A stretch of 64,000 nt of DNA from Escherichia phage fEgEco12, in the sequence record PP777464.1; one strand, written 5' to 3'. The position numbers were made by a program, and so were the translations under genes. Under the pieces are notes generated by a model. It ran no database searches, was not told where the DNA came from, and worked only from the letters and a program-made list of their open reading frames with translations. Of the stretch, positions 1-64,000 are shown piece by piece (within the stretch, counting starts at the first letter, position 1; every line of letters starts with the position of its first letter).

Positions 1-57
1 ACAAATAATAAATTTAATATTATTCTTAAAGACGGAACGGTTGTTATCGGAGTATCA

Positions 58-522
58 TTGCTTTCATTTGATGGCGAAAAACTCAAAACTGTTTATAAAT
101 TCACCAATCTTGATGGTGATTACTGGGATACGTCAGATGTATCTAAAATTTGCACACATTATGTATTTGAATCTATTGAAGTTGGTGATGGCTGGGCATT
201 GACCTGTAATGGTAATAAAGTATTTTCTGGTAACATATTTGGGGTAATTTCCAGTAAAGAAATCGTAGACCATCATCTTCATGTTCTCAATAATAACGCC
301 AACACTTATACACCTGATAATATCAAAATTCACGATATTGTAACATATACTGATTATAATGGTTTCAGACATAAAGCAATTGTAACTGAAGTTAAAAAAC
401 CAAAAAATTATTTCGACCACGGTTTAATTGAAGTATATATGGTAGGTGGAGAAAAACAATACTTTGATCATTTCACTTATACTGGTTGGGATAGATTCCT
501 AACCGTTGTTGAGGAATACTAA
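58..522 (+). CDS. hypothetical protein
   Basis: 154-aa ORF, first of co-directional + strand series. Confidence 0.5.
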   Translation: MLSFDGEKLKTVYKFTNLDGDYWDTSDVSKICTHYVFESIEVGDGWALTCNGNKVFSGNIFGVISSKEIVDHHLHVLNNNANTYTPDNIKIHDIVTYTDYNGFRHKAIVTEVKKPKNYFDHGLIEVYMVGGEKQYFDHFTYTGWDRFLTVVEEY

Positions 523-523
523 C

Positions 524-1012
524 ATGCCGATTCGTGGTGTACCAGAACCATTAATGGAAGTTATTAAGCATGTTCGCATTGGAGATCGAGAAGTTAATCT
601 GCGACGTGGTAATATATATTACTTTAAAACTTCAGAAATGAGTTCTGTGCAGATTGTCATTGGTACATCTATTATGATTACTCGCGTACTTGATGGTAGT
701 ACTGACTTCGTTGGATACAATGTACTTACTAATAAAGTAACACATACATATAAATGGAGTGGATATAAAACTATTAAGTACGAGTTTGACTTAGCTAGAA
801 CTGAAGAAGAACGATTTATGCTGAGTACTATCAATCCAGCAAACTATCCAGATCTTGATGCATTTTTGCTAATTTTAAAATTGTATAATGAAGCAAATCA
901 GAAAGCTAAAGAGTATGATAGAATCATGTATGAACGCCGAAAAGAACGTGCACAAAAAAGTTATGATCTGTATGATAGCCCATACGTGAAATATAGTAAG
1001 GGGTCGAAATGA
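524..1012 (+). CDS. hypothetical protein
   Basis: ATG at 524 lies 7 nt after GAGGAA; track start 506 overlaps upstream gene. Confidence 0.5.
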   Translation: MPIRGVPEPLMEVIKHVRIGDREVNLRRGNIYYFKTSEMSSVQIVIGTSIMITRVLDGSTDFVGYNVLTNKVTHTYKWSGYKTIKYEFDLARTEEERFMLSTINPANYPDLDAFLLILKLYNEANQKAKEYDRIMYERRKERAQKSYDLYDSPYVKYSKGSK

Positions 1013-1413
1013 ATAAAGAAGTTCAAATTATCATAACTCCACCTATACAAAGTCTGGATGTATCCATTAGTGATTTTTTGGAAAAATACTATGAATGGTT
1101 TAATGAAGATTCAGTAATTTATAACCATTCATTACCTGATGGTTTCGTTGAGCTTATTGAATTAAATGCCAAATCACTATACTTCTGTGTTGAATACAAT
1201 GATTATATGACAGATGAAGCATATCGTTTTCGTTGTACATTGTATCCTAACCATTTTTCCATTGGTTATAAAGACTATCAGTACTGCACCACAAACTATA
1301 GTGTAGAGGAAGAATTTCAGTACAATTTACTTTATCCTGATTTAGATTATACGATTGCAGTACTGTTGACTAAAATCATGGATTTTTATAAAGATAAATA
1401 TAATGCAGCCTAA
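1009..1413 (+). CDS. hypothetical protein
   Basis: 134-aa ORF, ATGA overlap with upstream stop. Confidence 0.5.
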   Translation: MNKEVQIIITPPIQSLDVSISDFLEKYYEWFNEDSVIYNHSLPDGFVELIELNAKSLYFCVEYNDYMTDEAYRFRCTLYPNHFSIGYKDYQYCTTNYSVEEEFQYNLLYPDLDYTIAVLLTKIMDFYKDKYNAA

Positions 1414-1588
1414 GACATTTGATGAGTGGTTTAATCTACACTATAATATAAATGCAGCAGATATATACTATTTTAAGCTTGAATTGTATATATCATTGCG
1501 TAACCCAATCGAGTACTATAACAACATCATCAATTGTGATGATTTTGGTACATATTTTAGTATAGCAGTCATGGACAAAATAAGATGA
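1403..1588 (+). CDS. hypothetical small protein
   Basis: 61-aa ORF in tiled series. Confidence 0.35.
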   Translation: MQPKTFDEWFNLHYNINAADIYYFKLELYISLRNPIEYYNNIINCDDFGTYFSIAVMDKIR

Positions 1589-1755
1589 CACACAAAGAAT
1601 GGTTAGATGAACTAAAATTTAAACATAATCCTTTTGGTTTTGGTATACGCCAAGGTCATTATGATGTGTTAAAAGATAAACAACTTTTCAAATCATTTGT
1701 ACTTGATGAGGATAGTAATCACTGGTACATCTATGAGCTTGCAATTAGGAAATAG
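1585..1755 (+). CDS. small protein, MTH(K/E)EW family
   Basis: 56-aa ORF starting MTHKEW, paralog of three tandem ORFs at 3089-3575. Confidence 0.4.
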   Translation: MTHKEWLDELKFKHNPFGFGIRQGHYDVLKDKQLFKSFVLDEDSNHWYIYELAIRK

Positions 1756-1765
1756 AAGATATAGT

Positions 1766-2119
<354 letters not shown>

Positions 2120-2127
2120 AATCCAAA

Positions 2128-2325
2128 GTGACTAAAGCAGAACTTGTAGCATTATTGGAATCATATCCCGATGATGCATGTATTGAAGTTGTTCATAGTG
2201 CGAGACATTTTGACATTGAAGATGTAGTACGTTATAATGACAAAGGTGTACTCATCATGGAACTATGTATTGGTGAAATGAAAACTGTACCCGAATCAGA
2301 AAAACGTAAAAATAGTAAACCGTAA
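2128..2325 (+). CDS. hypothetical protein
   Basis: GTG start 7 nt after GAGGA. Confidence 0.45.
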   Translation: MTKAELVALLESYPDDACIEVVHSARHFDIEDVVRYNDKGVLIMELCIGEMKTVPESEKRKNSKP

Positions 2326-2335
2326 GGAAAATAAA

Positions 2336-2554
2336 ATGGAATCTACTCTATTAGAAGTTATTAACTCATTAAACGCTGGTGACAATGTACAAGTACTCCT
2401 TCAGGGATACCGTGTAAAAGGTTCAGTAGTTTTAGTTAATGACACCACTGTTGTTGTAACTGAAACTAACCCGTTTGACAGTAATGAACTTGCTAATATC
2501 CATATTGATATTAAAAGTATTATTGGTGTTGGTGTAACTAAACCACAAGAATAA
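2336..2554 (+). CDS. hypothetical protein
   Basis: 72-aa ORF in tiled series. Confidence 0.5.
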   Translation: MESTLLEVINSLNAGDNVQVLLQGYRVKGSVVLVNDTTVVVTETNPFDSNELANIHIDIKSIIGVGVTKPQE

Positions 2555-2557
2555 CAA

Positions 2558-2848
2558 TTGTTATTGGGGATTACTATGCATTTTGAAAAATTCAATACAA
2601 ATCGTAACACACGCATTGACGTTCTTTATGAAACACAAGACTCAATAAGCATTCGTACACGTAGTGGTGATGTATATCATGACTGTACTATTGGTTGGGA
2701 ACAGGGAAGAACACGTAGTGCAAAATTCGATAACTATCGCTTCTACCAAGGGGACACCACAATCTGGCCTGAAGATGTAGAAGATATTGCGTTTGAAGAT
2801 GAACATAAAGATGAATTTATAAAATTTAATCCCGAAACCGAATCATAA
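2558..2848 (+). CDS. hypothetical protein
   Basis: 96-aa ORF in tiled series. Confidence 0.5.
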   Translation: MLLGITMHFEKFNTNRNTRIDVLYETQDSISIRTRSGDVYHDCTIGWEQGRTRSAKFDNYRFYQGDTTIWPEDVEDIAFEDEHKDEFIKFNPETES

Positions 2849-2865
2849 ATATTGGAACAGACAAT

Positions 2866-2981
<116 letters not shown>

Positions 2982-2985
2982 AAAT

Positions 2986-3071
<86 letters not shown>

Positions 3072-3088
3072 CAATTAAAGGTTAAACC

Positions 3089-3249
<161 letters not shown>

Positions 3250-3253
<4 letters not shown>

Positions 3254-3410
3254 CACATGAAGAATGGATGAATGACATTAATTTTAGATATTCGGGTATC
3301 GGTAAATGGCTAAAGTATCATTGGGAATTCATTTCAGAGCCGCATCTGTATGATAAACTTATCAACGATCCAGCATATGAAATGTACTTAATTGAACTAC
3401 TGGTACGAAT

Positions 3411-3414
<4 letters not shown>
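3250..3414 (+). CDS. small protein, MTHEEW family (copy 2)
   Basis: 54-aa ORF, ATGA overlap with copy 1. Confidence 0.4.
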
Positions 3415-3583
<169 letters not shown>

Positions 3584-3585
3584 AG

Positions 3586-4006
<421 letters not shown>

Positions 4007-4011
<5 letters not shown>

Positions 4012-4027
4012 CTAAATAGTTCAGTAC
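4007..4027 (+). repeat. 21-nt repeat CTTGACTAAATAGTTCAGTAC, copy 2 (no -10 box)
   Basis: identical 21-mer also at 3586, 4078, 4847. Confidence 0.8.
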
Positions 4028-4066
4028 CAAGGAGATTAATATGTTTAAAGATGAACGTCCAGATTT

Positions 4067-4107
<41 letters not shown>

Positions 4108-4109
4108 GA

Positions 4110-4440
4110 ATTCCACAATCAGACGTATATGGTGTAAGTTACGTCGATGCAATCCAGAACAAGATCTCTGGTACTCTAGGAAGTGGTGAATGTTAACCTA
4201 GACGGGTTTGATAATTGGACGATAGGCAATTATTACTTGACTAGCAGGTTTAAACTAGAGGTGACTATCCTTCACCAAACTGGAAAACCGGATGGACTTT
4301 TATTTAAAAGGGTAAGGCGTGGAAATATGTTTACAGTAGTTGCTTTTAGTAGCCTGTACGCCCCACGTCAAGGTAGCCGAAAGGCAAGTTAAAACGGGTG
4401 GTTATAAAGCTTAATTAACAGCGGCGTTTAAAAGCGTCAC
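4110..4440 (+). ncRNA. candidate small stable RNA (promoter-driven, poor coding potential, ends in hairpin plus T-run)
   Basis: locally GC-richer; only a weak GTG-initiated ORF (4183-4392); T-run at 4445-4451. Confidence 0.25.
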
Positions 4441-4469
4441 CATCCATTTTTTTAATTAAAGTTGGTGAT

Positions 4470-5289
<820 letters not shown>

Positions 5290-5302
5290 ATAGGAAATTA
5301 AA

Positions 5303-5488
5303 ATGCAACTTTTAATTCTTTCAATATTGTATATTATTATAATGGTTCCGATATCAATACGTTTAATTACAGTTGAACGATTTTTATCGAAACATGGAAA
5401 TAGATCTATGATCTTTGTACCAATCGGGTTGATATTGTTTGGTATATTTTCATTTATAATGGGAATTAACGCTACATTCATTTCATAG
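5303..5488 (+). CDS. small membrane protein
   Basis: 61 aa, two hydrophobic segments. Confidence 0.45.
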   Translation: MQLLILSILYIIIMVPISIRLITVERFLSKHGNRSMIFVPIGLILFGIFSFIMGINATFIS

Positions 5489-5497
5489 GAAACAAAT

Positions 5498-5755
<258 letters not shown>

Positions 5756-5763
5756 GAATTTAA

Positions 5764-6165
5764 ATGAAAAAGAATGACTTGATCAAAATGCTTCAAGAGA
5801 TTGACGGCAATCCAGAGATTGTTATTTGGAATGGATATGTCGATGATTATATGAACATCGAAAAAGGCTTGACTAAAATCACTCTAGTCAAAGAAACTGA
5901 ACAGTTCCTTCTGGAAGCATTAGTGCACGAATGGTGCAAACGTAACAATACATTCGACATTCCAGAAGATCAACGAACTAAGATTGCAGAACAAGCTAAA
6001 AAACTTCATAAGAAACGTGAATACGATTTCCAGAACCCACATGTTACTGAAGACGAATTCAATCACTGGTACGGTAAAAAGAAATTGACAAAATATGTCA
6101 TTTCACCTAAACTACGTGGTAAGACTTCACTTGGTGTCTTCAACGCCGCTGACTTAAACTACTAG
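5764..6165 (+). CDS. hypothetical protein (N-terminus paralogous to 6178 ORF)
   Basis: MKKNDLIKMLQ versus MKAKDLIKILQ. Confidence 0.55.
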   Translation: MKKNDLIKMLQEIDGNPEIVIWNGYVDDYMNIEKGLTKITLVKETEQFLLEALVHEWCKRNNTFDIPEDQRTKIAEQAKKLHKKREYDFQNPHVTEDEFNHWYGKKKLTKYVISPKLRGKTSLGVFNAADLNY

Positions 6166-6174
6166 CGGGTATTA

Positions 6175-6442
<268 letters not shown>

Positions 6443-6487
6443 GATTCCCGATTCAGTAGCTTATAAAGCAGTTCCGTGTGTGCCTAT

Positions 6488-6540
<53 letters not shown>

Positions 6541-6541
6541 T

Positions 6542-6579
<38 letters not shown>

Positions 6580-6598
6580 AGAGGTACTTCGAGTATGC

Positions 6599-6724
<126 letters not shown>

Positions 6725-6726
6725 TA

Positions 6727-6816
<90 letters not shown>

Positions 6817-6887
6817 TGCCAAACAGCTTGAAGAACTTTGTAGTGCTGCACCTATGCCGACACTTGGCTTAATCAAGTTGATGCGTA

Positions 6888-6929
<42 letters not shown>

Positions 6930-6980
6930 GCCTCCCCTCAATGCGAAAGAGTATAGAGACTTGTTGGTTATCTTACTTCT

Positions 6981-7063
<83 letters not shown>

Positions 7064-7066
7064 TCA

Positions 7067-7139
<73 letters not shown>

Positions 7140-7157
7140 CAAAAATAAAGGCACACT

Positions 7158-7574
7158 ATGACATACAACATTGTTAAAATGGTGAACTACGTATTAAAAA
7201 ACAACGCATGGTCACTGCATGATGTACAATTAGAAGATATTGGTGAAGTTAGAGTTTTTTGCTATGATGACGATTTGAACGAAACCACTGATTTGAGTAA
7301 ATGTTTTAATATTTTTCTTGGTTATGAAAACAATGATCGTTTTTATTCATTTGATGTGTATTTTGAACGAGTTAAAATCAGAATTGCTAATGTAAATAGT
7401 GATTATTATGACACTGGAATTGAATTGAATTTTGACGATATAGATACTGAAGAAAAATTCTTCCAGTACTGTCTCGTAAACGATCTAAATGGATTGACAT
7501 TTGAGGACATTAGTGCTATCCTTAAAGTTAAAAGATTGATTCCAGAAGAGGTTCCAAATCCGTTTAATGACTAG
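7158..7574 (+). CDS. hypothetical protein, FQY[SC] motif family
   Basis: C-terminal FFQYCLVNDL; paralog of 7567, 23329, 43600 ORFs. Confidence 0.55.
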   Translation: MTYNIVKMVNYVLKNNAWSLHDVQLEDIGEVRVFCYDDDLNETTDLSKCFNIFLGYENNDRFYSFDVYFERVKIRIANVNSDYYDTGIELNFDDIDTEEKFFQYCLVNDLNGLTFEDISAILKVKRLIPEEVPNPFND

Positions 7575-7926
7575 TTTAATAACTCGTATAATGCAAGATG
7601 TTCGTAAGAATCTTTATACTGGTAATTTTGATGATCCTAACATAAAAATATTATGTTATGATGTATTCACACTGGTACACCCATCTGAATCTAATAATAT
7701 ATACATAGCATATACTTCTCCTAATATTTTGTATCAATTTGATTTATATAGTACAATGGCTAAGATAACATTAGATGTTTCTAAGGAGCCATTTTTTATA
7801 GCAGTACATGATTTTGAGTACACAGAAGAGTCATTATTCCAGTACTCAATGATAAATGACATTGGTGACTTGACATTAGAAGAGATAAATGTTATAGTTG
7901 GTATGTGTCGTTTGATTAATCCATAA
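7567..7926 (+). CDS. hypothetical protein, FQY[SC] motif family
   Basis: C-terminal LFQYSMINDI. Confidence 0.55.
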   Translation: MTSLITRIMQDVRKNLYTGNFDDPNIKILCYDVFTLVHPSESNNIYIAYTSPNILYQFDLYSTMAKITLDVSKEPFFIAVHDFEYTEESLFQYSMINDIGDLTLEEINVIVGMCRLINP

Positions 7927-7939
7927 CTCGGAGCTTAAT

Positions 7940-8131
7940 ATGTTTTTGAATTTGTTATGCTTATTTGGTCGTACATTGGTTCTTGCTATTATTCATACAC
8001 CTGGTATTCGTAATTATGTTTCTTATGAATTTAAGAAAAATTACCACAACAACACTGAAGTTCGTGTAACTAAGATGTGCAAAGACTTCAATGGAGATGT
8101 TCAACCATTCAAGAAGTACGAGGATGAATAA
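7940..8131 (+). CDS. hypothetical small protein
   Basis: 63-aa ORF. Confidence 0.4.
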   Translation: MFLNLLCLFGRTLVLAIIHTPGIRNYVSYEFKKNYHNNTEVRVTKMCKDFNGDVQPFKKYEDE

Positions 8132-8415
8132 TGGAATTTATTGTTGCACCTGATGAACTAAAAACATTCACGTTCCGAGACAATAACAATTATCCTTATA
8201 CAAATCATTCATTGAATTCATTGCATGTTATTTCAATCATTGCATCTGAATACAGAGACAATCCATGTATTGATTTTAAAACCACTGATGGTGAATATAC
8301 ATGGGTAGTTCCGAACGATAAATACAGTTATCAGGGTGCAGTAGAGATCCGCGACTCGATTCTAAAGCAAATCGAAGATGGACATACTCATCCTAAACTA
8401 AACATTCAGTACTGA
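8131..8415 (+). CDS. hypothetical protein
   Basis: 94-aa ORF. Confidence 0.5.
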   Translation: MEFIVAPDELKTFTFRDNNNYPYTNHSLNSLHVISIIASEYRDNPCIDFKTTDGEYTWVVPNDKYSYQGAVEIRDSILKQIEDGHTHPKLNIQY

Positions 8416-8428
8416 AATCGTTTAACCG

Positions 8429-8477
8429 GATAGCTTCTAGTCGGTACTGAATTCCTCCTTTTGTCTAGAAGCTATCA
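8429..8477. repeat. 12-bp inverted repeat (GATAGCTTCTAG / CTAGAAGCTATC) around a 25-nt spacer
   Basis: read directly from sequence. Confidence 0.7.
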
Positions 8478-8654
8478 CTCTTTTAAAGTATAATGATATC
8501 ACCCTCATGGTTCATTATATTCGTTACCCTCTAACAGTATCTTTTTATTCCTCTTTGATACTGTATTTTAGAAGTTGACATTTTTACTTCTACTGTGTTA
8601 TACTTAAGGCTGATTCATTATGAATCGGCCTTTTTTCTTGTGGGGATTAATGTA

Positions 8655-9071
8655 ATGAATAAAGAAGTTATTAGTTTAATGGATGAGTATATCAACCAAA
8701 CATATCGTTTTATATTTTTTAATGCATTTGAGTCCAGAACAACGTATTATTCTGGTGAATATGAGATAATAACTGGATCATTTCTTAACGGATACATGGA
8801 GTTTTTAGAACAAAGCGATAATGTGTTCATTTCCATATCTGAAAAACATGGTAATGATTATGTTATTGATATGTGGCCTAATAAAGTAGAGATTGATACT
8901 ACAAAGAAAATTGTAATTGATGTGGACGAATCATTGTATGATTTAACTGAAGATATGTACATGCAACTAAATTTCGTATACGATCTAACTAACATAAGTT
9001 ATTCTAATCTAAGTAAATTATTTTATATTTGTGGTGTACTACATAAAAACGTACAACAAAATAAAGGATAA
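8655..9071 (+). CDS. hypothetical protein
   Basis: internal ATG of track ORF 8595. Confidence 0.5.
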   Translation: MNKEVISLMDEYINQTYRFIFFNAFESRTTYYSGEYEIITGSFLNGYMEFLEQSDNVFISISEKHGNDYVIDMWPNKVEIDTTKKIVIDVDESLYDLTEDMYMQLNFVYDLTNISYSNLSKLFYICGVLHKNVQQNKG

Positions 9072-9143
9072 ACATTTAAATGTTGACAATTGACAACATA
9101 AATGGTATCTTTGAAATTGCCAGAACCCTACGAGGAAGATGAT

Positions 9144-9551
9144 ATGGTCAAAATTTTAAGTGACAATGCAGTTGATATTGTCATTGATGTACTTGAAAAC
9201 AGTAATACATTTGAGAAGAAACACAGTACTGTATACTTCGGTAAAGATTGCTGGTTGAGCTATATATCTGATAAATCGTTTGTAATTCGTGTTGAAACGG
9301 GTGATATTGGATTTACGGTACATGCGGCACATACCAAAACTGATAAACAAATCACTGTTATTGCTGACACGCCAAGTATCTGGGATAGAATTGATGATTG
9401 TGAACACTACACGTCAACATTCTATGATACAGAAGAAGAACATTTCATGGATAGTACTGTTAAAGAATTAGCTATTCCATTTAAACTTATGAAAGCAGCA
9501 AGAGATTTTATTTTAAAATACAAAAAAATAGGAGTTGATGATGCAATTTAA
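9144..9551 (+). CDS. hypothetical protein
   Basis: ATG preceded by GAGGAAG; track start 9102 possible. Confidence 0.5.
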   Translation: MVKILSDNAVDIVIDVLENSNTFEKKHSTVYFGKDCWLSYISDKSFVIRVETGDIGFTVHAAHTKTDKQITVIADTPSIWDRIDDCEHYTSTFYDTEEEHFMDSTVKELAIPFKLMKAARDFILKYKKIGVDDAI

Positions 9552-9987
9552 TGGTAAGGTTTCTAAAGTAGGTTTAGTTTTTGAAAATTGTGAGTTCATT
9601 GAGATTGATGTAAAGAATGTTTTATGGATGCATATTGCTGACGAGAAAACTCTTTGTAGTCGTTTTTCCAACGGTCTAACTATTAGTACTGGTATTGGTG
9701 AGTTCGGTATTGCATTGCGTAGTGATACACCATCGGATTTCATGGATAACTCTACACTGTTAGACCGTTTAAAAATGCGTGATGTTACACACGTTTATCT
9801 TTATGATACTAATGGTGTTGAACAGCGTTATGTAGTTGAATGGGCTAATTATAACCTTAGTGATCAATATTCAGTAAACCAGCGTATTCAACTCACCCCT
9901 GGTGGTAATATTGTGTTTGTTAGTTCAACTGGTAAATTAATCAGTGTAGATGATGAAAGTATTGATCTATTCACTTCATATAACTAA
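9538..9987 (+). CDS. hypothetical protein
   Basis: ATG after AGGAG. Confidence 0.5.
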   Translation: MMQFNGKVSKVGLVFENCEFIEIDVKNVLWMHIADEKTLCSRFSNGLTISTGIGEFGIALRSDTPSDFMDNSTLLDRLKMRDVTHVYLYDTNGVEQRYVVEWANYNLSDQYSVNQRIQLTPGGNIVFVSSTGKLISVDDESIDLFTSYN

Positions 9988-9998
9988 TACGAGATAAT

Positions 9999-10418
9999 AT
10001 GAAAACAATCAAAACACATTTCAAAGATACATGGACAGAAGTAAGTACTGGTAATATTCAAGATATTTTATACAGTACTGAAACTATTCATGTCTATGAC
10101 GAAGAGACAGCAGCGGAGCAGTTAAAGGTATTGCATCGTAGTGTAGGTGAACACACCGAGTACGGTGTTAAACATACTCGTGAATTGGTAAGTACTGATC
10201 ATATTGACACCTGTACTGTAAATCTATCAAAAGAAGAAATGTTTGATTTTATTCTAAACAATACTTTAGCAATTCAACCAGATGGATCACTATACAGTAA
10301 AACAGATGGTACACAAGTTCGTAAAAAGTACAATGTGACCATCAATGATACGGTGATGTCTGGATATGATTTAGTTGATGCAATCAACGAGTACGTTTCT
10401 ATGCAGAGGTTGAAATGA
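9999..10418 (+). CDS. hypothetical protein
   Basis: 139-aa ORF. Confidence 0.55.
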   Translation: MKTIKTHFKDTWTEVSTGNIQDILYSTETIHVYDEETAAEQLKVLHRSVGEHTEYGVKHTRELVSTDHIDTCTVNLSKEEMFDFILNNTLAIQPDGSLYSKTDGTQVRKKYNVTINDTVMSGYDLVDAINEYVSMQRLK

Positions 10419-10780
10419 TTAATCTGATATATTTTACAATTATTTGTTGCATTACTATTGTACTTTGTCGTCTAATTCATGTATACTCATATCATAAAGC
10501 GTTGAGAATCGAACAAGAGATTTACAACGAAAACCGTGAGCCAGAGCCAGAGAAGCTACCCCGCTCACCATATGCATTGAAGCGTGAGATGCATTCCGAG
10601 AGTAAGAAGTGGGGTTATGCAATAACCAAGCATGGTTATATCTACACTGCTGCAAATGGCTATTTTCAAATTCACCATGATCTTTCAGTTGCGATTGGAA
10701 TTTTATGGGAAATGGAGGATATAGGTGGTTATGAGCGTACTAAATTTCCAAACTTACAAAATGATCCAGGAACTTCATGA
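10415..10780 (+). CDS. hypothetical protein with N-terminal TM segment
   Basis: 121-aa ORF, ATGA overlap. Confidence 0.5.
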   Translation: MINLIYFTIICCITIVLCRLIHVYSYHKALRIEQEIYNENREPEPEKLPRSPYALKREMHSESKKWGYAITKHGYIYTAANGYFQIHHDLSVAIGILWEMEDIGGYERTKFPNLQNDPGTS

Positions 10781-10934
10781 AGAACATGATATAATTGTAG
10801 ATGTAGAAAAGAAGGAAGTTGTTATGAAGAAGCAAGCATACCGCATCTTAGACAACTTCTATCTTAAGGCATTTATAATGAAGTTCTGTGCAGACGAGCA
10901 CTTAACAGGACGTGTTATACGCAAGGAGTCGTAG

Positions 10935-11276
10935 ATGGACATGAGTTCAACAATTCAGTACTTGAGCGAGAATTTTGTCAAAATCATTTCACGTGGTGGT
11001 ATGATTGTGCATCCTGAAACTGAAGATATGTATATCATTCGTTTTGATGCAAATTCTTATGATCAAGTACTTGTTGTTTCGAAATTAGTAGGTTATAATG
11101 AAGTCGTTCAGTTCTGCTGTACCGAGTTCGGTATCTATATTAAAGATGCAGAAACCAATGAGATTTCACATTATTTTTATCACACACTGATGGGTACTAA
11201 AGATTTTGGATTGAAATTCAATGATTTAGTACAATGTCACTATATGTTTAAAACATACCCAGCATCTGGGAAATAA
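10935..11276 (+). CDS. hypothetical protein
   Basis: 113-aa ORF. Confidence 0.5.
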   Translation: MDMSSTIQYLSENFVKIISRGGMIVHPETEDMYIIRFDANSYDQVLVVSKLVGYNEVVQFCCTEFGIYIKDAETNEISHYFYHTLMGTKDFGLKFNDLVQCHYMFKTYPASGK

Positions 11277-11287
11277 GGAGTAACAAT

Positions 11288-12103
11288 ATGAGCAACATTT
11301 TCTTCAAAACCATTTCCTTCAAAAAAGAATCTTACTCTTACGCTTATGTAGATGGTAAAGTACTCAATATCGTTCTAGATGGTGTTGATGTGCCTGTTCA
11401 ATTTACCAGTCATCAAGAAGCGATTGAGGGTGCTCAAGAGCTTAACAGCTTACTAAATGGTATTGAGAAGAAACCTGAAGTTAAATCTGACCTTGATTTA
11501 TTGGTTGACAAAATTAAAAGTGGTGAACTATTATCAATTCTAGACCAGTGTAATGAAAAATTACGTGGTGTTGTTGGTGATGTACGTACTACAGTTCAAG
11601 ATCGTCTACTTGAGCAAGCATTCAAAGAAGTTACTAAGAAAACTGAAGAACGTGTTGAAGGTATGATTAAAAACATTGATGACGTTCTCACTCATATGTT
11701 CACCAAGCCATACGAATCAAGTACTGATTCTGAAGAGAAACAAGAAGAACCAGTAGAACGCACCAAGCCATCTATTGTTACTAAAGTTAAACATAGTTTT
11801 GGTTCACTGGATGATGTATTTGGCTTTACAAATGTACGTGTTAGTACTGATGAAAAGCCAGAAGTTGATGAAATGCTAATTGGTGACATGACAACTGGTC
11901 AACTCAAAAAAGAGATTGATACCTTTGTTAATGAACTAATTAGTTCTGAACGTGCTGAAAATATGTTTAGCAGTATTTCAGCTAACTTCGGTAAAGAAGC
12001 AACTGAGCAAGCAGTACAGGCATTCAAAGATTTGATTTACACTGTTGCAATTGCTAATCCAGAACAAACACTGGAAGAAGTTCTACGTAAAAACTTCAAA
12101 TAA
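11288..12103 (+). CDS. hypothetical protein (acidic, likely helical)
   Basis: 271-aa ORF after AAGGAG. Confidence 0.6.
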   Translation: MSNIFFKTISFKKESYSYAYVDGKVLNIVLDGVDVPVQFTSHQEAIEGAQELNSLLNGIEKKPEVKSDLDLLVDKIKSGELLSILDQCNEKLRGVVGDVRTTVQDRLLEQAFKEVTKKTEERVEGMIKNIDDVLTHMFTKPYESSTDSEEKQEEPVERTKPSIVTKVKHSFGSLDDVFGFTNVRVSTDEKPEVDEMLIGDMTTGQLKKEIDTFVNELISSERAENMFSSISANFGKEATEQAVQAFKDLIYTVAIANPEQTLEEVLRKNFK

Positions 12104-12118
12104 GATATAGATAAAAGA

Positions 12119-12147
12119 AAAGCCACTACATTGTAGTGGCTTTTTTG
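12119..12147. terminator. bidirectional hairpin terminator between convergent genes
   Basis: AGCCACTACA-TTG-TAGTGGCT flanked by A-run and T-run. Confidence 0.65.
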
Positions 12148-13305
12148 TTATGCGTTATAACCAACAATGACTACAGTACAGCCAAATGGTTCAACAACTT
12201 TTAATACAACATTATCATCGGCATCTAGTTCAACTTCACTTAGTACAACGTGATTGTCTTCAGCATAGACTTGAACTTGTGGGAGGATTTTACCATGTTC
12301 ACTGGCAGGAATGGACAGTGTGTACATAGAATCACCATCATCTACCCAATCACTATCAGTATACGTGTTGTGATATGGAGTGGTGTGTAAGGTTTTACCA
12401 ATAATACTCAATGAGATTGGAGCATCATCAGTTTGGTACACAGTAATATTACCGCTAGGATCTACAATGAGGTCTACTCCAATTTGGAATAAATCACCAC
12501 TGTATGCTTGTAGAGCAAGATACTCACCACGTTCATGCACAGTAGCTGGTACAGTTGCCATGTACATACCATCGGACGTGTACTCAAACTGAGATAGAAG
12601 TACTGAAGTAACGAAGTCAATATCTTCGCCGCTTTCTAGTATATCAAATTCAATAGTTTTGGTATTATATATGTCAGAAGTGAGTATGATGGTTCCTTTA
12701 CCGGATTGAGTAATTGGATCAACTGGAATACTAAAAACATCATCAATTATTTCAGTTGTGAAGTACTCGGTTCCGTCAGGAAGTATAACGGTAATACGCA
12801 TTCCAGTTGTATCAATGGCTGAACCTGCGTTGAATAGGCGACCACCTACCAAATCATCACCTACGAACGTTGGGAACATAAGGATGTTGTCTATATCTCT
12901 ATCTATAATCCCGCATTCAGGGGTGTACATATTATATAGTGTTTGTGAACTACCTAGAATTGTTTTGTGCAAAAGAAACTTATAAACAAACCCAGTAGGA
13001 TCTGATTCAAGTTTAGCATCTGAGTATCCTCTTACGAAAAAAGAGTTCTTTCTTATTTCACTTAGGATTTGGTCATTAGTTTTGTTGTAGTTTAATTGAT
13101 ATCCTTGTATATCCTTTGTTGTAATTTGTACTTTACGATAAATTACATTACTTACAGGATCAAGTAAATCATATAATCTATGGCTTCTCTGACGATAGAT
13201 TCGAACATTTTTGAGTTTAGTCCCATCGTTGAGAATTGCACCATCGACTACATATCCACATTCACCGAACTTATATTGTCCAGCAGCAGCAATCGATCTT
13301 GACAT
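12148..13305 (-). CDS. hypothetical protein (only minus-strand gene outside the cassette array)
   Basis: 385-aa ORF, GGAGGG RBS, TATAAT-containing AT box upstream. Confidence 0.65.
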   Translation of the reverse strand: MSRSIAAAGQYKFGECGYVVDGAILNDGTKLKNVRIYRQRSHRLYDLLDPVSNVIYRKVQITTKDIQGYQLNYNKTNDQILSEIRKNSFFVRGYSDAKLESDPTGFVYKFLLHKTILGSSQTLYNMYTPECGIIDRDIDNILMFPTFVGDDLVGGRLFNAGSAIDTTGMRITVILPDGTEYFTTEIIDDVFSIPVDPITQSGKGTIILTSDIYNTKTIEFDILESGEDIDFVTSVLLSQFEYTSDGMYMATVPATVHERGEYLALQAYSGDLFQIGVDLIVDPSGNITVYQTDDAPISLSIIGKTLHTTPYHNTYTDSDWVDDGDSMYTLSIPASEHGKILPQVQVYAEDNHVVLSEVELDADDNVVLKVVEPFGCTVVIVGYNA

Positions 13306-13421
13306 TCATCCCTCCATTGGTATAATTATTATAACGTATTTATTCTAGATAGGTAAAAAAGCACCTTGACTGAGTTGTGTTTTTGACGTATACTTAAATG
13401 GAATATCAATAAGGGGATTTT

Positions 13422-14006
13422 ATGAGTGTTGTAGAAAAACGTTTAGTACTGAAAAATGGTAAAATGACTGTTAAGCTATACAAAGATGAAGCTGATTCTT
13501 TTATGGCTAAAGCAATTGAGAAATCCGAACGATATAAAATTCTTGCACCTGCAAGTAAATCGCCGTATGGGTTTAATCACGCTCACAGTCATTTTGTTGG
13601 TATGGTATGTGAACATGCTTCATTTGTACTTTTTAATGAAATTGAAAACTATTCAGGTATTGCACTTAACATCGATCCAGCGTTCCAAAGTGATGGACGT
13701 GATGGGGAATGTGATATCAAAGTAAACAACTTAAGAATTGAAGTGAAAGGTATCAAGTACAAATCGTGGACCGACTTTGGACCATGTGTTAGTACTCGAC
13801 AGTTAAAAAATATACAGAAAAAAGCTGACGTTATTCTGTGGGTATTGTATAATGAGAAAAAGCAAGAATTCACATTTGAGGGATTCAACTATGTAAAAGA
13901 CATTAGTTCGATTCCAGTTGTGCTAACAGGTGTACCAGGGCGACCAATGATTGAAAATCACCCAGTACTGAGTATTATTAAACCACTTCAGGAGTTACCA
14001 TTATGA
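13422..14006 (+). CDS. hypothetical protein, possible PD-(D/E)xK-like nuclease
   Basis: 194-aa ORF; DGRDGECDIKV motif is only suggestive. Confidence 0.5.
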   Translation: MSVVEKRLVLKNGKMTVKLYKDEADSFMAKAIEKSERYKILAPASKSPYGFNHAHSHFVGMVCEHASFVLFNEIENYSGIALNIDPAFQSDGRDGECDIKVNNLRIEVKGIKYKSWTDFGPCVSTRQLKNIQKKADVILWVLYNEKKQEFTFEGFNYVKDISSIPVVLTGVPGRPMIENHPVLSIIKPLQELPL

Positions 14007-14230
14007 TTCAGGCAACTGTATATCAAGATATTAATGAAGAATTTAATTCTAAAATTGCATTTTTATCCTTTCCCGTATTGCCAGCTATTGGTGCTACGTT
14101 GAATCTTACAATCTGTGGCTTTGAAAAATACTATGAAGTACTAGATATTGAGTACTGTGCAGATGTTTATTCATGCAACAGTGAGATTGCTATTCCTGTG
14201 CAAATCGACATTATTGTAAAAGAGGTTTGA
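14003..14230 (+). CDS. hypothetical small protein
   Basis: 75-aa ORF, ATGA overlap. Confidence 0.45.
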   Translation: MIQATVYQDINEEFNSKIAFLSFPVLPAIGATLNLTICGFEKYYEVLDIEYCADVYSCNSEIAIPVQIDIIVKEV

Positions 14231-14691
14231 TTATGTTTAAACACTTTCTAGTAATCACTGCTGTTGTATTCAGTACTTCCTGCTTTGTAGCACCAGTACA
14301 TGCGGAAGACCAGCGTCAAACAATCAAGACGATTGGAACAGGGAAAGCCCAACCAAAACGTACTGCTGAAGAATACATGCCTGAGATGCGTGAACGTTAC
14401 CGCCAGCAATACCGTGAAAAACATGCTAATGATAAGCCTATCAAAAAGCATAAATGGAATGTAGTCAAATCGCCATCGTTCTGTGCTGGGTATGCTAAGG
14501 TTAAGGATGAACAGCACAACAAACAGTACTATAAAGATATGTACACATTCTATGATTCGAGGATCTCGGATGATGACATGATGGCTGCTAAGGTTGATAA
14601 AGAAGAATTTCTTCAGGGTTATGACATGACCGATGATGACAAGATCATGGAATGTGTTGAAGTATATGAAAAATACAGAGGTTTTGAATGA
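14227..14691 (+). CDS. secreted protein (signal peptide)
   Basis: hydrophobic N-terminus ending VHA-EDQ. Confidence 0.55.
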   Translation: MIMFKHFLVITAVVFSTSCFVAPVHAEDQRQTIKTIGTGKAQPKRTAEEYMPEMRERYRQQYREKHANDKPIKKHKWNVVKSPSFCAGYAKVKDEQHNKQYYKDMYTFYDSRISDDDMMAAKVDKEEFLQGYDMTDDDKIMECVEVYEKYRGFE

Positions 14692-15131
14692 CACTTTTGC
14701 TGATTCTAGGTTTATTAGTGTCATATTTCATTTTTCTTAACATCTTCTCTGATGCATCACATTTTGCATATGCTTCAGCTATTGCAAAACACGAAGGGAT
14801 AAAGAAGTATATTCCTGCATTGTTATTCTCATATATGTACCATCCAAGGTACTTTACACTAGGTGTGTTTGACAAGTATGTATACGACGAAAAAGCACTC
14901 AATGAAATTGAATACTTTGTAAGAACTCATGCTAATAACAATACAAAATCATTAATTAACTTTACTGATAATCGTAAACGTGTTAGTATTAGAAGTGACT
15001 TGTATCCTACCAGTCACTTTCATCTAGGCGATTGTAGTGTGTACAGGGTTAGATACGAAAACTTACTGTTACCACCATCACATATAAGATACATAGAAAA
15101 ATACTTGTTGAAATGTGTTGACTCCAAATAG
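14688..15131 (+). CDS. hypothetical membrane-anchored protein
   Basis: 147 aa, N-terminal hydrophobic helix. Confidence 0.5.
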   Translation: MTLLLILGLLVSYFIFLNIFSDASHFAYASAIAKHEGIKKYIPALLFSYMYHPRYFTLGVFDKYVYDEKALNEIEYFVRTHANNNTKSLINFTDNRKRVSIRSDLYPTSHFHLGDCSVYRVRYENLLLPPSHIRYIEKYLLKCVDSK

Positions 15132-15184
15132 TAAATGGCAGTATAATAGCTTCGTACCGCAATAACTGACAAGAGGATTTAACG

Positions 15185-15643
15185 ATGGACGTATTAGCTA
15201 CTCAATTCAAACGCAACGCAGAAGAACGCGAAGGTTACCTAAGTATCAGTGAAGTGGTTGAAGATGGATTCAAGCAGTACATTTTCAACAGTGCAATTAA
15301 ACTGAAGCCAACAAAAGATTCACCGGATCGCAGCTTCACAAAGTGGATTGCATTCTGGGAAGAGTCACCAATTGCAATCGAAATGACTGTCATTACTACA
15401 GTACTGGAAACTGGTTACATCAAAGCAATTGTAGTTGATAAGAAAGTTCGTACTCTTGATGAAATCGGGACATATCCAGCACGTAACTCTAAAGTATTTG
15501 GGTGTTTAGTTGATGGTAAGTTTATGATTGAAAAAGATGCTAAGAACTATGTAATTGATAAACTACAAACCAGTGCTACTAAACAGGAAGTCGTAGACCA
15601 GAACGCAGTGGATGCTATTAAAAAGGCATGGGGACTGAAATAA
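15185..15643 (+). CDS. hypothetical protein
   Basis: 152-aa ORF. Confidence 0.55.
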   Translation: MDVLATQFKRNAEEREGYLSISEVVEDGFKQYIFNSAIKLKPTKDSPDRSFTKWIAFWEESPIAIEMTVITTVLETGYIKAIVVDKKVRTLDEIGTYPARNSKVFGCLVDGKFMIEKDAKNYVIDKLQTSATKQEVVDQNAVDAIKKAWGLK

Positions 15644-16065
15644 TGTTCACACTTAGCAATGCAAAGTATCTATTTCTTATTGCTATTATTGGTTGGGTTA
15701 TGGCTCCAGTGCTTAATGCACTGGGGTTTCTAGACGGACATAAACTTGTAAATGTTTCAGGTGTAATCCAGGGCATTTCATGGTATTCATTGATTATATT
15801 TTCTATATGTATTCATACATTTGCACGTGATTACCGCCGTCTGCTTTTTGTTAAAGTATTCGGTACTAAGAGATATAGTTTTGTGTTTACATTTATTTTA
15901 ATACCATGTATTATCTATGCTTTTGTATTTGATTACTATACTTATCTGTGGGTGTGTGGTTCTATGTTTGTTATGTTGGAATATACAAGAACTGTTCAAA
16001 ACTCATATGCTGATGAGTATTATGATCTTGAAGTTAAACGAAAATTAACGGAGCTAAACAAATGA
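15643..16065 (+). CDS. integral membrane protein
   Basis: multiple hydrophobic segments; internal ATG of track ORF 15628. Confidence 0.5.
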   Translation: MFTLSNAKYLFLIAIIGWVMAPVLNALGFLDGHKLVNVSGVIQGISWYSLIIFSICIHTFARDYRRLLFVKVFGTKRYSFVFTFILIPCIIYAFVFDYYTYLWVCGSMFVMLEYTRTVQNSYADEYYDLEVKRKLTELNK

Positions 16066-16487
16066 GGGGATACAATAAGATTTGTATTTTTGTATTTTTA
16101 GTTTGTGCAATCAATACATTTGGATATTACTGTACTGAAAACAACATTTCATATGGTTTAAATCCTTTGTGGTTTACAATTGCCAATGTAGCACAAATTG
16201 GTATTGCTGTTATGTCTGCACTTATGTTCTGTCCAATTGTCACTATGGATACTGATCATGAAAGGCTTGGATTTATCCGTGATACTGGAGACGAACCTTA
16301 CAGTAGATTGATTGTGTTGTATCCATTTATTGTTATTTTAGGTACTAACATCCAACTTGGGTCTTTATCTAATAGTGTTACTTCAGCAGCCATTACAGTC
16401 TTTGCATTCACATTTTTTATGGTACACAAATCAGTACTCAAATGGCACATCACCAAAATGGCAGAGAAAGGTACGGAAAACAGTTGA
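16062..16487 (+). CDS. integral membrane protein
   Basis: 141 aa, multiple hydrophobic segments. Confidence 0.5.
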   Translation: MRGYNKICIFVFLVCAINTFGYYCTENNISYGLNPLWFTIANVAQIGIAVMSALMFCPIVTMDTDHERLGFIRDTGDEPYSRLIVLYPFIVILGTNIQLGSLSNSVTSAAITVFAFTFFMVHKSVLKWHITKMAEKGTENS

Positions 16488-16546
16488 CGTGAGTTATTGA
16501 GTCATATATAATTATTACATCAAAACGGGGAAATGGTAAGGAACTT

Positions 16547-16798
16547 ATGAACATCGATAAGGTCAAAGAACTTAGTGAAGCACTAATTAAGAACGAAGAA
16601 GCTTGTGAAGAACTTCGCAGTACTATCAAAGTTGAGTACGCACGTCTTCAAGCTATGCTTCAGGAATCCGAATGGGTTGTAACTAAATCCATCGAAGCTA
16701 TCTATAAGGATATCGAATCCCTTTTCAATAAGAAAAGTAAGTTTGAATCTGATTCATATAACAAGCGTAAAGAATTGAATTCAGTACTCGGTATCTAA
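16547..16798 (+). CDS. hypothetical protein
   Basis: 83-aa ORF. Confidence 0.5.
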   Translation: MNIDKVKELSEALIKNEEACEELRSTIKVEYARLQAMLQESEWVVTKSIEAIYKDIESLFNKKSKFESDSYNKRKELNSVLGI

Positions 16799-16872
16799 AA
16801 GTATTTGACTTAAACAATAACATGGAGTACAATGTGCTCCTAATTTAATTATCAGCTAAAAAGGAAAACATT

Positions 16873-17133
16873 ATGAAATCTATTCTCGTTGCAGTTAACC
16901 TGGTTGCTTCCCCATCTTTTAACTTCAAACAAGTTGTTGCTGATAATCTGAAGAAGATCTGTCCAAACGCTGAATTGACTTTCTGTGTGTTTGATTCAGA
17001 AAAAGTAACTAAAGTTGATCTAAACTATCTTTTGAACGAAGTACAAAGTATTTCTGGTGAAAGTAATTTGAAAGTACTGAATACGGTTGCTGATGACTAT
17101 GATGATACACTGGTAATTTCGGAGAAATTCTAA
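16873..17133 (+). CDS. hypothetical protein
   Basis: 86-aa ORF after AAGGAAA. Confidence 0.5.
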   Translation: MKSILVAVNLVASPSFNFKQVVADNLKKICPNAELTFCVFDSEKVTKVDLNYLLNEVQSISGESNLKVLNTVADDYDDTLVISEKF

Positions 17134-17138
17134 ATCCA

Positions 17139-17558
17139 ATGCTTAGATTTATACATTACTTAATCAGTAAGTTCTTTGGTTATTATACTATTGAAGGTAA
17201 AGCTACGCTTGCACATAAAATCTTTGTAGCATTATGTGTGGGTGATTATGACGTATTGAATAAGTACTGTAAATCTAAAGCATGTATTGACATAATGGCA
17301 CTTCGTATCTATGAGTGTCAGTTCAATAGATATAATTTTTACCAGTACAGGTATGATAAAGATGATTTTGATAGCATTGAAATGCTAAAGAATTTATGTA
17401 ATAATAAAAAGAATATGCATATATCTGAATTTGTTGCATTGTATTTTTATTTAAAAAGTTCATTATACATGAATACACTACAACGCTTCGATACTAGAAT
17501 TAATGTATTCAACGATAAAGAATTTTATATCTATGATAAATTTTTAGATAAGGTTTAA
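17139..17558 (+). CDS. hypothetical protein
   Basis: 139-aa ORF. Confidence 0.5.
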   Translation: MLRFIHYLISKFFGYYTIEGKATLAHKIFVALCVGDYDVLNKYCKSKACIDIMALRIYECQFNRYNFYQYRYDKDDFDSIEMLKNLCNNKKNMHISEFVALYFYLKSSLYMNTLQRFDTRINVFNDKEFYIYDKFLDKV

Positions 17559-17559
17559 T

Positions 17560-18057
17560 ATGACAACTGTTTATATTGATAAACGCTTGGGAGTATTACT
17601 TACTGATTCAAAAGTGACATCAACTGAGCAACGTTCATTTTTGAACCTATTCCCGTTGAAACCAAAACTTAGTTATGGTGTAGTTTCACAAAAAACATTG
17701 TATGTACACGACCGACTGTTTAGTGCTTGCGGTGAAGTTAGTGAAATTAACAAAGTACTGAGATACTTGATTTCACAAGAGACTGTGATACCAGACCGCA
17801 AGGCGAGTTGTCACTGTGTTCTTGTGTCAAAAGATTACATCATTCACTTAATCGTTAATAAGGGTAAGTTTGCCAAGAAGATTGATTATCTACATAATGA
17901 TTATACATTCTTTATGGGTAGTGGTGGTGAATACATGCTTGATGCAGCAGTACATGAAGAGTATAATACTCTTCTTGATAAGGTATTTGATACCTTCATG
18001 GATGTTCATAACCATGATATCTATACCGATGATAATATTAATGTATACCGTTTTTGA
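17560..18057 (+). CDS. hypothetical protein
   Basis: 165-aa ORF. Confidence 0.55.
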   Translation: MTTVYIDKRLGVLLTDSKVTSTEQRSFLNLFPLKPKLSYGVVSQKTLYVHDRLFSACGEVSEINKVLRYLISQETVIPDRKASCHCVLVSKDYIIHLIVNKGKFAKKIDYLHNDYTFFMGSGGEYMLDAAVHEEYNTLLDKVFDTFMDVHNHDIYTDDNINVYRF

Positions 18058-18079
18058 TTTCATTCATTAGGAGAAGTAA

Positions 18080-19048
18080 GTGAAAAAGCTTGATTTAAAT
18101 GCAATTTCTGAAGAAGTACTGGATGAGTGTTTTGCTAGTGAAGAAGTCAACGTATTAGAGGCTCTTGATTCCGTCGAAGAAGAAGAAGAACATGACGGTC
18201 ACAAGTTTGAGAAACCAAAAACAGGTATCAGCTTAACTCGCCCTAAAGGGATAACGAATGAAATGCTCATCCAAGCAGTGCGTGATGGTATTGACGTTGA
18301 AAAGAACATTGACCTTTTGGTTCGCTACAACTATCCAATGGTAGTAAGTGTTGCACGTAAGTGTACATGTTTTATCCCATTTGAAGATAAGATTTCTTAT
18401 GGTGTTGAAGGTTTAATGCGAGCAATTCATACGTTCGACACTACCAAAAATGTTAAGTTCATTACATATGCAACAACAACTGTGTACATGACAATCTATA
18501 ACGAAAGTGCAGATGCTAATTATCTAGTGCATTTCCCACGTTATATGAGTGTTAATAACATTTATGTGAAACGTTGTGTAGAAGAGTATCAAAGGAAACA
18601 TGGTAAATACCCAACTCCTGAGATGGTGTCAAAAGAGACTGGTATTGAGATTCAACACGTTAAGAATTGTCTAACTTACAATAACACTTATGTAGCATTG
18701 AATATGAAAATGAGTAATGATTCAGAAAGTACATTATCTGACATTGTTACTTCAGTTGAACCTGATTACAACTTAGGCGTAGAAACTGTCAGTACCCCAC
18801 TGGTACAAAGTATTGCAGAAATGATGAGTAACCTATCTGCCAAAGACCGTGAATTGATTGAACGTGTACATGGTATTGGTTCTTATTCTGAACCAGAAAC
18901 GCTACGAGAAATCATTGAGAGTGGTTTTGAAGATGAGAAGGGTAAGGTCATGACTGCTCGTTCTTCATTGCACCGTAAGTACTCTGAAGCAATGGAACGA
19001 CTGCGTAAGATGGTTAAGACAAAAGGTTATGAGTTCGAAGATTTTTAA
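18080..19048 (+). CDS. sigma-70-family RNA polymerase sigma factor-like protein
   Basis: GTG start after AGGAG; region-2-like GVEGLMRAIHTFD...FITYATT; region-4-like C-terminal HTH. Confidence 0.55.
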   Translation: MKKLDLNAISEEVLDECFASEEVNVLEALDSVEEEEEHDGHKFEKPKTGISLTRPKGITNEMLIQAVRDGIDVEKNIDLLVRYNYPMVVSVARKCTCFIPFEDKISYGVEGLMRAIHTFDTTKNVKFITYATTTVYMTIYNESADANYLVHFPRYMSVNNIYVKRCVEEYQRKHGKYPTPEMVSKETGIEIQHVKNCLTYNNTYVALNMKMSNDSESTLSDIVTSVEPDYNLGVETVSTPLVQSIAEMMSNLSAKDRELIERVHGIGSYSEPETLREIIESGFEDEKGKVMTARSSLHRKYSEAMERLRKMVKTKGYEFEDF

Positions 19049-19055
19049 GATTAAA

Positions 19056-19081
19056 GGGTTGACTTCGGTCAGCCTTTTTTT
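19056..19081 (+). terminator. rho-independent terminator, UUCG tetraloop hairpin plus T-run
   Basis: GGGTTGAC-TTCG-GTCAGCC then TTTTTTT. Confidence 0.75.
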
Positions 19082-19089
19082 ATGGGACA

Positions 19090-19610
19090 AATTTATTAAT
19101 GGTGATACAATGATCTATGTACAATCACAATGACAGTACTGGTACTGACAATCTTCCCCTACTTCACTTGAAAATGTAAAGGATAGATGAGCTTTTCATT
19201 GTAGCGAACAGCAAAAGAAACCCGTTAGATGTGGGCATAGTTTGAACCCCTCACGGCAATGCGGCTGTATAAAGAACCACGTTAGGATAGCTGGTGGTTC
19301 CTCGATAGACATATAAGGATAACACCTTACGAATTATCTAAGGGAGAGTTATCGAATTTTGTACAGGAAAGTTGCGTCCAAAATTTGAGTACTCACATTA
19401 AGTATTTGATTGCATAGATACTTAATGAAGATACACTATGTTTAAAAGTGTAGACCGTCATATGAAACTGAAGTAGAGAGAAACAGGATGACCCGCTTTC
19501 GCACTCGTTATGAGTAATCTTCAATGCAATAGCTCTGATACCATCAGCGTCAAATTTCCCTCCGTGCGGGGGGGAAGAAAAATCCCTTCCTCAAATCCCG
19601 TCAATATTAA
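19090..19610 (+). ncRNA. candidate structured noncoding region (no ORF of 60 aa or more, several hairpins, locally GC-richer)
   Basis: for example GAACCAC-13 nt-GTGGTTC at 19274-19300 and a CCCTCC...GGGGGGG element near 19555. Confidence 0.3.
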
Positions 19611-19615
19611 AAGTC

Positions 19616-19644
19616 CTTGACAGTTATGATTCATTCGCGTAGAA
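19616..19644 (+). promoter_or_regulatory. sigma-70-like promoter TTGACA-N17-TAGAAT
   Basis: TTGACA 19616-19621, TAGAAT 19639-19644. Confidence 0.5.
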
Positions 19645-19709
19645 TACGTAGTATTAGAAGCGAACAGACATCTCGAAGAGATGGATGATTAACCACTAAG
19701 GAATATCTA

Positions 19710-19919
19710 ATGAATTCAGTAATCTTTTTAATTATTGCTCTTTCACCACAATCTGGTGTACAAATCACCCCAATGAATTCAATGAATCAATGCATTGCAG
19801 TACGTGACAGTACGTATGAACAAGTAAACAGCGTTTCACTTAGAACAGTTGGTGAAGAATTAATGTGGTGTTACAATAGTAATACTAAAGAAAAACTAAT
19901 TGTTGGACAAACAGAATGA
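19710..19919 (+). CDS. small protein with N-terminal hydrophobic segment
   Basis: 69-aa ORF. Confidence 0.5.
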   Translation: MNSVIFLIIALSPQSGVQITPMNSMNQCIAVRDSTYEQVNSVSLRTVGEELMWCYNSNTKEKLIVGQTE

Positions 19920-20143
19920 GTTATGGTGTTCGTTTTGAGATTCGTTCTATTGTTATCAATGACGAGAAACAAGCATCGTTGGATGGCGATATACGAGAAC
20001 TATATCTATCATGTATCCGTGCGAAATCTGAAGCAGATGCATTATCACAAATGATTGGTTTTAATTTCTTTCATGGATACTATTTGGTACGAGTTATCGA
20101 AGTTAAAAAAGTCACTTTTGAGTGTCTTGCTGGAGAAATATAA
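19916..20143 (+). CDS. hypothetical protein
   Basis: 75-aa ORF. Confidence 0.5.
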   Translation: MSYGVRFEIRSIVINDEKQASLDGDIRELYLSCIRAKSEADALSQMIGFNFFHGYYLVRVIEVKKVTFECLAGEI

Positions 20144-20145
20144 AA

Positions 20146-20939
20146 TGAGCACTATAGATGAATTGATTCGCCGGAATTCAAAATACTACGACCCATCAGA
20201 AATTGTCGGCAACATTACTAAATCTGAGTTCGGACCAAATACTCGAAAACTCATTCATGTAATGTCACGTGATGGCTTTAAATGTGATTGTTGTGGTGAA
20301 TCCAATGTGGTATTCACTTTACATAAGCACAGTACTAAAGACCGTTATAAATTCAGACCTTATGTACTTAAAGGGAAACGCCTTGTACGCATGACGTTAG
20401 ACCATAATGTACTGGACTGTCTTCAGGGCGGTAATGATAAAGAGAACATGACTGCATTGTGTGAGGATTGTAACGCATTACGCCAGCATAAGTTTGCTGA
20501 GTACAGTGAGTTTAAGCACTGGTATCATAACGCTGATCGTTCTATCGAGCCTGACGTTAACTACTGCTTCATTGAGTATATTAAGAATGCTAAAGATACA
20601 TACATTCTTAAATCAATGTCACCTATTACAGTGTTCCCTGAGAATCTATTCAGTACTATGCAGCGTGATTTTAAACGTGGTATCATTAATGCATTCAAAC
20701 ATTTAGACAAAGGTATCAAGCACTTTGAGGTGCAATGCTTAAATGAAGGAATGAATCGTTTAGTACAAATTTACATGAAATCATTTATAGGTGTTGACAC
20801 CGCACGTCTACCAGTATATAATTACTTTATTGAAAGCGAAGAAGGTGAATCTCTTCGTGATTATGGTGAAAGATTTAATAACAAAGTCTTCGCTGCAATA
20901 TCAAACGAGATTCATTACTATAAACCATATGTAATTTAA
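20146..20939 (+). CDS. HNH endonuclease-like protein
   Basis: CDCCG...LDHNVLDCLQGGNDKENMTALCEDCNALRQH; start moved to ATG 20146. Confidence 0.55.
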
Positions 20940-20953
20940 TTAGAGGATATATC

Positions 20954-21136
20954 ATGCAAATCATCATTCTTATCGTAGGTATCATTCTTGGTGTATATGG
21001 TCACTCCTGGATGAACGAGAAGTTCCCTAATACCCGTCCTGAGTATTGCAGTACTAATGTATTCCAGAATGGTGAGAAACCAAAGGATAGTATTGGTAAG
21101 AAACTGGACAAAGTACTTGACGTAATCAACGAATAA
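20954..21136 (+). CDS. small membrane-anchored protein
   Basis: 60-aa ORF. Confidence 0.45.
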   Translation: MQIIILIVGIILGVYGHSWMNEKFPNTRPEYCSTNVFQNGEKPKDSIGKKLDKVLDVINE

Positions 21137-21145
21137 GGGTAAAGT

Positions 21146-21346
21146 ATGTTTAAATCAAATACAAATGTTGGTAAGAAGGTTCAATTACTTGAGGATGTAT
21201 CCACCTTGAGTGGAATTTTCCCAAGAGGTCACATCATGACTATTATTGCCGAAACATCCCGTGGGTGGGATTTGGAAGATGCTGATGGTAATCGCATCCT
21301 TGAGGCTGGATTCAATGGTCATCGTGAATATAAAATCATTGATTAA
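21146..21346 (+). CDS. hypothetical protein
   Basis: 66-aa ORF. Confidence 0.5.
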   Translation: MFKSNTNVGKKVQLLEDVSTLSGIFPRGHIMTIIAETSRGWDLEDADGNRILEAGFNGHREYKIID

Positions 21347-21442
21347 GGATGCAACATGACTTTAGAGATTGTCTTTGGTATTGTTAGCTTAGTCGTCTGT
21401 GTGGGTTGGTTTGGGTATCTGATGATTTTTGGTGATTAATAC

Positions 21443-21470
21443 TTGACATAAGATATCAGTACTGTATAAT
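21443..21470 (+). promoter_or_regulatory. early promoter TTGACA-N16-TATAAT with extended -10 TG
   Basis: TTGACA 21443-21448, TGTATAAT 21463-21470. Confidence 0.6.
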
Positions 21471-21563
21471 GTTTATATCAAAGGGAATGCAGTGAAAGGA
21501 AAGACAGCATAATCGTACTCGTCACTGCGTTTCCACCCTTTTAAATTAAATGAGGAATTAACT

Positions 21564-21872
21564 ATGTTTCAAACTAACACTCAAGGTTTTGTAATCATCG
21601 ATTTGAACCAAAACAGCGGTTATTGGATGAAACCTACTGACGCATGTATGCAGTTTGATTTTTTAGGTTACAGGATTAGTGTAAGTACTGGTGCTTCTGT
21701 ACTGCGTGGTGGTTGTATCGTTGAACATCTGGTAACTGATCCAGAAGGTCGTGAGTATGAAATCGCAGGTTCAGTACAAGATGCCATTATGTTTGTATGT
21801 CAGCGTGAAATGAATAGTTCGAATTCAAATGCACTGACTCATGCTCTTTCTCAAGAAGTGGAGGTTCGTTAA
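21564..21872 (+). CDS. hypothetical protein
   Basis: 102-aa ORF. Confidence 0.55.
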   Translation: MFQTNTQGFVIIDLNQNSGYWMKPTDACMQFDFLGYRISVSTGASVLRGGCIVEHLVTDPEGREYEIAGSVQDAIMFVCQREMNSSNSNALTHALSQEVEVR

Positions 21873-22123
21873 TGAAATATATCGTAGCAGTACTCGTTGC
21901 ATTTTTACTCACTGCATGTGACGCTTCAACAAAAGAACGCACAAGTGATTTTATTCTCCCTATTGAATTACAAGAAGCAGGATGTAAGATTTATCGTATG
22001 CAAAAGGACGGTGCTGGTGTAACCTTGTATACAGTTTATTGCCCTAATGCAAATACCAGTACTGGATACAGCAGCGGTAAAACACGAATCAATACTTCAG
22101 TGATTAATGGAGTACAACAATGA
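21872..22123 (+). CDS. putative lipoprotein
   Basis: signal peptide with lipobox LTAC. Confidence 0.55.
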   Translation: MKYIVAVLVAFLLTACDASTKERTSDFILPIELQEAGCKIYRMQKDGAGVTLYTVYCPNANTSTGYSSGKTRINTSVINGVQQ

Positions 22124-22488
22124 GCCTTGATACAACCCGTGCAACAGATTTATTAACTCGTATGAATAATGAAGAATTTCTTGCTGAAATAAAGTACAAG
22201 CTTGAAAAACTGGCACGAAGTGCTGAAGTAATTGAAGTTGAAGGTCACTTACCAATGGACCAATTCCATACGTTCAACGAAGATATGGTTTATTATCCAA
22301 ATGAAATTTGGATTGAGTGGGAGTCATGGACTAACAAAACTCTACGCATTGAAGGTTATTGTGTGAATTATGAATCTGAACCTGGTGATGTTACAAAAAC
22401 TCTCTCCATTTGGTGTACAAAAACACATGAACTCGTTGAGGTGAATTTGAATTATATGAAAGGTTTCCGTTGGGGTGATGTTCAATGA
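22120..22488 (+). CDS. hypothetical protein
   Basis: 122-aa ORF. Confidence 0.55.
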   Translation: MSLDTTRATDLLTRMNNEEFLAEIKYKLEKLARSAEVIEVEGHLPMDQFHTFNEDMVYYPNEIWIEWESWTNKTLRIEGYCVNYESEPGDVTKTLSIWCTKTHELVEVNLNYMKGFRWGDVQ

Positions 22489-22760
22489 TTAAAAAACTAT
22501 TGACAGTTGTCTTTGTATTCTGTACAATGTTTCTTACAGCATGTAATGATGACGGCAGGTTTAGTGCAAAAGACTTAGTTCGTCAGGATTGTACATTCAC
22601 AGGTAAGTCTTTTATTAACGAGTATGAAATATGTACACAATCAGGTCGTATCTGTGGTGGTTGGGAAAAACGTCAGGAGCGATTGTATGTATATGAATGC
22701 CCTGGTCATCTCAACAAAGTACTAAGCACACACAAACTTGTTTATGATAAGGTTGAATAA
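22485..22760 (+). CDS. putative lipoprotein
   Basis: signal peptide with lipobox LTAC. Confidence 0.55.
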   Translation: MIKKLLTVVFVFCTMFLTACNDDGRFSAKDLVRQDCTFTGKSFINEYEICTQSGRICGGWEKRQERLYVYECPGHLNKVLSTHKLVYDKVE

Positions 22761-22975
22761 TGACTACCAATGAAATGATGCAGGTTATTTGGGATAAAGG
22801 TTGCGATCTTAAAATCACCAGTACTGATGTTCGTGTATTCAAAACTGAATATATGGAGTACTTGGACCTTGATACTTATAATAATATTGTATCAATTGAA
22901 CACAAAGGTGCAGTACTGGAAACAATTGACGTAGTACTGAAGAAAGCTACCGACCTATTAGGAGCGGCAGTGTGA
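22760..22975 (+). CDS. hypothetical protein
   Basis: 71-aa ORF. Confidence 0.5.
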   Translation: MTTNEMMQVIWDKGCDLKITSTDVRVFKTEYMEYLDLDTYNNIVSIEHKGAVLETIDVVLKKATDLLGAAV

Positions 22976-23128
22976 ATAACAAAGAGTGGGAAGAGTACCG
23001 TAAGAAGTGCAGGGAGTTTGATAAAGAACTAACTGGTACAGTGAATGCAGTAATGTGGGTATCTGTAATTATTGCAGTTCTTGCGTTGGGTGCTATTATT
23101 ATTAATAAATTATTCTAAGGCGAATATC

Positions 23129-23329
23129 ATGTTTACTTTATATCTCGCAGTAGTTCTCACCAATGGTGAAATCACTCGTACTATTGGTGAAGGTGTATAT
23201 AAAACACCAGACCAGTGCTACTCTGCTACTCATTGGCCTCGCGATAGTGGGGATGAAACACGCACTGAATTCAAATGCATGAAAGTAAAAGGTGATTTTG
23301 TTAACCTTAAGGTTATCGAGGCGAAATAA
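23129..23329 (+). CDS. small secreted or membrane protein
   Basis: internal ATG of track ORF 23072. Confidence 0.45.
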   Translation: MFTLYLAVVLTNGEITRTIGEGVYKTPDQCYSATHWPRDSGDETRTEFKCMKVKGDFVNLKVIEAK

Positions 23330-23844
23330 TGGATATTAATGAGTTGTTGATCTTATTGTTTAATCGTGGAAATGATGTAAGACGTTCTGAATATCAAGAC
23401 AAAATTCACATTGAAACTGATAAATGTTATGGTAAAACAACTCATGAGATTTTGAAGCCAAATGGCAAACGATATGCCGATGTATGTTTTCATGAACGAA
23501 GTGATGGTAGTGAAATAATCAGTACTGAAATTGTGTTTTATGATAGATCCTCGGCAGGTTCGTATGAAATAGAACTTATATATTGTCCTGGTTCAGAAAC
23601 ACACAATAAACGTCAGATATTATATGATGTTTATTCACCTCCAGGTGTAGCTGAATATTTTGTTATTGATTACAGTACTGAAGAAAGTGTGTTTCAACAG
23701 AGCTTGATTCATAACTTCCAGTTGAATGATCCAAATGTACCAAAGTTGTTCAAACTACTCGATACTATCGATGTTGATTTTGAATTTGTTATGTGCATTA
23801 GAACTTCCTTGATCGATGAATTTATGGAACTACTTAATATATGA
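23329..23844 (+). CDS. hypothetical protein, FQ[YQ]S motif family
   Basis: VFQQSLIHNF motif. Confidence 0.55.
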   Translation: MDINELLILLFNRGNDVRRSEYQDKIHIETDKCYGKTTHEILKPNGKRYADVCFHERSDGSEIISTEIVFYDRSSAGSYEIELIYCPGSETHNKRQILYDVYSPPGVAEYFVIDYSTEESVFQQSLIHNFQLNDPNVPKLFKLLDTIDVDFEFVMCIRTSLIDEFMELLNI

Positions 23845-24062
23845 ATCGTTACTACATTGTGTATGAGCATGTATCTGAGTTTAATAATGTACGTGGTTAT
23901 AAGAAAGAAGTACAGAAGATTGATGTATTTGTTCGTGCATTAAGTCCAACACATGCACTATTTAAATTGTTTGATGAAGTAACTAAGTACAACACACCAA
24001 AAACACAACGCTATATTGAAACAGTACATAGTGTAATACTCACTGAATATGATGGAGAATGA
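23841..24062 (+). CDS. hypothetical protein
   Basis: 73-aa ORF. Confidence 0.5.
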   Translation: MNRYYIVYEHVSEFNNVRGYKKEVQKIDVFVRALSPTHALFKLFDEVTKYNTPKTQRYIETVHSVILTEYDGE

Positions 24063-24065
24063 CAA

Positions 24066-24284
24066 ATGAATTTATATCTAGTTGAAGGGTCAGTACAAGT
24101 ATCCAAGCAAGACGGAGAAGGGTATCGTTTTTCACATGTAGAATATTTTAAGTACGTAGTAAAGGCCGATGGTCAGTACGACGCAGAAATTCAGGTTGAA
24201 GAATCATTCCGTAAGAAGAATGATATTGGTAAATTTGAATACCAAGACTTACAATTCACTGTATGGCCTAGCATTAATGACTAA
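24066..24284 (+). CDS. hypothetical protein
   Basis: 72-aa ORF. Confidence 0.5.
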   Translation: MNLYLVEGSVQVSKQDGEGYRFSHVEYFKYVVKADGQYDAEIQVEESFRKKNDIGKFEYQDLQFTVWPSIND

Positions 24285-24285
24285 G

Positions 24286-24492
24286 ATGTGGTGGTGTCAT
24301 GGTGTCTACAATGTCTATGAATATGGTAGATTCAAAATGAGCAGTACCTATGCCAGACGTGTTAATGCGAAAACCCAAGTTGATGCTGCTTGTGAGATTG
24401 TAGAGTGGTATGCAGAGTTCAATGCAATTGAATATATGTACGAAATAGTTACAATAAATGTTGTACAAATTGACACGTCTTTGATACAATAA
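24286..24492 (+). CDS. hypothetical protein
   Basis: ATG just after upstream stop. Confidence 0.4.
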   Translation: MWWCHGVYNVYEYGRFKMSSTYARRVNAKTQVDAACEIVEWYAEFNAIEYMYEIVTINVVQIDTSLIQ

Positions 24493-24525
24493 CTACATCA
24501 AAAAACAACTGCAACTGAGGATACT

Positions 24526-25188
24526 ATGTTAGTAAATCTTAATTTCATCACTTCTCCTGATTGGGCATTGCGTGGTGTTTCTTTGAACTTTAAAGAAACT
24601 AATTTCGACTACATTGGTGATTGTACTTTAGTTAATGCTACATTTGATCCTCATCATCCTTTTTGGGCTGAAATTCATGATCCTAATGTAAACAATAGTA
24701 CATCTGTTATGACTATTGTACAGACGAAACATACAGGTATCCTCGCAGGTTACAGACCAGGACATGCGATTGAACACTTCACTGATTATGATGTAGTAGA
24801 TGAGTATCCAATGATCCATGAAGATGGAAGTTTATACACGTCAGAAGACTTCCGTGCTATCTTTAATAGTACTGATGACATTCTACCAAGTGGTCGTCCA
24901 CGCCCTGAGTCTTATCTTATGCACCCGTCTTATGGTGTAGCAGATACGCTTGAACAGATTTTGACGAAGTACAAGAACCTTATTGAAGGTCCAGAAGAAA
25001 TTGTCTTGTGCTATCATCCAGTACTGAAGTCTGACCAACCAGAGAGTGGTGGGTGGCGTTGGCATAAGAATGGTGAGTACATCGGTACTAAGCGTAGTAA
25101 AGAACGCTTTGAGTACTTGTATGATGAGCCAGATGTTGAGGTTGTTTTATGTTATAATTTTCTTAAGGTGAAAAAGAAATGTATCTAG
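24526..25188 (+). CDS. hypothetical protein
   Basis: 220-aa ORF. Confidence 0.6.
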   Translation: MLVNLNFITSPDWALRGVSLNFKETNFDYIGDCTLVNATFDPHHPFWAEIHDPNVNNSTSVMTIVQTKHTGILAGYRPGHAIEHFTDYDVVDEYPMIHEDGSLYTSEDFRAIFNSTDDILPSGRPRPESYLMHPSYGVADTLEQILTKYKNLIEGPEEIVLCYHPVLKSDQPESGGWRWHKNGEYIGTKRSKERFEYLYDEPDVEVVLCYNFLKVKKKCI

Positions 25189-25421
25189 TATTGAGTTTTG
25201 TAGTTGCATTATTGTTTATGTTCTACCCTACACTAGTAGCAGTAGCCACTAAACGAAAGCTGGTGGATATCACTACTGTATTCTTGCTAAACGTGGCACT
25301 CGTTCTAGTGTCTATTATCATTCCCGTGAGCTTTACGGTTATTGATATGGCATCTGTATTACTATTCGTCTTCAGTTATCTTATGCTTATTGAAGAAAAA
25401 CCTGTTGACAAACGTTTGTAG
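25179..25421 (+). CDS. small membrane protein
   Basis: 80 aa, two hydrophobic segments. Confidence 0.5.
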   Translation: MYLVLSFVVALLFMFYPTLVAVATKRKLVDITTVFLLNVALVLVSIIIPVSFTVIDMASVLLFVFSYLMLIEEKPVDKRL

Positions 25422-25432
25422 TACTGTATAAT
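25405..25432 (+). promoter_or_regulatory. early promoter TTGACA-N16-TATAAT with extended -10 TG
   Basis: TTGACA 25405-25410, TGTATAAT 25425-25432. Confidence 0.55.
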
Positions 25433-25479
25433 GGTTCTTGTAGTCTGAAACTTAACACTTAAACTTGAGGATATAAAAC

Positions 25480-25806
25480 ATGTTATCAGTTCTAATTTCA
25501 ATTCCTGCTCTAATTCTTTTATGGGTTATGGTTTTCGAATTCTTCATTAAAGACGAAACCGAGCGTGATGAGTTTCGTGAGTTGTTTATGTTAGACTCAC
25601 CCATTGCACGAATCTTCTTCGTTGTAGTACTTATTTCAGTACTGTCATGGTTAGTAAGTTTTGTATTACCAATTGGACCATTTGTTTCAATTATGAATTT
25701 AGTTGAGAACATTGTTGGTATTGTGTGGTTTACTAATGCATTGTTTGCTGGTAAAGTTTCCATTTGGTTTGATATCTTGAAAGATAAACTAACTAGTAAG
25801 AAGTAA
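25480..25806 (+). CDS. membrane protein
   Basis: 108 aa, three hydrophobic segments. Confidence 0.5.
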   Translation: MLSVLISIPALILLWVMVFEFFIKDETERDEFRELFMLDSPIARIFFVVVLISVLSWLVSFVLPIGPFVSIMNLVENIVGIVWFTNALFAGKVSIWFDILKDKLTSKK

Positions 25807-25884
25807 CGTTCAAAAAGTCTCTAATAGTATTAAATACTTCTGTACAAATAATATGTGCAGAAGTATTACTCGTTAGAGGTTATA

Positions 25885-26250
25885 ATGAAAAAATATATAA
25901 GAATGATAATGGTGTTTGTAGTATTCATGCTTTATTCAAGGTTCAGTACAGCCGTACCTGCTTACCTTGATTGTATGGGAAACGATGGAACATGGCATGT
26001 ACTTTCTAATGACCCACAAAATGGAAACAATATTGTCGTAGATAATGAGGTTTACCGTTTCAGGGCCGAGAGTTTGATTGGGAATAAAAAGGTATCGACA
26101 TATAAATCAGATGCTGGTATAATAGCAAATGTAATATTGATAGTGGACCCCAAGACAAAGGATGGGGATATTTACATAGTCATTTATCAAGATTCGTCGA
26201 ACAAACGCGATCAGGATATTGATAAATTGAATATTCATTGTGAACTTTAA
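25885..26250 (+). CDS. secreted protein (signal peptide)
   Basis: internal ATG; hydrophobic N-terminus. Confidence 0.5.
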   Translation: MKKYIRMIMVFVVFMLYSRFSTAVPAYLDCMGNDGTWHVLSNDPQNGNNIVVDNEVYRFRAESLIGNKKVSTYKSDAGIIANVILIVDPKTKDGDIYIVIYQDSSNKRDQDIDKLNIHCEL

Positions 26251-26260
26251 GGTATAACAA

Positions 26261-26644
26261 ATGATAAACGATGTAATGCTTTATGTATTAATTACTCCGA
26301 TTCTTATTAACTCAGTAATAACTATTTCAATGGCATTATTTGGTATAGTAGCAATTGTTTATGCTGTTAGTACTGGGAAGTATACTTTAATTAGTAAGGT
26401 TGATTCATGGTTCGCATCTGATAGTGTACCATATTCAGCTAGTATGATTACGATTGGTATTCTAATCGTTGCATTTACACTGCACTGTATTGGTTTTATT
26501 AATACAAGTATTTTTTCAGTTTTTATTGGTCTATCATTATATCCATCACTTTGGTACTTGATTTATGTAATCGATGTTTGGTATAATAACTACAAGCAGT
26601 ACAAAGTGAAGAAATCCATTTTATCCAAAGGAAACAAATCATGA
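26261..26644 (+). CDS. membrane protein
   Basis: 127 aa, multiple hydrophobic segments. Confidence 0.5.
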   Translation: MINDVMLYVLITPILINSVITISMALFGIVAIVYAVSTGKYTLISKVDSWFASDSVPYSASMITIGILIVAFTLHCIGFINTSIFSVFIGLSLYPSLWYLIYVIDVWYNNYKQYKVKKSILSKGNKS

Positions 26645-26991
26645 AAGTAATTTTGTTTTTTGTTTGTATGATTATATGTGGTATGTCTTATGCAGAACCA
26701 TTACCTGGACTAGTCTGTACTGAAGGTGATATTAAACACATTTACCAAGGTGATAGCGATGACCATACTATCGTTTATATCGATGGTGAAGTGTATAATT
26801 TTGTTAAAGAACATACTGTAGGTGACATTAGTTTTACGCAGTACTCGAATGATACTGATCCCAATATGCTTGCATTTCTTCAAGTTGATGTATATGAAGA
26901 AAGTAATGGCGAACAGTATGTTAAACTTGTGATGATGCGTAAGGCAGCAAAACAGGCAACATTCGGTGGCTTGTGTAAATATGAGGACTAA
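26641..26991 (+). CDS. secreted protein (signal peptide)
   Basis: 116 aa, N-terminal hydrophobic stretch then YAEP. Confidence 0.5.
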   Translation: MKVILFFVCMIICGMSYAEPLPGLVCTEGDIKHIYQGDSDDHTIVYIDGEVYNFVKEHTVGDISFTQYSNDTDPNMLAFLQVDVYEESNGEQYVKLVMMRKAAKQATFGGLCKYED

Positions 26992-26995
26992 ACAT

Positions 26996-27187
26996 ATGTT
27001 GATTTATCAATGTGGTAACATTCGTGTTATGCAGCATCCCTACTTACAAATCTTTGATGTGCAGCAGTATATGGAAGGTGATGATCCAAGAACCTATGGT
27101 CGTAAGTATGATTACTTCACTGTAAAGCAGTGTCATAACATCAAAGAAGTACGACAATTAGTTCAAGAACTTCAAAATAAAGGTTGA
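26996..27187 (+). CDS. hypothetical small protein
   Basis: internal ATG of track ORF 26966. Confidence 0.4.
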   Translation: MLIYQCGNIRVMQHPYLQIFDVQQYMEGDDPRTYGRKYDYFTVKQCHNIKEVRQLVQELQNKG

Positions 27188-27213
27188 CTTCGGTCAACCT
27201 TTTTTGTTATAAT
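27181..27213 (+). promoter_or_regulatory. fused terminator hairpin plus early promoter (PeSL-like cassette)
   Basis: AGGTTGAC-TTCG-GTCAACCT then T-run; TTGACT inside stem, TATAAT 18 nt downstream. Confidence 0.65.
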
Positions 27214-27242
27214 TATTTCATCAACTACTGGGGATTTTAATT

Positions 27243-27683
27243 ATGTACGTATATCGTTTTGAACTTAAATTCAGTTATATTGAACCTAACTTAGATCCAG
27301 CAAAAACAGTAGGGCCGTTCGCACGGTACTCTTCACGATACAGTACTAAAAATGGATTTGACCGTTTGTGCATGACCACGCCTTCGCAATTCCAACCAGA
27401 ACCAACTGAAGATGGAATCTATTCAATCAAACGTGGCTGGGCATTTGGCTGTCAGAGTTTGAATGATTTGTTTAAGTTCTTTACTATGGACTTGGGTAAA
27501 TTACATCGTGCAGGGTTTGCTGTATCAGTATATGAAGTTCCTGATAATCATGTTGACATTGGTCGTAGTCAAGTTCAGTACTATTGTGGTAGTGCCAATC
27601 TGGTTCGTATCATGTCAGTGAGAGAAGCAAAGGATGAGTACCGCCAAAGTAAAAGAGTAATACATGAGGCTGTATATGGATAA
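27243..27683 (+). CDS. hypothetical protein
   Basis: 146-aa ORF. Confidence 0.55.
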   Translation: MYVYRFELKFSYIEPNLDPAKTVGPFARYSSRYSTKNGFDRLCMTTPSQFQPEPTEDGIYSIKRGWAFGCQSLNDLFKFFTMDLGKLHRAGFAVSVYEVPDNHVDIGRSQVQYYCGSANLVRIMSVREAKDEYRQSKRVIHEAVYG

Positions 27684-28020
27684 GACACAAATAGAATTAA
27701 AAAAATTTGTATCGTTTTATCTACCCAATGACCCACGTTGTACACAATATGATGTTGCATATTACAATGCATTGACTACACAGTTAATGAAGAAATTCAA
27801 ACAGTGTTTGACTGTATTCAATGATGATGGTAGACGTAGATATAGAATCATTCCAATGAATGATGAAAACGATAACTACTTTGACTTTGATGTTGTTTTT
27901 CGAGCATACAATGATGATAGAATAAAATTAAATTATGAGCAAATAATGCTTGACCTGAGTGTTATCTGTGTTATAATTACTCACATAGCCGAACTTGATG
28001 GTTTAAAAGAATGGTATTAA
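27676..28020 (+). CDS. hypothetical protein
   Basis: internal ATG of track ORF 27664. Confidence 0.5.
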   Translation: MDKTQIELKKFVSFYLPNDPRCTQYDVAYYNALTTQLMKKFKQCLTVFNDDGRRRYRIIPMNDENDNYFDFDVVFRAYNDDRIKLNYEQIMLDLSVICVIITHIAELDGLKEWY

Positions 28021-28034
28021 CTTAGAGGATAATC

Positions 28035-28301
28035 ATGAAGCTTAAATTACAATACAATGGTTTTACTTTGCGTAACGACACTGAGTTTGTCAATCGTTCA
28101 CCAGGTGCTGAGTTGTTTTTGCGAGAGATGAACATTCCTTTCGTCATCACTACTGTTGGTGACCGTGAAGTGCTACAATACGCAGAGCATCCAGTTATTG
28201 ATGTTCCGTGGTATTCTGAGCATATGTATATGGATATGGCCCGTCGCTACGACTGTAAGTTCGTAGTTGAAGGTGATAAAATTACAGTCCAATTCAAATA
28301 A
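28035..28301 (+). CDS. hypothetical protein
   Basis: 88-aa ORF. Confidence 0.5.
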   Translation: MKLKLQYNGFTLRNDTEFVNRSPGAELFLREMNIPFVITTVGDREVLQYAEHPVIDVPWYSEHMYMDMARRYDCKFVVEGDKITVQFK

Positions 28302-28312
28302 GGTAACTTAAA

Positions 28313-28606
28313 ATGATCAGTACTTCAGTAAATGCAAGCATCGTGGCAGACGTAGAAATGGTTAAAGAATGTACAGACGAAACCCTTCGCAACATGTACA
28401 TCAATGATTTGATTTCAGAGTACGGAAGTCGTGGTGTTCATGAGTTTGTTCGCCTAAGCGGTGAATTGATGAAGAATCGCATTCGTATGAAGCTTAATGT
28501 GCATCCAAAAGCATGGGCGTTTACAATGAAGTACGCTGAAGATATTGTTGAGTTGCGTCGCAATGATGTGTATAATCGTTTACACAATGGTACATTAAAG
28601 GACTAA
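28313..28606 (+). CDS. hypothetical protein
   Basis: 97-aa ORF. Confidence 0.5.
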   Translation: MISTSVNASIVADVEMVKECTDETLRNMYINDLISEYGSRGVHEFVRLSGELMKNRIRMKLNVHPKAWAFTMKYAEDIVELRRNDVYNRLHNGTLKD

Positions 28607-28656
28607 ATTATAGGAATCCGTAAAAGGATTCCTGTTCTTGTTTGTAAGGTAATAAA

Positions 28657-28881
28657 ATGAAATATCTAGTACTAGTACTGCTATTCTTGAGTACTGTTGT
28701 ATGTGCTAAACCAAAGTATCATGTAGTGTGTATCAACGAGATGGAAGGATATACTGAAACATATAAGAACCATATTGTTGAAGTTGCAGCCCAAGGTTCC
28801 TATGGGACCATCATCTTCCTTAAGAACAATGTGATTGTTCAGTACAAAAAAGATTCAAATTGTAAAGTGACTAAAAATTGA
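28657..28881 (+). CDS. secreted protein (signal peptide)
   Basis: 74 aa, hydrophobic N-terminus. Confidence 0.5.
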   Translation: MKYLVLVLLFLSTVVCAKPKYHVVCINEMEGYTETYKNHIVEVAAQGSYGTIIFLKNNVIVQYKKDSNCKVTKN

Positions 28882-28951
28882 TCTAGATCATTTTTTCAGA
28901 TATTCTCTGTAAATAATAGCAGTACAGAACATTATTTTACGGAGGTGTAAT

Positions 28952-29188
28952 ATGGAAACTATAATCATCATATGTGCGTTGTTTGCATTTTTGGTAATGT
29001 GGTCACCAACATTCATTGCATATAAAATGAAAAATAAAAATGCAGAAGCAATTATGTACGTAAACTTATGTTGCATACTAACTTATGGAATACTTTTATT
29101 CTTTACTGAATTTACATTAATCCCAGTAGTAGTTTGTTCATCAATGTTTATTTGGTTGTTTCTGCTTTATGAATCTATTAAAAAATAA
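28952..29188 (+). CDS. small membrane protein
   Basis: 78 aa, three hydrophobic segments. Confidence 0.45.
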   Translation: METIIIICALFAFLVMWSPTFIAYKMKNKNAEAIMYVNLCCILTYGILLFFTEFTLIPVVVCSSMFIWLFLLYESIKK

Positions 29189-29242
29189 AAGATATAGGGT
29201 TGGTAATATGCCATCCCTTTTACTTTATGTGGGGTTTAATTA

Positions 29243-29815
29243 ATGAATAGAAAAGGTAAGTTCAAAGTATCAAAGAAGAACAAAAGTTCTAGATTTAGAC
29301 CTATAACTTTAACTTTTAAGGCTAAAGAAGAATTAACTGCACTTAGTAAAAAGATAATTTCATCTAAGATTAAAGTATCATACGTAAATTCGTTAAAATT
29401 TCAGAAGGTTAAACCACAAGACAAACTCATTTCACTTATATTTGAACGTAATGATTTTGAGATATTAGTAGATGATTATAGAGCCTATAATGCTGGATTC
29501 ATCCATGTCACTTGTAATACCGAACTAACTGAGTTGGAACATTTGACATGTATCATAAGTGTAGATAACGGTGTGGTGAAGTACAAATTTTTACATTTTA
29601 CCAATATCAATAATGGAATGGGTGTACAATCCAGAACTATAGTACCTACATGTGATGTGACTAATTTAGCAAAGCTCAATGAAGAAGAATATTTTCAAGA
29701 AAGCATTGTAACTGAGCATTTAGATGCTATAATAGCAACTTACAAAGAATGCATATGGGTTTTGAATGCGATAAAGCCCAAATTGTGTTTAATGAATGTC
29801 GTTCGTGATTTATAA
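29243..29815 (+). CDS. hypothetical protein
   Basis: 190-aa ORF. Confidence 0.55.
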   Translation: MNRKGKFKVSKKNKSSRFRPITLTFKAKEELTALSKKIISSKIKVSYVNSLKFQKVKPQDKLISLIFERNDFEILVDDYRAYNAGFIHVTCNTELTELEHLTCIISVDNGVVKYKFLHFTNINNGMGVQSRTIVPTCDVTNLAKLNEEEYFQESIVTEHLDAIIATYKECIWVLNAIKPKLCLMNVVRDL

Positions 29816-29828
29816 CTGGAGATGTAGT

Positions 29829-30272
29829 ATGGGTTGGATTAACGTTAATAGCATTGAGCTAAATGAGCAAGACATATTTGCCTTTGTTAATTTGGTAGAG
29901 AACATTGCTATTAAAGGTCGTCTGTTTAGTTCATCGGACGGTAAAAAATGGATCTCTCTTATGAACGACAATGGCGAGATTTATGACGTTATGCAACTAC
30001 CTCATTGGGCTTATAAGAATACATCTGATGATGTGATGGCTGCTGTTATGCGTGAGTTTGAGAAGCTGCCAGGTGGTGATATTAAGAACATCGTATTCAA
30101 TGCAGAACGCATGAACTACACACCAGAGCAGCTTCAACAGTTGGCAATTGCTGCCTATCAAGCTGCCATTAAGAAACCTGAATGTGTGATATTAAAGTAC
30201 ACACCGGACTTGAAGTTAACACTAGAAGATATGGATTCCTTTATCTTCAGTTCAGAACTTAAACAGTACTGA
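29829..30272 (+). CDS. hypothetical protein
   Basis: internal ATG after GGAG. Confidence 0.5.
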   Translation: MGWINVNSIELNEQDIFAFVNLVENIAIKGRLFSSSDGKKWISLMNDNGEIYDVMQLPHWAYKNTSDDVMAAVMREFEKLPGGDIKNIVFNAERMNYTPEQLQQLAIAAYQAAIKKPECVILKYTPDLKLTLEDMDSFIFSSELKQY

Positions 30273-30383
30273 TTTGACTTTGGGACAACCATTTCTTACG
30301 TGATATAATCTTAAGTGTCTGTAGAAATAAACAGCACATGAAGTATAAATATTAAAGTAATTTATCTCTTTAAGGAGTATGAA

Positions 30384-30767
30384 ATGGTTGATAAATGGAA
30401 TAAGAAAGATCCATCGCATGATGTGGATATTTCTGGAATTGATAATGCACATAAGCATAAGTATCTTGATTCACTAGGTCTACTAAAGCCTGACCAAAGT
30501 CTTGCACATGATCGTCCTTCACGTGAAAAAGCTTTCAGTCTAGAATCACTAGGTCATGAATTGAATCGTGTATTTGAAGATCATCCAATTTATGTACGTG
30601 ATATCATTGAGAAACTTAAAGTGACTCCTAAAGAGCACTTCAAGGCAACAGTACACGCAGCATTCCGTGCACTACATGAAGCACTAAAGAAAACTCATAA
30701 CCTTCGTAAGATTCATGATGATATCGTGAACTCTATTGAAGGTGAAAAACATAAGTTTAAAAAATAA
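30384..30767 (+). CDS. hypothetical protein
   Basis: 127 aa; shares SLGLL motif with 31615 ORF. Confidence 0.55.
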   Translation: MVDKWNKKDPSHDVDISGIDNAHKHKYLDSLGLLKPDQSLAHDRPSREKAFSLESLGHELNRVFEDHPIYVRDIIEKLKVTPKEHFKATVHAAFRALHEALKKTHNLRKIHDDIVNSIEGEKHKFKK

Positions 30768-30773
30768 TTAAAA

Positions 30774-30807
30774 GGGGTTGACTTCAGTCAGCCCTTTGTC
30801 GTATAAT
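30774..30807 (+). promoter_or_regulatory. fused terminator hairpin plus early promoter (PeSL-like cassette)
   Basis: GGGGTTGAC-TTCA-GTCAGCCC; TATAAT 30802-30807. Confidence 0.6.
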
Positions 30808-30976
30808 ATTTTCATCAAGTGATACAAAATACAAACAACGTGAGGTATTAAATTATGCAAGGTACTAAATTCATCATCGCTGCCCTAATCGCTGCTGTTG
30901 TAGTGGGTACAGTATGTTATTCAATTGACACCTATATCAATACACCTAGTGTTGAACAAACCAAATAAGGGATATC

Positions 30977-31240
30977 ATGGCTGAAACATTATCACTATAT
31001 GCGTTAGTACTGTTATTTGTCGGATTTCTTCCCGCACTCATTACAGCCATTCGTGTTGTTAAACATGAAGCTGCATTGATTGTATGTAGTATTGGGTCGA
31101 ACATTCTATTGTATTTCTTTTTGACAAATACTATTGTACTGTTTGCTTTCTTTATCATGATTCTGTGGGTACTTGTAATTCTCGGATTCTTCATTTGGTC
31201 ATTGGTTGATCCTAAGAAAAAAACAGGAGAAGTGAAATGA
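30977..31240 (+). CDS. membrane protein
   Basis: 87 aa, three hydrophobic segments. Confidence 0.5.
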   Translation: MAETLSLYALVLLFVGFLPALITAIRVVKHEAALIVCSIGSNILLYFFLTNTIVLFAFFIMILWVLVILGFFIWSLVDPKKKTGEVK

Positions 31241-31533
31241 AATTAATTATTGTAATGATGATGTGTTTGGCTTTCCCAGTACTGGCTACTCCTAATCTGG
31301 ACTGCACACTGTTGCGTTCAGATGGTGACACACTTGAAATCAACACATATGAACTCTTTGGTCCAAGTGTAGTGGAGAATGAAACCACCTACAATTTCAA
31401 AGCTATTGACTTTGAAGGTAATGTTCCAGTACTAACTACAATGACTATTGACAAAACTACTTTGCTCGGACGAATCACCACACAACGCGGAGAAAGTAAA
31501 ACATTCACAGCGAAAGCTGACTGTAACTACTAA
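31237..31533 (+). CDS. secreted protein (signal peptide)
   Basis: 98 aa, hydrophobic N-terminus then LATP. Confidence 0.5.
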   Translation: MKLIIVMMMCLAFPVLATPNLDCTLLRSDGDTLEINTYELFGPSVVENETTYNFKAIDFEGNVPVLTTMTIDKTTLLGRITTQRGESKTFTAKADCNY

Positions 31534-31555
31534 TGGTATAGTACAGTGAAAATAG

Positions 31556-31586
31556 GGTTGACTTCGGTCAACCTTTTCTTTATACT
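31556..31586 (+). promoter_or_regulatory. fused terminator hairpin plus promoter (PeSL-like), -10 TATACT
   Basis: GGGTTGAC-TTCG-GTCAACC. Confidence 0.55.
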
Positions 31587-31614
31587 ATAAATATAGTCAT
31601 AGAGAATAAACAAT

Positions 31615-33126
31615 ATGAAATCTATGGAGAGAAATCAAATGCCAGGTCAATTTACTGATAAAAATGGCGGGAACATGGCAGGTCACTCTGATAAATGGAG
31701 TGAACGCAATCGTCGTCAAAATAGCTACCAAGCAGGACAGGGGTCACGTGGTTCACGTAATCAAGGGACAGGTTTAGCTGGTAAGGCAAACGCAGAAGCA
31801 GGTGAAGTTAAGAGTACTGAGAACATGACTGAGCTAGAAAAGCTACGTTATGTTAACTCATTAGGTCTTCTTAACGCAACACAGAAACAACGCCTTGCTG
31901 ATATGGAACGTGCTGAGAAAGAACAAGCAGTTCCTAAAGAAGAACCAAAACCAGAAGCTCCTAAAGCAGCTAACCCTGTTAAAGAGTTATCTGATAACTT
32001 AGGTAAGATCTTTGCTAACAAACCACAGTTGATTCAGGGTATTGTCAAAGCACTACAGGCAGTTCCTAAAGAAGAACTCAAAGGTAAAGCACAAGCTGTA
32101 CTTGATGCAATGAAAGGTAATAAGAGCACTGAACCTACTGAAGTATTCAGTACTATCATGCGTGCACTTGAAGGTACACACAAAGAAGATTCGAAAGAAC
32201 CTGAACAGGGTGAAGCAAGTCTTGATGGTATTCTTAAAACTTTTGATAGTATTGGTAAAGCAGACCGTGCTAATGCCCAGCAAGTCAAGAATGTACTGGC
32301 TAAACTTGAAAACCGTTTAGAAGGTAAAGACGATAAGGTTAAGCTCGTATCAGATGCAGTTAACAGTGCACTTAAATCTTATGTACAAGGTGAGAAAAGT
32401 CGCTTCGTAACAGCTATGGATGCTGCATTCAACACTATGAAAAAGTATGAAGCAGAACATGGTGAGAAAGTGACACCTGATGGATATCTACTACGTAAAG
32501 ATGAAGAAGGTGCAGTTGAACAGAAAGATGTTGAGCCTGAGCAAGAAGATCTACCTGATACCGTTGATATGGATGGATACATTCATCGTCCTGAGATGGA
32601 AGAGTTTGGGTCAGATAAAGAAGGTTTTGAACATGCAATGGCAGTATATAAAGCATTAGTTAAAAATCCAGATTATGCTAACCGTTTTGTTGACGAGTTT
32701 GATAGTGCATGGAATAACTATAAAGACAAAGGTTATGACTTCCCTGCTGAAGCTGCATTCTTTGAACTTGGTAAACTATTAGCTAAACATGGAATTGACG
32801 TTGGTTCATCTGATTCTGATGGTATGGAAGAAGAACATCTTGAAATGACTGATAAATCAATTCATGAACTTCAAAAGTTAATGATGTGGATATCCGAGAT
32901 TGGTAAAAAAGCAGGTGCTGATAGTAAAAGTATCAACAAAAATATTAGTTGGATTAAAGATAATGTTGGTAACAATGCTCGTAAACTTCAAAAGGCTTGG
33001 GCTGATTTAGTAAATGGTGCAGATGATGTTGACATTGAATCACCAGAAGCATATGAGTATGCACTAACTACACTTGATAACTCATTCAAAGAGTACGACC
33101 GTGGTGTTGGAAAGGATAAAAAATAA
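31615..33126 (+). CDS. hypothetical protein, 503 aa, K/E-rich
   Basis: largest + strand ORF in window. Confidence 0.65.
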   Translation: MKSMERNQMPGQFTDKNGGNMAGHSDKWSERNRRQNSYQAGQGSRGSRNQGTGLAGKANAEAGEVKSTENMTELEKLRYVNSLGLLNATQKQRLADMERAEKEQAVPKEEPKPEAPKAANPVKELSDNLGKIFANKPQLIQGIVKALQAVPKEELKGKAQAVLDAMKGNKSTEPTEVFSTIMRALEGTHKEDSKEPEQGEASLDGILKTFDSIGKADRANAQQVKNVLAKLENRLEGKDDKVKLVSDAVNSALKSYVQGEKSRFVTAMDAAFNTMKKYEAEHGEKVTPDGYLLRKDEEGAVEQKDVEPEQEDLPDTVDMDGYIHRPEMEEFGSDKEGFEHAMAVYKALVKNPDYANRFVDEFDSAWNNYKDKGYDFPAEAAFFELGKLLAKHGIDVGSSDSDGMEEEHLEMTDKSIHELQKLMMWISEIGKKAGADSKSINKNISWIKDNVGNNARKLQKAWADLVNGADDVDIESPEAYEYALTTLDNSFKEYDRGVGKDKK

Positions 33127-33135
33127 ACATTTAAA

Positions 33136-33162
33136 AGGTTGACTTCGGTCAACCTTTTTTTG
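33136..33162 (+). terminator. UUCG-tetraloop terminator (PeSL-like hairpin, weak -10)
   Basis: AAGGTTGAC-TTCG-GTCAACCTT then T7. Confidence 0.7.
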
Positions 33163-33197
33163 TAAATATTGTAGAGGGTTTTATAAGAGGTAATGCA

Positions 33198-33449
33198 ATG
33201 TTTAAATATGTTTTATTTTCACTTGTATTGTTTACTGATATAGTTTATAGTACTGAATACCAGTGCTCCATTGCTAGACAGGAGTTTAGAAACGGTGAGT
33301 TCTATACCAAGTCTTACACTAGAGGATTGGTACATGACAATAATAAAACTATAGGGTTCAATGCATTTGATAACAAAGATCGATATACGTCTGGAATACT
33401 ATCTGAACGTAAGTCGGATGTAATAGGTATCGAGCATGAATTCCGGTGA
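33198..33449 (+). CDS. secreted protein (signal peptide)
   Basis: 83 aa, hydrophobic N-terminus. Confidence 0.5.
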   Translation: MFKYVLFSLVLFTDIVYSTEYQCSIARQEFRNGEFYTKSYTRGLVHDNNKTIGFNAFDNKDRYTSGILSERKSDVIGIEHEFR

Positions 33450-33810
33450 CACAGTTGCAATGTGTAATGATATTGAGAGTACTAAGAAAGTATATACTAA
33501 TGGTGAAACTACCTTTAGATTCCACAATCTTACTACTAATGAAAGTTTATACTTCTACAACTGTAAAGAGTTCATTAAACCTGTGGATAACTCATGTGAT
33601 ATGCCGGAGCCAAAAGCTGCTGTATGTGAGGAACCACAATCCAAAGCTGACAAAGATTCAAAAGATAAGAAAGACAAAGCTGACAAATCGGATAAAAAAG
33701 AAAACAAAAAGAAAGCTAAAGATGATAAAGATAAAAAGTCCCCTAAGCCAAATCCATTTGAAAAGCCAAAGAATGAAAAGCCAAAACCAGACATGACATG
33801 TAAAATATAA
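33436..33810 (+). CDS. hypothetical protein with K/D-rich low-complexity tail
   Basis: 124 aa; overlapping frame 33446-33796 not preferred. Confidence 0.45.
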   Translation: MNSGDTVAMCNDIESTKKVYTNGETTFRFHNLTTNESLYFYNCKEFIKPVDNSCDMPEPKAAVCEEPQSKADKDSKDKKDKADKSDKKENKKKAKDDKDKKSPKPNPFEKPKNEKPKPDMTCKI

Positions 33811-33816
33811 AAGAAA

Positions 33817-33850
33817 AGGGTTGACTTCGGTCGGCCCTTTTTGCTATAAT
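33817..33850 (+). promoter_or_regulatory. fused terminator hairpin plus early promoter (PeSL-like cassette)
   Basis: AGGGTTGAC-TTCG-GTCGGCCCTT then TTTTTGCTATAAT. Confidence 0.65.
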
Positions 33851-33876
33851 CATTTCATCAACTACTGGAGGCAAAC

Positions 33877-34290
33877 ATGTTAAAAGTTATTTTCCGTTCT
33901 ATCAGTTCATTACTTCTTATGATTAGTTCAGTTTGTTATGCAAATGAAGTATCTGATTTATTTGAGAAGAATTACCCAACTGCACAAGAGATGGGTGTTT
34001 TAAAATGCAAGCTAACTTCGTACAACATCATCGGCAGTAAACTTGTACTGGAACATGAACGTAGTACACCAATCCCTCTAGTGGAAGAAGGTAGTACCTT
34101 TAGCTTCAAGTACGGGGTGAATGTAACATCTGGTGTAATGAACAATGTTGATGCAGAGACTGGTTCAACATGGAGTACTAGCGGTAAAGATGTGTTTCAT
34201 CGTATGCGTGAAAATGGTAAACTGAAGTACGTATATGAAAGTTCATTCATGAAACGTGTATTCATTATAAAAAATTGTGTACCAGCATAA
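33877..34290 (+). CDS. secreted protein (signal peptide)
   Basis: 137 aa. Confidence 0.55.
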   Translation: MLKVIFRSISSLLLMISSVCYANEVSDLFEKNYPTAQEMGVLKCKLTSYNIIGSKLVLEHERSTPIPLVEEGSTFSFKYGVNVTSGVMNNVDAETGSTWSTSGKDVFHRMRENGKLKYVYESSFMKRVFIIKNCVPA

Positions 34291-34301
34291 GGAACAACAT
34301 C

Positions 34302-34577
34302 ATGCGTTCATTTGAAAACTTAATCGGTAAACTTCGCTTACAAGAAATTGAAGCTGATGTGAAGGAATTATCTGAAACTAAGAGTTACATTCATTTAGAT
34401 GAACTGTTTATTAAGTACGGTGAGATTGGTTTTAAGTCATTATTTGTGTTTGTCATGAAGGTGCATAGTTTAAAGTACTTTGATTTGAGTTCAAAAGACG
34501 GACAACCAAATCTGTATTACATGTATTATCTTAAGAACATAGACGAAGCTAATACATTATTCTTAGAATATATGTAG
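34302..34577 (+). CDS. hypothetical protein
   Basis: internal ATG of track ORF 34275. Confidence 0.45.
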   Translation: MRSFENLIGKLRLQEIEADVKELSETKSYIHLDELFIKYGEIGFKSLFVFVMKVHSLKYFDLSSKDGQPNLYYMYYLKNIDEANTLFLEYM

Positions 34578-34586
34578 GGGTAAAAA

Positions 34587-34925
34587 ATGGAACAACATTT
34601 TGAATTAATTAATAAGGTATCATTTTATGTAGTATCGTTAATTTGGGTGTATTACATGTTTTGTTACATTATTGCATTCTTCCGATACACGACCTTGTAT
34701 CAACGCATATACTACGATGCACCAATTTCATTTTTGATGTTCAGTGCATGTACGTGGGGGATAATTGAAGCACTGGCATGTGGATATAGTACGGACGAAT
34801 TAAATCTCGTATCGGTGTTGACATTACTAACAATTGCTACTATGATAGCTACAGTTCCGATATTTTTGCTCTTTAAACTGCTTCATCGCATCGATGAGTG
34901 GCGTAATAAAATCCCTGAAAAGTAA
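34587..34925 (+). CDS. small 3-TM membrane protein, family member A1
   Basis: 112 aa; C-terminal RIDEWRNKIPEK. Confidence 0.6.
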   Translation: MEQHFELINKVSFYVVSLIWVYYMFCYIIAFFRYTTLYQRIYYDAPISFLMFSACTWGIIEALACGYSTDELNLVSVLTLLTIATMIATVPIFLLFKLLHRIDEWRNKIPEK

Positions 34926-34934
34926 GGATTGATA

Positions 34935-35276
34935 ATGATTTTTTACACTAATGCGTTTGCTTATGCCGTTGCATCAATCTACATTGTGTACTTCTTATTT
35001 GGTGGAGTACTGTACTTCTTTAAGTACAAAACATTGTTTAACCGAATGTATCCAAATCATCCAATTGTAGTAGTACTTTTGATTATTTCTGTTGCTCACA
35101 TCATTGTAGAAACAATAATGGGTATTAGTGCAGTACATTACAGTCTAGGTACTATTGTGATTATTACTATGATCATCGCATACATTTTAGTAATGGGTTC
35201 TGGTTTATTTGGGAATGTAGCAATGAAATTGTATAATCGAATTAAAACCTTACGTGATAATCTACCGGAGCGTTGA
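34935..35276 (+). CDS. small 3-TM membrane protein, family member A2
   Basis: ATG 34935 preferred over TTG 34929; C-terminal LRDNLPER. Confidence 0.6.
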   Translation: MIFYTNAFAYAVASIYIVYFLFGGVLYFFKYKTLFNRMYPNHPIVVVLLIISVAHIIVETIMGISAVHYSLGTIVIITMIIAYILVMGSGLFGNVAMKLYNRIKTLRDNLPER

Positions 35277-35277
35277 G

Positions 35278-35622
35278 ATGTATAATTTAAATTTAATCTC
35301 ATATATCATAACAACACTGTTTACTTTCTATACCTTTGTTGGTATACTCCTACTGTACTTTAAATTTTATAAACTCTTTGACCGTTTATATCCATCATTG
35401 GAACATGAATTCTTATTGGTGATGTACATCTGTTTAACGTGTATGTCTACATTTTTCACTGTATTTGATGGTATCATCGGTATTAAAGCTGAAGATCCAA
35501 ATGGTAGTACACTTGTTGCCTTTATCCTGGTAGGATTCTTCGGTACTTATATCACTTTCATTTCAACATGGTCTGTGGTTGATTATCTCATTAGATTACG
35601 AGATAAAATGCCAAATCGATAG
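35278..35622 (+). CDS. small 3-TM membrane protein, family member A3
   Basis: ATG overlaps upstream stop; C-terminal LRDKMPNR. Confidence 0.6.
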   Translation: MYNLNLISYIITTLFTFYTFVGILLLYFKFYKLFDRLYPSLEHEFLLVMYICLTCMSTFFTVFDGIIGIKAEDPNGSTLVAFILVGFFGTYITFISTWSVVDYLIRLRDKMPNR

Positions 35623-35631
35623 GGGGTTGCT

Positions 35632-35889
35632 ATGTTTGCATTGCGTAATAAAAATACAAAAGAGATTCTATGTATCTCAACAGTATGGGATTGTGCAGGA
35701 AGTGAAATGATTCTCGAAGAAGGTTCAGGTGATTGTGTTTATGTTGTTCAGGATCGTCGCGAACTGGAATCATTACTTGACGAATTTAATGCTGGTGGAA
35801 ATCCTAAAAGTACTCAATTCCCTGAGATCAGGAATCCAGCACCACCAGGCTCTTATGAAATTCTACAACTGTGGGAGATGGATAAGTAA
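35632..35889 (+). CDS. hypothetical protein
   Basis: 85-aa ORF. Confidence 0.5.
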   Translation: MFALRNKNTKEILCISTVWDCAGSEMILEEGSGDCVYVVQDRRELESLLDEFNAGGNPKSTQFPEIRNPAPPGSYEILQLWEMDK

Positions 35890-36269
35890 TGCGTCAAATG
35901 CACAAAGTAACCGAGCTAAACAAGCGTCTGATTAAACAATCAATGTTTGAGGATAAAGAGTCTTACTATAACTTCAAACGTGCTGTAGAGGCTGCTATCC
36001 ACATTCAGAAGCTTAAAGATAGTGGATGTATTATTCTCGAAAATGGTTCTGACGTTGTTACTGATGACTTCAGTGTAGCGTTTGATGTTTCACCTGATGG
36101 TTCGCTATCAATGCCACGCTTAGGGACTGGTGACATGACTGTGTGGGTAGGTTTCACTATGGGGAATGTACCAGGTACGGTGTATGTAGATGATGCTGAG
36201 TTGAAAGAAAGCTTCAAAAACTTATCGCATCTTGAACCACAATACGCACATGAAATGAATTTATTTTGA
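35889..36269 (+). CDS. hypothetical protein
   Basis: 126-aa ORF. Confidence 0.55.
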   Translation: MRQMHKVTELNKRLIKQSMFEDKESYYNFKRAVEAAIHIQKLKDSGCIILENGSDVVTDDFSVAFDVSPDGSLSMPRLGTGDMTVWVGFTMGNVPGTVYVDDAELKESFKNLSHLEPQYAHEMNLF

Positions 36270-36271
36270 GT

Positions 36272-36299
36272 TGACAAACTCATTCAGTACTGTATAATG
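36272..36299 (+). promoter_or_regulatory. early promoter TTGACA-N16-TATAAT with extended -10 TG
   Basis: TTGACA 36272-36277, TGTATAAT 36292-36299. Confidence 0.6.
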
Positions 36300-36345
36300 T
36301 TTATCAAGGGGATGAACTTCTCATCCCCACAATCGAGGAATTGTC

Positions 36346-36900
36346 ATGATTACTTTTAAGAAAACTGCTAACCACATCCATGAGATCTACATTAACGGTC
36401 ACAAAGCTGGCCTTCTTCGTTTACTCGCCCATCATCCGAATATTACCGTATCTGATAATGAACCTAAAGATTGGCGTGTATTTTTCTTTGGAAAGTACAG
36501 TGATTTTCAAGTATCAAACCTGAAGAACATTCGTTCAGTATGCACGTTAACTGAAATTAAAGAAAAGTTAACCAAAGCATTGAAAACTAATCCAGATAGT
36601 GTTCTTCCACCTGATAACTTTGTAGAGAAAGGATATGCCTTAGCTCATTTCAAAGATGGTACTATTCAATCTATCAGTACTGAATATGAATATCAATGGA
36701 CTGAGTACTTCACTTATGGATCGCGTAATACATTGATGGCTTCACGTAGTAAATTGGAAGAAGTACTGACTCGTATGAATGAACGCGAGCGTCAATTTTA
36801 TGACAAACCAGAAATGTGGAGTTCAACTTACATTGACCGTATTGACTATGTTATTATGACTCCAATCTTTGACACTGCTTACTATGATTCTTTGAAATAA
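36346..36900 (+). CDS. hypothetical protein
   Basis: 184-aa ORF. Confidence 0.6.
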   Translation: MITFKKTANHIHEIYINGHKAGLLRLLAHHPNITVSDNEPKDWRVFFFGKYSDFQVSNLKNIRSVCTLTEIKEKLTKALKTNPDSVLPPDNFVEKGYALAHFKDGTIQSISTEYEYQWTEYFTYGSRNTLMASRSKLEEVLTRMNERERQFYDKPEMWSSTYIDRIDYVIMTPIFDTAYYDSLK

Positions 36901-36911
36901 GGATAACTTAT

Positions 36912-37088
36912 ATGAAACTACGTACTCGTAATCGACTGATGGATGCACTGTACCATGAACAGCTTTCACTGAATGAAGTGAAGCGACAGTTAATGTACAC
37001 ATATCTGTTACCCGCTCGCATTGCAAAACAACGTGCTAAAGAATTGCTGAAAGAAGCAATCGAGTACTGGGAATCTGATTCGTACTAA
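36912..37088 (+). CDS. hypothetical small basic protein
   Basis: 58-aa ORF, hand-translated. Confidence 0.4.
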   Translation: MKLRTRNRLMDALYHEQLSLNEVKRQLMYTYLLPARIAKQRAKELLKEAIEYWESDSY

Positions 37089-37116
37089 TTGTCACGTTAA
37101 TTAAGTGAGGCGATAA

Positions 37117-37368
37117 ATGAAAATTTTATTAGTTCTAATACTACTAATTGTTTTACCATTTACGTTAGTATCCCCTGAACTTGCATGGAATGTGTTTGTG
37201 TACTTACTATGTACTATTGTAGTAAATGGTATCTTGTTCTTAGTTCTATTCATAAATGGAATAGGACACGGTGGAGGATGGACCAGTACTGCTGATATTG
37301 TACATAAAACCACTATGTCTTTATTTGTAGTGTGGAATTTATTCTGGACTTGGTTTGTGTTCTTCTAA
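37117..37368 (+). CDS. small membrane protein
   Basis: 83 aa, three hydrophobic segments. Confidence 0.5.
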   Translation: MKILLVLILLIVLPFTLVSPELAWNVFVYLLCTIVVNGILFLVLFINGIGHGGGWTSTADIVHKTTMSLFVVWNLFWTWFVFF

Positions 37369-37377
37369 TTAAAAAAT

Positions 37378-37749
37378 ATGAATATAGATTTGAAAGGTGC
37401 AACACGAACTGTCATACTCATTGGGGAATATGCTATCAAGATTCCAACCTTTAAAAGTTGGAAGCTATTCTTAACAGGGATGATAGCTAACCTCAATGAA
37501 CGTTCGTGGATGCAGTACTCCAAGCGTAGTAATAGTGGTATCTGCCCTACGTTGTGGTCATCATGTACTGGACTAGTAACTGTACAGAAGCGTTGTAAGC
37601 CAGTGCAACATAGGGGTTTATTTTGGGTGGAGTTGTGTGCTTTAGCATTGGATTCAGAGTTAAGTACTGACTTCTTCTATTCAGATGCGAAGCCAGAAAA
37701 CTTTGGGTATCTGTGTGGTAAGTTGGTTAAACTTGATTATGGAGATTAA
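37378..37749 (+). CDS. protein-kinase-like mini ORF (Gly-rich loop/AIK ... DAKPEN ... DYG spacing)
   Basis: K21, D103-x-K-P-E-N, D120-Y-G at kinase-like spacings of 82 and 17 residues. Confidence 0.4.
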   Translation: MNIDLKGATRTVILIGEYAIKIPTFKSWKLFLTGMIANLNERSWMQYSKRSNSGICPTLWSSCTGLVTVQKRCKPVQHRGLFWVELCALALDSELSTDFFYSDAKPENFGYLCGKLVKLDYGD

Positions 37750-37750
37750 T

Positions 37751-38020
37751 ATGTACGCATTGTATAATAAAGAAAAGAAACGATTTGCTAAGGTTGAAAT
37801 TTCGATTGATACATTTGACATGTTGGAGTACTGTATTGTAACGGATTTATATGCTAACTTGTATTACGTTCTTGATGACGTATCAGTACTGCAACGATTG
37901 CTTGAGAATTCCAAAAGTCAATGCCAGGGCATCCATGATGGTTCATCTTATGAAACACCTGAGTGTTCCTACGGCTATCTGGACGGGTATGAGATTGTGA
38001 AGTTGGGGATTGTTGAATAA
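37751..38020 (+). CDS. hypothetical protein
   Basis: ATG after GGAG; track start 37685 overlaps upstream gene. Confidence 0.45.
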   Translation: MYALYNKEKKRFAKVEISIDTFDMLEYCIVTDLYANLYYVLDDVSVLQRLLENSKSQCQGIHDGSSYETPECSYGYLDGYEIVKLGIVE

Positions 38021-38032
38021 ATGGATTAAACA

Positions 38033-38446
38033 ATGAAGAAGTGTATCACGTGTAATATTGAAAAAGACATTAGTGAATTTGGTATAAGAAAAGATACTGG
38101 GAAACATAGAAATACATGCAAAGGTTGTAGTAATATTACCAGTAAGAAAACCAGAAATAAAAAAACTGATGTCAAAAAACTTGAAGAAATCAAAAGAAAA
38201 AATAAAGATTTCATGACCAGAGTTAAATCATTTTATGGTTGTAGTATTTGCATGATGAAGTATCCAGAATGTTTAGACTTTCACCATCTTGATCCTAATA
38301 CCAAAGAACATACACCAAGTTCTATGTTCAGTAAAAGTCGAGAATCTATCAAAGATGAAATTCGAAAGTGTATGATTCTTTGTTCTAATCACCATCGCAT
38401 GGTACATTCTGGTAGACTATGTTTGATTGAAAGAAAAAAGGGTTGA
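38033..38446 (+). CDS. HNH endonuclease-like protein with Cys-rich N-terminus
   Basis: CITCN...CKGC; HHLDP...N...CSNHH motif. Confidence 0.55.
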   Translation: MKKCITCNIEKDISEFGIRKDTGKHRNTCKGCSNITSKKTRNKKTDVKKLEEIKRKNKDFMTRVKSFYGCSICMMKYPECLDFHHLDPNTKEHTPSSMFSKSRESIKDEIRKCMILCSNHHRMVHSGRLCLIERKKG

Positions 38447-38472
38447 CTTCGGTCAGCCCTTTTTGCTATAAT
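38441..38472 (+). promoter_or_regulatory. fused terminator hairpin plus early promoter (PeSL-like) overlapping HNH stop codon
   Basis: GGGTTGAC-TTCG-GTCAGCCC then TTTTTGCTATAAT. Confidence 0.65.
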
Positions 38473-38500
38473 CATTTCATCGAAACGAGAGGATGAATAC

Positions 38501-39016
38501 ATGACACGCATTAACTTAGTACACGTTAAAGAACTTGCTGACCAACATCTGATGGCTGAATATCGTGAACTCCCACGTGTGTTTGGTGCTGTACAAAAAC
38601 ATGTTCAAGCACGTAAGCGAGTCCGTGATTTCAAAATTAACAGTACTTATCTGTTAGGTTCAGGTCATGTAACATTCTTCTACGACAAGTTATTGTACTT
38701 ACAGAAGCGTCATATTGAAATTGTTAACGAATGTTTGCGTCGTGGGATGAAGATTCAAAACACTGAAGTAAACGACATTAGCGGCATCCCTGCTGAGTTT
38801 TGTAATGACTACGCACCATCGGAGTCAGAGATTAAAATGTCTCGTGAGCGTTTGATTGAGAAGCTCCAGATGAAGCCTACTTGGTATAAATTTACTGACG
38901 TTGAACGCCCAGAGTACGTTAAAGATATGCAGGACGTAAGTAGTAATATAGAATCTAGTACTGATATGTTCGACGAAATTGAAGAACAAATCAAAGATGA
39001 AATGAATAATTATTAA
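38501..39016 (+). CDS. denV: pyrimidine dimer DNA glycosylase/AP lyase (T4 endonuclease V homolog) with C-terminal extension
   Basis: N-terminal MTRINL...[21 protein letters not shown]...KRVRDFKI...[10 protein letters not shown] matches T4 DenV from memory. Confidence 0.9.
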
Positions 39017-39022
39017 AGGAAA

Positions 39023-39055
39023 GGGTTGACTTCGGTCAGCCCTTTTTGCTATAAT
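39023..39055 (+). promoter_or_regulatory. fused terminator hairpin plus early promoter (PeSL-like cassette)
   Basis: GGGTTGAC-TTCG-GTCAGCCC; TTGACT 39026-39031; TATAAT 39050-39055. Confidence 0.65.
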
Positions 39056-39083
39056 TATTTCATCAACTGATGAGGATAACGAA

Positions 39084-39854
39084 ATGACCAGAGAAGCACG
39101 TAGCATTCAAATCCAGAAAAACTTCAACTCCATGATGGTTGCTCTTGAGTGTTTGCTCGACGATAGCAGTACTGTAAAAAGTATGGTTGTCAGCGGTGCA
39201 CCTGGTGTTGGTAAGACTTACACCCTGTCACAACGCCTCCAGAAAGCTCATGACGCAGCAGAATGGAACGTAGCCACTATCAGTGGTAAGATGACTACTC
39301 TTGCTCTGTATGAAGTTCTGTACAAGAATCGTCACAGCACTAATGTATTAGTACTGGATGATATGGACAGCATCTTTGATTCAGAAGACGGTATGAACCT
39401 GCTCAAAGCAGTACTGGACAGTGGTAAACGTACTGTGTCTTACATGACTAGCTCTAAGTACTTAACTACCAACGGTATCCCTAACAGCTTTGATTTTAAC
39501 GGTCGTATCGTATTCATTACTAACAAAGATTTAGCACTGAATGCTAAAGCTAAAACCAAAATGTCTGCTCACTATGCTGCTCTTATGTCTCGCTCTGTGT
39601 ATGTTGACTTACAGATCCAGACTAAAAGCGATATCATGATTCACATTGAAAACGTAATGAACAAGACCAACATCCTGTCAACTAAAGGTGTTAATAGTAA
39701 TGGTAGCAAAGCAATCCTGAATTGGATGCTGAAACATGAAGATGCACTTCGTGCTCCTTCACTGCGTATGCCTCTGTTGATTTCAGCAGTATACAACAAC
39801 AACCCGTATGATTGGGAAGAGCAGTGCGAAAACTTGTTCCTTGAGAAAATTTAA
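39084..39854 (+). CDS. P-loop NTPase (Walker A GAPGVGKT)
   Basis: SGAPGVGKT at residues 37-45; hydrophobic stretch then DD consistent with Walker B. Confidence 0.6.
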   Translation: MTREARSIQIQKNFNSMMVALECLLDDSSTVKSMVVSGAPGVGKTYTLSQRLQKAHDAAEWNVATISGKMTTLALYEVLYKNRHSTNVLVLDDMDSIFDSEDGMNLLKAVLDSGKRTVSYMTSSKYLTTNGIPNSFDFNGRIVFITNKDLALNAKAKTKMSAHYAALMSRSVYVDLQIQTKSDIMIHIENVMNKTNILSTKGVNSNGSKAILNWMLKHEDALRAPSLRMPLLISAVYNNNPYDWEEQCENLFLEKI

Positions 39855-39921
39855 TTACATGTATTGACAGTACTACCATAGTGTAGTACTATAACTTAAT
39901 ATTCACCACCGGAGATACGAT

Positions 39922-40260
39922 ATGCTTGAGTTTTTTAATTCAGATACAATGCTTAGTATTACTTTGATTTATCTATTTGGTTTTTTCTTTTATCATGCAC
40001 TAGTTGTAGTACTATGGTATTTTAAAAAGAAAATCGTTTTCAAACTGTATCCTGATGGAAACATTTCACTACTTCTTTTCACTATTATCCAAGGTATGTT
40101 TGCAATTGTTGGTCTTATCGCACACTTAATTTATTGTGCTAATCCACAGTTGAACTCAATATCACAATATATTGTATTCCTTGGATTACTAATTTGGGTG
40201 CTGATATACTTGTTTAATCTCATTATTAATGGTAGAGCAAAAATTCGTGGGGACTTCTAA
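39922..40260 (+). CDS. small 3-TM membrane protein, family member B1
   Basis: 112 aa; basic C-terminus. Confidence 0.6.
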   Translation: MLEFFNSDTMLSITLIYLFGFFFYHALVVVLWYFKKKIVFKLYPDGNISLLLFTIIQGMFAIVGLIAHLIYCANPQLNSISQYIVFLGLLIWVLIYLFNLIINGRAKIRGDF

Positions 40261-40607
40261 TGTTTGAATCTTATCTTGAGTTTTTAAAGAGTAGTTCTGT
40301 TGCACATTCAATTGCAGGGATTATTCTAACAGGTTATGTAACATTTTGGGTGGTTATGTTTCTAGGATGGTATTTTAAACGACAATTCTATAAGCGTAAT
40401 GGTGAAGATTTTATGAATTCTGTTATTAATCAATCGTTGTTTGCATCAACATTGATAGCATGTATTGTAGCAACACTCACAGGAAAGGTACTGCCAGCAT
40501 TCTCCGCAGTTTACGGTACATTGGGTATGATATGTGTAGTTTTTTACTTGACCATTAAACTTTGTTGTGTTATGATTGACCTTCGAAACAAGATACCGGA
40601 GGAATGA
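40260..40607 (+). CDS. small 3-TM membrane protein, family member B2
   Basis: C-terminal DLRNKIPEE; overlapping stop/start. Confidence 0.6.
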   Translation: MFESYLEFLKSSSVAHSIAGIILTGYVTFWVVMFLGWYFKRQFYKRNGEDFMNSVINQSLFASTLIACIVATLTGKVLPAFSAVYGTLGMICVVFYLTIKLCCVMIDLRNKIPEE

Positions 40608-40942
40608 TGGAATATTTTTTACACTTACTGCCGTGGTATATGAAAGTTAGTACTATGTACTATATTCTTAGTGCTGGATTCTACTTTCTGATGTGGTTCT
40701 TCAAACGACCAATTTCAGTATTCATCTCTGATAACATGCTGCAATTAAAATTACACGCATGGTTTTTTATGGCGATGTTTATGCCTATTATTCACTACTC
40801 AATGATTAGTAGAGGTTTACGTTCTAATGGTGAACCAATTATATTAGTATTCTATTGGGGTTCAACTATTGCATATGTAAGTTTGTTGTTGATCCCAGCC
40901 GTTCATAAATTACGTGCTAAAGTTCCTGATGCGAGGTACTAA
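40604..40942 (+). CDS. small 3-TM membrane protein, family member B3
   Basis: C-terminal LRAKVPDARY. Confidence 0.6.
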   Translation: MMEYFLHLLPWYMKVSTMYYILSAGFYFLMWFFKRPISVFISDNMLQLKLHAWFFMAMFMPIIHYSMISRGLRSNGEPIILVFYWGSTIAYVSLLLIPAVHKLRAKVPDARY

Positions 40943-41256
40943 TGGATATCGTAACATTGATTTACACGCTTTATTCATTCTATTTTATTATGTGTTGGGT
41001 TGGATTTTTATTTGTATTGAAGATGTTTGATTATGTTGAAAAACAGATAAAAGAATTTTGTATTCCTTTTATTGGGTCAACCATAATTAGTATTACTTGT
41101 TTGTATTATTTGGTATGTGATCCACCTGTTAATACAGCAATGATTGACTTCATGTTATTACCAACAACTGTTATTTTTTTATGTAGTCTGATGCCACCGA
41201 TTAGTCGTGGGCTAACCGAATTTAGACGCAATCAAAAGCGTAAACGAGGGATGTGA
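40942..41256 (+). CDS. small 3-TM membrane protein, family member B4
   Basis: C-terminal FRRNQKRKRGM. Confidence 0.6.
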   Translation: MDIVTLIYTLYSFYFIMCWVGFLFVLKMFDYVEKQIKEFCIPFIGSTIISITCLYYLVCDPPVNTAMIDFMLLPTTVIFLCSLMPPISRGLTEFRRNQKRKRGM

Positions 41257-41624
41257 TGGAAATTGCACTTATTATATTAACTGCTATGTTGTTTATTAGT
41301 ACAATTGTTATTATTGGCAAGTTCTTCTGTGTATCCTTCTTGGAAACCGTATACGATGAAATTGCTGATGATTATGAATTACATGCGGGATTTTTTACTA
41401 CGTATTGGATTAGTTTATTACTACTTATCACTGTATGGATTTTACATATATTCAAATGGGGTATGGTAGATGGTGATCCAGTACTGGCAATTATCTGTGT
41501 AGTGTTTGGTCTACTCGGTGGTGCTGTCCATAATCTGATGGTAATTTGGCAAACCGTACAATATGTATTAGTTCCACATTTTCAGAGAATGCACCAAAGC
41601 ATCAAATACCGCAAACGAGGATAA
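41253..41624 (+). CDS. small 3-TM membrane protein, family member B5
   Basis: C-terminal IKYRKRG. Confidence 0.6.
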   Translation: MMEIALIILTAMLFISTIVIIGKFFCVSFLETVYDEIADDYELHAGFFTTYWISLLLLITVWILHIFKWGMVDGDPVLAIICVVFGLLGGAVHNLMVIWQTVQYVLVPHFQRMHQSIKYRKRG

Positions 41625-41625
41625 C

Positions 41626-41988
41626 ATGAATAATATTGAATTATCTTTTATTGGTCAATTAATGGTAATGGCGTATACATTTATCTTCTCACTGAATGCA
41701 TTCGTGTGCATTGGGAAGTACTTCCATAAGCGACCATTATCAAATATATATGATGTAATACAAAGGAGATATAGTCCAGCATATACTGTGTTGAGTACAG
41801 CATTCAATTTTGGTTTTATTCTAATGCTGGTTGCATTATTAACATCGAGTTCGAATTTTATAACATTTGGTATTATGGTATGTTCACTAACACTGTGTGT
41901 GGTTATTCTCTGTGCATCCGTTGAGTTGCTGGCATGGATGTATAATAAGATTTCCGAAATCCATGAGCGTTTAGGTAAGAGGAACTAA
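41626..41988 (+). CDS. small 3-TM membrane protein, family member B6
   Basis: C-terminal HERLGKRN. Confidence 0.6.
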   Translation: MNNIELSFIGQLMVMAYTFIFSLNAFVCIGKYFHKRPLSNIYDVIQRRYSPAYTVLSTAFNFGFILMLVALLTSSSNFITFGIMVCSLTLCVVILCASVELLAWMYNKISEIHERLGKRN

Positions 41989-41989
41989 A

Positions 41990-42361
41990 ATGAGTTATCG
42001 TGAAATATTTTCGATCATTACTATTATTGTGTTTAGTTTAGGTTCTTTGATTTGGTTATTGTATTACTTCTGTGTAACCCCAGTATATAATATGCTAAAT
42101 TCAGTTCGCTCTGATGTTGGTATTGTTTCTTTTATTATCTTCATGACATATTATATGCTAAGTATCACAGGTTTGGTTTTGGTTGTTATCTTTGACCTTG
42201 GACCGAATCAAGATGGCATGGAGATGTGGGAATTGATAACGATGTTTGCATGTATGATACCTGCATTTGGTGTATGTGCTGGTGTATTTTATGGGTTGTG
42301 TAAAGGTGTGAACTACTTAAAAAATATCCACAATACTATTCGTAAAAAACGTATGTTATAA
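41990..42361 (+). CDS. small 3-TM membrane protein, family member B7
   Basis: C-terminal IRKKRML. Confidence 0.6.
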   Translation: MSYREIFSIITIIVFSLGSLIWLLYYFCVTPVYNMLNSVRSDVGIVSFIIFMTYYMLSITGLVLVVIFDLGPNQDGMEMWELITMFACMIPAFGVCAGVFYGLCKGVNYLKNIHNTIRKKRML

Positions 42362-42367
42362 TAAAAA

Positions 42368-42392
42368 ATCCAGTACTATAATAGTACTGGAT
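42368..42392. terminator. bidirectional hairpin between convergent membrane-protein and cassette arrays
   Basis: TCCAGTACT-ATAAT-AGTACTGGA. Confidence 0.65.
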
Positions 42393-42397
42393 TAATT

Positions 42398-43522
42398 TTA
42401 ATTATCTAAGCCACCAATTACACTGAACTGTGTGGTAACGTCTGAACTATTATCTATGTAAGTTCTTCTACCAACATAATATAGTTGTCCTTTTGCTTGA
42501 ATAAAAGTTACGGTCCCTGTATTGAATGTTATAATATCATTGTATGTAATGTCAGGTGGTAGTGCTGCTGATAACGCAGTAACTTTACTTAATGCAGCAC
42601 TAGTACTACCATTTATACCAGCAGCAATACTACCAGTACCATAGAACTTATTATCTTTACCAATGAATACGTTGGCTGATGCTTGTGTAGCTGATGTTAT
42701 TGCCTTACCAATTTGGAATGCGGTTCCTATGGTGTATGGTGTGCTCCTGGCTGCGTCTATGCTTTGTGTATATCCATCCCCTAGCTGACCATTAACTTTG
42801 TCACCACATGAGTATAGAGTACCATTGAGGCTGTATATGATCCCACGGTTAGAGAAGCTAACAGCTTCTGCATTAGTCCATACTGGTGCGGTGTATGAGT
42901 TTACACGACTAGCGGTAGTTCCTAGACCTAGTATACCATATGTGTTATCACCACATCCAAACCATTGTCCAGAACTGTTTTGATAGAACACTGAACGTTC
43001 TGTTGATTCCATGCGTACAGCATCCACAGCACCACTTTTAACGAACGAAGTTGATGAGGATGTAGTACCAGTACCCAATGCACCATAAGTGTTTGTACCA
43101 ATCGCATAGATTGATCCTAGTGGTGTCATAACACGTATGCAGTTATATCCCAATTGAACTTTACATTCAAATAGGTTGTCCCATATTTCAGGAACAGCAG
43201 AAAATAAATTTGTAATTTCGAACCATGATGTTGTCGAATCAGTTAATCCAATACTGCTTTTGTTTCCTAAAATGAAAACAGTTTTGTCCTTCTTAATTAT
43301 CCATGATGATAGGAAACCTATCTCACAGCTATGAACATTTGATTCTATTTGGGTAATATAATACTTAACTGTGTTATCACCCATGAATGCCGCAGCACCG
43401 GATGCAAAAAGGTTTCCAGTTTGTTTATTTAAAATGTAGTTATTGTTTCCATATACACTAACATCATAAGAACTTTCTTGTTTTTCGTTCCCATAATCAA
43501 ATAACAATACGAAAGGTAACAT
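42398..43522 (-). CDS. cassette protein 15 (last in array): RCC1-like repeat beta-propeller, variant N-terminus MLPFVLLFDYGN
   Basis: GTNTYGALGTG, GDNTYGILGLG, GDKVNGQLGDG repeats. Confidence 0.75.
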   Translation of the reverse strand: MLPFVLLFDYGNEKQESSYDVSVYGNNNYILNKQTGNLFASGAAAFMGDNTVKYYITQIESNVHSCEIGFLSSWIIKKDKTVFILGNKSSIGLTDSTTSWFEITNLFSAVPEIWDNLFECKVQLGYNCIRVMTPLGSIYAIGTNTYGALGTGTTSSSTSFVKSGAVDAVRMESTERSVFYQNSSGQWFGCGDNTYGILGLGTTASRVNSYTAPVWTNAEAVSFSNRGIIYSLNGTLYSCGDKVNGQLGDGYTQSIDAARSTPYTIGTAFQIGKAITSATQASANVFIGKDNKFYGTGSIAAGINGSTSAALSKVTALSAALPPDITYNDIITFNTGTVTFIQAKGQLYYVGRRTYIDNSSDVTTQFSVIGGLDN

Positions 43523-43599
43523 GATAAAATCTCCTTGTGTTATACTTTATTTAATCATTTTATAATGTACAATTTTACAGCGATTTAATTGAGGTACTC

Positions 43600-44250
43600 A
43601 TGAATAAAAGAAGTAAGTTCTATCAAGAATATTTCACTAAACAGAAACGATTCACAAAAAAATACTTTACATCATCCCACCGACCAGTTGCAAGTTACAA
43701 ACGTCCTAATACTAACTATCTTACTGGTGGCAAGTTTAGTGCAAAGTTCGAATTACTTATGCGTGAAAAGAATATCAAGATGCATTACGCAGAGACGAGA
43801 AAAAACTCATCAATTATTTGTTCTGATTTTCTTGAGTACGGTTGTTTAACTTATAAATTCAACGATGTATATTTGTATATTGATGTTGATTGTAACAGTA
43901 CTCGTATGTTTGAGATTTCAATTCACCCAAATCACAACCGTTATATAAACATTAACTTGGTTGATAAAGTACTGATTGGTATATCTAGTACTGATGGTGG
44001 TGGATTTGAATTTATTGCTTCAAAATATGATGAGGACTTTGTACTGTTCCCAGTACTTGATGATGTGAAAGATATTCTCAATTCATTAAAAGGAAGTCAA
44101 TACAAATTATCTGAAGAACAGCTATTTCAGTACTCACTTATTCATGATGATATCGAGATATACTTAGAGTGTGCGAGAATATTGGAGTATCTTTATAATG
44201 AACTAACAACAACTGGTAAAGTGACAGCATTCACATTATATAATATGTAA
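43600..44250 (+). CDS. hypothetical protein, FQYS motif family, embedded on opposite strand inside the cassette array
   Basis: 216 aa; LFQYSLIHDD motif. Confidence 0.6.
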   Translation: MNKRSKFYQEYFTKQKRFTKKYFTSSHRPVASYKRPNTNYLTGGKFSAKFELLMREKNIKMHYAETRKNSSIICSDFLEYGCLTYKFNDVYLYIDVDCNSTRMFEISIHPNHNRYININLVDKVLIGISSTDGGGFEFIASKYDEDFVLFPVLDDVKDILNSLKGSQYKLSEEQLFQYSLIHDDIEIYLECARILEYLYNELTTTGKVTAFTLYNM

Positions 44251-44257
44251 AAGAAAA

Positions 44258-44276
44258 GCCAGTACATAGTACTGGC
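44258..44276. terminator. GCCAGTAC...TACTGGC hairpin
   Basis: GCCAGTAC-ATAG-TACTGGC. Confidence 0.6.
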
Positions 44277-44282
44277 ATTATA

Positions 44283-45419
44283 TTAAACTGGTGGAGAATT
44301 ATATGGCTCAAATTTATAAGTTGTCGTAGCAGTACCAGCAATGGCGTTGTTAGCTAGTATGTACATAGTCCTGTAGTCGATTACCACTACAGTAATACTA
44401 CCACCAAAAGCATAGTCTGTTATGTTATTAGTGTTGAATGGTAAATTAGATGAACTGGTCCATGTATTAGCTGTTGTGCTATTTGTACCATTGGAATAAC
44501 CTACACTAGATGCACCAGTTGTCCATAAGTTTCCATCATTGAACAAGGAGACATGGTTAGTTGTATATGATTTATTAGGTATAGAACTATCAATTGGTGT
44601 ATTCCAAACTTTAGTAACCCATGTTGTAACTGCTGTATTATTAGTAACGCCATTACCTAATGAACCATTTATTGGTATACCTCTTATATAAGAAGTGTTA
44701 GTACTAGGGTCAACATATCCAAATGTATATGTATCAAATGCAAATTGAAAACAATCAGAACTCGGTAATGTGTACAGTAATGTATATGAAGACGTGTTTA
44801 TTGATGAATTTGTACCGTTCACGCCTTGGTATAAAATACCACTAGCCAATATTTGATTATTATTTTTTGTTATAGTGTTCATTGATGGATATGTTTTCAC
44901 ATCACGCACATCATTAGTCACATATGTTTGTGTTGATAATGCAACGTTACTACCATTACCTATAACCCCTGTATTTGCACCACTCCCATAAAGTGAACCA
45001 TCATTCAAAAGAACCATTGTAACATTACCATTTCCCGTAATTGTTTTAATATTACTAACATCCACCGCAGCAAATACAGTTGATGTTAAATCAGTGAAAC
45101 GTGTATAATGTGATGTTGTGCCATTGATTGGTGTCGCAAAACCAGAATACAAAATTCTATTTTCTTTGGTAATAAGGAATGTGCCAGTAACACCATTTGA
45201 ATGGATATCAACAATATTATCGCCCATTAATACCCAATCACTTACGAATGTTGTTGTACCAGTACCCAACCCATATGTCGTATTGTATCCACGTCCATAC
45301 ACTCTACCATCACTGAGTAATGTTACCACACATTGACCACCACCACCAAGGATAACTTTTTGGATAGTACTCTTTACTTTTATATTCCCGTACTTAACCA
45401 TTCTTGCAAAAGGTAACAT
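44283..45419 (-). CDS. cassette protein 14: RCC1-like beta-propeller, N-terminus MLPFARMVKYGN
   Basis: 378 aa; RGYNTTYGLGTG; no hairpin between it and cassette 13. Confidence 0.75.
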   Translation of the reverse strand: MLPFARMVKYGNIKVKSTIQKVILGGGGQCVVTLLSDGRVYGRGYNTTYGLGTGTTTFVSDWVLMGDNIVDIHSNGVTGTFLITKENRILYSGFATPINGTTSHYTRFTDLTSTVFAAVDVSNIKTITGNGNVTMVLLNDGSLYGSGANTGVIGNGSNVALSTQTYVTNDVRDVKTYPSMNTITKNNNQILASGILYQGVNGTNSSINTSSYTLLYTLPSSDCFQFAFDTYTFGYVDPSTNTSYIRGIPINGSLGNGVTNNTAVTTWVTKVWNTPIDSSIPNKSYTTNHVSLFNDGNLWTTGASSVGYSNGTNSTTANTWTSSSNLPFNTNNITDYAFGGSITVVVIDYRTMYILANNAIAGTATTTYKFEPYNSPPV

Positions 45420-45433
45420 TCTTTTTCTCCTTG

Positions 45434-46582
45434 TTATATTGATGGCATATCCAACACATATGAGTTGCTAGTGATTGATGAATATGTAGAATTTAAACCT
45501 GTACTATAAACATAATCACCTGCCCATAAGAATGTTCTATCCAATGTTGTATGTATTTCAATATCATCATATGATGATAATGATATTTGTGCCAGTGTAT
45601 ATGTAGTAGCATCAATGTTTGAACCAATACCCAAAGTACCATTGTATTGTGATTGGGAGTTTTGACCAGTTGCATATATACCAGATTTGGTTATTAAATG
45701 CTGATTGTACATTGACGTACCTTTAAACAATTTAATTAAATTAGAGTTGGGTGTTGTTATTTGTGCAGGAGCAAGTATTGTTGTTGTAGTGCCACCATCA
45801 CCCAATTGACCATATCGTTGGTAACCACCAGCGTATACCTGTTTAACTCCAGCAGTAGTTTCTATAATAAAGAATGAACCATAGCCAGTAGTATTAAAGT
45901 CTATTATTTTATTTGTACTCAAACCAACATTATATCTAGTAAATGTTGTTGCATTTGCTGAACCACCAGCATTCCCACCGACCATTTGACCACTATAATA
46001 AAATGCACCAGTACTGTCAGTATAAGCCATACAGTTTTCACTACCATATATTTTCACTGGTGTACTGGGGAAACTAGAGGTTATATTCACACATGTATTA
46101 TATTTTGCAGTAGTTCCAGTAATTTCACCATTGTTGTTTTGACCAATGACCCAAACTGTGTCATCTGAACGTATAGCCATTGAGCTATAAAACGAGGATA
46201 CAAATTGTTTAATAAAGGAACCAGGGAGAGAAGTAAGCATACTATTGATTTGTGCACTCACATTGGTCCATGTATTCACAACTGAATTGACACCTGCTGC
46301 TGCACCGGAACCAGAACTCCACCATGATTCATCATTCTTTTTAATCAATGTACCGTTAGCAGAGCAATAAACATCAGCAACTGAACTATTAACTAATATC
46401 CATTCCCTCGCTGCTGTTGTATTACCAGTACCTAGCTGTCCTGCTGCATTACTACCCTTAGCATATAAATCGCCATTCTGCGTTAAAAGCATAGTATGTT
46501 GGTATCCAGTTGACAATTTCTTTATTTTTGGTAATGCTGGTGCTTCATTTCCATAATCAAACATTCTAACAAAAGGTAACAT
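45434..46582 (-). CDS. cassette protein 13: RCC1-like beta-propeller, N-terminus MLPFVRMFDYGN
   Basis: 382 aa; GSNAAGQLGTGN, YGQLGDGGTT. Confidence 0.8.
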   Translation of the reverse strand: MLPFVRMFDYGNEAPALPKIKKLSTGYQHTMLLTQNGDLYAKGSNAAGQLGTGNTTAAREWILVNSSVADVYCSANGTLIKKNDESWWSSGSGAAAGVNSVVNTWTNVSAQINSMLTSLPGSFIKQFVSSFYSSMAIRSDDTVWVIGQNNNGEITGTTAKYNTCVNITSSFPSTPVKIYGSENCMAYTDSTGAFYYSGQMVGGNAGGSANATTFTRYNVGLSTNKIIDFNTTGYGSFFIIETTAGVKQVYAGGYQRYGQLGDGGTTTTILAPAQITTPNSNLIKLFKGTSMYNQHLITKSGIYATGQNSQSQYNGTLGIGSNIDATTYTLAQISLSSYDDIEIHTTLDRTFLWAGDYVYSTGLNSTYSSITSNSYVLDMPSI

Positions 46583-46659
46583 AATTCCCTCCTTTATTCA
46601 TTATACTATATTTAATCAAAAAGAAAAGCCAGCACTCTGTACTGGCATAGTATTAAGGT

Positions 46660-47790
46660 TTAAATATTTTTATAATTAATTTCTACATAGTTACGTTGTG
46701 TTCCAGTATATCCTGGAACATTACCTATATTTCCATTACCTGCACCAAACAGACGTTCTCCGACTGCAAAATATGTCCCATAGAAACAACCATCAAACAC
46801 AGGAACATCATTATAATTTGATATGTAATTATCCATAGAATCCATTCTAGTGTATACTGTCAGAGCTACATTCGTACCCATACCATATGCACCATACGGG
46901 TTAGTACCAGCAACATAATACCCAGTGGGTGTACATATTACTGGTGAATTTGCCCCTGATCTCGTGTGGATAAATCTAAATGTACCTTCAGGTACTGGTG
47001 CTTCTTTACTGAATAATGTTGTAGCTACTACTGGGTAATCAATACCATAACTATTACCACTCAACCACGTTTTACCATCACTATCTTTGAATAATGAACA
47101 GGATTGTGTGCATCCGAACAGATTCAAATTGGTTACATTTGGAAATTTACTAATTTGTGTATATACCAGAACTGTGGTTGCGGCAGCACTACCAAGTTGT
47201 CCACGACCATTATCACCCGCACTGTACATGTACCCATCGGTCTTTAATATTATACTAGCGTTTCCTAAAATATCAAAATCAACAACATCCGTTTGTGTTA
47301 ATGTAGCTATAGGATAACGAAAATTCACTGCCTCACCAGTACCAAATTGACAATTGGTGTTTGCCCCACATCCATATAAGTTGCCGTTTTGCATTAATAT
47401 AAACAAACCTGTTGTCATTTTAATTTTCTTAATATTAAGAATATCTATATCTTGGAATATGTGTGTTACATTTACAAATGTGGTTGAGTTAACAGCACTT
47501 GAACCATAATAAGAACCGTTCCCGCTGCCAAAGAATTCATCGCCTTTTCTGTACATTGCACATAGACTACCACCCCATACATCATCAACCCCAGTGTCAA
47601 TTTGAATAACAGAAGTAACACTAGTTGTTGTACCAGTGCCAAGTTCACCACCTGAATTGTATCCAAAACCATACAAATCCCCACTTTCTGTTAGCACCAA
47701 AACACTGTTATTGGTTGTGCATGAAATCTTTTTGATATTATTAGATGGTCTTTTATTTCCGTACTTAACCATTCTTGCAAAAGGTAACAT
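46660..47790 (-). CDS. cassette protein 12: RCC1-like beta-propeller, N-terminus MLPFARMVKYGN
   Basis: 376 aa; GYNSGGELGTG, GDNGRGQLGSA. Confidence 0.8.
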   Translation of the reverse strand: MLPFARMVKYGNKRPSNNIKKISCTTNNSVLVLTESGDLYGFGYNSGGELGTGTTTSVTSVIQIDTGVDDVWGGSLCAMYRKGDEFFGSGNGSYYGSSAVNSTTFVNVTHIFQDIDILNIKKIKMTTGLFILMQNGNLYGCGANTNCQFGTGEAVNFRYPIATLTQTDVVDFDILGNASIILKTDGYMYSAGDNGRGQLGSAAATTVLVYTQISKFPNVTNLNLFGCTQSCSLFKDSDGKTWLSGNSYGIDYPVVATTLFSKEAPVPEGTFRFIHTRSGANSPVICTPTGYYVAGTNPYGAYGMGTNVALTVYTRMDSMDNYISNYNDVPVFDGCFYGTYFAVGERLFGAGNGNIGNVPGYTGTQRNYVEINYKNI

Positions 47791-47835
47791 ATTTCCCTCC
47801 TTTATTCATTATACTATATTTAATACAAAAAGAAA

Positions 47836-47856
47836 TGCCAGTATCAAGTACTGGCA
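47836..47856 (-). terminator. inter-cassette hairpin TGCCAGTA-TCAAG-TACTGGCA plus T-run on minus strand
   Basis: same hairpin at 49835, 51099, 59557. Confidence 0.65.
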
Positions 47857-47869
47857 TAGTTTTATAGTA

Positions 47870-48979
47870 TCATTTCGGCATTGTAATTGCAGACCATGAG
47901 TTCGTGGTAATAGGACCTGGCACATACAAAAAAGAACCACAAGCATAAATTTGATTATTACCATCAAATACTATACTAAAATGTGCACATGTGTATAATG
48001 CTGATTTTTCTGGGTTGTAATTATCTAAAGTTAGTGTATTGGTGAATCTACTCAAACCACCACCAGAACCATTTCTACCAAATTCACCAGTACTATATAT
48101 CTTTCCTTCGGTTGTTGCGTACATATTAACATATGAAGTTGCACTTGATTTTGATATTTTATGTATCTTACTATCAATAGTAGTGGAGTTAAATGCAAAT
48201 GGATATACTTGTGTGTTCGTTGTAATACCGTTACCAAGTTGACCAACATACTGCCAACCTGCGTTGTATATATTGCTGGCTGAATAAGCAAGAGTACCAG
48301 TACTGTTACCACCAAACAGTTTAACACTGGTTAACCTGCTTACTAGTGTAGTATACTGTCCTGGACTTACGCCAAGTGAACCATACCCACTACTCCCACA
48401 ACCGAGAAGTTCACCATTTGATGTTAATATTAATGTGTTATTCTGTGTACCCAATATATCAAGGACTGTATTAGCTCCGGTATTAATAACTGAAACAAAA
48501 GTACTCTGAGCCGTGGAATACCCAGCACCGAGTGAATAGTTACCATTCATGCCTCTACCATAAACAATCGAACCACTAGCATCAACGTAGTGCATTGTAT
48601 CTACACCAATTGATATCATTTTAATATTAGATATATGTGGAAATGAAGAAGTAACATTCAAACCACCCAACTGAATCGTAGTATTTCCTGTGCCTAATTG
48701 TGTGGTAACTCCATGCATTATGAATTCTTCACCCTTGAGATAAAGAATATTGTACGCCCCAGCCCATGCATCAGTAACACCTTCTGAAATTAATATCCAA
48801 GTATTTCTTGTTGCTGTATTTTCAACGTTTAACTGAAAATAAGTATTAACCCCACAACCATAAAGTGAGCCATCGCCATAGAGGACGTACAAATTATCAA
48901 GACCGCACAGTACTTTCTTTATCTTTGGATCTTCAGGTGCAATATTCCCGTAATCAAACATTCTAACAAAAGGTAACAT
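47870..48979 (-). CDS. cassette protein 11: RCC1-like beta-propeller, N-terminus MLPFVRMFDYGN
   Basis: start at MLPF ATG 48979 after GGAGG; track upstream extension discounted; close paralog of cassette 2. Confidence 0.8.
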   Translation of the reverse strand: MLPFVRMFDYGNIAPEDPKIKKVLCGLDNLYVLYGDGSLYGCGVNTYFQLNVENTATRNTWILISEGVTDAWAGAYNILYLKGEEFIMHGVTTQLGTGNTTIQLGGLNVTSSFPHISNIKMISIGVDTMHYVDASGSIVYGRGMNGNYSLGAGYSTAQSTFVSVINTGANTVLDILGTQNNTLILTSNGELLGCGSSGYGSLGVSPGQYTTLVSRLTSVKLFGGNSTGTLAYSASNIYNAGWQYVGQLGNGITTNTQVYPFAFNSTTIDSKIHKISKSSATSYVNMYATTEGKIYSTGEFGRNGSGGGLSRFTNTLTLDNYNPEKSALYTCAHFSIVFDGNNQIYACGSFLYVPGPITTNSWSAITMPK

Positions 48980-49051
48980 ATTTCCTCCTTTATTCATTAT
49001 ACTATATTTAATACAAAAAGAAAAGCCAGTACTCAAGTACTGGCCTATATT

Positions 49052-49789
49052 TTAGACTGAATTGTTAGGATAATATCTCCCACGTCCCCATATTATTCGC
49101 ACAGCACCACCACCAGCAGCAGTATAAGAAGAATTATCCCATATACTACCACCACCACCATACCTCTTACCAGCACCACCACTACCAGCACCACCATTAT
49201 ATGAACCACCGTAGCTACCACCAATACCATTAGCACCTTGAACAATGATACCAGTACCACCACCCGTACCAATGAACGAGGTACTATAGAATGTACCACC
49301 CCCACCGCCGCCGCCAGCACCATTTTCACCAGTGATTGCATCTCCGTTACCACCTTTACCAGTGTAGCCACCAGCACCACCACCAATGACTGCACCACCA
49401 CTTACACCAGTGTTGCCACCATTACCACCACCATCATTAATAGCGTTAGCAGCTTTTCCACCTAGTCCACCAACCGTATATGCACCAGTGAAGCTAACAC
49501 ATAGTTTTTCAGTTCCACGGTATAAACCGTTTTCAACTGCTGTAGTAGTGTTGGAATGTGTAAGAGAAACACTTAAGTACTCACCACCAGAAACTGGAAT
49601 ATTATTACGCCACGATAAGCCGCCACCAGCACCACGTTGACCACCCGGTGAAATAACACATACTGATATTTCGGTAACGCCAGCAGGAACTGTAAATTGT
49701 GTTGTTCCTATTGCCGTGATTAATTGTTCACCATGTGGCTTATATTCAATTTTATTCCCGTACTTAACCATTCTTGCAAAAGGTAACAT
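49052..49789 (-). CDS. cassette protein 10: glycine-rich protein with the same N-terminal module (MLPFARMVKYGN)
   Basis: 245 aa; irregular GGxGG runs, no collagen GXY periodicity. Confidence 0.75.
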   Translation of the reverse strand: MLPFARMVKYGNKIEYKPHGEQLITAIGTTQFTVPAGVTEISVCVISPGGQRGAGGGLSWRNNIPVSGGEYLSVSLTHSNTTTAVENGLYRGTEKLCVSFTGAYTVGGLGGKAANAINDGGGNGGNTGVSGGAVIGGGAGGYTGKGGNGDAITGENGAGGGGGGGTFYSTSFIGTGGGTGIIVQGANGIGGSYGGSYNGGAGSGGAGKRYGGGGSIWDNSSYTAAGGGAVRIIWGRGRYYPNNSV

Positions 49790-49861
49790 AATTCCCTCCT
49801 TTATTCATTATACTATATTTAATACAAATAATAATGCCAGTATCAAGTACTGGCATTATTA

Positions 49862-51052
49862 TTACAATTGTCTAGGTGTATCCAGAACATATCTATTTGT
49901 TTTAGGACCACCATCATCATAAGTTCCGGTTGAATATATATTTTTCATATCAGCAGTCAGGAAAGTACGCAACGAACCGCGATATATTTTTATTTTATCA
50001 TACATAGAATATGTTATTTCTGACGGCAATGGACATGCAGTAAATTTACCAATGGTAGCATCATAACCAACACCCAATGTGCCAGCATAACTACTCGCAT
50101 TTAAACCAGTTGCATATACACCTGTACTCGTAACTAGTATACTAGATTGTGCTGGGTATCCAGTATGGATTGAATAATAAGTACCGGGTGGTAATGTAGC
50201 ACTATTATTTCCTAAAACTCCATTAACAGTGCTAGATGTAGTTTTATTTCCCCATGCTCCATTATTAGCTAATCCACCAACTAGAAACTGACGTGCTCCT
50301 GTATTTGGATTCTCCACTAAAGCACTGACAGCACCAAATGAACAAACAGTATATTGTAATGTTTTTGTATATGTGGTACTTGGCTTATACAAAGTATATT
50401 CATTAAATGGTGTCCATGTGGTACTAGTACTTATGCCAGATGTACTACCACCAATATATAAATTATTTTGTGTATCATAAAACATTACACAGCTATTTGT
50501 TGACTGTATTCGTGCAATATCAACATTAGGCGTGACAGCTTTTACAAATGAACCATCTGATATTTGATAAGTAGTTCCTGTACCATCTGCGAATTGTCTA
50601 GCACTATTCCACCCTGTACTCCATATTGTATTATTATCCATTAAGAAAGTAAACCACGTAGTACCTGCATACATCTGTTTAATTGAAGTACTTGAACTTT
50701 GTGTGTACAAATTTTCAATATATTGGTTATAACTTAAAAATGATGTAGTACTAGTTTCTAAACCAATATGACTACCATATCCACAATAAAAATAATTTAA
50801 GTCCTTATCTTGAACTAACAAAGTTCCTTGTGTCATCCAGCAATCTTTGACATTTTCTCTAATTAATGTCCACGACCTTACTGCATTATTATTTCCTCTA
50901 CCAAACTTCCCATAACTATTACTACCTCGTGCGTATAGTTGACCGTCGGTATAAAGTACAACAACCTCAGTATCAGTTGGTATTATTTTCTTAATTTGAA
51001 GAGGTTCAGGTGTGATATTCCCATAATCAAACATTCTAACAAAAGGTAACAT
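49862..51052 (-). CDS. cassette protein 9: RCC1-like beta-propeller, N-terminus MLPFVRMFDYGN
   Basis: 396 aa; RGSNSYGKFGRG. Confidence 0.8.
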   Translation of the reverse strand: MLPFVRMFDYGNITPEPLQIKKIIPTDTEVVVLYTDGQLYARGSNSYGKFGRGNNNAVRSWTLIRENVKDCWMTQGTLLVQDKDLNYFYCGYGSHIGLETSTTSFLSYNQYIENLYTQSSSTSIKQMYAGTTWFTFLMDNNTIWSTGWNSARQFADGTGTTYQISDGSFVKAVTPNVDIARIQSTNSCVMFYDTQNNLYIGGSTSGISTSTTWTPFNEYTLYKPSTTYTKTLQYTVCSFGAVSALVENPNTGARQFLVGGLANNGAWGNKTTSSTVNGVLGNNSATLPPGTYYSIHTGYPAQSSILVTSTGVYATGLNASSYAGTLGVGYDATIGKFTACPLPSEITYSMYDKIKIYRGSLRTFLTADMKNIYSTGTYDDGGPKTNRYVLDTPRQL

Positions 51053-51123
51053 AATTCCCTCCTTTATTCATTATACTATATTTAATCAAAAAAGAAAAGC
51101 CAGTATCAAGTACTGGCGTAATG

Positions 51124-52266
51124 TCAATAAGTATCCCAAGGTAATGGTGTCTTCCTAAATCCATACCTGGTTGTGCTCGCACCATCACCAGCAATGTATC
51201 TACCTATACCACATTGGTATAACTCTGTACTACTACATATAGCACCACCAATAGTACCACTACTCCACTGAATTATATTAGAATATGTTATTGGTAAATC
51301 ACTACATTTAGTATATATTCCAACAGTAGCACCACCACTAATACCACCAAACATACTTCGGTTAGCACCAGTGTAATATATACCATCTGGACTCATAAAT
51401 GCAGAGGTGTAAGTTGTACTGCAATCCACTGGACTTCTTATTGTATTAAGATCGCCTGGGTATGTCCTGACACCAAAGGTGTATACATTACCATCAGTTG
51501 TAATACCATTACCTAACTGCCCACTGTTTTGTCCACCACATGTAAGCAACAATGCAGAACCAGAAACAATTGCAGTAGCATTATACGAAGTACCCATTGC
51601 AATAGAAGCACCAGACAATAGTTTTGGAGTAACAATAGCTGTTGTATTACCCTGGCCTAATTCACCATTGATATTTCGTCCCCATGCGTATATAGAAGTC
51701 GTGTCCAATCGACATAGTACTGAACCATAACTAAACGTATATCGCATGTCAATTACCGCATTAGGCAAATTAACCTTAGTTGCAACACTAATAACACCAC
51801 CAGTAACACCACTGTTTGCGTTCATGTTACGACCATATGCATATAAAGAACCATCTGAAGTTTTAATATGCATCATACCATCTGTACAATATAATGCATC
51901 TATACTCTCCACCGCAACCGGACCCATACTGGTAGTTATATCGGTCCACCCAAGAGAGGTAGTACTAGAAATTAAGTTATTTCCGGCGTATAGTATTCTA
52001 TTATTATTAGTAACTACAACTGTATATCTGGTAGTAACACCAATTAATCGAACATCAGTATATATCTTAGACCACGCACCTAATGAATTGGTGTTTGCAT
52101 CCAAAAAGCCCAACTGCCCATCTGTATTGTATCCAATACCCCATACATCACCTGCACTGTCCAATAACACTTCATGTGAAAATCCAATCTTAAAATCTTT
52201 TATTGTAGGAACTACCGGAACTGGTGCAATATTCCCGTACTTAACCATTCTAGCAAAAGGTAACAT
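51124..52266 (-). CDS. cassette protein 8: RCC1-like beta-propeller, N-terminus MLPFARMVKYGN
   Basis: 380 aa; GYNTDGQLGF, GQNSGQLGNG, GRNINGELGQG. Confidence 0.8.
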   Translation of the reverse strand: MLPFARMVKYGNIAPVPVVPTIKDFKIGFSHEVLLDSAGDVWGIGYNTDGQLGFLDANTNSLGAWSKIYTDVRLIGVTTRYTVVVTNNNRILYAGNNLISSTTSLGWTDITTSMGPVAVESIDALYCTDGMMHIKTSDGSLYAYGRNMNANSGVTGGVISVATKVNLPNAVIDMRYTFSYGSVLCRLDTTSIYAWGRNINGELGQGNTTAIVTPKLLSGASIAMGTSYNATAIVSGSALLLTCGGQNSGQLGNGITTDGNVYTFGVRTYPGDLNTIRSPVDCSTTYTSAFMSPDGIYYTGANRSMFGGISGGATVGIYTKCSDLPITYSNIIQWSSGTIGGAICSSTELYQCGIGRYIAGDGASTTRYGFRKTPLPWDTY

Positions 52267-52340
52267 AATTCCCTCCTTTATTCATTATACTATATTTAAT
52301 ACAAATAAGAATGCCAGTACTCTGTACTGGCATTTTAATT

Positions 52341-53495
52341 TTAACTCGGTGTAACTATTTTTTTAAATAATCCTGTATTTCCGGCATTTTCTTCTTCATA
52401 CGGAATTGTACCCATACCAGCAGTTCTACTACCATTCCCTGAACCATATAATTCACCGTTTTTTAACATGAATGTTATCATATAACCATGTGTCATTTTA
52501 TCATATGGAACTGGTTCAGTTATATTAGTACATGCACGCCATGTTTTAATAACATTAGAGTTCGTTATTCCATCTCCAGAAGCGTTTCCACGCCCAGCGA
52601 AATACCATATACCACCTGCTCTAACGTGTGCTTCATAATTAGAACCACCTATGTAATCAATCGCAGTACTAGGAATACTAGAAGCTGGTATCTTTGTGAT
52701 TGTTCTAAGACTGTTAATAGTGCCATCAGTGCCATCACCCAACTGTCCATCTATTTGTGAACCGAATACATATAGCCCATCACTCTTTAATACGTAATTA
52801 GCACTATATGCATTTTCTGAATTTATCTGTAATACTCCAGTAGTAACAGTAGTCAATGTGGTAGTTGTACTAGTCGTACCAGTCGAACCAATACTAGATT
52901 TATTCCCACTGTACTTTAATGTCCCATCATTGTATAATACAAATGAAGCATTATTCGCGGTTACACCAATATCTTTAACATCAACTTCAGGTGTCAATGT
53001 CAGTACTGATACTCTTTGTCCAACAGCCCCAGTAAAAACTTCACCGTTGTTATTGTCACCCATCTTATATAATTTATTATCTATTGTTAATAATAATGTA
53101 ACGCCGTTTCCTATAACTATTTTACTATATGTGTCATTCACATTATTAAAAATACCAAGTATTTCTGTCCATACACGATAAGTAGTATTAACACCACGAT
53201 AGATTTGAGTACCAGTACTCCACCATGTGCCATCATTTTTACGTACTAATATTCCTTGTGTATCACCAGTAGTCCAAAATTCCTTTACATCAGTTAAACA
53301 TAAAACCCACTCTTCAACTATAGTAGGAGAACTACTACCAGTACCTAATTGATAGTAAAAATTATGCCCTCTGCCATATAATCTTCCGTCTTCTAATAAA
53401 ATAAACACATTATTCTGTAAAACTTTTACCATCTTTATACCAACTGGCACAGGTGCTTCATTCCCATAATCAAACATTCTAACAAAAGGTAACAT
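52341..53495 (-). CDS. cassette protein 7: RCC1-like beta-propeller, N-terminus MLPFVRMFDYGN
   Basis: 384 aa; GHNFYYQLGTG, GSQIDGQLGDG. Confidence 0.8.
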   Translation of the reverse strand: MLPFVRMFDYGNEAPVPVGIKMVKVLQNNVFILLEDGRLYGRGHNFYYQLGTGSSSPTIVEEWVLCLTDVKEFWTTGDTQGILVRKNDGTWWSTGTQIYRGVNTTYRVWTEILGIFNNVNDTYSKIVIGNGVTLLLTIDNKLYKMGDNNNGEVFTGAVGQRVSVLTLTPEVDVKDIGVTANNASFVLYNDGTLKYSGNKSSIGSTGTTSTTTTLTTVTTGVLQINSENAYSANYVLKSDGLYVFGSQIDGQLGDGTDGTINSLRTITKIPASSIPSTAIDYIGGSNYEAHVRAGGIWYFAGRGNASGDGITNSNVIKTWRACTNITEPVPYDKMTHGYMITFMLKNGELYGSGNGSRTAGMGTIPYEEENAGNTGLFKKIVTPS

Positions 53496-53565
53496 ATTTC
53501 CCTCCTTTATTCATTATACTATATTTAATCAAAAAGAATGCCAGTACTTGAGTACTGGCATTATG

Positions 53566-54675
53566 TTATTTTGGTAAATCAATTTTAGCAAAGACTGCAA
53601 CATCTGCACTTGCACCTGGAATGGCGTAATACGATCCAGTACTATATACATTCCCGTCTTTGGTTAATAATGATGTTAATCCGTCACTAAAAGCAACATC
53701 ACTAATCTCACTAACTTCTACAGGTAATTGTAAATTAGCAGCACTATAGATAGCACCCGTTTGAGAATTGTTTAATCCCAAACCACGGTTTCCCCCAATA
53801 CCTTTCTGATATGCACTAGTTAATATAATTTGCGTAGCCGTGCTTGTTGCCTCTGAATTTGTCATAAACAAAGGTGAATTATTAGGTAAAGTACTTACAG
53901 GAACTGCTTTGAATGTAGTTGAATCTGAACTAAGAAAGTTTGGAGTTGTACCACATGTGAAATATGATGTACCATTATAGTAATTGAGTGTATGTCCACC
54001 AATAGCTGCATCTATTACACCAGAACTACGCAGTCCCCAAATGTTAACTTGTGTTCTGTTCCCTGTGCCATGTAATCCACGGTCATTCCACCCTGAACTA
54101 TATAACTTATTATCTATGCTAATATACATACTATCATTAGGAGTAGACATAACTTTACGCACATTAGAAGCACATAGTGTTAATGTATATATTGATGAAG
54201 AACCAATCCCCAATACACCACGGTATCCATTAGCCCCAGCACCATAGAGTACTGAACTTGAACTGAGTACAAATATTACACCACCATTGCATACAATATT
54301 AGCAATTTGATTCACAGGAATTGTATTTGTAAACCACTCCGTTCTATCAACTAATGTAGTACTGTAAGAAGTTGTTGTTGATGATGTGAACCAATATGTT
54401 TCACCTGATGTCCATATCGTATTGTCATTTTTAATAATAACAAGTGTTCGTCCTCCAGTGAAAAAATTAGAAACATCTGCACTTACTAATGTCCAAGAAG
54501 ATACCGTGTTTTTATTACCATTTCCAGATTCACCACCTTGATTTCTGCCTATGTAATATAATTCATGTGAATCAGTCAATACGAATTGACCTTGTGTAGA
54601 AGCACCAACTTTTATTATATTTTTAGGACCAGGTGTAATATTCCCATAATCAAATAGTCTTACAAAAGGTAACAT
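53566..54675 (-). CDS. cassette protein 6: RCC1-like beta-propeller, N-terminus MLPFVRLFDYGN
   Basis: start at MLPF ATG 54675; GRNQGGESGNG. Confidence 0.8.
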   Translation of the reverse strand: MLPFVRLFDYGNITPGPKNIIKVGASTQGQFVLTDSHELYYIGRNQGGESGNGNKNTVSSWTLVSADVSNFFTGGRTLVIIKNDNTIWTSGETYWFTSSTTTSYSTTLVDRTEWFTNTIPVNQIANIVCNGGVIFVLSSSSVLYGAGANGYRGVLGIGSSSIYTLTLCASNVRKVMSTPNDSMYISIDNKLYSSGWNDRGLHGTGNRTQVNIWGLRSSGVIDAAIGGHTLNYYNGTSYFTCGTTPNFLSSDSTTFKAVPVSTLPNNSPLFMTNSEATSTATQIILTSAYQKGIGGNRGLGLNNSQTGAIYSAANLQLPVEVSEISDVAFSDGLTSLLTKDGNVYSTGSYYAIPGASADVAVFAKIDLPK

Positions 54676-54683
54676 AATTCCTC

Positions 54684-55877
54684 CTATTGTTGCCATAACT
54701 GCGTTGGCATTAATGTTAATGTTTTAATTAAGTAAGTACCATCCGGTAATTTACTACCTGAACCGTTAAAGCCCCCACATGCATATAATTTATAATCTTT
54801 AGTTATAATTATTGTTCTGGACCAGTCTTTGGATGCCATAAGAACATTGTCATATCCACCCTGTATCGCACTTAAAGAAAACGCCCCCCACGAAGTAATT
54901 ATTGTTGTATTTCCCGTCCCTTCTTGACCATATGTATTGATGCCTGCACTCCTGACATATGATGGGTATTGAGCCATAGGTGCACCAATTGTTGAGTTAC
55001 CCATATTACTAGGACACAGGAAACCATCACTAATATTCACTATAACCTGTGAATTCTGAACTGTAGTTAATTGGTTTGTAGTTGAAGTAGTACCATTCCC
55101 AGCTTGTCCAGAATTGTTTCTACCACTCCAGTACACCCTACCGGCAGTAAACCACCAGGTAACATCATAAGTAGTACTTATATAATCGACGTTGGTTCGT
55201 ATTAATTTATTAGTAAAAACGTATGAGCTAGTCCCACCACCACTTTCACCAAAGTTATCCTTACCACAAAACCATGCTTCTTTATTTGTTTTGAGATAGT
55301 GCGTACCCTGTAATGAACACGCCAATTGAGAAACTTCACCCATACCAGTAACAACTGTTAGTACTGGAATGGGATTTTGGTTACCTGTTCCACATTCGGC
55401 ATTTGCATTTTTACCACAAACAACGACTCTTCCATCGTGTAGTAATATTCTAGTACTTTCACCTATATGTACACTCTTGATTAAATTAGCGTGTATATTT
55501 ATTTTGTTAAATGCGGCAGTAACATCAGTCCATGTTCTAAAATAACCATTAACTGGAGTTGCATCTCCATAATCGGGGAATGCTACTGTATTCCCTGTGA
55601 AATATATTCTATTATCCAAGTCAATCATCAATGATCCATGAACGCCTAACCAAAAGGCTGCACAGTGCGTTGCCAGTACTGTAAAAGTTGAAACTGCCGA
55701 TTGATTCCCTAGACCTAATTGGCTCAAGTTATTACCACCATAACCGTATAGTGTATTCGTGGGCTTATGTAGATACATAGCATTAGTATAATGTTGCTGT
55801 AAAACATCAGTGAACTCAACTGGTTCAGGAATAGGCAGTTTATTCCCGTACTTAACCATTCTTGCAAAAGGTAACAT
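54684..55877 (-). CDS. cassette protein 5: RCC1-like beta-propeller, N-terminus MLPFARMVKYGN
   Basis: start at MLPF ATG 55877; YGGNNLSQLGLG. Confidence 0.8.
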   Translation of the reverse strand: MLPFARMVKYGNKLPIPEPVEFTDVLQQHYTNAMYLHKPTNTLYGYGGNNLSQLGLGNQSAVSTFTVLATHCAAFWLGVHGSLMIDLDNRIYFTGNTVAFPDYGDATPVNGYFRTWTDVTAAFNKINIHANLIKSVHIGESTRILLHDGRVVVCGKNANAECGTGNQNPIPVLTVVTGMGEVSQLACSLQGTHYLKTNKEAWFCGKDNFGESGGGTSSYVFTNKLIRTNVDYISTTYDVTWWFTAGRVYWSGRNNSGQAGNGTTSTTNQLTTVQNSQVIVNISDGFLCPSNMGNSTIGAPMAQYPSYVRSAGINTYGQEGTGNTTIITSWGAFSLSAIQGGYDNVLMASKDWSRTIIITKDYKLYACGGFNGSGSKLPDGTYLIKTLTLMPTQLWQQ

Positions 55878-55952
55878 AACTAAAATCTCCATATAATAAT
55901 TATAATGTATTTACAAAAAAATACCAGTACGTATTTCAGTACTGGTATAATG

Positions 55953-57134
55953 TTATGGTAAAATAATAGCTTGTAACGAACTCATACCCAATGTTGGAAC
56001 ACTCGCCTGTGGTGCTGGTGCATTCACTTTTGGTGATGAAACCGCATATGTCATTCCTGAACCCAAATCTGGATCAAAAACTACAGCACAATAATTCCCA
56101 CTATATATAAGTCCATTCTTGTATCCTTGTGCACTTTGAATGCATTTCGTGAACGTCCCAATATCTGTAGTGGCATTTATTAAGTTCCTCCCACGATAAC
56201 CGCAGGTGTATATGAAATTATCATCGCCTATGTACATACTAGAATCCCCAGCAGAACTACATAGATACGACATATAAGCACGCATGTTTTTAGGAGCAAC
56301 TGACAATGTACCAGCATAGAATTTATTATTCGAACCCGAAATATCACCATCACCCAAAGCACCAAAACTCCCCCAACCAGTACCATAATATCTCTTATCA
56401 CTCAAGAATATAATACAGTTGTTATTACACATCTTGACTTGATATATCAATGAAGGATCAACCCCAGGGAATGATTCAGTGTATGTTAGAACAGCCAGAT
56501 CAGTACTAGCATTACATTGATGATATGTATTAGTACCAGAGGACAATATTGTACCATCAACTAATAGAATCCTCGAAGTGCCAGTACCAGCAGTACAAGC
56601 AACTGCACTTCCTGCACTTCCGGTGTATATTTGTCTGAAAGTAAAGAAACCAACAGTCTTACTCCCTTGTCCACTCCAACCAGTATTATCAACACCACAC
56701 GCCCATACTGAACCATCTTCCATGATCATCATTACACCATAACGTTCTATTGAAATATAAACAATCTTTTTAGTATCAACTGCACTAAATCTAGAAGTTA
56801 TATCCGTCCAAACCTTTACACTTACCGCCGTCGCACTGGAAGTAGGATCTTCACCTGCTATCATTATCCTACCATTGTTAGTCAGATACATTGTCTGACT
56901 ATAACCAGTACTACAAAACTTAACACTATCAGTCTCTGGAACTTTTAACCACTCGTTGTAACGTGTTACGTTAGTGTTATTACCTAACTGATAATAGTTA
57001 TTCATCCCAGATACATATAACACACCATCCTTTATTAAACTATAAGTCGCACTATAGTCACTACAGGTATAACGTGTACCCACAGGTGGCTCAACGACGT
57101 TCCCATAATCAAACATTCTAACAAAAGGTAACAT
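55953..57134 (-). CDS. cassette protein 4: RCC1-like beta-propeller, N-terminus MLPFVRMFDYGN
   Basis: 393 aa; GMNNYYQLGNN. Confidence 0.8.
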   Translation of the reverse strand: MLPFVRMFDYGNVVEPPVGTRYTCSDYSATYSLIKDGVLYVSGMNNYYQLGNNTNVTRYNEWLKVPETDSVKFCSTGYSQTMYLTNNGRIMIAGEDPTSSATAVSVKVWTDITSRFSAVDTKKIVYISIERYGVMMIMEDGSVWACGVDNTGWSGQGSKTVGFFTFRQIYTGSAGSAVACTAGTGTSRILLVDGTILSSGTNTYHQCNASTDLAVLTYTESFPGVDPSLIYQVKMCNNNCIIFLSDKRYYGTGWGSFGALGDGDISGSNNKFYAGTLSVAPKNMRAYMSYLCSSAGDSSMYIGDDNFIYTCGYRGRNLINATTDIGTFTKCIQSAQGYKNGLIYSGNYCAVVFDPDLGSGMTYAVSSPKVNAPAPQASVPTLGMSSLQAIILP

Positions 57135-57207
57135 AATAAAATCTCCGTAATTAAATTATATAGTATTTACAAAAAATACCAGTACATATTTCAGTACTGA
57201 CCTATTA

Positions 57208-58329
57208 TTAAAAGGGCAACGGTAACTCAGTAAAAGTACTTACGTCCGGTAAACCATACATTGAATTAGCATCACCACAGTAATACCACTTCGTAGAATC
57301 ATGTACCACCGATAAACGCTGTGCACATAACACTTCCTGTATGTCATTAAACACCATCGGGACTAACTCATATGTATCCGCAAATGAAGATACACCACCA
57401 CTCGCATGAAAAGTATTCGTCCCAGCATAAAATAACTGATTAGTGTTCTTACCCACAGCAAATGTCATCAATATCCCATCATTCTCCCATAAAGAAGAAA
57501 ACTTATCAACACTACCAGAAAGCTCTGTGTAAGTACTCGTAATGGCACTCGCAGCCGCCGCATTACCCATCTGTTTATTCAAGTTCTGTCCAGCAATAAA
57601 ATATCTCGTTCGTGCACTAGAATCAGTATATAATAACCCAGTGTTCGTAGTCATCATACCAATGTCCTTAATCGTCATACCAGTCTGTGAATAACTTAGA
57701 TACGAAGTTAAATTAACATTATTACCCAACGAACCGTTATCACTCATGCCACAACGATGTAATATACCACTTGTATCAACGTAGATTGTACTAACTAAAC
57801 TCGTATACAACTCTTGTACATTATTCGCAATAAACACAGCAGTCGCCTTATTACTAACCCCACCAAATGATAGGTTATTATCAAATCCCTTAGCGTATAA
57901 TTGATTATTAGTAGTCAATAATCCAATCGTGAAATAAGACATTTTCATATCCCTTACTGTACTCAAATCTACTGCCCCAAATTGGTGCGTAACATCTGTC
58001 CATGTGAAAATCTGTGCACTACCAACACCACCCGTTTCAAACCATTTGTCACCACAGTACAATATGCGATTACCCTTAGTAAAGATAACTGTTACCAATC
58101 CACTACCACACGCAAACTTTACATCACTTCTAACCTTCGTCCAATCAAGTACATAGGTAGTGGTGTTATTACCTATACCTAACTTGCCATAACGGTTATA
58201 ACCACGCACCCACAAATCACCACTCTTAGTAATTAATAGTAATGCGTCTCCTGTACTTATTATTCGAAATCCCGAACTAGGATCAGGTACTTCATTTCCA
58301 TAATCAAACATTCTAACAAAAGGTAACAT
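57208..58329 (-). CDS. cassette protein 3: RCC1-like beta-propeller, N-terminus MLPFVRMFDYGN
   Basis: 373 aa; GYNRYGKLGIG. Confidence 0.8.
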   Translation of the reverse strand: MLPFVRMFDYGNEVPDPSSGFRIISTGDALLLITKSGDLWVRGYNRYGKLGIGNNTTTYVLDWTKVRSDVKFACGSGLVTVIFTKGNRILYCGDKWFETGGVGSAQIFTWTDVTHQFGAVDLSTVRDMKMSYFTIGLLTTNNQLYAKGFDNNLSFGGVSNKATAVFIANNVQELYTSLVSTIYVDTSGILHRCGMSDNGSLGNNVNLTSYLSYSQTGMTIKDIGMMTTNTGLLYTDSSARTRYFIAGQNLNKQMGNAAAASAITSTYTELSGSVDKFSSLWENDGILMTFAVGKNTNQLFYAGTNTFHASGGVSSFADTYELVPMVFNDIQEVLCAQRLSVVHDSTKWYYCGDANSMYGLPDVSTFTELPLPF

Positions 58330-58401
58330 ATTTCCCTCCTTTATTCATTATAATATATTTAATACAAAAAAGAAAAGCCAGTACAGAGTACTGGCATAGT
58401 A

Positions 58402-59511
58402 TTACTTGGGTAATGGAATTGTAGTCCATCTATTAGCGGCAACGCCCCCTGGTACATATGTAGGACTACCACTTACAGCAATAGTTTCATTACCATCATA
58501 CACAACACTGAAGTTTGTGCACGTATACAACGAGGCGGTATCTGGATTGTAATTTATAAGTGTTAATGTATTGGTGAACAAATTCAATGCAGTAGTTGAC
58601 CCGTTTTTACCAAACGAACCTGTCGTATATATCTTTCCTTCTGTTGTTGAGTACATGTTAACATATGACCCAGATGATGATTTGGCAATTTTATCTATCT
58701 TGCTATCTATCGTTTTAGAGTTAAATTGAAATGGATATACCTGTACGTTAGTATCTAAACCATTTCCTAGTTCCCCATTTAACTGCCACCCTGAGTGGTA
58801 CATTCCCGAATTTGTATATGCAAGCGTACTATACCCATTACCACCCATTATTTTAGTGCCAGATAATTTTAAACCAAACGATGTCCACTTACCAGTTTCA
58901 TTTCCTATAGAACCATAAGCACTTGTCCCACATGCTCGAAGCTCACCATTCGATGTTAGAAGCACTGTATTATTAACGTTACCAAATATATCAATAACCT
59001 GATTAGTTCCATTATTCAGTACTGAAGTGAAAGTACTCTGTGAGTAAGTACTACCTGAACCAACAGAACCATTTGTGTTCATACCTCTTCCATATACAGT
59101 TGTACCATCAGCACTAACATAGTGCATTGAATCAAAACCAATGGATATCATTTTAATATTAGAGATATCTGGGAATGAAGAAGTTACATCTACTCCACCT
59201 AATGGAATTGTAGTATTTCCTAAACCTAATGAGACATTAGTTCCGTGCATTATAAATTTATCTTCTTTCAAATATAAAATATTGTATCCACCAGCCCATG
59301 CATTACTAACACCATTGGTAATTAGTACCCAATTATTTTGTGTAGCAGTTCCATCAATATTTAACTGTTGATAGTTATTGATTCCACAACCATATAGCGA
59401 ACCATCACCATATAGTACATATAAATTATCATATCCTGCTATAACTTTCTTTATTTTTTTCGGTACTGGTGCAATATTCCCGTACTTAACCATTCTTACA
59501 AAAGGTAACAT
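58402..59511 (-). CDS. cassette protein 2: RCC1-like beta-propeller, hybrid N-terminus MLPFVRMVKYGN
   Basis: start at MLPF ATG 59511; close paralog of cassette 11. Confidence 0.8.
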   Translation of the reverse strand: MLPFVRMVKYGNIAPVPKKIKKVIAGYDNLYVLYGDGSLYGCGINNYQQLNIDGTATQNNWVLITNGVSNAWAGGYNILYLKEDKFIMHGTNVSLGLGNTTIPLGGVDVTSSFPDISNIKMISIGFDSMHYVSADGTTVYGRGMNTNGSVGSGSTYSQSTFTSVLNNGTNQVIDIFGNVNNTVLLTSNGELRACGTSAYGSIGNETGKWTSFGLKLSGTKIMGGNGYSTLAYTNSGMYHSGWQLNGELGNGLDTNVQVYPFQFNSKTIDSKIDKIAKSSSGSYVNMYSTTEGKIYTTGSFGKNGSTTALNLFTNTLTLINYNPDTASLYTCTNFSVVYDGNETIAVSGSPTYVPGGVAANRWTTIPLPK

Positions 59512-59556
59512 ATTTCCTCCTTTATTCATTATACTATATTTAATACAAAAAGAAAA

Positions 59557-59575
59557 GCCAGTATCAAGTACTGGC
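59557..59575 (-). terminator. inter-cassette hairpin GCCAGTA-TCAAG-TACTGGC
   Basis: read directly. Confidence 0.65.
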
Positions 59576-59583
59576 ATATTAAA

Positions 59584-60732
59584 TCACTGCCAAAATGACA
59601 TATCAACTTCTGTGAAATTAAGCACGCTCTGCGTAGAAAGACCACCCATTGCTACCATCGCAATTCCACAATAATATAACTTCCCTTTGTCATTGAGTAA
59701 CAATGTCCCAGATGGTGTTGTTACTAAATTGCACGAAGTATTAAAAGAAGTATATGAAGGAGTATAGTAGTACTGATTAATGGTATTACCTACACCTAAT
59801 TTTCCATACCCATTTTCTCCAGATGCGTAAAGTACTTCATCACCTTTAGCAATATGTGATGCCATGTTACTAACACACGTGTATACAGCTCTAACTCCTG
59901 TACTCAATAATGTAGGAGTCTTGTATTGGATATCAGTACTAGTAGATGTCCCACCTGTACCAAATTCATTACCGTATTGTGCACCGTATTGTTTACCACA
60001 AGCGTACAAATTATTATCCGATTTGATAAAAAATGTACTCTGATAACTTACATTAAAATCTATAACATCCGAAGAAATCATCGTCACCCCAGTAATAGAA
60101 GTTTGATTACCCGTGCCCAACTGGTAGTAATAGTTAAAACCACAACCCCATAAAGTATTATCTTCTCGCAAATAAATGTTACCAACTGCCTTTTTAACCG
60201 AAGTTATAGTATCTACTCTTTTGAATGTGTTAAAAGAATTAATGTTTGTGCCATCACCAAATGATGATATGTTCGATATATTGTTAGTTCCACAACAATA
60301 CAATGTACCATCGTTTGTTATCAAATTCACCTTCATATCATAAAAACTACTCATGTATTTTATATCAGAAACATTAATACCACTTGATGTTATCCACGTA
60401 GTACAGTCCGTCCACAAAGTTTTTCTATCAGTTACACCAGTGAATGCCTTCGTGTTACCAGTGATAAAAACTTTTCCAGTACCTTTCTCTTCATACAATT
60501 GACAATCACTACTGTTATCTTCCAATAGAACTCGTTTAACATTCTCCGCACAAAGAATAAATTTACTCGATGCTACACCTGTACCAGTACCCCAATTCGT
60601 CGCAGAAGATGCATACAACTTGTCAGTATAAGTATCATGAAGATACATAGAATCACTGGAATATATTTTATAACGACCAGAGTTGGTAGGAGCTTCATTC
60701 CCATAATCAAACATTCTAACAAAAGGTAACAT
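59584..60732 (-). CDS. cassette protein 1 (first in array): beta-propeller-like, N-terminus MLPFVRMFDYGN
   Basis: start at MLPF ATG 60732; same upstream TATAATGAATAAAGGAGG module. Confidence 0.75.
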   Translation of the reverse strand: MLPFVRMFDYGNEAPTNSGRYKIYSSDSMYLHDTYTDKLYASSATNWGTGTGVASSKFILCAENVKRVLLEDNSSDCQLYEEKGTGKVFITGNTKAFTGVTDRKTLWTDCTTWITSSGINVSDIKYMSSFYDMKVNLITNDGTLYCCGTNNISNISSFGDGTNINSFNTFKRVDTITSVKKAVGNIYLREDNTLWGCGFNYYYQLGTGNQTSITGVTMISSDVIDFNVSYQSTFFIKSDNNLYACGKQYGAQYGNEFGTGGTSTSTDIQYKTPTLLSTGVRAVYTCVSNMASHIAKGDEVLYASGENGYGKLGVGNTINQYYYTPSYTSFNTSCNLVTTPSGTLLLNDKGKLYYCGIAMVAMGGLSTQSVLNFTEVDMSFWQ

Positions 60733-60780
60733 ATTTCCTCCTTTATTCATTATATCATATTTACCCCAAAAAGAAAACCC

Positions 60781-60809
60781 TTGACAACCTTTCAGTACTG
60801 GTGTACTAT
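60781..60809 (+). promoter_or_regulatory. sigma-70-like promoter TTGACA-N17-TACTAT in divergent region
   Basis: TTGACA 60781-60786; drives the + strand small-ORF array. Confidence 0.45.
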
Positions 60810-60834
60810 AGAAGGAATATAAGGAGAACTGTAC

Positions 60835-61062
60835 ATGACAACTACACTTAAGTACTACATTAATACTCTAACTGAACTAGAGTACGCGAAGTTTCTCGCG
60901 GATAGTTCGTGGCTAATTGAGCTAAAAACACATAACAGTACTGGATGTAACCTTATGCTGAACAATGCACTTGATACCCTTGTAGTGAGTATTTTACACA
61001 GCAACATCTGCGGGAATAGCAATAAACAATTATCAAAAATCTTAGTACTGGTAGCTCTATGA
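60835..61062 (+). CDS. small protein, family with C-terminal aromatic-x-x-[VI]L-x-L[IV] motif
   Basis: 75 aa, ends KILVLVAL. Confidence 0.5.
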   Translation: MTTTLKYYINTLTELEYAKFLADSSWLIELKTHNSTGCNLMLNNALDTLVVSILHSNICGNSNKQLSKILVLVAL

Positions 61063-61271
61063 ACACTATGAACATTGAACAGTACTACATCGATGCACTA
61101 CCAACAAAAGGTCTACGAGAAAGCCTACTGTATACACAAAATAATTATATAAACTTCAAACATTGTCCTAAACTCTTGAACTCGTACAGGAATAATAAAA
61201 TAAGAAATGCTGTACAAGGGGTAGAAAGTATGCAATACTATTACATCCTAACCCTTTTAATCGAGCACTAA
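61059..61271 (+). CDS. small protein, same family
   Basis: MNTMNIEQYYIDALP ... YYYILTLLIEH. Confidence 0.5.
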   Translation: MNTMNIEQYYIDALPTKGLRESLLYTQNNYINFKHCPKLLNSYRNNKIRNAVQGVESMQYYYILTLLIEH

Positions 61272-61272
61272 T

Positions 61273-61458
61273 ATGTATAAAGAATTCTACTGTAGTAAGC
61301 TGCACAAACAATACAGAGATTCATTTCCCAATGAACCTATGGATATGAATAGTCCCTTTTATAAATTTGACTTCAGACTGGAGACACGTTATGCAATAGA
61401 ACATCAATTTCCTGAAACTAAGTACTTATCTATCATGAACCTCATCTTTAAGTTCTAA
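61273..61458 (+). CDS. small protein, MYKEFY subfamily
   Basis: 61 aa. Confidence 0.45.
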   Translation: MYKEFYCSKLHKQYRDSFPNEPMDMNSPFYKFDFRLETRYAIEHQFPETKYLSIMNLIFKF

Positions 61459-61469
61459 AAGAGTACTAT

Positions 61470-61682
61470 ATGAAAACTATGAACATACACCAGTACTACT
61501 TAGATATTCTCCCTAAAGATGTACAGTTCATCCTTAAACAAGAATACAGTACTTTAAAAAACCTTAAAAGAACCGCACCGAATGTATTAATCCTGCACCA
61601 AGAAAATGTAGTTGATAATATTCTACAAGGTGTACCAGGGACCGAGTACTTTAACATAATAAGGCTAATTACATTACCATGA
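61470..61682 (+). CDS. small protein, same family
   Basis: MKTMNIHQYYLDILP ... FNIIRLITLP. Confidence 0.5.
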   Translation: MKTMNIHQYYLDILPKDVQFILKQEYSTLKNLKRTAPNVLILHQENVVDNILQGVPGTEYFNIIRLITLP

Positions 61683-61864
61683 ATCATATATTATACTATT
61701 ACCTAAATCTATCCGACAGGGACAAGTACACCCACAACTCCAATGTATGGTACTACAAACGCGGTAGTATAAGAGACAAACAACATTACTTCTGTATTGC
61801 TATAAAAGAAGCACTAACAACTAAGTACACGTACAGAGCAGTACTGAAACTTATTGATATGTAA
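61679..61864 (+). CDS. small protein, same family
   Basis: ends YTYRAVLKLIDM. Confidence 0.5.
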   Translation: MNHILYYYLNLSDRDKYTHNSNVWYYKRGSIRDKQHYFCIAIKEALTTKYTYRAVLKLIDM

Positions 61865-61874
61865 AGAGAATACT

Positions 61875-62057
61875 ATGAGCATTGAATTGTACTTAAGTAA
61901 ATTACAGCCTGGCGATAGATTCATCTACAATAAGTTCGAATTCAACTACAAGAACGGGAGCAACAAATATCGTCGAGGATACCTATATACAAGCACAAGA
62001 GATGCACAAAACGAAAAGTACACATACAGAGAAGTACTTAAACTAATCTCTATTTGA
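61875..62057 (+). CDS. small protein, same family
   Basis: internal ATG; ends EKYTYREVLKLISI. Confidence 0.5.
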   Translation: MSIELYLSKLQPGDRFIYNKFEFNYKNGSNKYRRGYLYTSTRDAQNEKYTYREVLKLISI

Positions 62058-62065
62058 GGTAATAT

Positions 62066-62251
62066 ATGAATACATTTGAGTACTATACAAATAAACTATC
62101 TATGCCTGAAAGATCTCATCTCTATGTGTGGAGAAATGCGTATAAAAGCGGCAATAAACTTATACAAAGAAATTCCCTTACAGTGTGTACAAATTTAATT
62201 AAAGCAGAGTACCGCACATATATTGAAGTACTCAAACTGATAGCAATATAA
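62066..62251 (+). CDS. small protein, same family
   Basis: MNTFEYYTNKL ... YIEVLKLIAI. Confidence 0.5.
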   Translation: MNTFEYYTNKLSMPERSHLYVWRNAYKSGNKLIQRNSLTVCTNLIKAEYRTYIEVLKLIAI

Positions 62252-62259
62252 GGTACTCT

Positions 62260-62439
62260 ATGCAAGAATTCTATATCTATAACCTCCAGCACAAAGATAG
62301 ATACAACTATAATAAATTCCAAAGGTACTACACAGTCGGGAACAAAAGAGATAAAAAACGATACCTACTATCATGTACAGTAGAAGCACAAAACGAAAAG
62401 TACACGTACAGAGAAGTACTTAAACTAATCTTAATCTAA
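62260..62439 (+). CDS. small protein, same family
   Basis: 59-aa ORF hand-translated; ends EKYTYREVLKLILI. Confidence 0.45.
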   Translation: MQEFYIYNLQHKDRYNYNKFQRYYTVGNKRDKKRYLLSCTVEAQNEKYTYREVLKLILI

Positions 62440-62446
62440 GGTAGAC

Positions 62447-62635
62447 ATGAACACTTTTGAGTACTACTTCAATAAACTAAACCACATAGAACAAAGTATG
62501 CACAACTCATTTATTCAGCACCATCAATCATCTGCACATGGAATTAAAAATATATCGATTGAGATTATCACTACCCGTGTACTGTCATCTGAACGTTATA
62601 TGTATATTGATGTACTGAAACTCATCTCTATGTAA
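62447..62635 (+). CDS. small protein, same family
   Basis: MNTFEYYFNKL ... YIDVLKLISM. Confidence 0.5.
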   Translation: MNTFEYYFNKLNHIEQSMHNSFIQHHQSSAHGIKNISIEIITTRVLSSERYMYIDVLKLISM

Positions 62636-62643
62636 GGAATAAT

Positions 62644-62823
62644 ATGCAAGAATACTATATAGAACACATAAGCATTAAAGACCGTTTCATGTACGACACC
62701 TTCGTGAAGTACTACAACCTGGCAACTAATAGTACTAAAAATATTAATCTCAATAGCTGCATTCATCACGCACTAACAAAAGATAATCCCTTCAGGGAAA
62801 TCCTCGCTCTCGCATCTGTATAA
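62644..62823 (+). CDS. small protein, same family
   Basis: 59-aa ORF hand-translated; MQEYYIEHIS ... FREILALASV. Confidence 0.45.
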   Translation: MQEYYIEHISIKDRFMYDTFVKYYNLATNSTKNINLNSCIHHALTKDNPFREILALASV

Positions 62824-62833
62824 AGGAAACCAA

Positions 62834-63493
62834 ATGAAACTTAATGCACACAGCAAACAATACCTTAAGCACTTTAAATACCTCAACAGTATTCAAGCAG
62901 AATCTTTTACACCAGCATATACTTACGACCCGTGTGTACTAAAGAAACGAAATAAAAAGAAAAAATCCAGAAATGTTCTCGTATCTAAGAACCTCAAATC
63001 GTACTTGAAGAAAAATAATATAGCTCTTGCTTTTATTAATATCTATAATACTGATTTAAAAGTATTGAGTACTAATACCAGCACAAAAGCACTAAAGAAT
63101 GCATCTATCTATATACACATGGATAATATCCCGTGCACTATAATTCTATCTTTCGGGAATGTATACTTCTTCGGGAATTGTAATAGCACCCATGATATCA
63201 GTACTGCACAATTCCAAATCGGCGATATGTACTGCATGGGTTCAGAAAAAATACACGATAACATGCACTTCTTCCAAAAGCAACGTACTAACGAAACTGA
63301 TACAGTACTGCAATTCCTCAAAGAACTAGAACACAAAGAATTATCCGAGGAAGAAGAATTCATGTACAGTACTGTAATCGATAATCCAGGACTCTATAAA
63401 AACGCGTACAAACTAACAAAACATGTACAGGAACTTATCAGTACTGATAAGAAATTTCATCACCTCATTACGTATATTTCAAACTATGTATAA
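62834..63493 (+). CDS. hypothetical protein
   Basis: 219-aa ORF. Confidence 0.55.
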   Translation: MKLNAHSKQYLKHFKYLNSIQAESFTPAYTYDPCVLKKRNKKKKSRNVLVSKNLKSYLKKNNIALAFINIYNTDLKVLSTNTSTKALKNASIYIHMDNIPCTIILSFGNVYFFGNCNSTHDISTAQFQIGDMYCMGSEKIHDNMHFFQKQRTNETDTVLQFLKELEHKELSEEEEFMYSTVIDNPGLYKNAYKLTKHVQELISTDKKFHHLITYISNYV

Positions 63494-63659
63494 AGAATTC
63501 TACCTCTCGTACCTTAATTCCGATATAGTAACATCCAATACATTCAGTACTAAAATTATCTATAATGAAGTAATGAAAGAATGTATTAAAGGTGCTATTA
63601 ACCCTAAAGATACGTATGACTTGTACTATGCAGTACTAACCCTTGTTTTCACGAAATAA
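63486..63659 (+). CDS. small protein, MYKEFY subfamily
   Basis: internal ATG; ends YYAVLTLVFTK. Confidence 0.4.
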   Translation: MYKEFYLSYLNSDIVTSNTFSTKIIYNEVMKECIKGAINPKDTYDLYYAVLTLVFTK

Positions 63660-63667
63660 CACATAAT

Positions 63668-63859
63668 ATGAATAACCACAAAGAATACTACATAGAGAAA
63701 CTCCCAATGTATCTCCAACACCTTCTACCAACAGAACCATTGGGTATAGAAAAAAACTACGAAAAAGACTACTTCATTCAGTGCACTAAATCCTCGATAT
63801 ATATTGAAGACTATAATCGAGTACTGTATCACATCCTTTTACTAATATATAGGTACTAA
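63668..63859 (+). CDS. small protein, same family
   Basis: MNNHKEYYIEKLP ... HILLLIYRY. Confidence 0.45.
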   Translation: MNNHKEYYIEKLPMYLQHLLPTEPLGIEKNYEKDYFIQCTKSSIYIEDYNRVLYHILLLIYRY

Positions 63860-63860
63860 T

Positions 63861-64000
63861 ATGCACAAAGAATACTACACACAATTTCTCCCCAGTATAT
63901 TTGAACACTACGCCAGATATAAAGTCCCCCTGGATAACGATTTGGCAGTACTGGGATTCAATAATTGCATAGAACGCAGTATAGAAAATAGTAGTAGCTA
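63861..64000 (+). CDS. small protein, same family (3' partial, runs off window)
   Basis: MHKEYYTQFLP... Confidence 0.4.
   Translation, partial: MHKEYYTQFLPSIFEHYARYKVPLDNDLAVLGFNNCIERSIENSSS

Follow-up and report, generated by a model that had tools for sequence, protein, structure and literature searches.

An RpoD-like sigma factor and three promoter classes in an Escherichia jumbo phage, with a possible sigma cascade

The 322-residue open reading frame at 18080-19048 of Escherichia phage fEgEco12 (PP777464.1; the whole 64,000-nucleotide stretch analysed is referred to as the window) is a complete RpoD-like sigma factor with regions 2, 3 and 4, preceded by host-type promoters. Besides the host-type promoters there are two other promoter classes, each with its own gene set: a bipartite middle-type class (class M) and a late class with the core TAAATA. 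A second sigma factor of the gp55 type is also encoded. Which factor reads which promoter class we infer from sequence. Tentatively, the RpoD-like sigma would act early to redirect the host core RNA polymerase to class M, and the gp55-like sigma would read the late TAAATA promoters. Somewhat more doubtful is the fuller picture of a three-sigma cascade in a T4-related jumbo phage, in which the RpoD-like tier would also switch on four structured RNAs of ~430 nt.

Escherichia phage vB_Ec-M-J (Asteriusvirus) shares 99% identity with the window; bases 17000-20500 match vB_Ec-M-J (OQ718158, 378.6 kb) at 99.4%, and 121Q and PBECO4-type phages at ~84%. The whole vB_Ec-M-J genome (MJ) served for comparison, window position x corresponding to about MJ position x + 288152. 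The orthologue in MJ, EcMJ_505, is 99% identical and annotated 'RNA polymerase sigma factor', and identity is 59% in 121Q, 39% in RaK2 and 37% in CBB. Sigma factor annotations are already carried by the orthologues in MJ, Turkey3, 121Q (gp167), PBECO4, RaK2 (ORF244), GAP32 and CBB (CBB_513), the RpoD-like sigma is discussed in the CBB paper, and comparative genomics of 'group 2' jumbo phages recorded both a complete and a minimal sigma factor, plus a gp33 orthologue. The open reading frame is a genuine sigma factor, but the gene was already known from near-identical genomes and from comparative studies. The RaK2-like jumbo phages named here have the same gene in the same early-region context, with nothing essential different. 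A literature search found neither experimental tests of the RaK2-like RpoD-like orthologues nor a transcriptome of any Asteriusvirus.

The sigma factor and its early gene context

The features of the sigma locus are as follows.

16484-16512, plus strand: second host-type promoter of the same early gene run, TTGACG-N17-TATAAT
16805-16833, plus strand: nearest host-type promoter upstream of the sigma gene, TTGACT-N17-TACAAT, the same in vB_Ec-M-J
18070-18073, plus strand: Shine-Dalgarno sequence GGAG, 6 nt before the GTG
18080-19048, plus strand: RpoD-like sigma gene, 322 amino acids, GTG start, identified by Pfam, PHROG, phmmer, AF2 and Foldseek
19056-19081, plus strand: intrinsic terminator after the sigma gene, GGGTTGAC-TTCG-GTCAGCC followed by T7, a member of a repeated hairpin family

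The terminator hairpin was read directly from the letters and was not listed by the terminator scan.

Pfam matched Sigma70_r3 (PF04539) to residues 163-225 (1.3e-11; 44.9 bits against a cut-off of 25.3 bits) and Sigma70_r2 (PF04542) to residues 80-142 (2.6e-9; 37.2 bits against a cut-off of 24 bits), and PHROG 351, 'RNA polymerase sigma factor', matched at 2.7e-48. The best matches among solved structures are group 1 and group 2 sigma factors (Mtb SigB at 2.5e-17, SigA, RpoS and RpoD). By phmmer against the PDB, residues 80-320 align with RpoS 94-325 and residues 64-309 with Mtb SigB 97-339; because the RpoS alignment extends to the C-terminus of RpoS, region 4 is covered. In an AlphaFold (AF2) model computed from 29 homologues, residues 1-51 form a disordered acidic N-terminus, followed by confidently predicted sigma2 (60-146), sigma3 (154-199) and sigma4 (234-315) domains, with pLDDT values of 84-91 over residues 60-146 and 85-90 over the C-terminal helical domain (234-315), and Foldseek aligned the model over 262-272 columns to sigmaS/sigmaA holoenzyme chains, with E values down to 5.5e-11. 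The original prediction, made from the sequence alone, of a phage sigma-70-family protein with region-2-like and region-4-like signatures is thus borne out: the assignment is supported by Pfam regions 2 and 3, PHROG 351 and the fold, region 2 being recovered by Pfam and region 4 by phmmer, AF2 and Foldseek. The HMM search proposed with it found region 2, but gave no Pfam match to region 4 at E<=1. Unlike T4 gp55, this protein has all three regions and does not fall into the gp55 family: PHROG 351 is its sole match, whereas phrog_12791 and phrog_234 are hit by another protein, EcMJ_325. It also has the region 4 that is absent from sigma factors of the phiEco32 gp36 type.

Invariant sigma residues are retained across the 29 homologues. 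In the helix-turn-helix of region 4, Arg294 (equivalent to R584) is invariant, and there is an 8-residue insertion between the two helices. Group-1-type promoter-reading residues are not present: two alignments place T, T, M, Y, Y, V, S, H and R at the positions of sigma-70 W433, W434, Q437, T440, H455, E458, E585, R588 and Q589, and these nine replacements imply that promoter specificity must differ from that of host sigma-70. Asteriusvirus phages have a constant recognition helix, (T/K)(A/S)RSS(L/I/V)HRKY, and region 2.3/2.4 is likewise conserved among them; the helix reads TVRGTLHYKF in RaK2 and TSKATLSRRY in CBB and BF. The sigma2-sigma4 architecture is intact across all RaK2-like genera.

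The sigma factor evolves faster than its surroundings, with 59% amino acid identity between the MJ type and the 121Q type against 92% for the primase and ~96-99% DNA identity for the adjacent RNA. No segment is exempt from this divergence, which peaks in the sigma3-sigma4 linker (29% identity). Such fast evolution, and the replacement of key DNA-melting and recognition residues of sigma-70, would suit a protein that is no longer an initiation factor, such as a decoy sequestering core or a regulator of the host. That reading is highly improbable given that all three domains are retained and confidently folded, that conservation within the genus extends to the recognition helix and region 2.3/2.4, and that the residues common to sigma factors are kept by every homologue aligned.

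Upstream of the sigma gene only host-type TTGAC-N17-TAnAAT promoters are found. The nearest (16805-16833) heads the densely packed genes 16873-19048, and others lie further upstream at 13299 and 15118. All 21 host-type TTGAC-N16-19-TAnAAT sites are on the plus strand, in agreement with the earlier statement that many plus-strand genes use host-like promoters. The orthologous region of short plus-strand open reading frames was interpreted as early in the CBB paper. Because it lies behind host-type TTGAC-N17-TATAAT promoters, the RpoD-like sigma gene is considered an early gene.

Several other features of the early region and of host-type promoters were observed. The co-oriented gene immediately 5' of the sigma gene (17560-18057, plus strand) weakly resembles the HslV peptidase family (phrog_1040, 2.8e-6), and its counterpart in Turkey3 is probably the gene annotated there as 'ATP-dependent protease'. 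Six tRNA genes (Rfam) are located in the early region at 2892-7139 on the plus strand. The terminal repeat (OQ718158 1-21525, outside the window) contains ~30 near-identical early promoters, AAAAAGTACTTGCAA-N-GCGTATAATGTTTTACATC, every one of which precedes a tiny open reading frame; they form a distinct TTGCAA subclass of host-type promoters confined to that repeat. Terminator-promoter composites were found on the plus strand at 27178-27213, 30772-30807, 33815-33850, 38437-38472 and 39020-39055, with the layout GGGTTGAC-TTCG-GTCAGCCC-TTTTTGC-TATAAT, in which TTGAC of the 5' arm of the hairpin doubles as a host-type -35 element. The same hairpin, followed by TATAC or TATAA, is among the listed terminators of CBB, and the composite hairpin is therefore conserved across genera.

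Late promoters and the cassette box

Among 7-mers in 274 upstream gaps genome-wide, ATAAATA shows the strongest enrichment, with 33 occurrences against 2.6 expected. (A/C)TAAATA precedes the genes for the major capsid protein, sheath, tube, tape measure, baseplate and tail fibres, and many 'virion structural' genes, and the TAAATA class as a whole stands before about 50, mostly virion, genes. Among 52 non-cassette late promoters, information is found only in TAAATA and the preceding base (A in 31, C in 13, G in 6 and T in 2), the downstream sequence being merely AT-rich. In CBB and GAP32, ATAAATA/CTAAATA was reported at 35 sites before structural genes and likened there to the T4 late promoter TATAAATA. 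The features that bear on this class are as follows.

12148-13305, minus strand: lone minus-strand gene, virion structural (phrog_10468, 4.6e-157)
13328-13342, minus strand: box before the lone gene, TAAATACGTTATAAT preceded by A
31587-31593, plus strand: plain late core ATAAATA before the virion structural gene 31615-33126
42398-60732, minus strand: 15 paralogous RCC1-repeat genes ('cassettes'), starting at 43522, 45419, 46582, 47790, 48979, 49789, 51052, 52266, 53495, 54675, 55877, 57134, 58329, 59511 and 60732
46600-46614, minus strand: example of the cassette box, TAAATATAGTATAAT
43539, 47808, 48996, 49807, 51070, 52284, 53513, 55899, 57155, 58347, 59528 and 60749, minus strand: other copies of the 15-nt box
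191673-192512 of OQ718158, outside the window: gp55-type late sigma EcMJ_325, annotated 'sigma factor for late transcription'

All 15 cassettes open with ATGTTACC (MLPF...), and a GAP32 homologue of their RCC1-like protein was found in virions by mass spectrometry. One cassette (49052-49789) is truncated to 245 amino acids. In 121Q the orthologue of the lone minus-strand gene, gp155, carries the annotation of an Ig-domain structural protein. TAAATA-N3-TATAAY has 14 matches (13 cassettes and gene 12148-13305) against 0.21 expected in shuffled sequences, and TAAATA-N3-TATAA(T/C) sits 25-32 nt before the ATG. The cassette boxes come after a hairpin, GCCAGTAC-N-GTACTGGC, and a T-run, which occupy the position where a -35 element would be sought; no -35-like hexamer was found 5' of the box. 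The cassettes starting at 45419 and 54675 possess neither box nor terminator, abut the preceding cassette and are presumably transcribed by read-through.

Ten of the 14 box copies are near-identical, recently duplicated paralogous sequence (hairpin, T-run and GTATTAAATATAGTATAATGAATAAAGGAGG); the diverged copies at 43539, 55899, 57155 and 60749 and the copy before the lone gene retain only the two hexamers at fixed spacing. 121Q keeps the full box, also 5' of its counterpart of the lone gene, in a flank that has otherwise diverged. The strict TAAATA-N3-TATAAT 15-mer has only 11 copies in the whole MJ genome (cassettes, lone gene and one tail-tube gene), and it was rejected as a general late promoter, TATAAT not being kept in the other ~50; outside the cassettes, only three other genes have an exact TATAAT 3 nt past TAAATA. 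GTAAATAC precedes the RCC1-like gene of GAP32 and the gene beside it, without an exact TATAAT, and the two marks of the cassette subclass, T or G at -1 and an exact TATAAT, are confined to Asteriusvirus. As a separate observation, a host-type promoter, TTGACA-N16-TATAAT (13299-13326, plus strand), serving gene 13422, abuts the late box at 13328-13342 (minus strand) back to back.

Judged by its sequence, the cassette box is a subclass of the T4-type late promoter, with TAAATA as its core: it is a single TATAAATA-like element with no -35, located 5' of virion-type genes. The base before TAAATA, T or G here instead of A or C, sets it apart from the T4 late promoter, as does the exact TATAAT 3 nt downstream. 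T4 gp55 reads TATAAATA without a -35 element, as the (A/C)TAAATA sites before virion genes also lack one, and the T4 late promoter is used by T4-type phages that possess no RpoD-like sigma at all; T4 itself is not known to have one. EcMJ_325 matches phrog_12791 at 9e-153 and the gp55 family phrog_234 at 1e-16, and adjoins homologues of SbcD/SbcC (T4 gp47/46) amid baseplate genes. Because a gp55-type sigma is encoded, and because T4-type phages without an RpoD-like sigma use the late promoter, parsimony gives the TAAATA class, with the cassettes, to the gp55-like factor, which is more probably the reader of the cassette box than is the RpoD-like sigma.

The original prediction had placed an AT-rich box without a -35 element before all 15 cassettes and the lone gene, which holds for 13 cassettes and the lone gene but fails for the other two cassettes, and had proposed the RpoD-like sigma as a possible reader of this box. 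The latter proposal found no support, the TAAATA core being the late word of the whole genome, a gp55-type sigma being encoded, and region 4 being kept in the RpoD-like protein. On that proposal, TATAAT would be the -10 element and TAAATA an upstream extension touched by the altered region 3. The excess of TAAATA-N3-TATAAY over shuffled expectation speaks for this, as do the preservation of exact TATAAT and spacing in independently diverged copies and before the 121Q orthologue of gene 12148-13305, the restriction of exact TATAAT to few late promoters, and the ability of sigma-70-family phage proteins to use single-element promoters, as phiEco32 gp36 does. Against it, TAAATA alone is common to ~50 other late promoters and to the RCC1-gene promoters of GAP32 and CBB; EcMJ_325 offers a gp55-type reader; gp36 lacks the region 4 that the RpoD-like protein has; 10 of the 14 copies are recent paralogues and leave few independent observations; and the early context of the sigma gene contrasts with virion-gene targets. 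On balance this reading is improbable. Reading of the box by the gp55-like sigma is preferred, although the exact TATAAT 3 nt past TAAATA has no account in a gp55-type model, which counts against the cascade.

Middle-type promoters and the structured RNA family

Class M was found by aligning upstream gaps on the -10 element. Its consensus is TG(G/A)GAC-N14-TGnTATAAT, with 20 sites in MJ against 0.94 in shuffled sequences. The sites in the window and the RNA that follows one of them are given below.

19083-19111, plus strand: class M promoter TGGGAC-N14-TGATACAAT, directly past the sigma terminator
19112-19560, plus strand: structured RNA of ~430 nt without an open reading frame, supported by covariation, behind the class M promoter 19083-19111
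30281-30309, plus strand: second class M promoter in the window, TGGGAC-N14-TGATATAAT

Class M precedes the genes for ssb, primase, topoisomerase, exonuclease and other functions in replication and nucleotide metabolism, the gp55-like gene, and all four structured-RNA genes. It is kept at orthologous positions in 121Q and is present in Serratia phage BF and RaK2; its counterpart in CBB is the set of 18 listed 'TGAAACG' promoters, which includes that of the gp55-like gene. Four genera share the extended -10 element (TGnTATAAT) without change, but the hexamer upstream of it varies between genera, being TGRGAC in Asteriusvirus, TGRAAC in CBB and BF, and yTGAAC in RaK2. No fourth conserved promoter word emerged from the analysis of upstream gaps. 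The PA5oct RNA-seq paper reports TTGAC/TATAATA promoters only.

Beyond the class M promoter 19083-19111 are ~600 nt without an open reading frame of more than 45 amino acids, unannotated in MJ and 121Q. BLAST gave 95.8% identity between the window and 121Q over the 455-nt match (~99% by eye from ~19205 onward), far more than the sigma gene next to it shows. There are four paralogues in MJ (307265-307706, 59443-59921, 112068-112564 and 196317-196752), all in annotated gaps, and 3-5 copies per genome at ~70% identity in CBB, GAP32, Serratia BF, and Erwinia, Yersinia, Salmonella and Xanthomonas jumbo phages; the family occurs in RaK2-like phages of at least nine host genera. About ten true homologues were recovered by blastn and nhmmer. 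A scan of IMG/VR with GAAAATGTA-N7-8-GATGAG was too unspecific and was abandoned, most of its 120 loci being chance matches, and ncRNA002 and ncRNA004 of PA5oct were rejected as homologues, having no sequence similarity.

From an alignment of 12 sequences RNAalifold predicted 64 base pairs, 43 of them with compensatory changes. In the model that was scored, one hairpin was exchanged for a pseudoknot helix spotted by eye, giving 12 helices and 66 pairs. This model pairs 96% of cells, where slid controls pair 36-43%, and 46 of its 66 pairs show changes in both partners, compared with 7-13 pairs in the controls; its covariation score of 0.54 compares with no more than 0.10 in controls, and none of 500 shuffles reached the observed values. 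No Rfam 15 family was matched by five RNA copies at either the gathering or the E<=10 threshold. The ~430-nt structured RNA family, which shares the class M promoter, appears to be undescribed. An HNH endonuclease gene (20055-20939, plus strand) lies ~500 nt 3' of the structured RNA, and HNH genes are also found near RNA paralogue c3 in MJ; no exon arrangement suggestive of an intron was seen.

Candidate readers of class M and the order of sigma factors

The RpoD-like sigma is a candidate reader of class M on account of its region 4, of a recognition helix that is constant in Asteriusvirus and differs by genus, and of a precedent that associates region 4 with bipartite promoters: phage 7-11 gp47, which has region 4, reads GTAAtg-N16-aCTA, whereas phiEco32 gp36, which lacks it, reads the single element tAATGTAtA. 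Like the RpoD-like sigma as it is viewed here, phiEco32 gp36 and Salmonella phage 7-11 gp47 are phage sigma-70-family proteins that retarget enterobacterial core; they differ in belonging to small podophages, in their unrelated promoter consensus and, for gp36, in the missing region 4. The class M hexamer varies by genus, and if, as would be expected, region 4.2 of sigma-70 is the same among the enterobacterial hosts, a phage factor must read the hexamer. The residue equivalent to R588 is Ser in CBB and BF, with TGRAAC, and His in the Asteriusvirus phage, with TGRGAC. It is also His in RaK2, which on a covariation prediction should have G at the fourth base of the hexamer; the prediction failed, RaK2 having GAAC in yTGAAC.

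A strong rival to the cascade, in itself rather unlikely, is that class M is read by host sigma-70, regions 3.0 and 2.4 of which fit TGnTATAAT, with a phage activator on TGRGAC, in the manner of MotA/AsiA. The canonical TGn and TATAAT are unchanged across the genera compared, and the failed prediction for RaK2 also favours this reading. In sigma-70 the residues that we take to read TGn (E458 and H455) and the -12 position (Q437, T440, W433 and W434) are replaced in the phage sigma, so that TGnTATAAT of class M fits host sigma-70 better. Textbook T4 middle promoters likewise pair a sigma-70 -10 element with an activator box, and share with class M a non-canonical upstream element, an excellent, often extended, sigma-70-type -10 and an association with replication genes. 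Class M differs from them in having TGRGAC at -35 rather than a MotA box at -30, and neither MotA nor AsiA was detected: tblastn with T4 AsiA gave no match (a weak test), and no MotA-like gene is annotated in the MJ genome. With sigma-70 and an activator reading class M, the RpoD-like sigma would need another task, namely a different promoter set, host promoters or competition for core. The upstream gaps offered no further conserved word as a target for such an orphan factor, and its conservation with intact domains in every RaK2-like genus also tells against the rival.

In the cascade tentatively preferred here, host-type promoters would express the RpoD-like sigma early; this sigma would bind host core RNA polymerase and redirect it to a promoter class with -35-like and -10 elements, most probably class M; class M would then drive the replication and nucleotide-metabolism genes, the four structured RNAs and the gene for the second sigma; and the gp55-like sigma would finally direct transcription from the -35-less TAAATA late promoters, including the cassette box. 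The order would thus be host sigma-70, RpoD-like sigma and gp55-like sigma. Bacillus phage SPO1 uses host sigma for its early genes, then gp28 for its middle genes and gp33/34 for its late genes. The logic of the proposed cascade is the same, with no sequence relationship to SPO1, and in the present phage it is only inferred.

The sigma gene itself adds nothing new, and the question that it raises is what role an RpoD-like sigma plays in phages that also carry T4 late machinery. The present analysis makes that question testable by defining three promoter classes with coordinates, by placing the cassette box in the late class and by supplying concrete templates, among them the class M promoter 2 nt past the T-run of the sigma terminator. 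The structured RNA family next door may prove more interesting than the sigma gene.

Follow-up and report, generated by a model that had tools for sequence, protein, structure and literature searches.

Large, intricately folded noncoding RNAs are rare, and RNase P RNA, the group I and group II introns, OLE, GOLLD, ROOL and raiA have each opened up new biochemistry. GOLLD, ROOL and OLE are several hundred nucleotides long, fold into many helices and pseudoknots, keep unpaired bases that are highly conserved, and have no protein gene that must lie beside them; GOLLD and ROOL are carried by phages or prophages. To our knowledge, none of the three has been reported as four to five diverged, regularly spaced paralogues per genome. 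ColE1 RNA II is a folded pre-primer of approximately 550 nt that must fold correctly, and processive antitermination by the HK022 put and Bacillus EAR RNAs (70 to 120 nt) is an established mechanism. Phage T4 has at least five replication origins without a common sequence motif, of which oriF and oriG each comprise a promoter and a downstream unwinding element, the transcript forming the primer R-loop (PMC3016281). Large phage-borne RNAs without known function are a known phenomenon (PMC12286853), and phage PA5oct produces a 451-nt "putative lncRNA", ncRNA002, that is highly expressed by RNA-seq (PMC7318152).

The locus described here occupies positions 19049-19709 of a 64,000-nucleotide stretch of DNA from Escherichia phage fEgEco12 (PP777464.1), the whole of which is referred to below as the window. 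The gap is almost certainly a self-contained gene for a predicted plus-strand RNA of ~440 nt, one of a family of structured RNA genes. The predicted RNA shares with GOLLD, ROOL and OLE the size, architecture and freedom from a linked protein gene described above, but their Rfam models do not match it, and its sequence motifs and host range are different. As with ColE1 RNA II and the T4 oriF and oriG transcripts, it has its own promoter and does not serve translation, and the five units spread evenly over the genome of phage CBB recall the five or more T4 origins; there is, however, no sequence homology, the structure here is far more elaborate and better conserved, and an intrinsic terminator follows most copies. 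The put and EAR RNAs are likewise cis-acting (here proposed) folded RNAs that head a transcription unit, with terminators after them and no adjacent gene for a protein cofactor, but they are much shorter and are not homologous. PA5oct, a jumbo phage, is a relative of the Rak2-like group, and its ORF-free transcript of ~450 nt indicates that such phages express large noncoding RNAs. In contrast to the RNA described here, ncRNA002 is G+C-rich and is not known as multi-copy; it has no detectable similarity and was rejected as a homologue after neither nhmmer nor the core covariance model gave a match.

The gap and its predicted RNA gene

The region had first been singled out by a sequence-only reading as a gap lacking ORFs of 60 aa or more between a terminator and a promoter. 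Both points hold: no ORF on either strand exceeds 45 aa, and the two boundary signals are present (Table 1). The five small ORFs of the gap (34-43 aa) have no Pfam match. By itself, an AT-rich stretch of 660 bp without a 60-aa ORF is not improbable. The upstream gene (18080-19048) encodes a sigma factor (Pfam Sigma70_r2 and r3), and its terminator forms the 5' boundary of the unit, outside the RNA. This terminator was not flagged by a simple terminator scanner, its hairpin and T-run being read from the sequence, and it belongs to repeat family D7, with eight copies in the window, spread over 20 kb of it. At the 3' boundary stands the sigma-70 promoter of the downstream genes, and many paralogues also continue into TTGAC-containing promoter-like sequences, often with GAAAAT(T/C)C just before. 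Some small operons have their own promoters fused to the preceding terminator (repeat D8). The higher G+C content noted earlier was confirmed as a modest effect, 0.39-0.40 against 0.33-0.37 in most flanks, with similar values also found elsewhere in the window; the GC skew does not change at the site. The tRNA genes of the window lie at 2.9-7.1 kb and do not adjoin the RNA.

The predicted RNA fills approximately 19118-19556 and not the whole gap, which also contains the RNA's own promoter. The 5' end was placed from promoter geometry and the 3' end from the hairpin and U-run that follow "CGUCAG" in most paralogues. A full-length nhmmer profile matches 19117-19616 (E=3e-129). An own promoter was found at every copy checked, and TGnTAnAAT and upstream GRRAC(A/C) motifs are kept ahead of every paralogue. 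The -35-like motif is TGAAAC in Mimasvirus, which is the "divergent RpoD-like" promoter class described for phage CBB and placed by its authors mostly near DNA-synthesis genes (PMC5259590).

At the 3' end, the equivalent of 19535-19557 in most paralogues is a strong hairpin followed by U7-8, an intrinsic terminator that was also detected at the equivalent place in copy C of phage 121Q; the signal in the window copy is weak. A helix P12 first proposed here in the register of the window was discarded, with 36 % pairing family-wide. Beyond the terminator position lies a further conserved module, in which GGGG is invariant and CGUCA mostly so. Mean A+T is 78 % in the 40 nt just after the conserved 3' motif and ~65 % further on; this patch is short, and the genome is A+T-rich overall. 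No obvious long unwinding element and no iterons were seen at the units.

Table 1 Features of the gap and of the predicted RNA, by position in the window (w/, paired with)
Feature	Position	Strand	Composition or evidence
Intrinsic terminator of upstream sigma-factor gene	19056..19081	+	GGGTTGAC TTCG GTCAGCC TTTTTTT; hairpin GGGTTGAC/GTCAGCC and T7
RNA's own promoter, extended -10	19084..19111	+	GGGACA-16-TACAAT with TG (consensus scan)
Body of predicted structured RNA, ~440 nt	19118..19556	+	nhmmer; covariation over 20 helices; G-U excess
5' domain	19127..19205	+	P1, stem b, P1a, P2
P1	19127-33 w/ 19196-202	+	Pseudoknot with 3-bp stem b; compensatory swaps
Hairpin P1a	19134-47	+	Inside 5' domain
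Hairpin P2	19159-86	+	Inside 5' domain; 92 % paired
Stem b, 3 bp	19191-93 w/ 19203-05	+	Paired in 50/50; UA/CG/AU and AU/UA swaps
P3 domain	19208..19268	+	ACAGC/GCUGU closing internal loop, P3a, P3b hairpin
P4 hairpin GAACCAC...GUGGUUC	19274..19300	+	90.5 % paired, 50 homologues; double changes at 7/7 pairs
Junction and P5 region	19301..19346	+	Conserved single-stranded CUCGAUAGACAUAU, P5, UAAGGGAG
Small P5 hairpin	19314-29	+	82 % paired
Near-invariant UAAGGGAG	19339-46	+	Alignment of 50 sequences
P6 hairpin with module UACA..AG.U.CGUCCAAAAUU	19353..19387	+	Alignment
Core domain	19396..19531	+	P7-P11, PKW, PKX
P7	19396-405 w/ 19418-27	+	83-90 % paired
Pseudoknot PKW (P7 loop)	19410-14 w/ 19525-29	+	100 % paired, many double changes
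P8	19432-52	+	83-90 % paired
Pseudoknot PKX	19457-61 w/ 19488-92	+	100 % paired, many double changes
P9	19469-73 w/ 19519-23	+	100 % paired, many double changes
P10	19476-80 w/ 19496-500	+	100 % paired, many double changes
P11	19503-06 w/ 19512-15	+	83-90 % paired
Hairpin CUGAU-ACC-AUCAG, then CGUCAAAUUU	19535..19557	+	3' regions of paralogues compared
Conserved module past terminator position	19555..19613	+	GC hairpin, motif, A+U-rich tail
GC hairpin UUUCCCUCC-GUGC-GGGGGGGAA (CCCUCC..GGGGGG)	19555-19576	+	Covariation
Conserved 3' motif CCUCAAAUCCCGUCAA	19589-604	+	Alignment
Sigma-70 promoter of downstream genes (19710 onward)	19617..19645	+	TTGACA-17-TAGAAT, 11/12 positions

Conserved pairing and comparison with known families

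Covariation and strand-specific pairing strongly favour the structured noncoding RNA that the sequence-only reading had listed first among its candidates. Helices were derived by a column-pair covariation scan; the global structures that RNAalifold produced from raw MAFFT alignments were poor. Across 50 non-redundant homologues the 105 proposed base pairs are paired in 85.5 % of cases, against 68.1 % after shuffling (none of 500 shuffles reached the observed value) and 37-45 % when the partners were slid, with 864 compensatory cells and a covariation of 0.444 against 0.167. G-U combinations outnumber A-C combinations 266 to 73, which points to a plus-strand transcript. Thermodynamic z-scores are weak (-1.9 on the plus strand, -2.4 on the minus strand) and do not identify the strand; stability is thus indecisive, and the excess over chance lies in conservation and covariation.

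The predicted fold has ~20 helices and three pseudoknots, besides many unpaired bases that do not vary and a peripheral module of variable position. In the 5' domain, P1 varies by compensatory exchange, for example ACAAUGA/UCAUUGU against CUGCUUGA/UCAGGCAG, and stem b is flanked by an invariant UGA...GA (tandem G.A). P3 is paired in 100 % of sequences with double changes at four of its five pairs, P3a (CCGU/ACGG) is also 100 % paired, the internal loop consists of near-invariant bases (AAAAGAAAC / CAAUGCG), and the motif CGGCAAUGCGGC of the same domain is nearly invariant. Two hairpins had been named from the letters alone, GAACCAC...GTGGTTC and a G-run element; both are conserved, the first being P4 and the second the GC hairpin, in which C and U replace each other opposite G, so that pairing is preserved, with G-U pairs on the plus strand only. 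In the 50 sequences GAUAGAC shows little or no variation, and the same holds for a large part of the AUAU and AAGGGAG that come next. A pseudoknot PK5 (19319-23 with 19348-52), first proposed for this part, was dropped at 30-60 % pairing family-wide. The P6 module lies at P6 in at least 20 copies and inside P11 in at least 13, and occurs at both places in one of the 50.

The family core is made up of GACCGU...GAAAC(A/C)G..(A/G)ACCCGC together with PKX, P9 and P10, the P7 loop pairing 3' of P9, and each paralogue carries its own pseudoknot "address" sequence. The window copy has all core helices, and its site is the sole match in the window to the core covariance model R1 (81 bits, E=6.5e-18).

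Known families gave no match. All 4227 families of Rfam 15, run over the whole window at the gathering threshold, returned tRNAs alone; on a 1-kb region scanned with lax filters, and on 11 paralogue loci, only chance-level matches appeared at E up to 5-10. GOLLD, ROOL, OLE, raiA and HEARO were rejected on these scans. The three classes suggested by the sequence-only reading for a covariance-model scan, tmRNA, group I intron and RNase P, found no Rfam match even at E up to 10. RNase P RNA was rejected in both the 1-kb scan and the 11 paralogue loci; a likeness to its CR-V seen by eye ("ACAG..ACCCGCUU") fails, the ACCCG-proximal bases pairing locally in PKX and P10 with no CR-I-like partner. ARAGORN found neither tRNA nor tmRNA in 18900-19800, and tmRNA was rejected on both searches. 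For the group I intron, the element is flanked by a terminator and a promoter and is not inside a gene, the 7 nt between the 5' strands of PKX and P9 leave no room for a P4-P6 domain, and a P/Q/R/S likeness seen by eye found no backing in pairing, topology or covariance models.

At 19184-19208, the consensus CAGAUGAG-[stem]-CGAA is similar to the hammerhead core CUGAUGAG-[stem II]-CGAAA, with tandem G.A pairs beside a G-C-closed stem. It differs in that A stands in place of U4 in 47 of 50 sequences, the "CAG" (C3-G5) is paired in P2, a stem III or cleavage-site strand is missing and P3 pairs downstream at 100 %. As only the stem II side is mimicked and Rfam gave no match, a hammerhead ribozyme was rejected, and the stretch is most simply explained as a tandem-G.A junction motif.

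The earlier suggestion of a degraded gene was rejected: no reading frame is conserved among the 50 copies (median longest stop-free stretch 75 aa), and no frameshifted ORF with homologues was found. An IscB/omega-RNA-like link to the downstream "HNH endonuclease" was rejected because the neighbours of the other paralogues are unrelated and the protein has no Pfam HNH match.

Distribution and spacing of the copies

Among the matches listed, the family appears to be restricted to Rak2-like jumbo phages (Asteriusvirus, Mimasvirus, Eneladusvirus and relatives), that is, enterobacterial and Xanthomonas jumbo phages. Each genome has four to five diverged paralogues at syntenic sites, four being detectable in Asteriusvirus, the genus of the window, and all five sites are retained across genera. 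All five copies of CBB and the three examined in 121Q each occupy their own ORF-free gap of 600-790 bp among unrelated neighbours, and no protein gene is linked to the RNA across the copies examined. The gap of the window is 88-94 % identical across Asteriusvirus, in most of which (e.g. 121Q) the neighbouring sigma gene is unaligned by megablast; in other genera the sequence is conserved at ~70 %, in unannotated gaps. A scan of genome contigs returned at least 120 loci; among the matches listed, one is a true member (on a 212-kb contig binned as Enterobacteriaceae, probably phage) and the rest are chance. The metagenome scan also returned at least 120 loci, with ~14 true members among the matches listed, while 27 other listed matches are one unrelated, apparently coding, gut-sample sequence. 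Two weak covariance-model matches inside a 192-aa stop-free frame were set aside as chance.

The RNA family has no description in the searchable literature, and this appears to be a previously undescribed family and a candidate new RNA class, backed by 50 diverse sequences, by covariation at three pseudoknots and by a defined promoter. Because it occurs in E. coli phages that can be cultured (121Q, PBECO4, phAPEC6, Sharanji and others), it is directly testable.

The copies in a genome are all co-oriented and lie about 50-85 kb apart. Those of CBB are at 32.7, 94.6, 174.8, 258.5 and 336.7 kb, with the farthest base 41.8 kb from a copy (optimum 37.8 kb), and an equivalent pattern is present in seven genomes. 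Simulations for CBB, made after the spacing had been noticed, gave P of about 5e-6 for a linear covering statistic and of 1e-4 to 2e-3 for the circular largest gap; since the genomes are syntenic, the statistic represents a single independent observation or a few at most. The four Asteriusvirus copies are less evenly spaced (P=0.02). The copies follow the main direction of transcription; one is plus-oriented within a minus-strand gene cluster, and they include a copy from which plus-strand structural genes can be reached only by antisense transcription of two genes. Co-orientation and a spacing of ~60-85 kb suggest a role tied to genome position. The searchable literature contains no phage noncoding RNA with such syntenic, co-oriented, nearly optimally spaced and anciently diverged paralogues.

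Possible roles of the RNA

The favoured reading is that the RNA acts where it is encoded or close by, in a manner that depends on genome position, a cis role of any kind, to which a probability of roughly 0.5 is given. It draws on the even spread and common orientation of the copies, the retention of sites across genera among unrelated neighbours, and the copy that stays on the plus strand inside a minus-strand cluster. The regular spacing makes a replication-linked role the leading mechanistic guess, which keeps alive the replication/packaging element named by the sequence-only reading, and the narrower proposal, that this is specifically an origin RNA (a folded origin or pre-primer RNA), is tentative. 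Each unit would then mark an early replication origin, and the folded transcript would serve as a pre-primer or as an R-loop-forming, replisome-recruiting RNA. The promoter motif TGAAAC, of the class found near DNA-synthesis genes, the T4-type replication genes reported by the CBB authors (PMC5259590), and the conserved G-run hairpin with its short A+T-rich patch after the RNA are in keeping with such an origin.

Several features speak against an origin RNA. Dozens of invariant bases are common to the units, unlike the T4 origins, and are more typical of ribozymes or RNP scaffolds. The origin transcripts known to us are less ornate than this RNA. An efficient-looking intrinsic terminator precedes the G-run hairpin in most paralogues, so that the RNA would be released and not left hybridised. 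The absence of an obvious long unwinding element and of iterons, the unchanged GC skew, the fewer and less evenly placed Asteriusvirus copies, and a spacing that was noticed first and tested afterwards on few independent observations weigh in the same direction. The general proposition that Rak2-like phages set origins, or another genome-wide position-dependent process, by cis-acting RNAs of ~440 nt every ~75 kb is no firmer, and somewhat doubtful. If the spacing is functional, the family would reveal how replication or transcription is organised in phage genomes of 350 kb, a little-charted matter for jumbo phages without a nucleus-like compartment. The origin reading, if true, would mean an RNA-specified origin system without a relative among known RNAs in sequence or structure.

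The main rival to an origin RNA, itself a minority possibility of slightly lower standing, is a stable structured RNA that acts in trans, whether as the scaffold of an RNP, as a ribozyme or as an "ornate" RNA that self-assembles like GOLLD, ROOL or OLE, with several copies for dosage or as sub-specialised versions and a regular spacing that is incidental. The discrete layout of an RNA gene, from promoter through folded RNA to hairpin and U-run, would suit it, as would the three pseudoknots and invariant unpaired bases, the tertiary-contact-like module that changes place in the manner of peripheral elements in large ribozymes, the separate "address" of each paralogue, the lack of a linked protein gene and the precedent of large phage-borne RNAs (PMC12286853). 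It leaves the regular spacing, the strict co-orientation and the retention of five sites across genera unexplained, together with a conserved RNA-level hairpin downstream of an apparent terminator, and the RNA has no relation in sequence or structure to GOLLD, ROOL, OLE, RNase P, tmRNA or other Rfam families.

The terminator with conserved RNA structure beyond it, which implies that read-through transcripts matter, bears on a further reading, an unlikely one, in which the RNA modifies polymerase in cis as put and EAR do. The nascent RNA would carry transcription through the terminator that follows and many others downstream, being reloaded every ~75 kb. Such a function would account for the regular spacing and for copies that all lie along the main transcription direction, including the one that reads antisense through two genes, in a genome dense with intrinsic terminators (the D7 family being an example). 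Against it stand the 440 nt and three pseudoknots compared with 70-120 nt in known antiterminator RNAs, the weak terminator of the window copy, and the own promoters of most small operons here, with which long-range read-through is not obviously needed.

That the unit is a long 5' leader, a riboswitch or attenuator sensing a ligand or protein and controlling the genes from 19710 onward, is very improbable: promoter, large folded RNA and terminator form a classic attenuation layout, but the genes downstream are different at each copy, are served by a sigma-70 promoter of their own and lie on the opposite strand at one copy, no riboswitch family of Rfam matches, and no alternative antiterminator pairing was noticed, without a systematic search. 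Least probable of all is a DNA-level repeat (a site for protein binding, recombination or packaging) or a coding gene that has decayed or is very small, for which the repeated CGTCAG motifs as possible protein sites and existing annotations could be cited, but compensatory changes keep the pairing even of pseudoknots between distant segments, the G-U over A-C asymmetry fits a plus-strand transcript alone, and the small ORFs share no conserved frame and no family match. The annotations concerned are a "repeat_region" label on parts of two copies in one record and small ORFs called inside the gap in some others; across the records examined, the ~650-bp gaps are blank or hold spurious small ORFs, and annotation as RNA genes is due.

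Conserved gap and its borders

The window phage is an Asteriusvirus-like jumbo coliphage with 99 % identity to WPEC3, EC.P1 and vB_Ec-M-J. Between its sigma-factor gene and the ORFs from 19710 onward, the ORF listing holds no ORF of more than 45 aa on either strand, and G+C is 0.39-0.40 vs 0.33-0.37 for most flanking sequence. A terminator and a promoter border this gap, and the sequence-only reading, which had described a GC-richer region between such signals with no ORF of 60 aa or more, is therefore confirmed. The gap was found in 60 phage records using blastn. Identity is 88-94 % in Asteriusvirus members further removed (121Q, PBECO4 and UE-S1 among them), for most of which megablast leaves the adjacent sigma gene unaligned, and a stretch of ~450 nt (window ~19157-19615) retains ~70 % identity in other genera, including Pectobacterium CBB, Cronobacter GAP32, Serratia BF, Erwinia pEa_SNUABM, Yersinia fHe-Yen9-04, Salmonella 7t3/Munch and Xanthomonas XbC2. 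All these records have a 600-790-bp gap free of ORFs at the homologous place; some annotate small ORFs in it, inconsistently from record to record. Comparison with orthologous regions, suggested by the earlier reading, thus shows from sequence conservation that the gap has a function.

A repeat combining terminator and promoter, GGGTTGACTTCGGTCAGCCC-T5-GCTATAAT (~44-69 nt each), occurs on the + strand at 19037, 27162, 30756, 31536, 33117, 33799, 38421 and 39004. Its TTGACT -35 hexamer lies inside the terminator stem, with the -10 box just past the T-run, so that termination and re-initiation signals are fused. A promoter-like repeat, TTGACTAAATAGTTCAGTACTGTATAATG, with CAGTACTG conserved between the hexamers, is found on the + strand at 3573, 4065, 4824, 21429, 25391 and 36257.

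Structure of the plus-strand RNA

Features of the RNA unit (window positions) and locations of copies in related phages (genome positions)
Feature	Position	Strand	Remarks
Sigma-factor gene	18080-19048		Upstream of gap; Pfam Sigma70_r2 and r3
Sigma gene terminator, hairpin + T7	19056-19081		One of eight copies of terminator repeat in window
RNA's own promoter, GGGACA-16-TACAAT with TG	19084-19111		Sequence scan
P1, 5' domain	19127-33 with 19196-202	+	Pairs with loop of stem b
Stem b, 3 bp	19191-93 with 19203-05	+	Between invariant UGA...GA (tandem G.A)
P1a and P2 hairpins	Within 5' domain	+	
P3 domain	19208-68	+	Internal-loop bases near-invariant
P4 hairpin	19274-300	+	
Junction after P4			Conserved GAUAGACAUAU, then P5, then UAAGGGAG
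P6	19353-87	+	Bears ~25-nt module
Core	19396-19531	+	P7, P8, P9, P10, P11, PKW, PKX
3' hairpin/U-run	19535-57		Weak signal
GC hairpin	19555-76	+	Beyond terminator position
Motif CCUCAAAUCCCGUCAA	19589-604	+	Beyond terminator position
Near-consensus sigma-70 promoter	19617-19645		Closes gap; sequence scan
CBB copies	32.7 / 94.6 / 174.8 / 258.5 / 336.7 kb		Genome 378.4 kb
GAP32 copies	35.5 / 99.1 / 177.8 / 261.8 / 341.0 kb		Genome 358.7 kb
BF copies	30.6 / 93.3 / 174.9 / 259.1 / 335.6 kb		Genome 357.2 kb
fHe-Yen9-04 copies	24.9 / 93.6 / 174.6 / 260.7 / 335.1 kb		Genome 354.4 kb
121Q copies	90.7 / 193.2 / 247.8 / 327.0 kb		Four detectable

Helices were derived from a covariation scan of all column pairs, and from reading of the alignment, in 50 non-redundant copies (<96 % identical). 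The 105 pairs in 20 helices are standard in 85.5 % of cells vs 68.1 % when shuffled (0 of 500 shuffles reached the observed pairing), and pairing drops to 37-45 % once the 3' partners are shifted by 1-3 columns. Cells changed on both sides number 864 vs 283 expected, and the covariation score is 0.444 vs 0.167. Seven helices (stem b, P3, P3a, P9, P10 and the pseudoknots PKW and PKX) are 100 % paired, and each of them save P3a has at least two pairs with double changes. P2, P4, P7, P8 and P11 are 83-92 % paired; P4 is the GAACCAC...GTGGTTC hairpin of the earlier reading, which is real. The supported helices contain 266 G-U pairs vs 73 A-C oppositions and the sole variation in the GC hairpin is C<->U opposite G, which assigns the RNA to the + strand. 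Thermodynamic z-scores (-1.9 and -2.4) are weak and contribute nothing. Covariation thus upholds the structured noncoding RNA that had been the leading interpretation, and the comparative evidence shows that the gap holds a conserved + strand gene for a highly structured RNA belonging to a new multi-copy family, with autonomous transcription predicted from its own promoter.

An identical extended -10 lies upstream of every copy checked, and the upstream promoter motif of Mimasvirus copies, TGAAAC, agrees with the 'divergent RpoD-like' class of promoters described in the phage CBB paper (PMC5259590). With a 2-nt linker across the deep groove of P1, P1 and stem b form a compact pseudoknot; in the core, the P7 loop pairs immediately 3' of P9 (PKW) and GUCAU base-pairs with the P10 loop (PKX). 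The module UACAAU(A/G)NAG(A/U)U..(C/U)(G/A)UC(C/U)AAAAUU occupies P6 in the window copy, whereas at least 13 paralogues (L046, L050, L054, L061, L043, L033, L014 and others) carry it within the P11 hairpin and one copy (L342) has it at both sites. Such position swapping is typical behaviour for the peripheral tertiary elements of large folded RNAs. Most paralogues have CGUCAG, then a hairpin and U7-8, at the RNA 3' end. The GC hairpin and CCUCAAAUCCCGUCAA are conserved at the RNA level even where a copy has a strong terminator, and read-through or other transcription of this 3' module must therefore matter. GTAC-containing motifs recur downstream of RNA units in many phages. At the ~25-35 kb paralogue of Mimasvirus and Eneladusvirus, a TATAAT box precedes a strong hairpin and U-run, e.g. 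GGACAGUA..UACUGUCCUUUUUU, which directly abuts the conserved RNA 5' end (IMG/VR loci L031, L018, L021, L039, L041, L027); this is either the upstream gene's terminator or a copy-specific 5' leader hairpin.

A multi-copy family in jumbo phages

A conserved 20-nt motif had several matches per genome in IMG/VR, and full-length copies (~480-630 nt) were recovered at each place with an nhmmer profile of the gap. Five copies each are present in CBB, GAP32, BF, fHe-Yen9-04 and three uncultivated relatives; the window holds one (core covariance model, 81 bits, E=6.5e-18; next match E=0.5). Paralogues of one genome cluster as more diverged than orthologues across genera, and the copies are therefore ancient and separately maintained. 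Among the matches listed, true members comprised one of at least 120 loci in bacterial and archaeal genome contigs (on a 212-kb contig binned as Enterobacteriaceae) and ~14 of at least 120 in metagenomes, with none convincing outside the Rak2-like phage group. The core pattern also matched a highly conserved 63-nt stretch, ...CGACCGTGACCGCAGTTCC...GAAACCGAAGCACCCGC..., at L232, L237, L241, L246 and ~23 other human-gut metagenome loci among the matches listed; it is unrelated and appears to code for protein in an abundant gut organism. The RNA-seq-defined, 451-nt ncRNA002 of PA5oct (PMC7318152) is likewise unrelated (nhmmer, core covariance model).

The Rfam 15 covariance-model scan proposed in the earlier reading gave no match for the window copy and 11 paralogues at the gathering threshold or permissive E-values, and ARAGORN found no tRNA or tmRNA in the region. 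Likenesses noted by eye to RNase P CR-V, group I P/Q/R/S and the hammerhead core (CAGAUGAG..CGAA) fail pairing and topology tests. No description of the element was found in openly searchable full-text literature; the UE-S1 GenBank record labels parts of two copies 'repeat_region'. On these comparisons the RNA is a new class, large and pseudoknotted, specific to Rak2-like jumbo phages, with four to five regularly spaced paralogues per genome.

Genome position and possible roles

The five copies are co-oriented in every case, including a + strand copy within a - strand gene cluster, and lie 50-85 kb apart in five-copy genomes. With the physical ends of the CBB genome inferred by its authors (PMC5259590), its farthest base is 41.8 kb from a copy vs a theoretical optimum of 37.8 kb, equalled by 5e-6 of random placements, a statistic chosen after the pattern was seen. 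Seven five-copy genomes treated as circles give largest-gap P values of 1e-4 to 2e-3, also chosen post hoc, and the genomes being syntenic, the spacing evidence amounts to one or few independent observations; 121Q, of the window's own genus, is less evenly spaced (P=0.02). Spacing, co-orientation and cross-genus site retention are unexplained by random placement and therefore speak for a position-dependent role on the genome, to which we give a probability of about 0.5.

The most concrete model, offered tentatively by analogy, places the RNA at early replication origins. At least five origins are active in T4; of these, oriF and oriG use a transcript from a phage-specific promoter as primer R-loop (PMC3016281), and T4-type replication genes were reported in Rak2-like phages by the CBB authors (PMC5259590). 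Each RNA unit would act at such an origin, with T4 oriF/oriG and ColE1 RNA II as precedents. The latter is a ~550-nt pre-primer able to depend on its fold. Against this model, origin RNAs known to us are less ornate, the terminator in most copies should release the RNA, no clear unwinding element was found at RNA units, and there is no skew change at the window RNA site. T4 origins also have no common motif (PMC3016281), unlike the RNA units.

The main rival, possible though doubtful, is an RNA acting in trans, whether as an RNP, a ribozyme or a self-assembling RNA of the GOLLD or ROOL kind; this model accounts for the fold, invariant bases and gene-like layout and leaves the spacing unexplained. 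GOLLD and ROOL are often tRNA-adjacent, unlike the RNA gene, which lies 12 kb from a cluster of six tRNA genes (window 2892-7139, Rfam gathering threshold). A put/EAR-like processive antiterminator, which would account for co-orientation, the terminator after the RNA and the conserved RNA past it, is rather improbable. Neighbours are unrelated from site to site (sigma factor or small hypothetical genes; DNA methyltransferase; structural genes; endonuclease VII and baseplate hub; hypothetical genes), and a leader or riboswitch controlling downstream genes is very unlikely; a DNA-only repeat or decayed gene, set beside the covariation, is scarcely credible. The RNA's function is directly testable in cultivable coliphages.

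Downstream of the RNA gene, a 264-aa ORF (20145-20939, +) is called 'HNH endonuclease' in several GenBank records; a Pfam search at E<0.01 gave no match for it. A ~265-aa ORF downstream of the equivalent copy in Mimasvirus and Eneladusvirus resembles it in size. The window also carries a large head-to-tail family of ~15 paralogous ORFs (42398-60750, - strand) for putative proteins of ~375-400 aa without assigned role, with ORF 5' ends and upstream regions conserved as repeat families D1-D5.

Follow-up and report, generated by a model that had tools for sequence, protein, structure and literature searches.

PeSL-type hairpin-promoter cassettes as probable stop/start and recombination elements among the early genes of an Asteriusvirus jumbo coliphage

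PeSL cassettes are known from the T4-like phages RB49/phi1, PST/T4 and nt-1/KVP40 (Arbiol et al. 2010, PMC2839356; Comeau et al. 2014, PMC4122927). They fall into five positional subclasses, one of which has the SLS lying across the -35 box, and their promoter and terminator activity (lacZ reporters) and their mini-circles are documented for RB49/phi1 only (Arbiol et al. 2010, PMC2839356). We analysed 64,000 nucleotides of Escherichia phage fEgEco12 (PP777464.1), hereafter the window, in which a hairpin cassette recurs between genes. Like PeSLs, the window cassettes combine an AT-rich tract, a stem-loop, a sigma70-like promoter and an SD with ATG in ~100 nt, are repeated in hyperplastic small-ORF regions and adjoin indels or replacements between close relatives. 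Their fused layout is that of the PeSL subclass with the stem-loop over the -35 box, and the stem consensus of nt-1/KVP40, A3-4G3-loop-C3T3-4, fits the AAAGGG...CCCTTT of the window. The hyperplastic region examined by Comeau et al. 2014 includes a KVP40 site with matching architecture, 81% identical over 47 nt, and the match in Vibrio phage D482 is 91% identical. The carrier differs, being an Asteriusvirus (Rak2-like jumbo) rather than a member of the Straboviridae, and the copies are far more uniform than PeSLs, with one stem sequence in one position relative to the promoter. Furthermore, about seven of the eight copies in 121Q occupy one ~15 kb region, whereas PeSLs number about 50 over several regions.

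Tuerk and colleagues (1988) reportedly described C(UUCG)G tetraloop hairpins in phage T4 intergenic regions. Those hairpins likewise cap a short G+C stem with the extra-stable loop and sit between genes in a large virulent coliphage; unlike them, the window stem is dictated by the embedded -35 and stands at a fixed distance from a promoter. Within the same clade as the window, RpoD-like early promoters have been listed for the Rak2-like phage CBB (Buttimer et al. 2017, PMC5259590, Table S5). These share with the window cassettes the early short-ORF region and an A-rich UP-like tract, and at least one of them, Porf_41 (AAAAAGGAGTTGACAACAGTTGGCTCCTTTGCTATACT), has its -35 inside a hairpin. They were presented as plain promoters, in a text from which the words hairpin and stem-loop are absent and which draws no link to recombination (Buttimer et al. 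2017, PMC5259590). Searching the literature for the motif string returned no relevant paper, and the only result for work on promoters or transcripts of 121Q, PBECO4, RaK2 and Asteriusvirus was the CBB promoter list. The kind of element is known from T4-like phages, and the comparison supports a new member of it in a phage group for which we found no report.

We scanned the window with GTTGACTTCGGTCARCC, allowing up to 2 mismatches (at most one was observed), and found 8 matches; every one is on the + strand, and 100 shuffles gave an expectation of 0. This bears out an earlier note on this DNA, which had counted at least seven copies between genes plus one at ~19 kb. The copies, named here by their match starts (Table 1), lie at 19-39 kb within a block of small + strand ORFs that are almost all annotated as hypothetical. 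All eight are predicted to fold as stable RNA hairpins of 7-13 bp (dG -12.7 to -19.5 kcal/mol; z -3.2 to -5.5), with a UUCG tetraloop in seven and UUCA in copy 30777. In front of the stem's GG(G) is an A-tract of 4-8 nt. The note's claim of a T-run behind each hairpin holds for seven copies and fails for copy 30777, which carries only a weak run. The same seven pass a strict intrinsic-terminator scan, which requires a stem of 6 bp or more and six or more T in 8 nt; the whole + strand of the window yields 9 such terminators, these 7 included. In the GenBank record of G17 the cassette hairpins are annotated as ARNOLD terminators. Rfam (gathering thresholds) and ARAGORN searches of the whole window gave no match at the cassettes; the sole matches of these searches were six tRNAs at 2.9-7.1 kb.

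Table 1. Cassette copies and associated features in the window. Promoter elements, +1 positions and transcriptional roles are predictions.
Feature	GTTGACTTCGGTCARCC match start	Coordinates	Strand	Hairpin and adjoining elements	Promoter elements	Neighbouring genes
Cassette copy 1	19058	19048..19085	+	hairpin 19053-19078, UUCG loop, T7 run		phage sigma-factor gene 18080-19048 (Pfam r2+r3) directly upstream
Cassette copy 2	27183	27173..27242	+	A-tract, hairpin 27179-27202, T-run, TGt, SD	-35 TTGACT 27184-27189, -10 TATAAT 27208-27213, +1 A 27220	ATG 27243
Cassette copy 3	30777	30767..30854	+	UUCA-loop hairpin, weak T-run CCCTTTGTCG	-35 30778-30783, -10 30802-30807, +1 30814	virion structural gene 30384-30767 before, 114-nt ORF after
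Cassette copy 4	31557	31547..31614	+	hairpin 31554-31575, T-run	TATAAATA 31586-31593 overlapping weak TATACT	virion structural gene 31615-33126 downstream
Cassette copy 5	33138	33128..33197	+	hairpin 33133-33158, T7 run		after structural gene; ATG 33198
Cassette copy 6	33820	33810..33876	+	hairpin 33813-33842 including two U.G pairs	-35 33821-33826, TGc, -10 33845-33850, +1 33857	ATG 33877
Cassette copy 7	38442	38432..38500	+	hairpin 38435-38464	-35 38443-38448, -10 38467-38472, +1 38479	denV ATG 38501
Cassette copy 8	39025	39015..39083	+	hairpin 39018-39047	-35 39026-39031, -10 39050-39055, +1 39062	ATG 39084
HNH endonuclease gene, free-standing		38033..38446	+			between upstream gene and cassette 7
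Gene module		30818..31549	+			edges exactly cassettes 3 and 4

The stop codon of ORF 26966-27187 is the TGA within the TTGAC of copy 27183, and that of ORF 38033-38446 is the TGA at the same place in copy 38442; the product of the latter is an HNH endonuclease (PHROG 2255, E=1.6e-32; a Pfam search of this ORF gave no match), confirming the overlap proposed for the copy near 38441. At the 3' end of the cassette stand an SD and an ATG, the hairpin start lying 57-60 nt from the ATG in 6/8 copies. A MITE or transposon-like element was considered and rejected, because all copies point the same way and keep a fixed distance from the ATG that follows; inspection of the flanks, rather than a dedicated scan, suggested no terminal inverted repeats beyond the hairpin and no target-site duplications.

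Five copies (27183, 30777, 33820, 38442 and 39025) contain TTGACT-N18-TATAAT, with the -35 hexamer within the 5' arm of the hairpin, a promoter score of 11/12, and TGn in four of the five. The earlier note had given all copies a -35 in the hairpin and a TATAAT 17-18 nt on; this describes these five, whose spacer is always 18 nt, and not copies 19058, 31557 and 33138. The string TATAATYATTTCATC is exact in four copies and has one mismatch at 30777. The + strand of the window has 25 near-consensus sigma70 promoters, the - strand 1. The 18-nt spacer is one nucleotide above the optimal length.

The three copies without a good early promoter correspond to "half" PeSLs sensu Comeau 2014. A convincing -10 is missing from copies 19058 and 33138. 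Lacking one at the right distance, copy 19058 is a predicted terminator only; copy 33138, with a poor -10 (TGTAAATAT only), is a predicted terminator with perhaps a weak promoter. Copy 31557 has only a TATACT at 17 nt, overlapping TATAAATA, which is the T4-type late-promoter consensus, and we read it as a predicted terminator joined to a predicted late promoter. TATAAATA occurs just twice in the window vs 11.8 expected, and both sites are upstream of the two cassette-flanked virion structural genes. The combination parallels the PmSL of nt-1, a stem-loop with another promoter class.

We consider it likely that the cassettes are PeSL-type composite regulatory elements of the Asteriusvirus early-gene block, with stop/start and recombination roles. 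The ~70-nt unit would consist of the A-tract, a likely UP element, followed by GG(G)TTGAC-UUCG-GTCARCC(C), T5-7, (TGn)TATAAT, YATTTCA(+1)TC, the SD and ATG. In RNA arriving from upstream, the hairpin and U-run would act as an intrinsic terminator; at the DNA level, an early promoter for host sigma70 would take its -35 hexamer, TTGACT, from the 5' arm and use the T-run as its spacer. Because the terminator embeds the -35, one transcription unit may be ended and the next started within the same 50 nt, and we infer that both termination and initiation are real. The hairpin half could also be combined with a late promoter (31557) or with no promoter (19058, 33138), and such copies may insulate the two late virion genes that lie within early-gene surroundings. 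Furthermore, since copies share 20-50 nt of identity, they could serve as short-homology recombination sites, with exchange between copies giving deletion, insertion, module replacement or gene conversion.

We compared gene content in the window with that of seven relatives, which are non-independent samples, and observed indel breakpoints in 5/7 cassette-bearing gene junctions vs 6/47 other junctions (Fisher p=0.0025). Cassette footprints, 2.5% of the sequence, contain 6/30 unique breakpoints (p=8e-5). Gene content, whose invariance between copies would by the earlier note have refuted its reading, differs among relatives both between and next to copies. The phage itself is an Asteriusvirus (121Q/PBECO4-like, Rak2-type) jumbo coliphage, so the T4-type setting assumed in the earlier note does not apply, whereas its PeSL-like reading is supported by the A-tract, stem-loop, sigma70-like promoter, SD with ATG and association with indels.

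Individual events illustrate the pattern. Module 30818-31549 takes up 730 bp in the window vs a 134 bp replacement in 121Q, G17, JP4 and SD-15_S21, and the cassette lies on opposite sides of the gp204 homologue in the window and in 121Q. Site 39025 holds 0.7-4.1 kb of variable genes in relatives. There, vB_Ec-M-J, 99% identical to the window, has 2,288 bp that the window is missing; this segment is bordered by a half-cassette (GTTAACTTCGGTCA, followed at the break by cac) on one side and a full cassette on the other, the overlap being 19 nt. The half-cassette breakpoint falls inside the hairpin, the 5' arm, loop and GGT being retained. From these junctions, the window's ~2.3 kb loss is assigned to a putative crossover inside cassette 39025. 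In the comparison with 121Q-type relatives, where a gp223 homologue is present (96% amino-acid identity), the right breakpoint, 39922, is partly a divergence artefact, and the left breakpoint alone was relied on. At site 27183, the 5'UTR in the window clade matches that of paralogue 33820 and not those of the orthologues, which indicates gene conversion.

An alternative is that the cassettes are ordinary terminators and promoters under functional constraint, non-recombinogenic in themselves, and that indels are merely tolerated at transcription-unit borders. Most other genes abut or overlap, so that cassette junctions are the only roomy intergenic sites, and the design is nearly fixed by three needs (-35 in the 5' arm, stable tetraloop, U-run). 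Numerous indels in the same region also lie away from cassettes (28769-29238, 37088-37377, 42392-43792 and several within gene 31615-33126), and between the closest pair only 1/7 early-region indels uses a hairpin cassette. Breakpoints within the hairpin itself argue the other way, in the half-cassette and in the window deletion with its 19-nt overlapping identity at both ends, as do the gene-conversion patch linking paralogous copies and a second, hairpin-free promoter family with similar repeat-flanked indels. We thus regard passive borders as possible, if somewhat improbable, and infer that recombination, not selection, places the breakpoints.

Less probable still is that free-standing homing endonucleases (HNH and others) drive the turnover, with cassettes as bystanders or target sites. 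The HNH gene adjoining cassette 38442 is missing from 121Q, G17 and SD-15_S21; endonuclease genes stand directly 5' of the right-hand cassette at site 39025 in vB_Ec-M-J, G17 and JP4; 121Q and UB also have an endonuclease-type gene within that interval; and in WPEC3 denV is interrupted by an endonuclease module carrying its own cassette. Against this, the exchange of module 30818-31549 and the gp204 cassette shift involve no endonuclease gene, and the window's 2.3 kb deletion, whose ends are cassette repeats, takes away an HNH gene and adds none. There is, moreover, no known cleavage site. Endonuclease-driven turnover thus seems unlikely.

Hairpin and -10 box are coupled. Among 125 distinct GGTTGAC-N4-GTYRRCC contexts, a -10 box (at least 5/6 of TATAAT at spacer 17/18) accompanies 85/125 hairpins (68%) vs 2/125 (1.6%) at control offsets. 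The TTGA of the 5' arm is invariant across 32 distinct variants; one-sided stem changes fall on the 3' arm in 11/12 cases, yielding G.U wobbles; and 98.7% of cells across variants are paired, with one compensatory pair. Loop types among the 38 distinct variants retrieved include UNCG and GNRA. Together, stem substitutions placed almost wholly on the 3' arm with RNA pairing kept indicate a dual constraint on the hairpin. That the inverted repeat acts instead as DNA, as a cruciform or as a binding site for a phage recombinase or regulator, would suit a highly stereotyped repeat clustered in about 20 kb, and protein binding to the PeSL stem-loop has been a speculation (Arbiol et al. 2010, PMC2839356), but it is highly improbable here: in its commonest form, GGTTGAC/GTCAGCC, the repeat is mismatched as DNA (T.G, the reason for rejecting the cruciform) and paired as RNA (U.G), variants gain G.U pairs and all substitutions keep RNA pairing, every copy is on the coding strand with the T-run after the hairpin, and the loop varies freely among stable RNA tetraloops.

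If our reading holds, PeSL-type mobile cassettes extend from T4-like phages to the Rak2/121Q jumbo group, and the deletion junction in a cassette between two genomes 99% identical provides a clean natural example. For annotation, cassette sites should be marked as terminator plus promoter, and they would flag the likeliest gene-content differences in these therapeutic-candidate phages. The uniform layout (A-tract, -35 arm, tetraloop, U-run spacer, extended -10) could offer synthetic biology a compact 50-nt stop/start part.

A broader proposal, which we find doubtful, is that GGTTGAC-N4-GTCRRCC with T-run and -10 is one horizontally travelling module rather than a convergent one, and that it may also exploit the "recycling termination" of E. 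coli RNAP (PMC11347151). If so, RNAP released at the U-run, inside the next promoter, would reinitiate immediately and pass between early units. A convergent origin is possible since the design is nearly fixed by its requirements, and the copies in Brochothrix phage A9 suggest as much. Nearly identical 45 nt occur in Rak2-like jumbo phages, Schizo-T4 vibriophages and Aeromonas T4-likes, and also in Brochothrix phage A9 and Certrevirus-like phages of about 150 kb. The match extends to positions with no evident role, namely the C of the TGC before the -10 and the leader CATCGAAACGA / TTCATCAAC.

The pattern GTTGACTTCGGTCARCC has eight matches in the 64-kb window, all on the + strand (two mismatches were permitted and at most one was seen), and zero matches in 100 dinucleotide-preserving shuffles. 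All eight copies, named here by hairpin coordinate, fold into an RNA hairpin of 7 core pairs, lengthened by A.U pairs to 9-13 (dG -12.7 to -19.5 kcal/mol, z -3.2 to -5.5), confirming the repeated hairpin described in the earlier note. Seven copies have a UUCG tetraloop; copy 30777 has UUCA and a weak U-run. Seven of the eight pass our own strict terminator scan and make up seven of the nine intrinsic terminators that it detects on the window's + strand; the GenBank record of the related phage G17 annotates cassette hairpins as ARNOLD terminators. The next ATG lies 57-60 nt downstream of the hairpin start in 6/8 copies. The TGA within TTGAC is the stop codon of ORFs 26966-27187 and 38033-38446. 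The latter encodes an HNH endonuclease (PHROG 2255, E=1.6e-32; Pfam gave no match), so that the overlap of copy 38442 with an HNH stop codon, also read earlier, stands.

We examined whether each hairpin is fused to an early promoter, as the earlier note had it. The description is accurate, except that three copies have no good early promoter. TTGACT-N18-TATAAT is present at 27183, 30777, 33820, 38442 and 39025, with TGn ahead of the -10 box in four of these five. Past the -10 box the promoter copies continue with (C/T)ATTTCATC (ATTTTCATC at 30777), a string that sets a C-A step 7 nt past the box and thereby a good predicted start site. Collecting every GGTTGAC-N4-GTYRRCC in the window, in seven relatives and in IMG/VR loci located by an exact scan gave 125 distinct contexts. 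At spacer 17 or 18, 85 of these 125 contexts (68%) hold at least 5/6 of TATAAT, versus 2/125 at two control offsets, indicating that the -10 box is coupled to the hairpin-embedded -35; the contexts span several phage families and include orthologous copies of related phages, hence they are not independent. Transcriptional activity of the cassettes is a prediction from sequence.

Comparison of stems points to conservation of the hairpin as RNA. Standard pairs occupy 98.7% of pair cells among 32 distinct stem variants, dropping to 33-50% when the partner column is shifted by one, and at one pair the change, G2:C17 to A:U, is compensatory. On the 5' arm TTGA is invariant, and 11 of the 12 one-sided stem changes fall on the 3' arm, all of them transitions giving G.U pairs. 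Such asymmetry is expected if the 5' arm is constrained both as stem and as -35 but the 3' arm as stem only. The commonest stem, GGTTGAC/GTCAGCC, already contains a U.G pair; in a DNA cruciform this position would be mismatched (T.G). Loops among the 38 distinct variants retrieved include UNCG (UUCG, UACG), GNRA (GAAA, GCGA, GUAA, GAGA, GCAA) and others; a loop starting with A turns the -35 into a perfect TTGACA.

Promoter-early stem-loops (PeSLs) of RB49/phi1 consist of an AT-rich tract, a sigma70 promoter, a stem-loop and SD/ATG, and fall into five subclasses by stem-loop position, one of which overlaps the -35 box; reporters gave terminator and promoter activity, and inverse PCR gave mini-circles (Arbiol et al. 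2010, PMC2839356). PeSLs were also described in PST/T4 and nt-1/KVP40, the latter with stem consensus A3-4G3-loop-C3T3-4 (Comeau et al. 2014, PMC4122927). The predicted elements support the PeSL interpretation, and by these elements the window cassettes are PeSLs of the -35 overlap subclass. We found no paper reporting such PeSLs in Rak2-like phages, and the cassette motif string was not found in the searchable literature; the paper on the related phage CBB lists promoters with no mention of stem-loops, and at least one of these has its -35 in a hairpin (PMC5259590).

BLAST with a 49-nt cassette matched 178 of 50,697 phage records. These include Asteriusvirus and the Rak2-like jumbo phages K64-1, GAP32, fHe-Yen9-04 and Erwinia pEa_SNUABM (3-9 places each), Schizo-T4 vibriophages (KVP40, 81% over 47 nt; D482, 91%), Aeromonas T4-likes, Certrevirus-like phages of ~150 kb and, for the hairpin part only, Brochothrix phage A9. 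The KVP40 site, AAAAGGGTTGACTGCGGTCAGCCCTTTCGCGTATTATAGCTTCATCAAC, maps to 21.1 kb, within the hyperplastic region of Comeau et al., and the leader TTCATCAAC is common to KVP40 and a window cassette. Another leader motif, CATCGAAACGA(A/G), just past the predicted start (window 38473-38492), recurs at five loci (L010, L025, L027, L063, L071), in cassettes of unrelated CR3-like, RaK2-like and VH7D-like phages, and could be a trace of horizontal cassette transfer. A 17-mer of the cassette also occurs in a different, conserved context, tggtggaacGTTGACTTCGGTCAGCCctatagtttggtag, on 94-270 kb contigs of a single IMG/VR sample; having neither T-run nor promoter, this is probably part of an unrelated structured RNA or gene. 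What is new is limited to the phage group, the extremely uniform design, the joining of the same hairpin to a late promoter, a deletion junction that is very clean, and the wide occurrence of nearly identical 45-nt sequences in several phage families, a spread that could be horizontal or convergent.

Gene content was compared by aligning 18-46 kb of the window with vB_Ec-M-J, WPEC3, G17, 121Q, JP4, UB and Salmonella phage SD-15_S21. It varies between and beside the copies, in line with the module shuffling proposed earlier. One exchanged module, 30818-31549, opens at the predicted start site of cassette 30777 and ends 8 nt short of cassette 31557. It measures 730 bp in the window versus 134 bp in 121Q, G17, JP4 and SD-15, and in UB it is replaced by a different sequence again, from 30808 on. 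The HNH gene, absent from 121Q, G17 and SD-15, is inserted right before cassette 38442. Between denV and gene 39084 the window holds cassette 39025 alone, whereas relatives have 0.7-4.1 kb of differing genes. That insert opens with a half-cassette, GTTGACTTCGGTTACAC, whose 3' arm is destroyed, in vB_Ec-M-J, 121Q, G17, JP4 and UB, and carries one or two full cassettes; SD-15 has two full cassettes instead, and WPEC3 a different insertion, within denV. In WPEC3 (locus L002, 20502-23010) this 2.2-kb insertion splits denV near its 3' end; it contains an endonuclease gene of 1551 nt and, belonging to that gene, a further hairpin-promoter cassette (TTGACT-17-TATTAT). The 2,288 bp of vB_Ec-M-J that are missing from the window have ends sharing 19 nt of cassette sequence, and their loss is a deletion by crossover between half-cassette and full cassette. 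ORF 33877-34290 encodes a homologue of 121Q gp204 (41% identity); the 121Q cassette follows gp204 and precedes a protein kinase gene, whereas the window cassette precedes the homologue and the kinase gene is absent. At 27183 the leader past the -10 box is tatttcatcaactactgg in the window clade, identical to paralogue 33820, and tctcttaataaattagagg in the orthologues of five other phages; the leader shared by 27183 and 33820 indicates gene conversion.

Overall, cassette footprints cover 2.5% of the sequence compared but contain 6 of the 30 unique breakpoints (binomial p=8e-5), and 5/7 cassette-bearing gene junctions have a breakpoint versus 6/47 others (Fisher p=0.0025). Selection for insertions at unit borders may account for part of this enrichment; junctions inside the hairpin favour recombination by the cassettes themselves. 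Across all 64 kb we compared the window with vB_Ec-M-J, and only one of the seven indels in the early block is at a hairpin cassette; two are at 19-21-nt repeats of a second, hairpin-less promoter family, one is within the spacer of another promoter, one is at a repeated SD-ATG region and two adjoin tRNA genes. This spread indicates that the preferred crossover sites are short repeated regulatory sequences generally, hairpin cassettes among them. Non-cassette indels lie at 28769-29238, 37088-37377 and 42392-43792, and several within gene 31615-33126.

The second early-promoter family reads TTGAC(A/T)-N8-(C/T)AGTACTG-TATAAT-G(T/G)TT, with the palindrome CAGTACTG in the spacer, or more briefly TTGACW-N8-CAGTACTG-TATAAT-GTTT. 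Its repeat flanks a 71-bp duplication unit at 4027-4078 and, at 21464-21482, the site where a 330-bp gene was lost. An unrelated cassette, GCCAGTAC-loop-GTACTGGC, TTTTCTTTTT, (G)TATTAAATATAGTATAATGAATAAAGGAGG, ATG, separates tandem RCC1-like ('regulator of chromosome condensation') paralogues; its half-site CAGTAC is the palindrome of the second-family promoters. Paralogue copy number differs between the window and vB_Ec-M-J, with breakpoints at these hairpins and at the conserved gene starts.

Repeated regulatory features and their positions (window coordinates, or locus names for IMG/VR)
Feature	Positions	Strand	Context or basis
Pattern GTTGACTTCGGTCARCC	19058, 27183, 30777, 31557, 33138, 33820, 38442, 39025	+	motif scan of window
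Second promoter family	3587-3616, 4079-4108, 21443-21470, 25405-25432, 36271-36298	+	repeat
RCC1-like paralogue hairpins	44276, 46646, 47857, 49046, 51117, 53562, 55948, 57201, 58395, 59575, also 42393	-	repeat
TATAAATA	30344-30351		just upstream of gene 30384-30767
TATAAATA	31586-31593		within cassette 31557, just upstream of gene 31615-33126
tggtggaacGTTGACTTCGGTCAGCCctatagtttggtag loci	L012, L015, L019, L021, L033, L038, L042, L049, L055, L061, L062, L064		IMG/VR sample 3300045988

The T4-type late-promoter consensus TATAAATA is strongly depleted, with 2 copies versus 11.8 expected. Both sites precede virion structural genes inside an otherwise early region, the two genes being those annotated as structural in 121Q (gp199, gp201). 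Cassette 31557 is thus a hairpin joined to a predicted late promoter, parallel to the 'PmSL' (stem-loop and middle promoter) of nt-1 (PMC4122927). Cassettes 30777 and 33138 follow the first and second structural gene, respectively, and the hairpins appear to insulate the two late genes from neighbouring early units. Copy 19058 has no promoter and sits after a phage sigma70-family sigma factor gene (18080-19048; Pfam regions 2 and 3). The ~600 bp after this terminator (19090-19700) are poor in ORFs, and another predicted promoter lies at 19617. E. coli RNAP undergoes one-dimensional 'recycling' after intrinsic termination (PMC11347151); speculatively, termination at a cassette would release RNAP within the next promoter, suited to recycling.

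The window does not come from a T4-type phage but from a Rak2-like jumbo phage; the region is 99% identical to vB_Ec-M-J and 86-89% identical to 121Q, PBECO4, G17 and other Asteriusvirus genomes (350-385 kb). From base 1 to ~44,000 lies a block of small + strand ORFs, almost all of which are annotated hypothetical. Near-consensus sigma70 promoters number 25 on its + strand versus 1 on the - strand, an excess that points to an early region transcribed by host RNAP, as proposed for CBB (PMC5259590). The block includes six tRNA genes at 2892-7140 (Ser x2, Met, Asn, Thr x2); vB_Ec-M-J has one tRNA-Thr and an HNH endonuclease gene there, versus two tRNA-Thr in the window. At 8575-8632, a strong terminator hairpin (8606-8632) lies immediately behind the promoter TTGACA-18-TATACT, a pair that would yield a transcript of ~35-50 nt, possibly a small RNA. 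A 14-bp hairpin at 12116-12146, flanked by A- and T-runs, is a predicted terminator on both strands.

Follow-up and report, generated by a model that had tools for sequence, protein, structure and literature searches.

The phage T7 gene 0.7 product (T7K, PHROG 2828) has been described in a 2026 study as an early, motif-less and hyper-promiscuous Ser/Thr/Tyr kinase that puts bacterial defence systems out of action through mass phosphorylation, with residues 1-242 used as its kinase domain and with diverged homologues in jumbo phages, for example in G17, an Asteriusvirus (PMC13645617). T7K carries in addition a C-terminal DNA-binding shut-off domain. In Hanks-type protein kinases such as TTK/Mps1, PknB and CaMKI, a canonical G-x-G-x-x-G-x-V loop and a helix D are present and the DFG motif is followed by ~110 residues that comprise the activation segment, the APE motif and helices F-I. 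The solved chains of OspG, NleH1, HopBF1, Ark1/ArkI, Bud32 and RIO are shorter, 160-270 residues, but they also keep C-lobe helices after DFG. The phage protein examined here belongs to a family, PHROG 4301, with a median of 123 residues, in which helix D and all of the elements beyond DFG (activation segment, APE and helices F-I, i.e. subdomains VIII-XI) are absent.

The gene encoding this 123-aa protein lies on a 64,000-nt stretch of DNA from Escherichia phage fEgEco12 (PP777464.1), which is referred to as the window. The window DNA is AT-rich and dense with small ORFs on the + strand, and its region 36300-39100 shows 95-99% identity to the 121Q/PBECO4 group of Escherichia jumbo phages (Asteriusvirus), whose genomes are of ~350-385 kb. 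The ATG of the ORF is the first start codon past an in-frame stop, and its TAA is found at 37747-37749. A preliminary description of the locus had pointed to AIK (Lys21), DAKPEN (Asp103) and DYG (Asp120) as kinase-like motifs with kinase-like spacing, directly followed by the end of the ORF, and all of this could be read again on the sequence: the three motifs are where they had been placed, K21 and D103 are 82 residues apart, D103 and D120 are 17 apart, and the chain stops 3 residues past D120. The codons of the three N-terminal key residues are ggt at 37396-37398 for G7, within KGATRTV, aag at 37438-37440 for K21 and gaa at 37498-37500 for E41. As for the HNH endonuclease gene said to lie 280 bp downstream, an HNH ORF matching phrog_2255 (E 1.6e-32) does start at 38033, 284 bp past the stop, but the interval is not empty since it holds an 89-aa ORF (37751-38020, matching phrog_8563) whose ATG is 1 nt past the stop of the kinase-like gene. 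The features of the locus are collected in the table.

Table. Features of the kinase-like gene and of its transcriptional surroundings in the window; percentages are residue conservation over 253 aligned family members and motif equivalences are putative.
Feature	Coordinates	Strand	Details
Perfect sigma-70 consensus promoter (predicted), TTGACA-16-TATAAT	36271..36298	+	12/12 matches; heads a + strand ORF block
Minimal protein-kinase-like gene, member of PHROG 4301, complete	37378..37749	+	123 aa, 13.95 kDa, pI 8.8
Glycine-rich-loop equivalent, G7-A-T9-R10-T-V12	37396..37413	+	G7 99%, T9 89%, R10 99%, V12 95%
Strand 3, AIKIP, with putative ATP-anchoring Lys K21	37432..37446	+	K21 100%, P23 98%; model strand 18-23
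Helix C, residues 28-43, with invariant E41	37459..37506	+	E41 100%, N38 99%, G34 99%, F31 95%; model helix 28-43
Putative catalytic loop, D103-A-K105-P-E-N108, Ser/Thr-kinase type D-x-K-x-x-N	37684..37701	+	In register with TTK sDlKPaNf
DFG-equivalent, D120-Y-G122	37735..37743	+	D120 99%, Y121 82%, G122 83%; then D123 and the stop codon
Hairpin-plus-promoter element (predicted), 33 nt, TTGACT-18-TATAAT	38440..38472	+	3 copies in the window vs 0 expected; 11/12 matches

In order of the chain, and judging from the spacing of the motifs, G7, R10 and V12 would correspond to the second Gly, the third Gly and the Val of the canonical GxGxxGxV, A19-x-K21 to the AxK of strand 3 and E41 to the Glu of helix C, while D103-x-K105-x-x-N108 would be the catalytic loop in its Ser/Thr-kinase form and D120-Y-G the DFG motif. 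The D-x-K-x-x-N form of the loop (Hanks subdomain VIb) distinguishes Ser/Thr protein kinases from RIO, Bud32, APH and choline kinases, RIO and Bud32 having Ser/Thr in place of the Lys. The 123-aa protein shares this loop with the Hanks-type kinases, its own version being DAKPEN.

The structure was predicted with AlphaFold2 from an 87-sequence alignment and the model obtained is of high confidence (mean pLDDT 93.9, pTM 0.83). It displays strands at residues 2-4, 10-15, 18-23, 58-61, 68-71, 109-112 and 115-118 and helices at 28-43, 79-92 and, a short one, 97-101. Read along the chain, this is the succession of a kinase, in which a first trio of strands precedes helix C, a pair of strands leads to helix E and the catalytic loop, and a second pair leads to DFG. 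The predicted structure hence has the two lobes that define the PKL fold, with a five-stranded sheet and helix C in the N-lobe and with helix E, the catalytic loop, a strand pair and DFG after it, and the sequence contains the residues of the PKL superfamily, i.e. the Lys/Glu pair and a catalytic Asp followed by an Asn and by a further Asp 17 residues later. When the model was compared to the PDB with Foldseek, all 50 matches listed were kinases with a probability of ~1.0, none of them at E ≤ 1e-3, and the matches in BFVD were family members, other small phage kinase-like proteins and giant-virus kinases.

At the sequence level, an HMM search had been proposed together with the structure prediction. 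None of the curated kinase HMMs of Pfam and NCBIfam is significant, and alignments to kinase sequences of the PDB are found below threshold. Profiles of the family align with TTK/Mps1 in register at both the catalytic loop and DFG at a sub-threshold E of 0.026-0.19, and throughout the PDB matches to TTK, CK1 and MAP3K8 (E 0.026-1.3) the segment 'sDaKPeNFG...DyG' always falls on the catalytic loop and DFG. Pfam gives no match to the 123-aa protein at E ≤ 1, Pkinase included, and PF00069 and PF07714 (Pkinase and PK_Tyr_Ser-Thr) are matched by 0 of 87 members; weak matches were obtained to ABC1 (7/87) and FAM69 (5/87) and none among family members to RIO1 or Kdo. Searches of NCBIfam and PADLOC with the 123-aa protein and 87 relatives returned no significant match. 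The alignments point to a link to Ser/Thr kinases that is weak but consistent. The minimal kinase-like fold, which was one of the two readings of the preliminary description and would have been dropped for a non-kinase fold without superfamily match, is thus supported by the confident model and by the in-register TTK/Mps1 alignments, and we consider it very probable that both the fold and the family are kinase-like.

The 123-aa protein matches PHROG 4301, labelled "unknown function", over residues 2-122 with 145.5 bits and an E of 3.5e-42; the profile extends over 225 positions on account of the N- or C-terminal extensions that a minority of the members carry. By tblastn the kinase-like gene was found in 118 phage records of many genera, among them Asteriusvirus, the T4-like Dhakavirus and Tequatrovirus, the N4-like Gamaleyavirus and phages of Aeromonas, Pseudomonas (OBP, PaMx11/Ab19-like), Ralstonia, Klebsiella, Erwinia and others. 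An exhaustive HMMER search, using a 15-sequence profile against 1.84 billion representatives, recovered 1,212 clusters at E ≤ 1e-3 and 639 at E ≤ 1e-10, nearly all of them of 110-135 aa. The named sources comprise Caudoviricetes MAGs, Salmonella and Acinetobacter prophages, an Aquimarina prophage and a Bacteroidales MAG, so that the hosts span Proteobacteria and Bacteroidota, and the phages with the gene are of jumbo, T4-like, N4-like, lambdoid and sipho types. Word-indexed homologue searches gave family-sized proteins only, none with a precomputed Pfam domain, and a search with a 148-sequence profile added only more ~120-aa proteins without Pfam domains and no bridge to a named kinase family. 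Family members are basic (median pI 9.2) and are labelled 'hypothetical' almost everywhere; a 209-aa relative in Ralstonia phage RP12 bears the UniProt name 'Protein kinase domain-containing protein' and Kosakonia phage Kc263 has a 267-aa relative with a Ser/Thr kinase annotation. No description of this kinase-like family was found in the literature. Some Asteriusvirus genomes hold frameshifted or partial copies of the gene, which is therefore dispensable.

Given that the ORF ends directly past the DFG-like motif and that the next ATG follows 1 nt beyond its stop, it could encode just the N-terminal part of a full-length kinase whose gene is split, frameshifted or truncated and is completed by the 89-aa ORF, and this was the other reading of the preliminary description. 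A few relatives are indeed longer, from 205 to 286 aa, such as those of Kc263, OBP (OBP_197, 273 aa), P0222 (257 aa) and P0244 (205 aa), but their tails are not conserved in the family and have no similarity to kinase sequences. Moreover, the median length over the 253 aligned members is 123 aa, with a median of 3 residues past the DFG-like Asp, at most 5 residues in 88% of the members and more than 30 in only 1.6%. Ending right past the DFG-like motif is a defining trait of the family and no accident of this genome. The 89-aa ORF itself is found in 38 records, all of Asteriusvirus or RaK2-like Klebsiella phages, compared to the 118 records of the kinase-like gene; its single-sequence AlphaFold2 model is of too low a confidence (pLDDT 38.7) to be informative. 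The model of the 123-aa protein is confident without any added part. In other phages the ORFs downstream are unrelated to the 89-aa ORF: ~95-aa proteins in phi G17 and PhiZZ30, rnlB in JS10, a hydrolase in Ab19 and another unrelated ORF in PS1. A split gene is for these reasons rejected as exceedingly improbable, and the 123-aa ORF is a complete, stand-alone gene and no fragment.

The 253 aligned members were next used to assess the putative active site. The invariant Lys and Glu of the N-lobe are 20 residues apart in the 123-aa protein. Position 103 is Asp in 74% and Glu in 23% of the members (97% together), position 108 is Asn in 76% and Ser in 21% (97% together), and K105, G110 and G65 are conserved at 87%, 97% and 96% respectively. 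The triplet formed by positions 103, 105 and 108 reads D-K-N in 158 and E-K-S in 50 of the 253 sequences, which makes 208 together; Glu is combined with Asn in 4 members, and Asp with Ser is absent among the 15 commonest combinations listed. This coupling of the D/E and N/S changes argues for a maintained, working active site, and the retention of the same catalytic residues across the 253 members argues that the motif match is not due to chance. Between the 5th and the 75th percentile, the catalytic Asp and the Asp of DxG are always 17 residues apart, and the median distance from the Lys to the catalytic Asp is 80. The His and Arg of the HRD motif, as known from Hanks-type kinases, are not conserved in the 253 sequences. 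The nucleotide loop differs as well from the Hanks-type form in that it has a single Gly (G-x-T-R-x-V), with G7 and V12 kept and the invariant Arg R10 at the position of the third Gly; in a distant subfamily it reads G-x-G-x-x-R-x-V. As far as the alignments indicate, this Arg and the invariant G34 and N38 of helix C are family-specific. The non-canonical Gly loop, the loss of the HRD His and Arg and the ~20% of members with Glu and Ser for Asp and Asn are points against a protein kinase.

By analogy, the T7 gp0.7 kinase family would be the closest of the described systems and may serve as a functional model. T7K too is a compact kinase encoded by a phage and has a short tail past its DFG-equivalent Asp, D213. 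The Asteriusvirus 121Q encodes both types: its T7K homologue gp205 (224 aa, blastp E 5e-9), with the DFG-like Asp at D204 and an end 20 residues later, lies 3.1 kb upstream of gp215, the 121Q member of PHROG 4301. A T7K homologue of the gp205 type is absent from the 64,000-nt window. The short post-DFG tail of the T7K family thus gives a precedent for an active short-tailed phage kinase, though T7K has ~70 extra N-terminal residues: ~73 residues precede its Gly loop and its Lys and Asp are 102 apart, compared to 6 and 82 in the 123-aa protein. The motifs are also different, D-x-H-x-x-N and DPV in T7K and D-x-K-x-x-N and DYG in PHROG 4301. In the PHROG search the 123-aa protein matched only phrog_4301 at E ≤ 0.1 and not phrog_2828, hhalign of the family alignment against T7K gave a probability of 0.03, and hmmsearch against T7K and gp205 was not significant. 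Homology to the T7 gp0.7 kinase was consequently rejected at the sequence level, there being no profile match and different motifs. The presence of homologues in PaMx11-like phages had brought up the 5-hmdU DNA kinases as another candidate identity, and this was rejected as well since the 5-HMUDKs, a group characterised by co-occurrence with aGPT-Pplase genes and including PaMx11 gp49, are P-loop kinases whose fold is not that of protein kinases (PMC8989533).

The genomic context was compared in 45 loci by clustering the ORFs within 3-6 kb of the gene. No conserved partner gene was found in these loci, the neighbours differing by lineage, and it is for lack of a neighbour conserved across lineages that the family is called autonomous. 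The only neighbour common to distant lineages, two in number, is the pyrimidine-dimer glycosylase gene denV, which is directly downstream in Pseudomonas-phage-like contigs (L036, L038-L041) and two genes downstream in Asteriusvirus; in JS10 it is 50 kb away from the kinase-like gene, and it is absent near most copies. Elsewhere the gene occupies, in a Salmonella lambdoid prophage, a classic moron slot with the Rz lysis gene on one side and that of the small terminase subunit on the other, a place within the head-tail connector block in Acinetobacter and marine siphophage copies, and one among small early ORFs ahead of the terminase in the Aquimarina prophage, while other copies neighbour genes for a portal, an endolysin, a Dam methylase or a dATP/dGTP pyrophosphohydrolase-DUF551 protein. 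Such varied settings without a fixed partner point to an autonomous, mobile accessory gene. The basic pI and the adjoining denV or RNA ligase gene of some phages would also fit with a nucleic acid as substrate.

In the window, the kinase-like gene is part of a run of closely spaced ORFs of the same strand from 36346 to 38446 (+), and the consensus promoter upstream of this run is likely to drive its expression. The hairpin-plus-promoter element at the other end, its hairpin being visible in the sequence itself, probably terminates the transcription unit and starts the next one, that of denV. The consensus promoter by its sequence suggests early transcription by the host RNA polymerase. Scanning for promoters near the copy in the Salmonella prophage yielded no usable result.

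Altogether, the reading that we favour is that of an autonomous, minimal Ser/Thr-type protein-kinase-like enzyme used on host proteins, and we give it as a whole an even chance. Its parts are not equally firm. Catalytic phosphotransfer is likely, Ser/Thr side chains of proteins as the substrate are plausible at slightly under even chances, and a role in takeover or anti-defence is put forward more tentatively still. In such an enzyme, the N-lobe would be kept whole, with three strands, a nucleotide loop having one Gly and an Arg, the Lys of strand 3 and helix C with its Glu, while the C-lobe would be reduced to the parts of the active site, i.e. helix E, the D-x-K-x-x-N loop, two short strands and the Mg-binding D-Y-G. 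Mg-ATP would be bound between the lobes through K21/E41, N108 and D120, and D103 would activate the hydroxyl that receives its gamma-phosphate, K105 helping as it does in Ser/Thr kinases. Ser/Thr side chains are proposed as the target because the D-x-K-x-x-N loop is the Ser/Thr protein-kinase form. As there is no substrate-binding lobe and the active site would be open, low sequence specificity is expected or, alternatively, targeting through a host protein or through self-association. The enzyme would then serve an early accessory function on host proteins, takeover or counter-defence, and this host-directed role is suggested by a gene that is carried singly, by diverse phages, and in a block behind a host-type promoter. 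We know of no characterised precedent for a kinase core without helix F at this size, and stability and activity of the monomer are uncertain for that reason. A further-reaching idea, which we regard as possible though with rather less than even confidence, is that this ~120-residue core is the smallest self-sufficient protein-kinase fold, phosphorylating without a C-lobe and serving many unrelated phages as takeover or anti-defence kinase; self-association or a host protein would perhaps stand in for the missing half, and the invariant Arg would compensate.

Other activities of a kinase-like protein have to be weighed against this one. An active kinase could be directed at a small molecule, such as a nucleotide-derived immune signal, an NAD-related metabolite or another hydroxyl compound, and would then, with its open active site, be a simple modifying enzyme dependent on ATP, with an anti-defence or metabolic function. 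However, the Lys of the catalytic loop, kept in most members, is a signature of Ser/Thr protein kinases that small-molecule kinase families lack, the best sequence-level matches are to protein kinases, and the C-terminal helical subdomain, where small-molecule kinases of the same fold have their substrate site, is missing here; we therefore judge a small-molecule kinase unlikely. The kinase fold can also act on RNA, as the archaeal RNA kinase Ark1 does, and some contexts would suit an enzyme that phosphorylates RNA or DNA ends or riboses in partnership with repair enzymes: the gene is immediately upstream of RNA ligase 2 (rnlB) in the T4-like JS10, it adjoins a tRNA cluster in PhiZZ30, it is surrounded by DNA ligase, exonuclease and RNA ligase genes in Ab19, and it has denV as neighbour in the two lineages mentioned above, to which may be added the basic character of the family and the invariant Arg of its nucleotide loop. 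On the other hand, the denV reaction requires no kinase step and the two genes are far apart in JS10, most contexts (lysis/terminase slot, head-tail connector, portal, endolysin) are without nucleic-acid enzymes, and Ark1 is structurally no closer than ordinary protein kinases. Furthermore, the phage enzyme known to phosphorylate a DNA base, 5-HMUDK, belongs to the P-loop kinases and thus has another fold (PMC8989533). Taken together these points make a nucleic-acid kinase very unlikely.

The missing half of the fold raises the question of whether the protein is catalytic at all, since it could be a nucleotide-binding module or pseudokinase that binds a host protein, or a kinase that is active only with a C-lobe supplied by the host. 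To our knowledge, every characterised kinase relies on helix F and the remainder of its C-lobe to stabilise its active conformation, and both are missing here; the Gly-rich loop is moreover non-canonical and the HRD His and Arg are not conserved. Small effector kinases like OspG, which needs E2~ubiquitin for activity and was solved with an E2-Ub conjugate, are found among the structural neighbours. Against this, the residues of phosphotransfer are kept at 74-100% over more than 250 diverged sequences with coupled D/E and N/S changes, which argues for selection on catalysis and not on binding alone, and a non-catalytic or host-completed protein is in our view quite unlikely.

If active, these proteins would push down the lower size limit of the protein-kinase fold, their median being 123 residues compared to 160-176 in the shortest structurally matched chains, and would reveal what phosphotransfer truly requires of the fold, a point that bears on kinase evolution and on enzyme design. 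They would also represent a second class of phage kinase beside T7 gp0.7, unrelated to it in sequence and far more widespread. With at least 1,212 clusters, most of them 'hypothetical', this unnamed, phage-wide family is a large block of viral dark matter to annotate, and no smaller form of the kinase fold may have been seen so far.

Alignment of 253 members of the mini-kinase family (PHROG 4301) shows three invariant residues, one in the nucleotide loop and two in helix C, that have no counterpart in canonical kinases, and in the catalytic loop a coupled switch, Asp to Glu together with Asn to Ser, is found in ~ 20% of the family. The positions of these residues and of the other features described here are listed in the table. 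In Aeromonas phage PS1 the family is represented by two tandem copies, and the upstream one may be, judging from its sequence, a degenerate paralogue, since its N-terminal half is divergent while its C-terminal half ('...KVFNYGWDKYGRLVKIDLG') is kept.

Table. Coordinates of features in the window and in the comparison loci
Feature	Location	Strand	Remarks
R10, invariant	window, codon 37405-37407		Arg at third-Gly position, nucleotide loop
G34, invariant	window, codon 37477-37479		Gly in helix C
N38, invariant	window, codon 37489-37491		Asn in helix C
Tandem mini-kinase family copies	L004 (Aeromonas phage PS1) 2642-3366		genes PS1_0028 and PS1_0029
tRNA gene cluster	window 2892-7140	+	Ser(TGA), Ser(GCT), Met(CAT), Asn(GTT), Thr(TGT) x2
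Small membrane protein arrays (predicted)	window 34587-35622 and 39922-42361	+	tandem, paralogous
HNH endonuclease ORF	window 38033-38446	+	phrog_2255 match; between 89-aa ORF (directly 3' of mini-kinase gene) and denV
33-nt composite element GGGTTGACTTCGGTCAGCCCTTTTTGCTATAAT, three copies	window 33818-33850, 38440-38472, 39023-39055	+	
denV (pyrimidine-dimer DNA glycosylase)	window 38501-39016		two genes downstream of mini-kinase in Asteriusvirus
Gene with Acb2/Tad1 hairpin domain (PF24729)	L009 (marine siphophage contig) 2318-2650		
T7 gp0.7-like kinase, 224 aa	L015 (Asteriusvirus 121Q) 183-857		gene 205, 3.1 kb upstream of mini-kinase

The only neighbour of the mini-kinase gene common to distant lineages is denV. 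In the Pseudomonas-phage-like IMG/VR contigs (L036, L038-L041) denV lies directly downstream of the mini-kinase gene, with a start/stop overlap of the two genes in some of them; in JS10, denV is not linked to the mini-kinase gene. At the place corresponding to that of the window HNH ORF, phage 121Q carries no such ORF and its gene 216 is directly followed by denV; the window ORF thus probably encodes a homing endonuclease of the mobile, free-standing kind.

The 33-nt element occurs three times in the window compared to zero copies expected by chance, and its layout consists of a GC-rich hairpin with a TTGACT -35 box within the stem, then a T-run, then TATAAT. Such an arrangement resembles a joint terminator and promoter serving as punctuation between early gene blocks. 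The window also displays, in two stretches, tandem arrays of predicted small membrane proteins of ~ 112-123 aa each, the majority of which have a basic C-terminal tail (e.g. R-x-K-[IMV]-P-[ED]).

In the marine siphophage contig, the mini-kinase family member is found inside the head-tail block with the PF24729 gene nearby and, as this domain is a mark of an anti-defence sponge family, this head-tail module is a place where counter-defence genes are inserted. The gp0.7-like kinase of 121Q has no copy in the 64-kb window (tblastn, nothing at E<=1). Given its proximity to the mini-kinase in 121Q, some relatives thus carry two unrelated compact kinases within a single early region.
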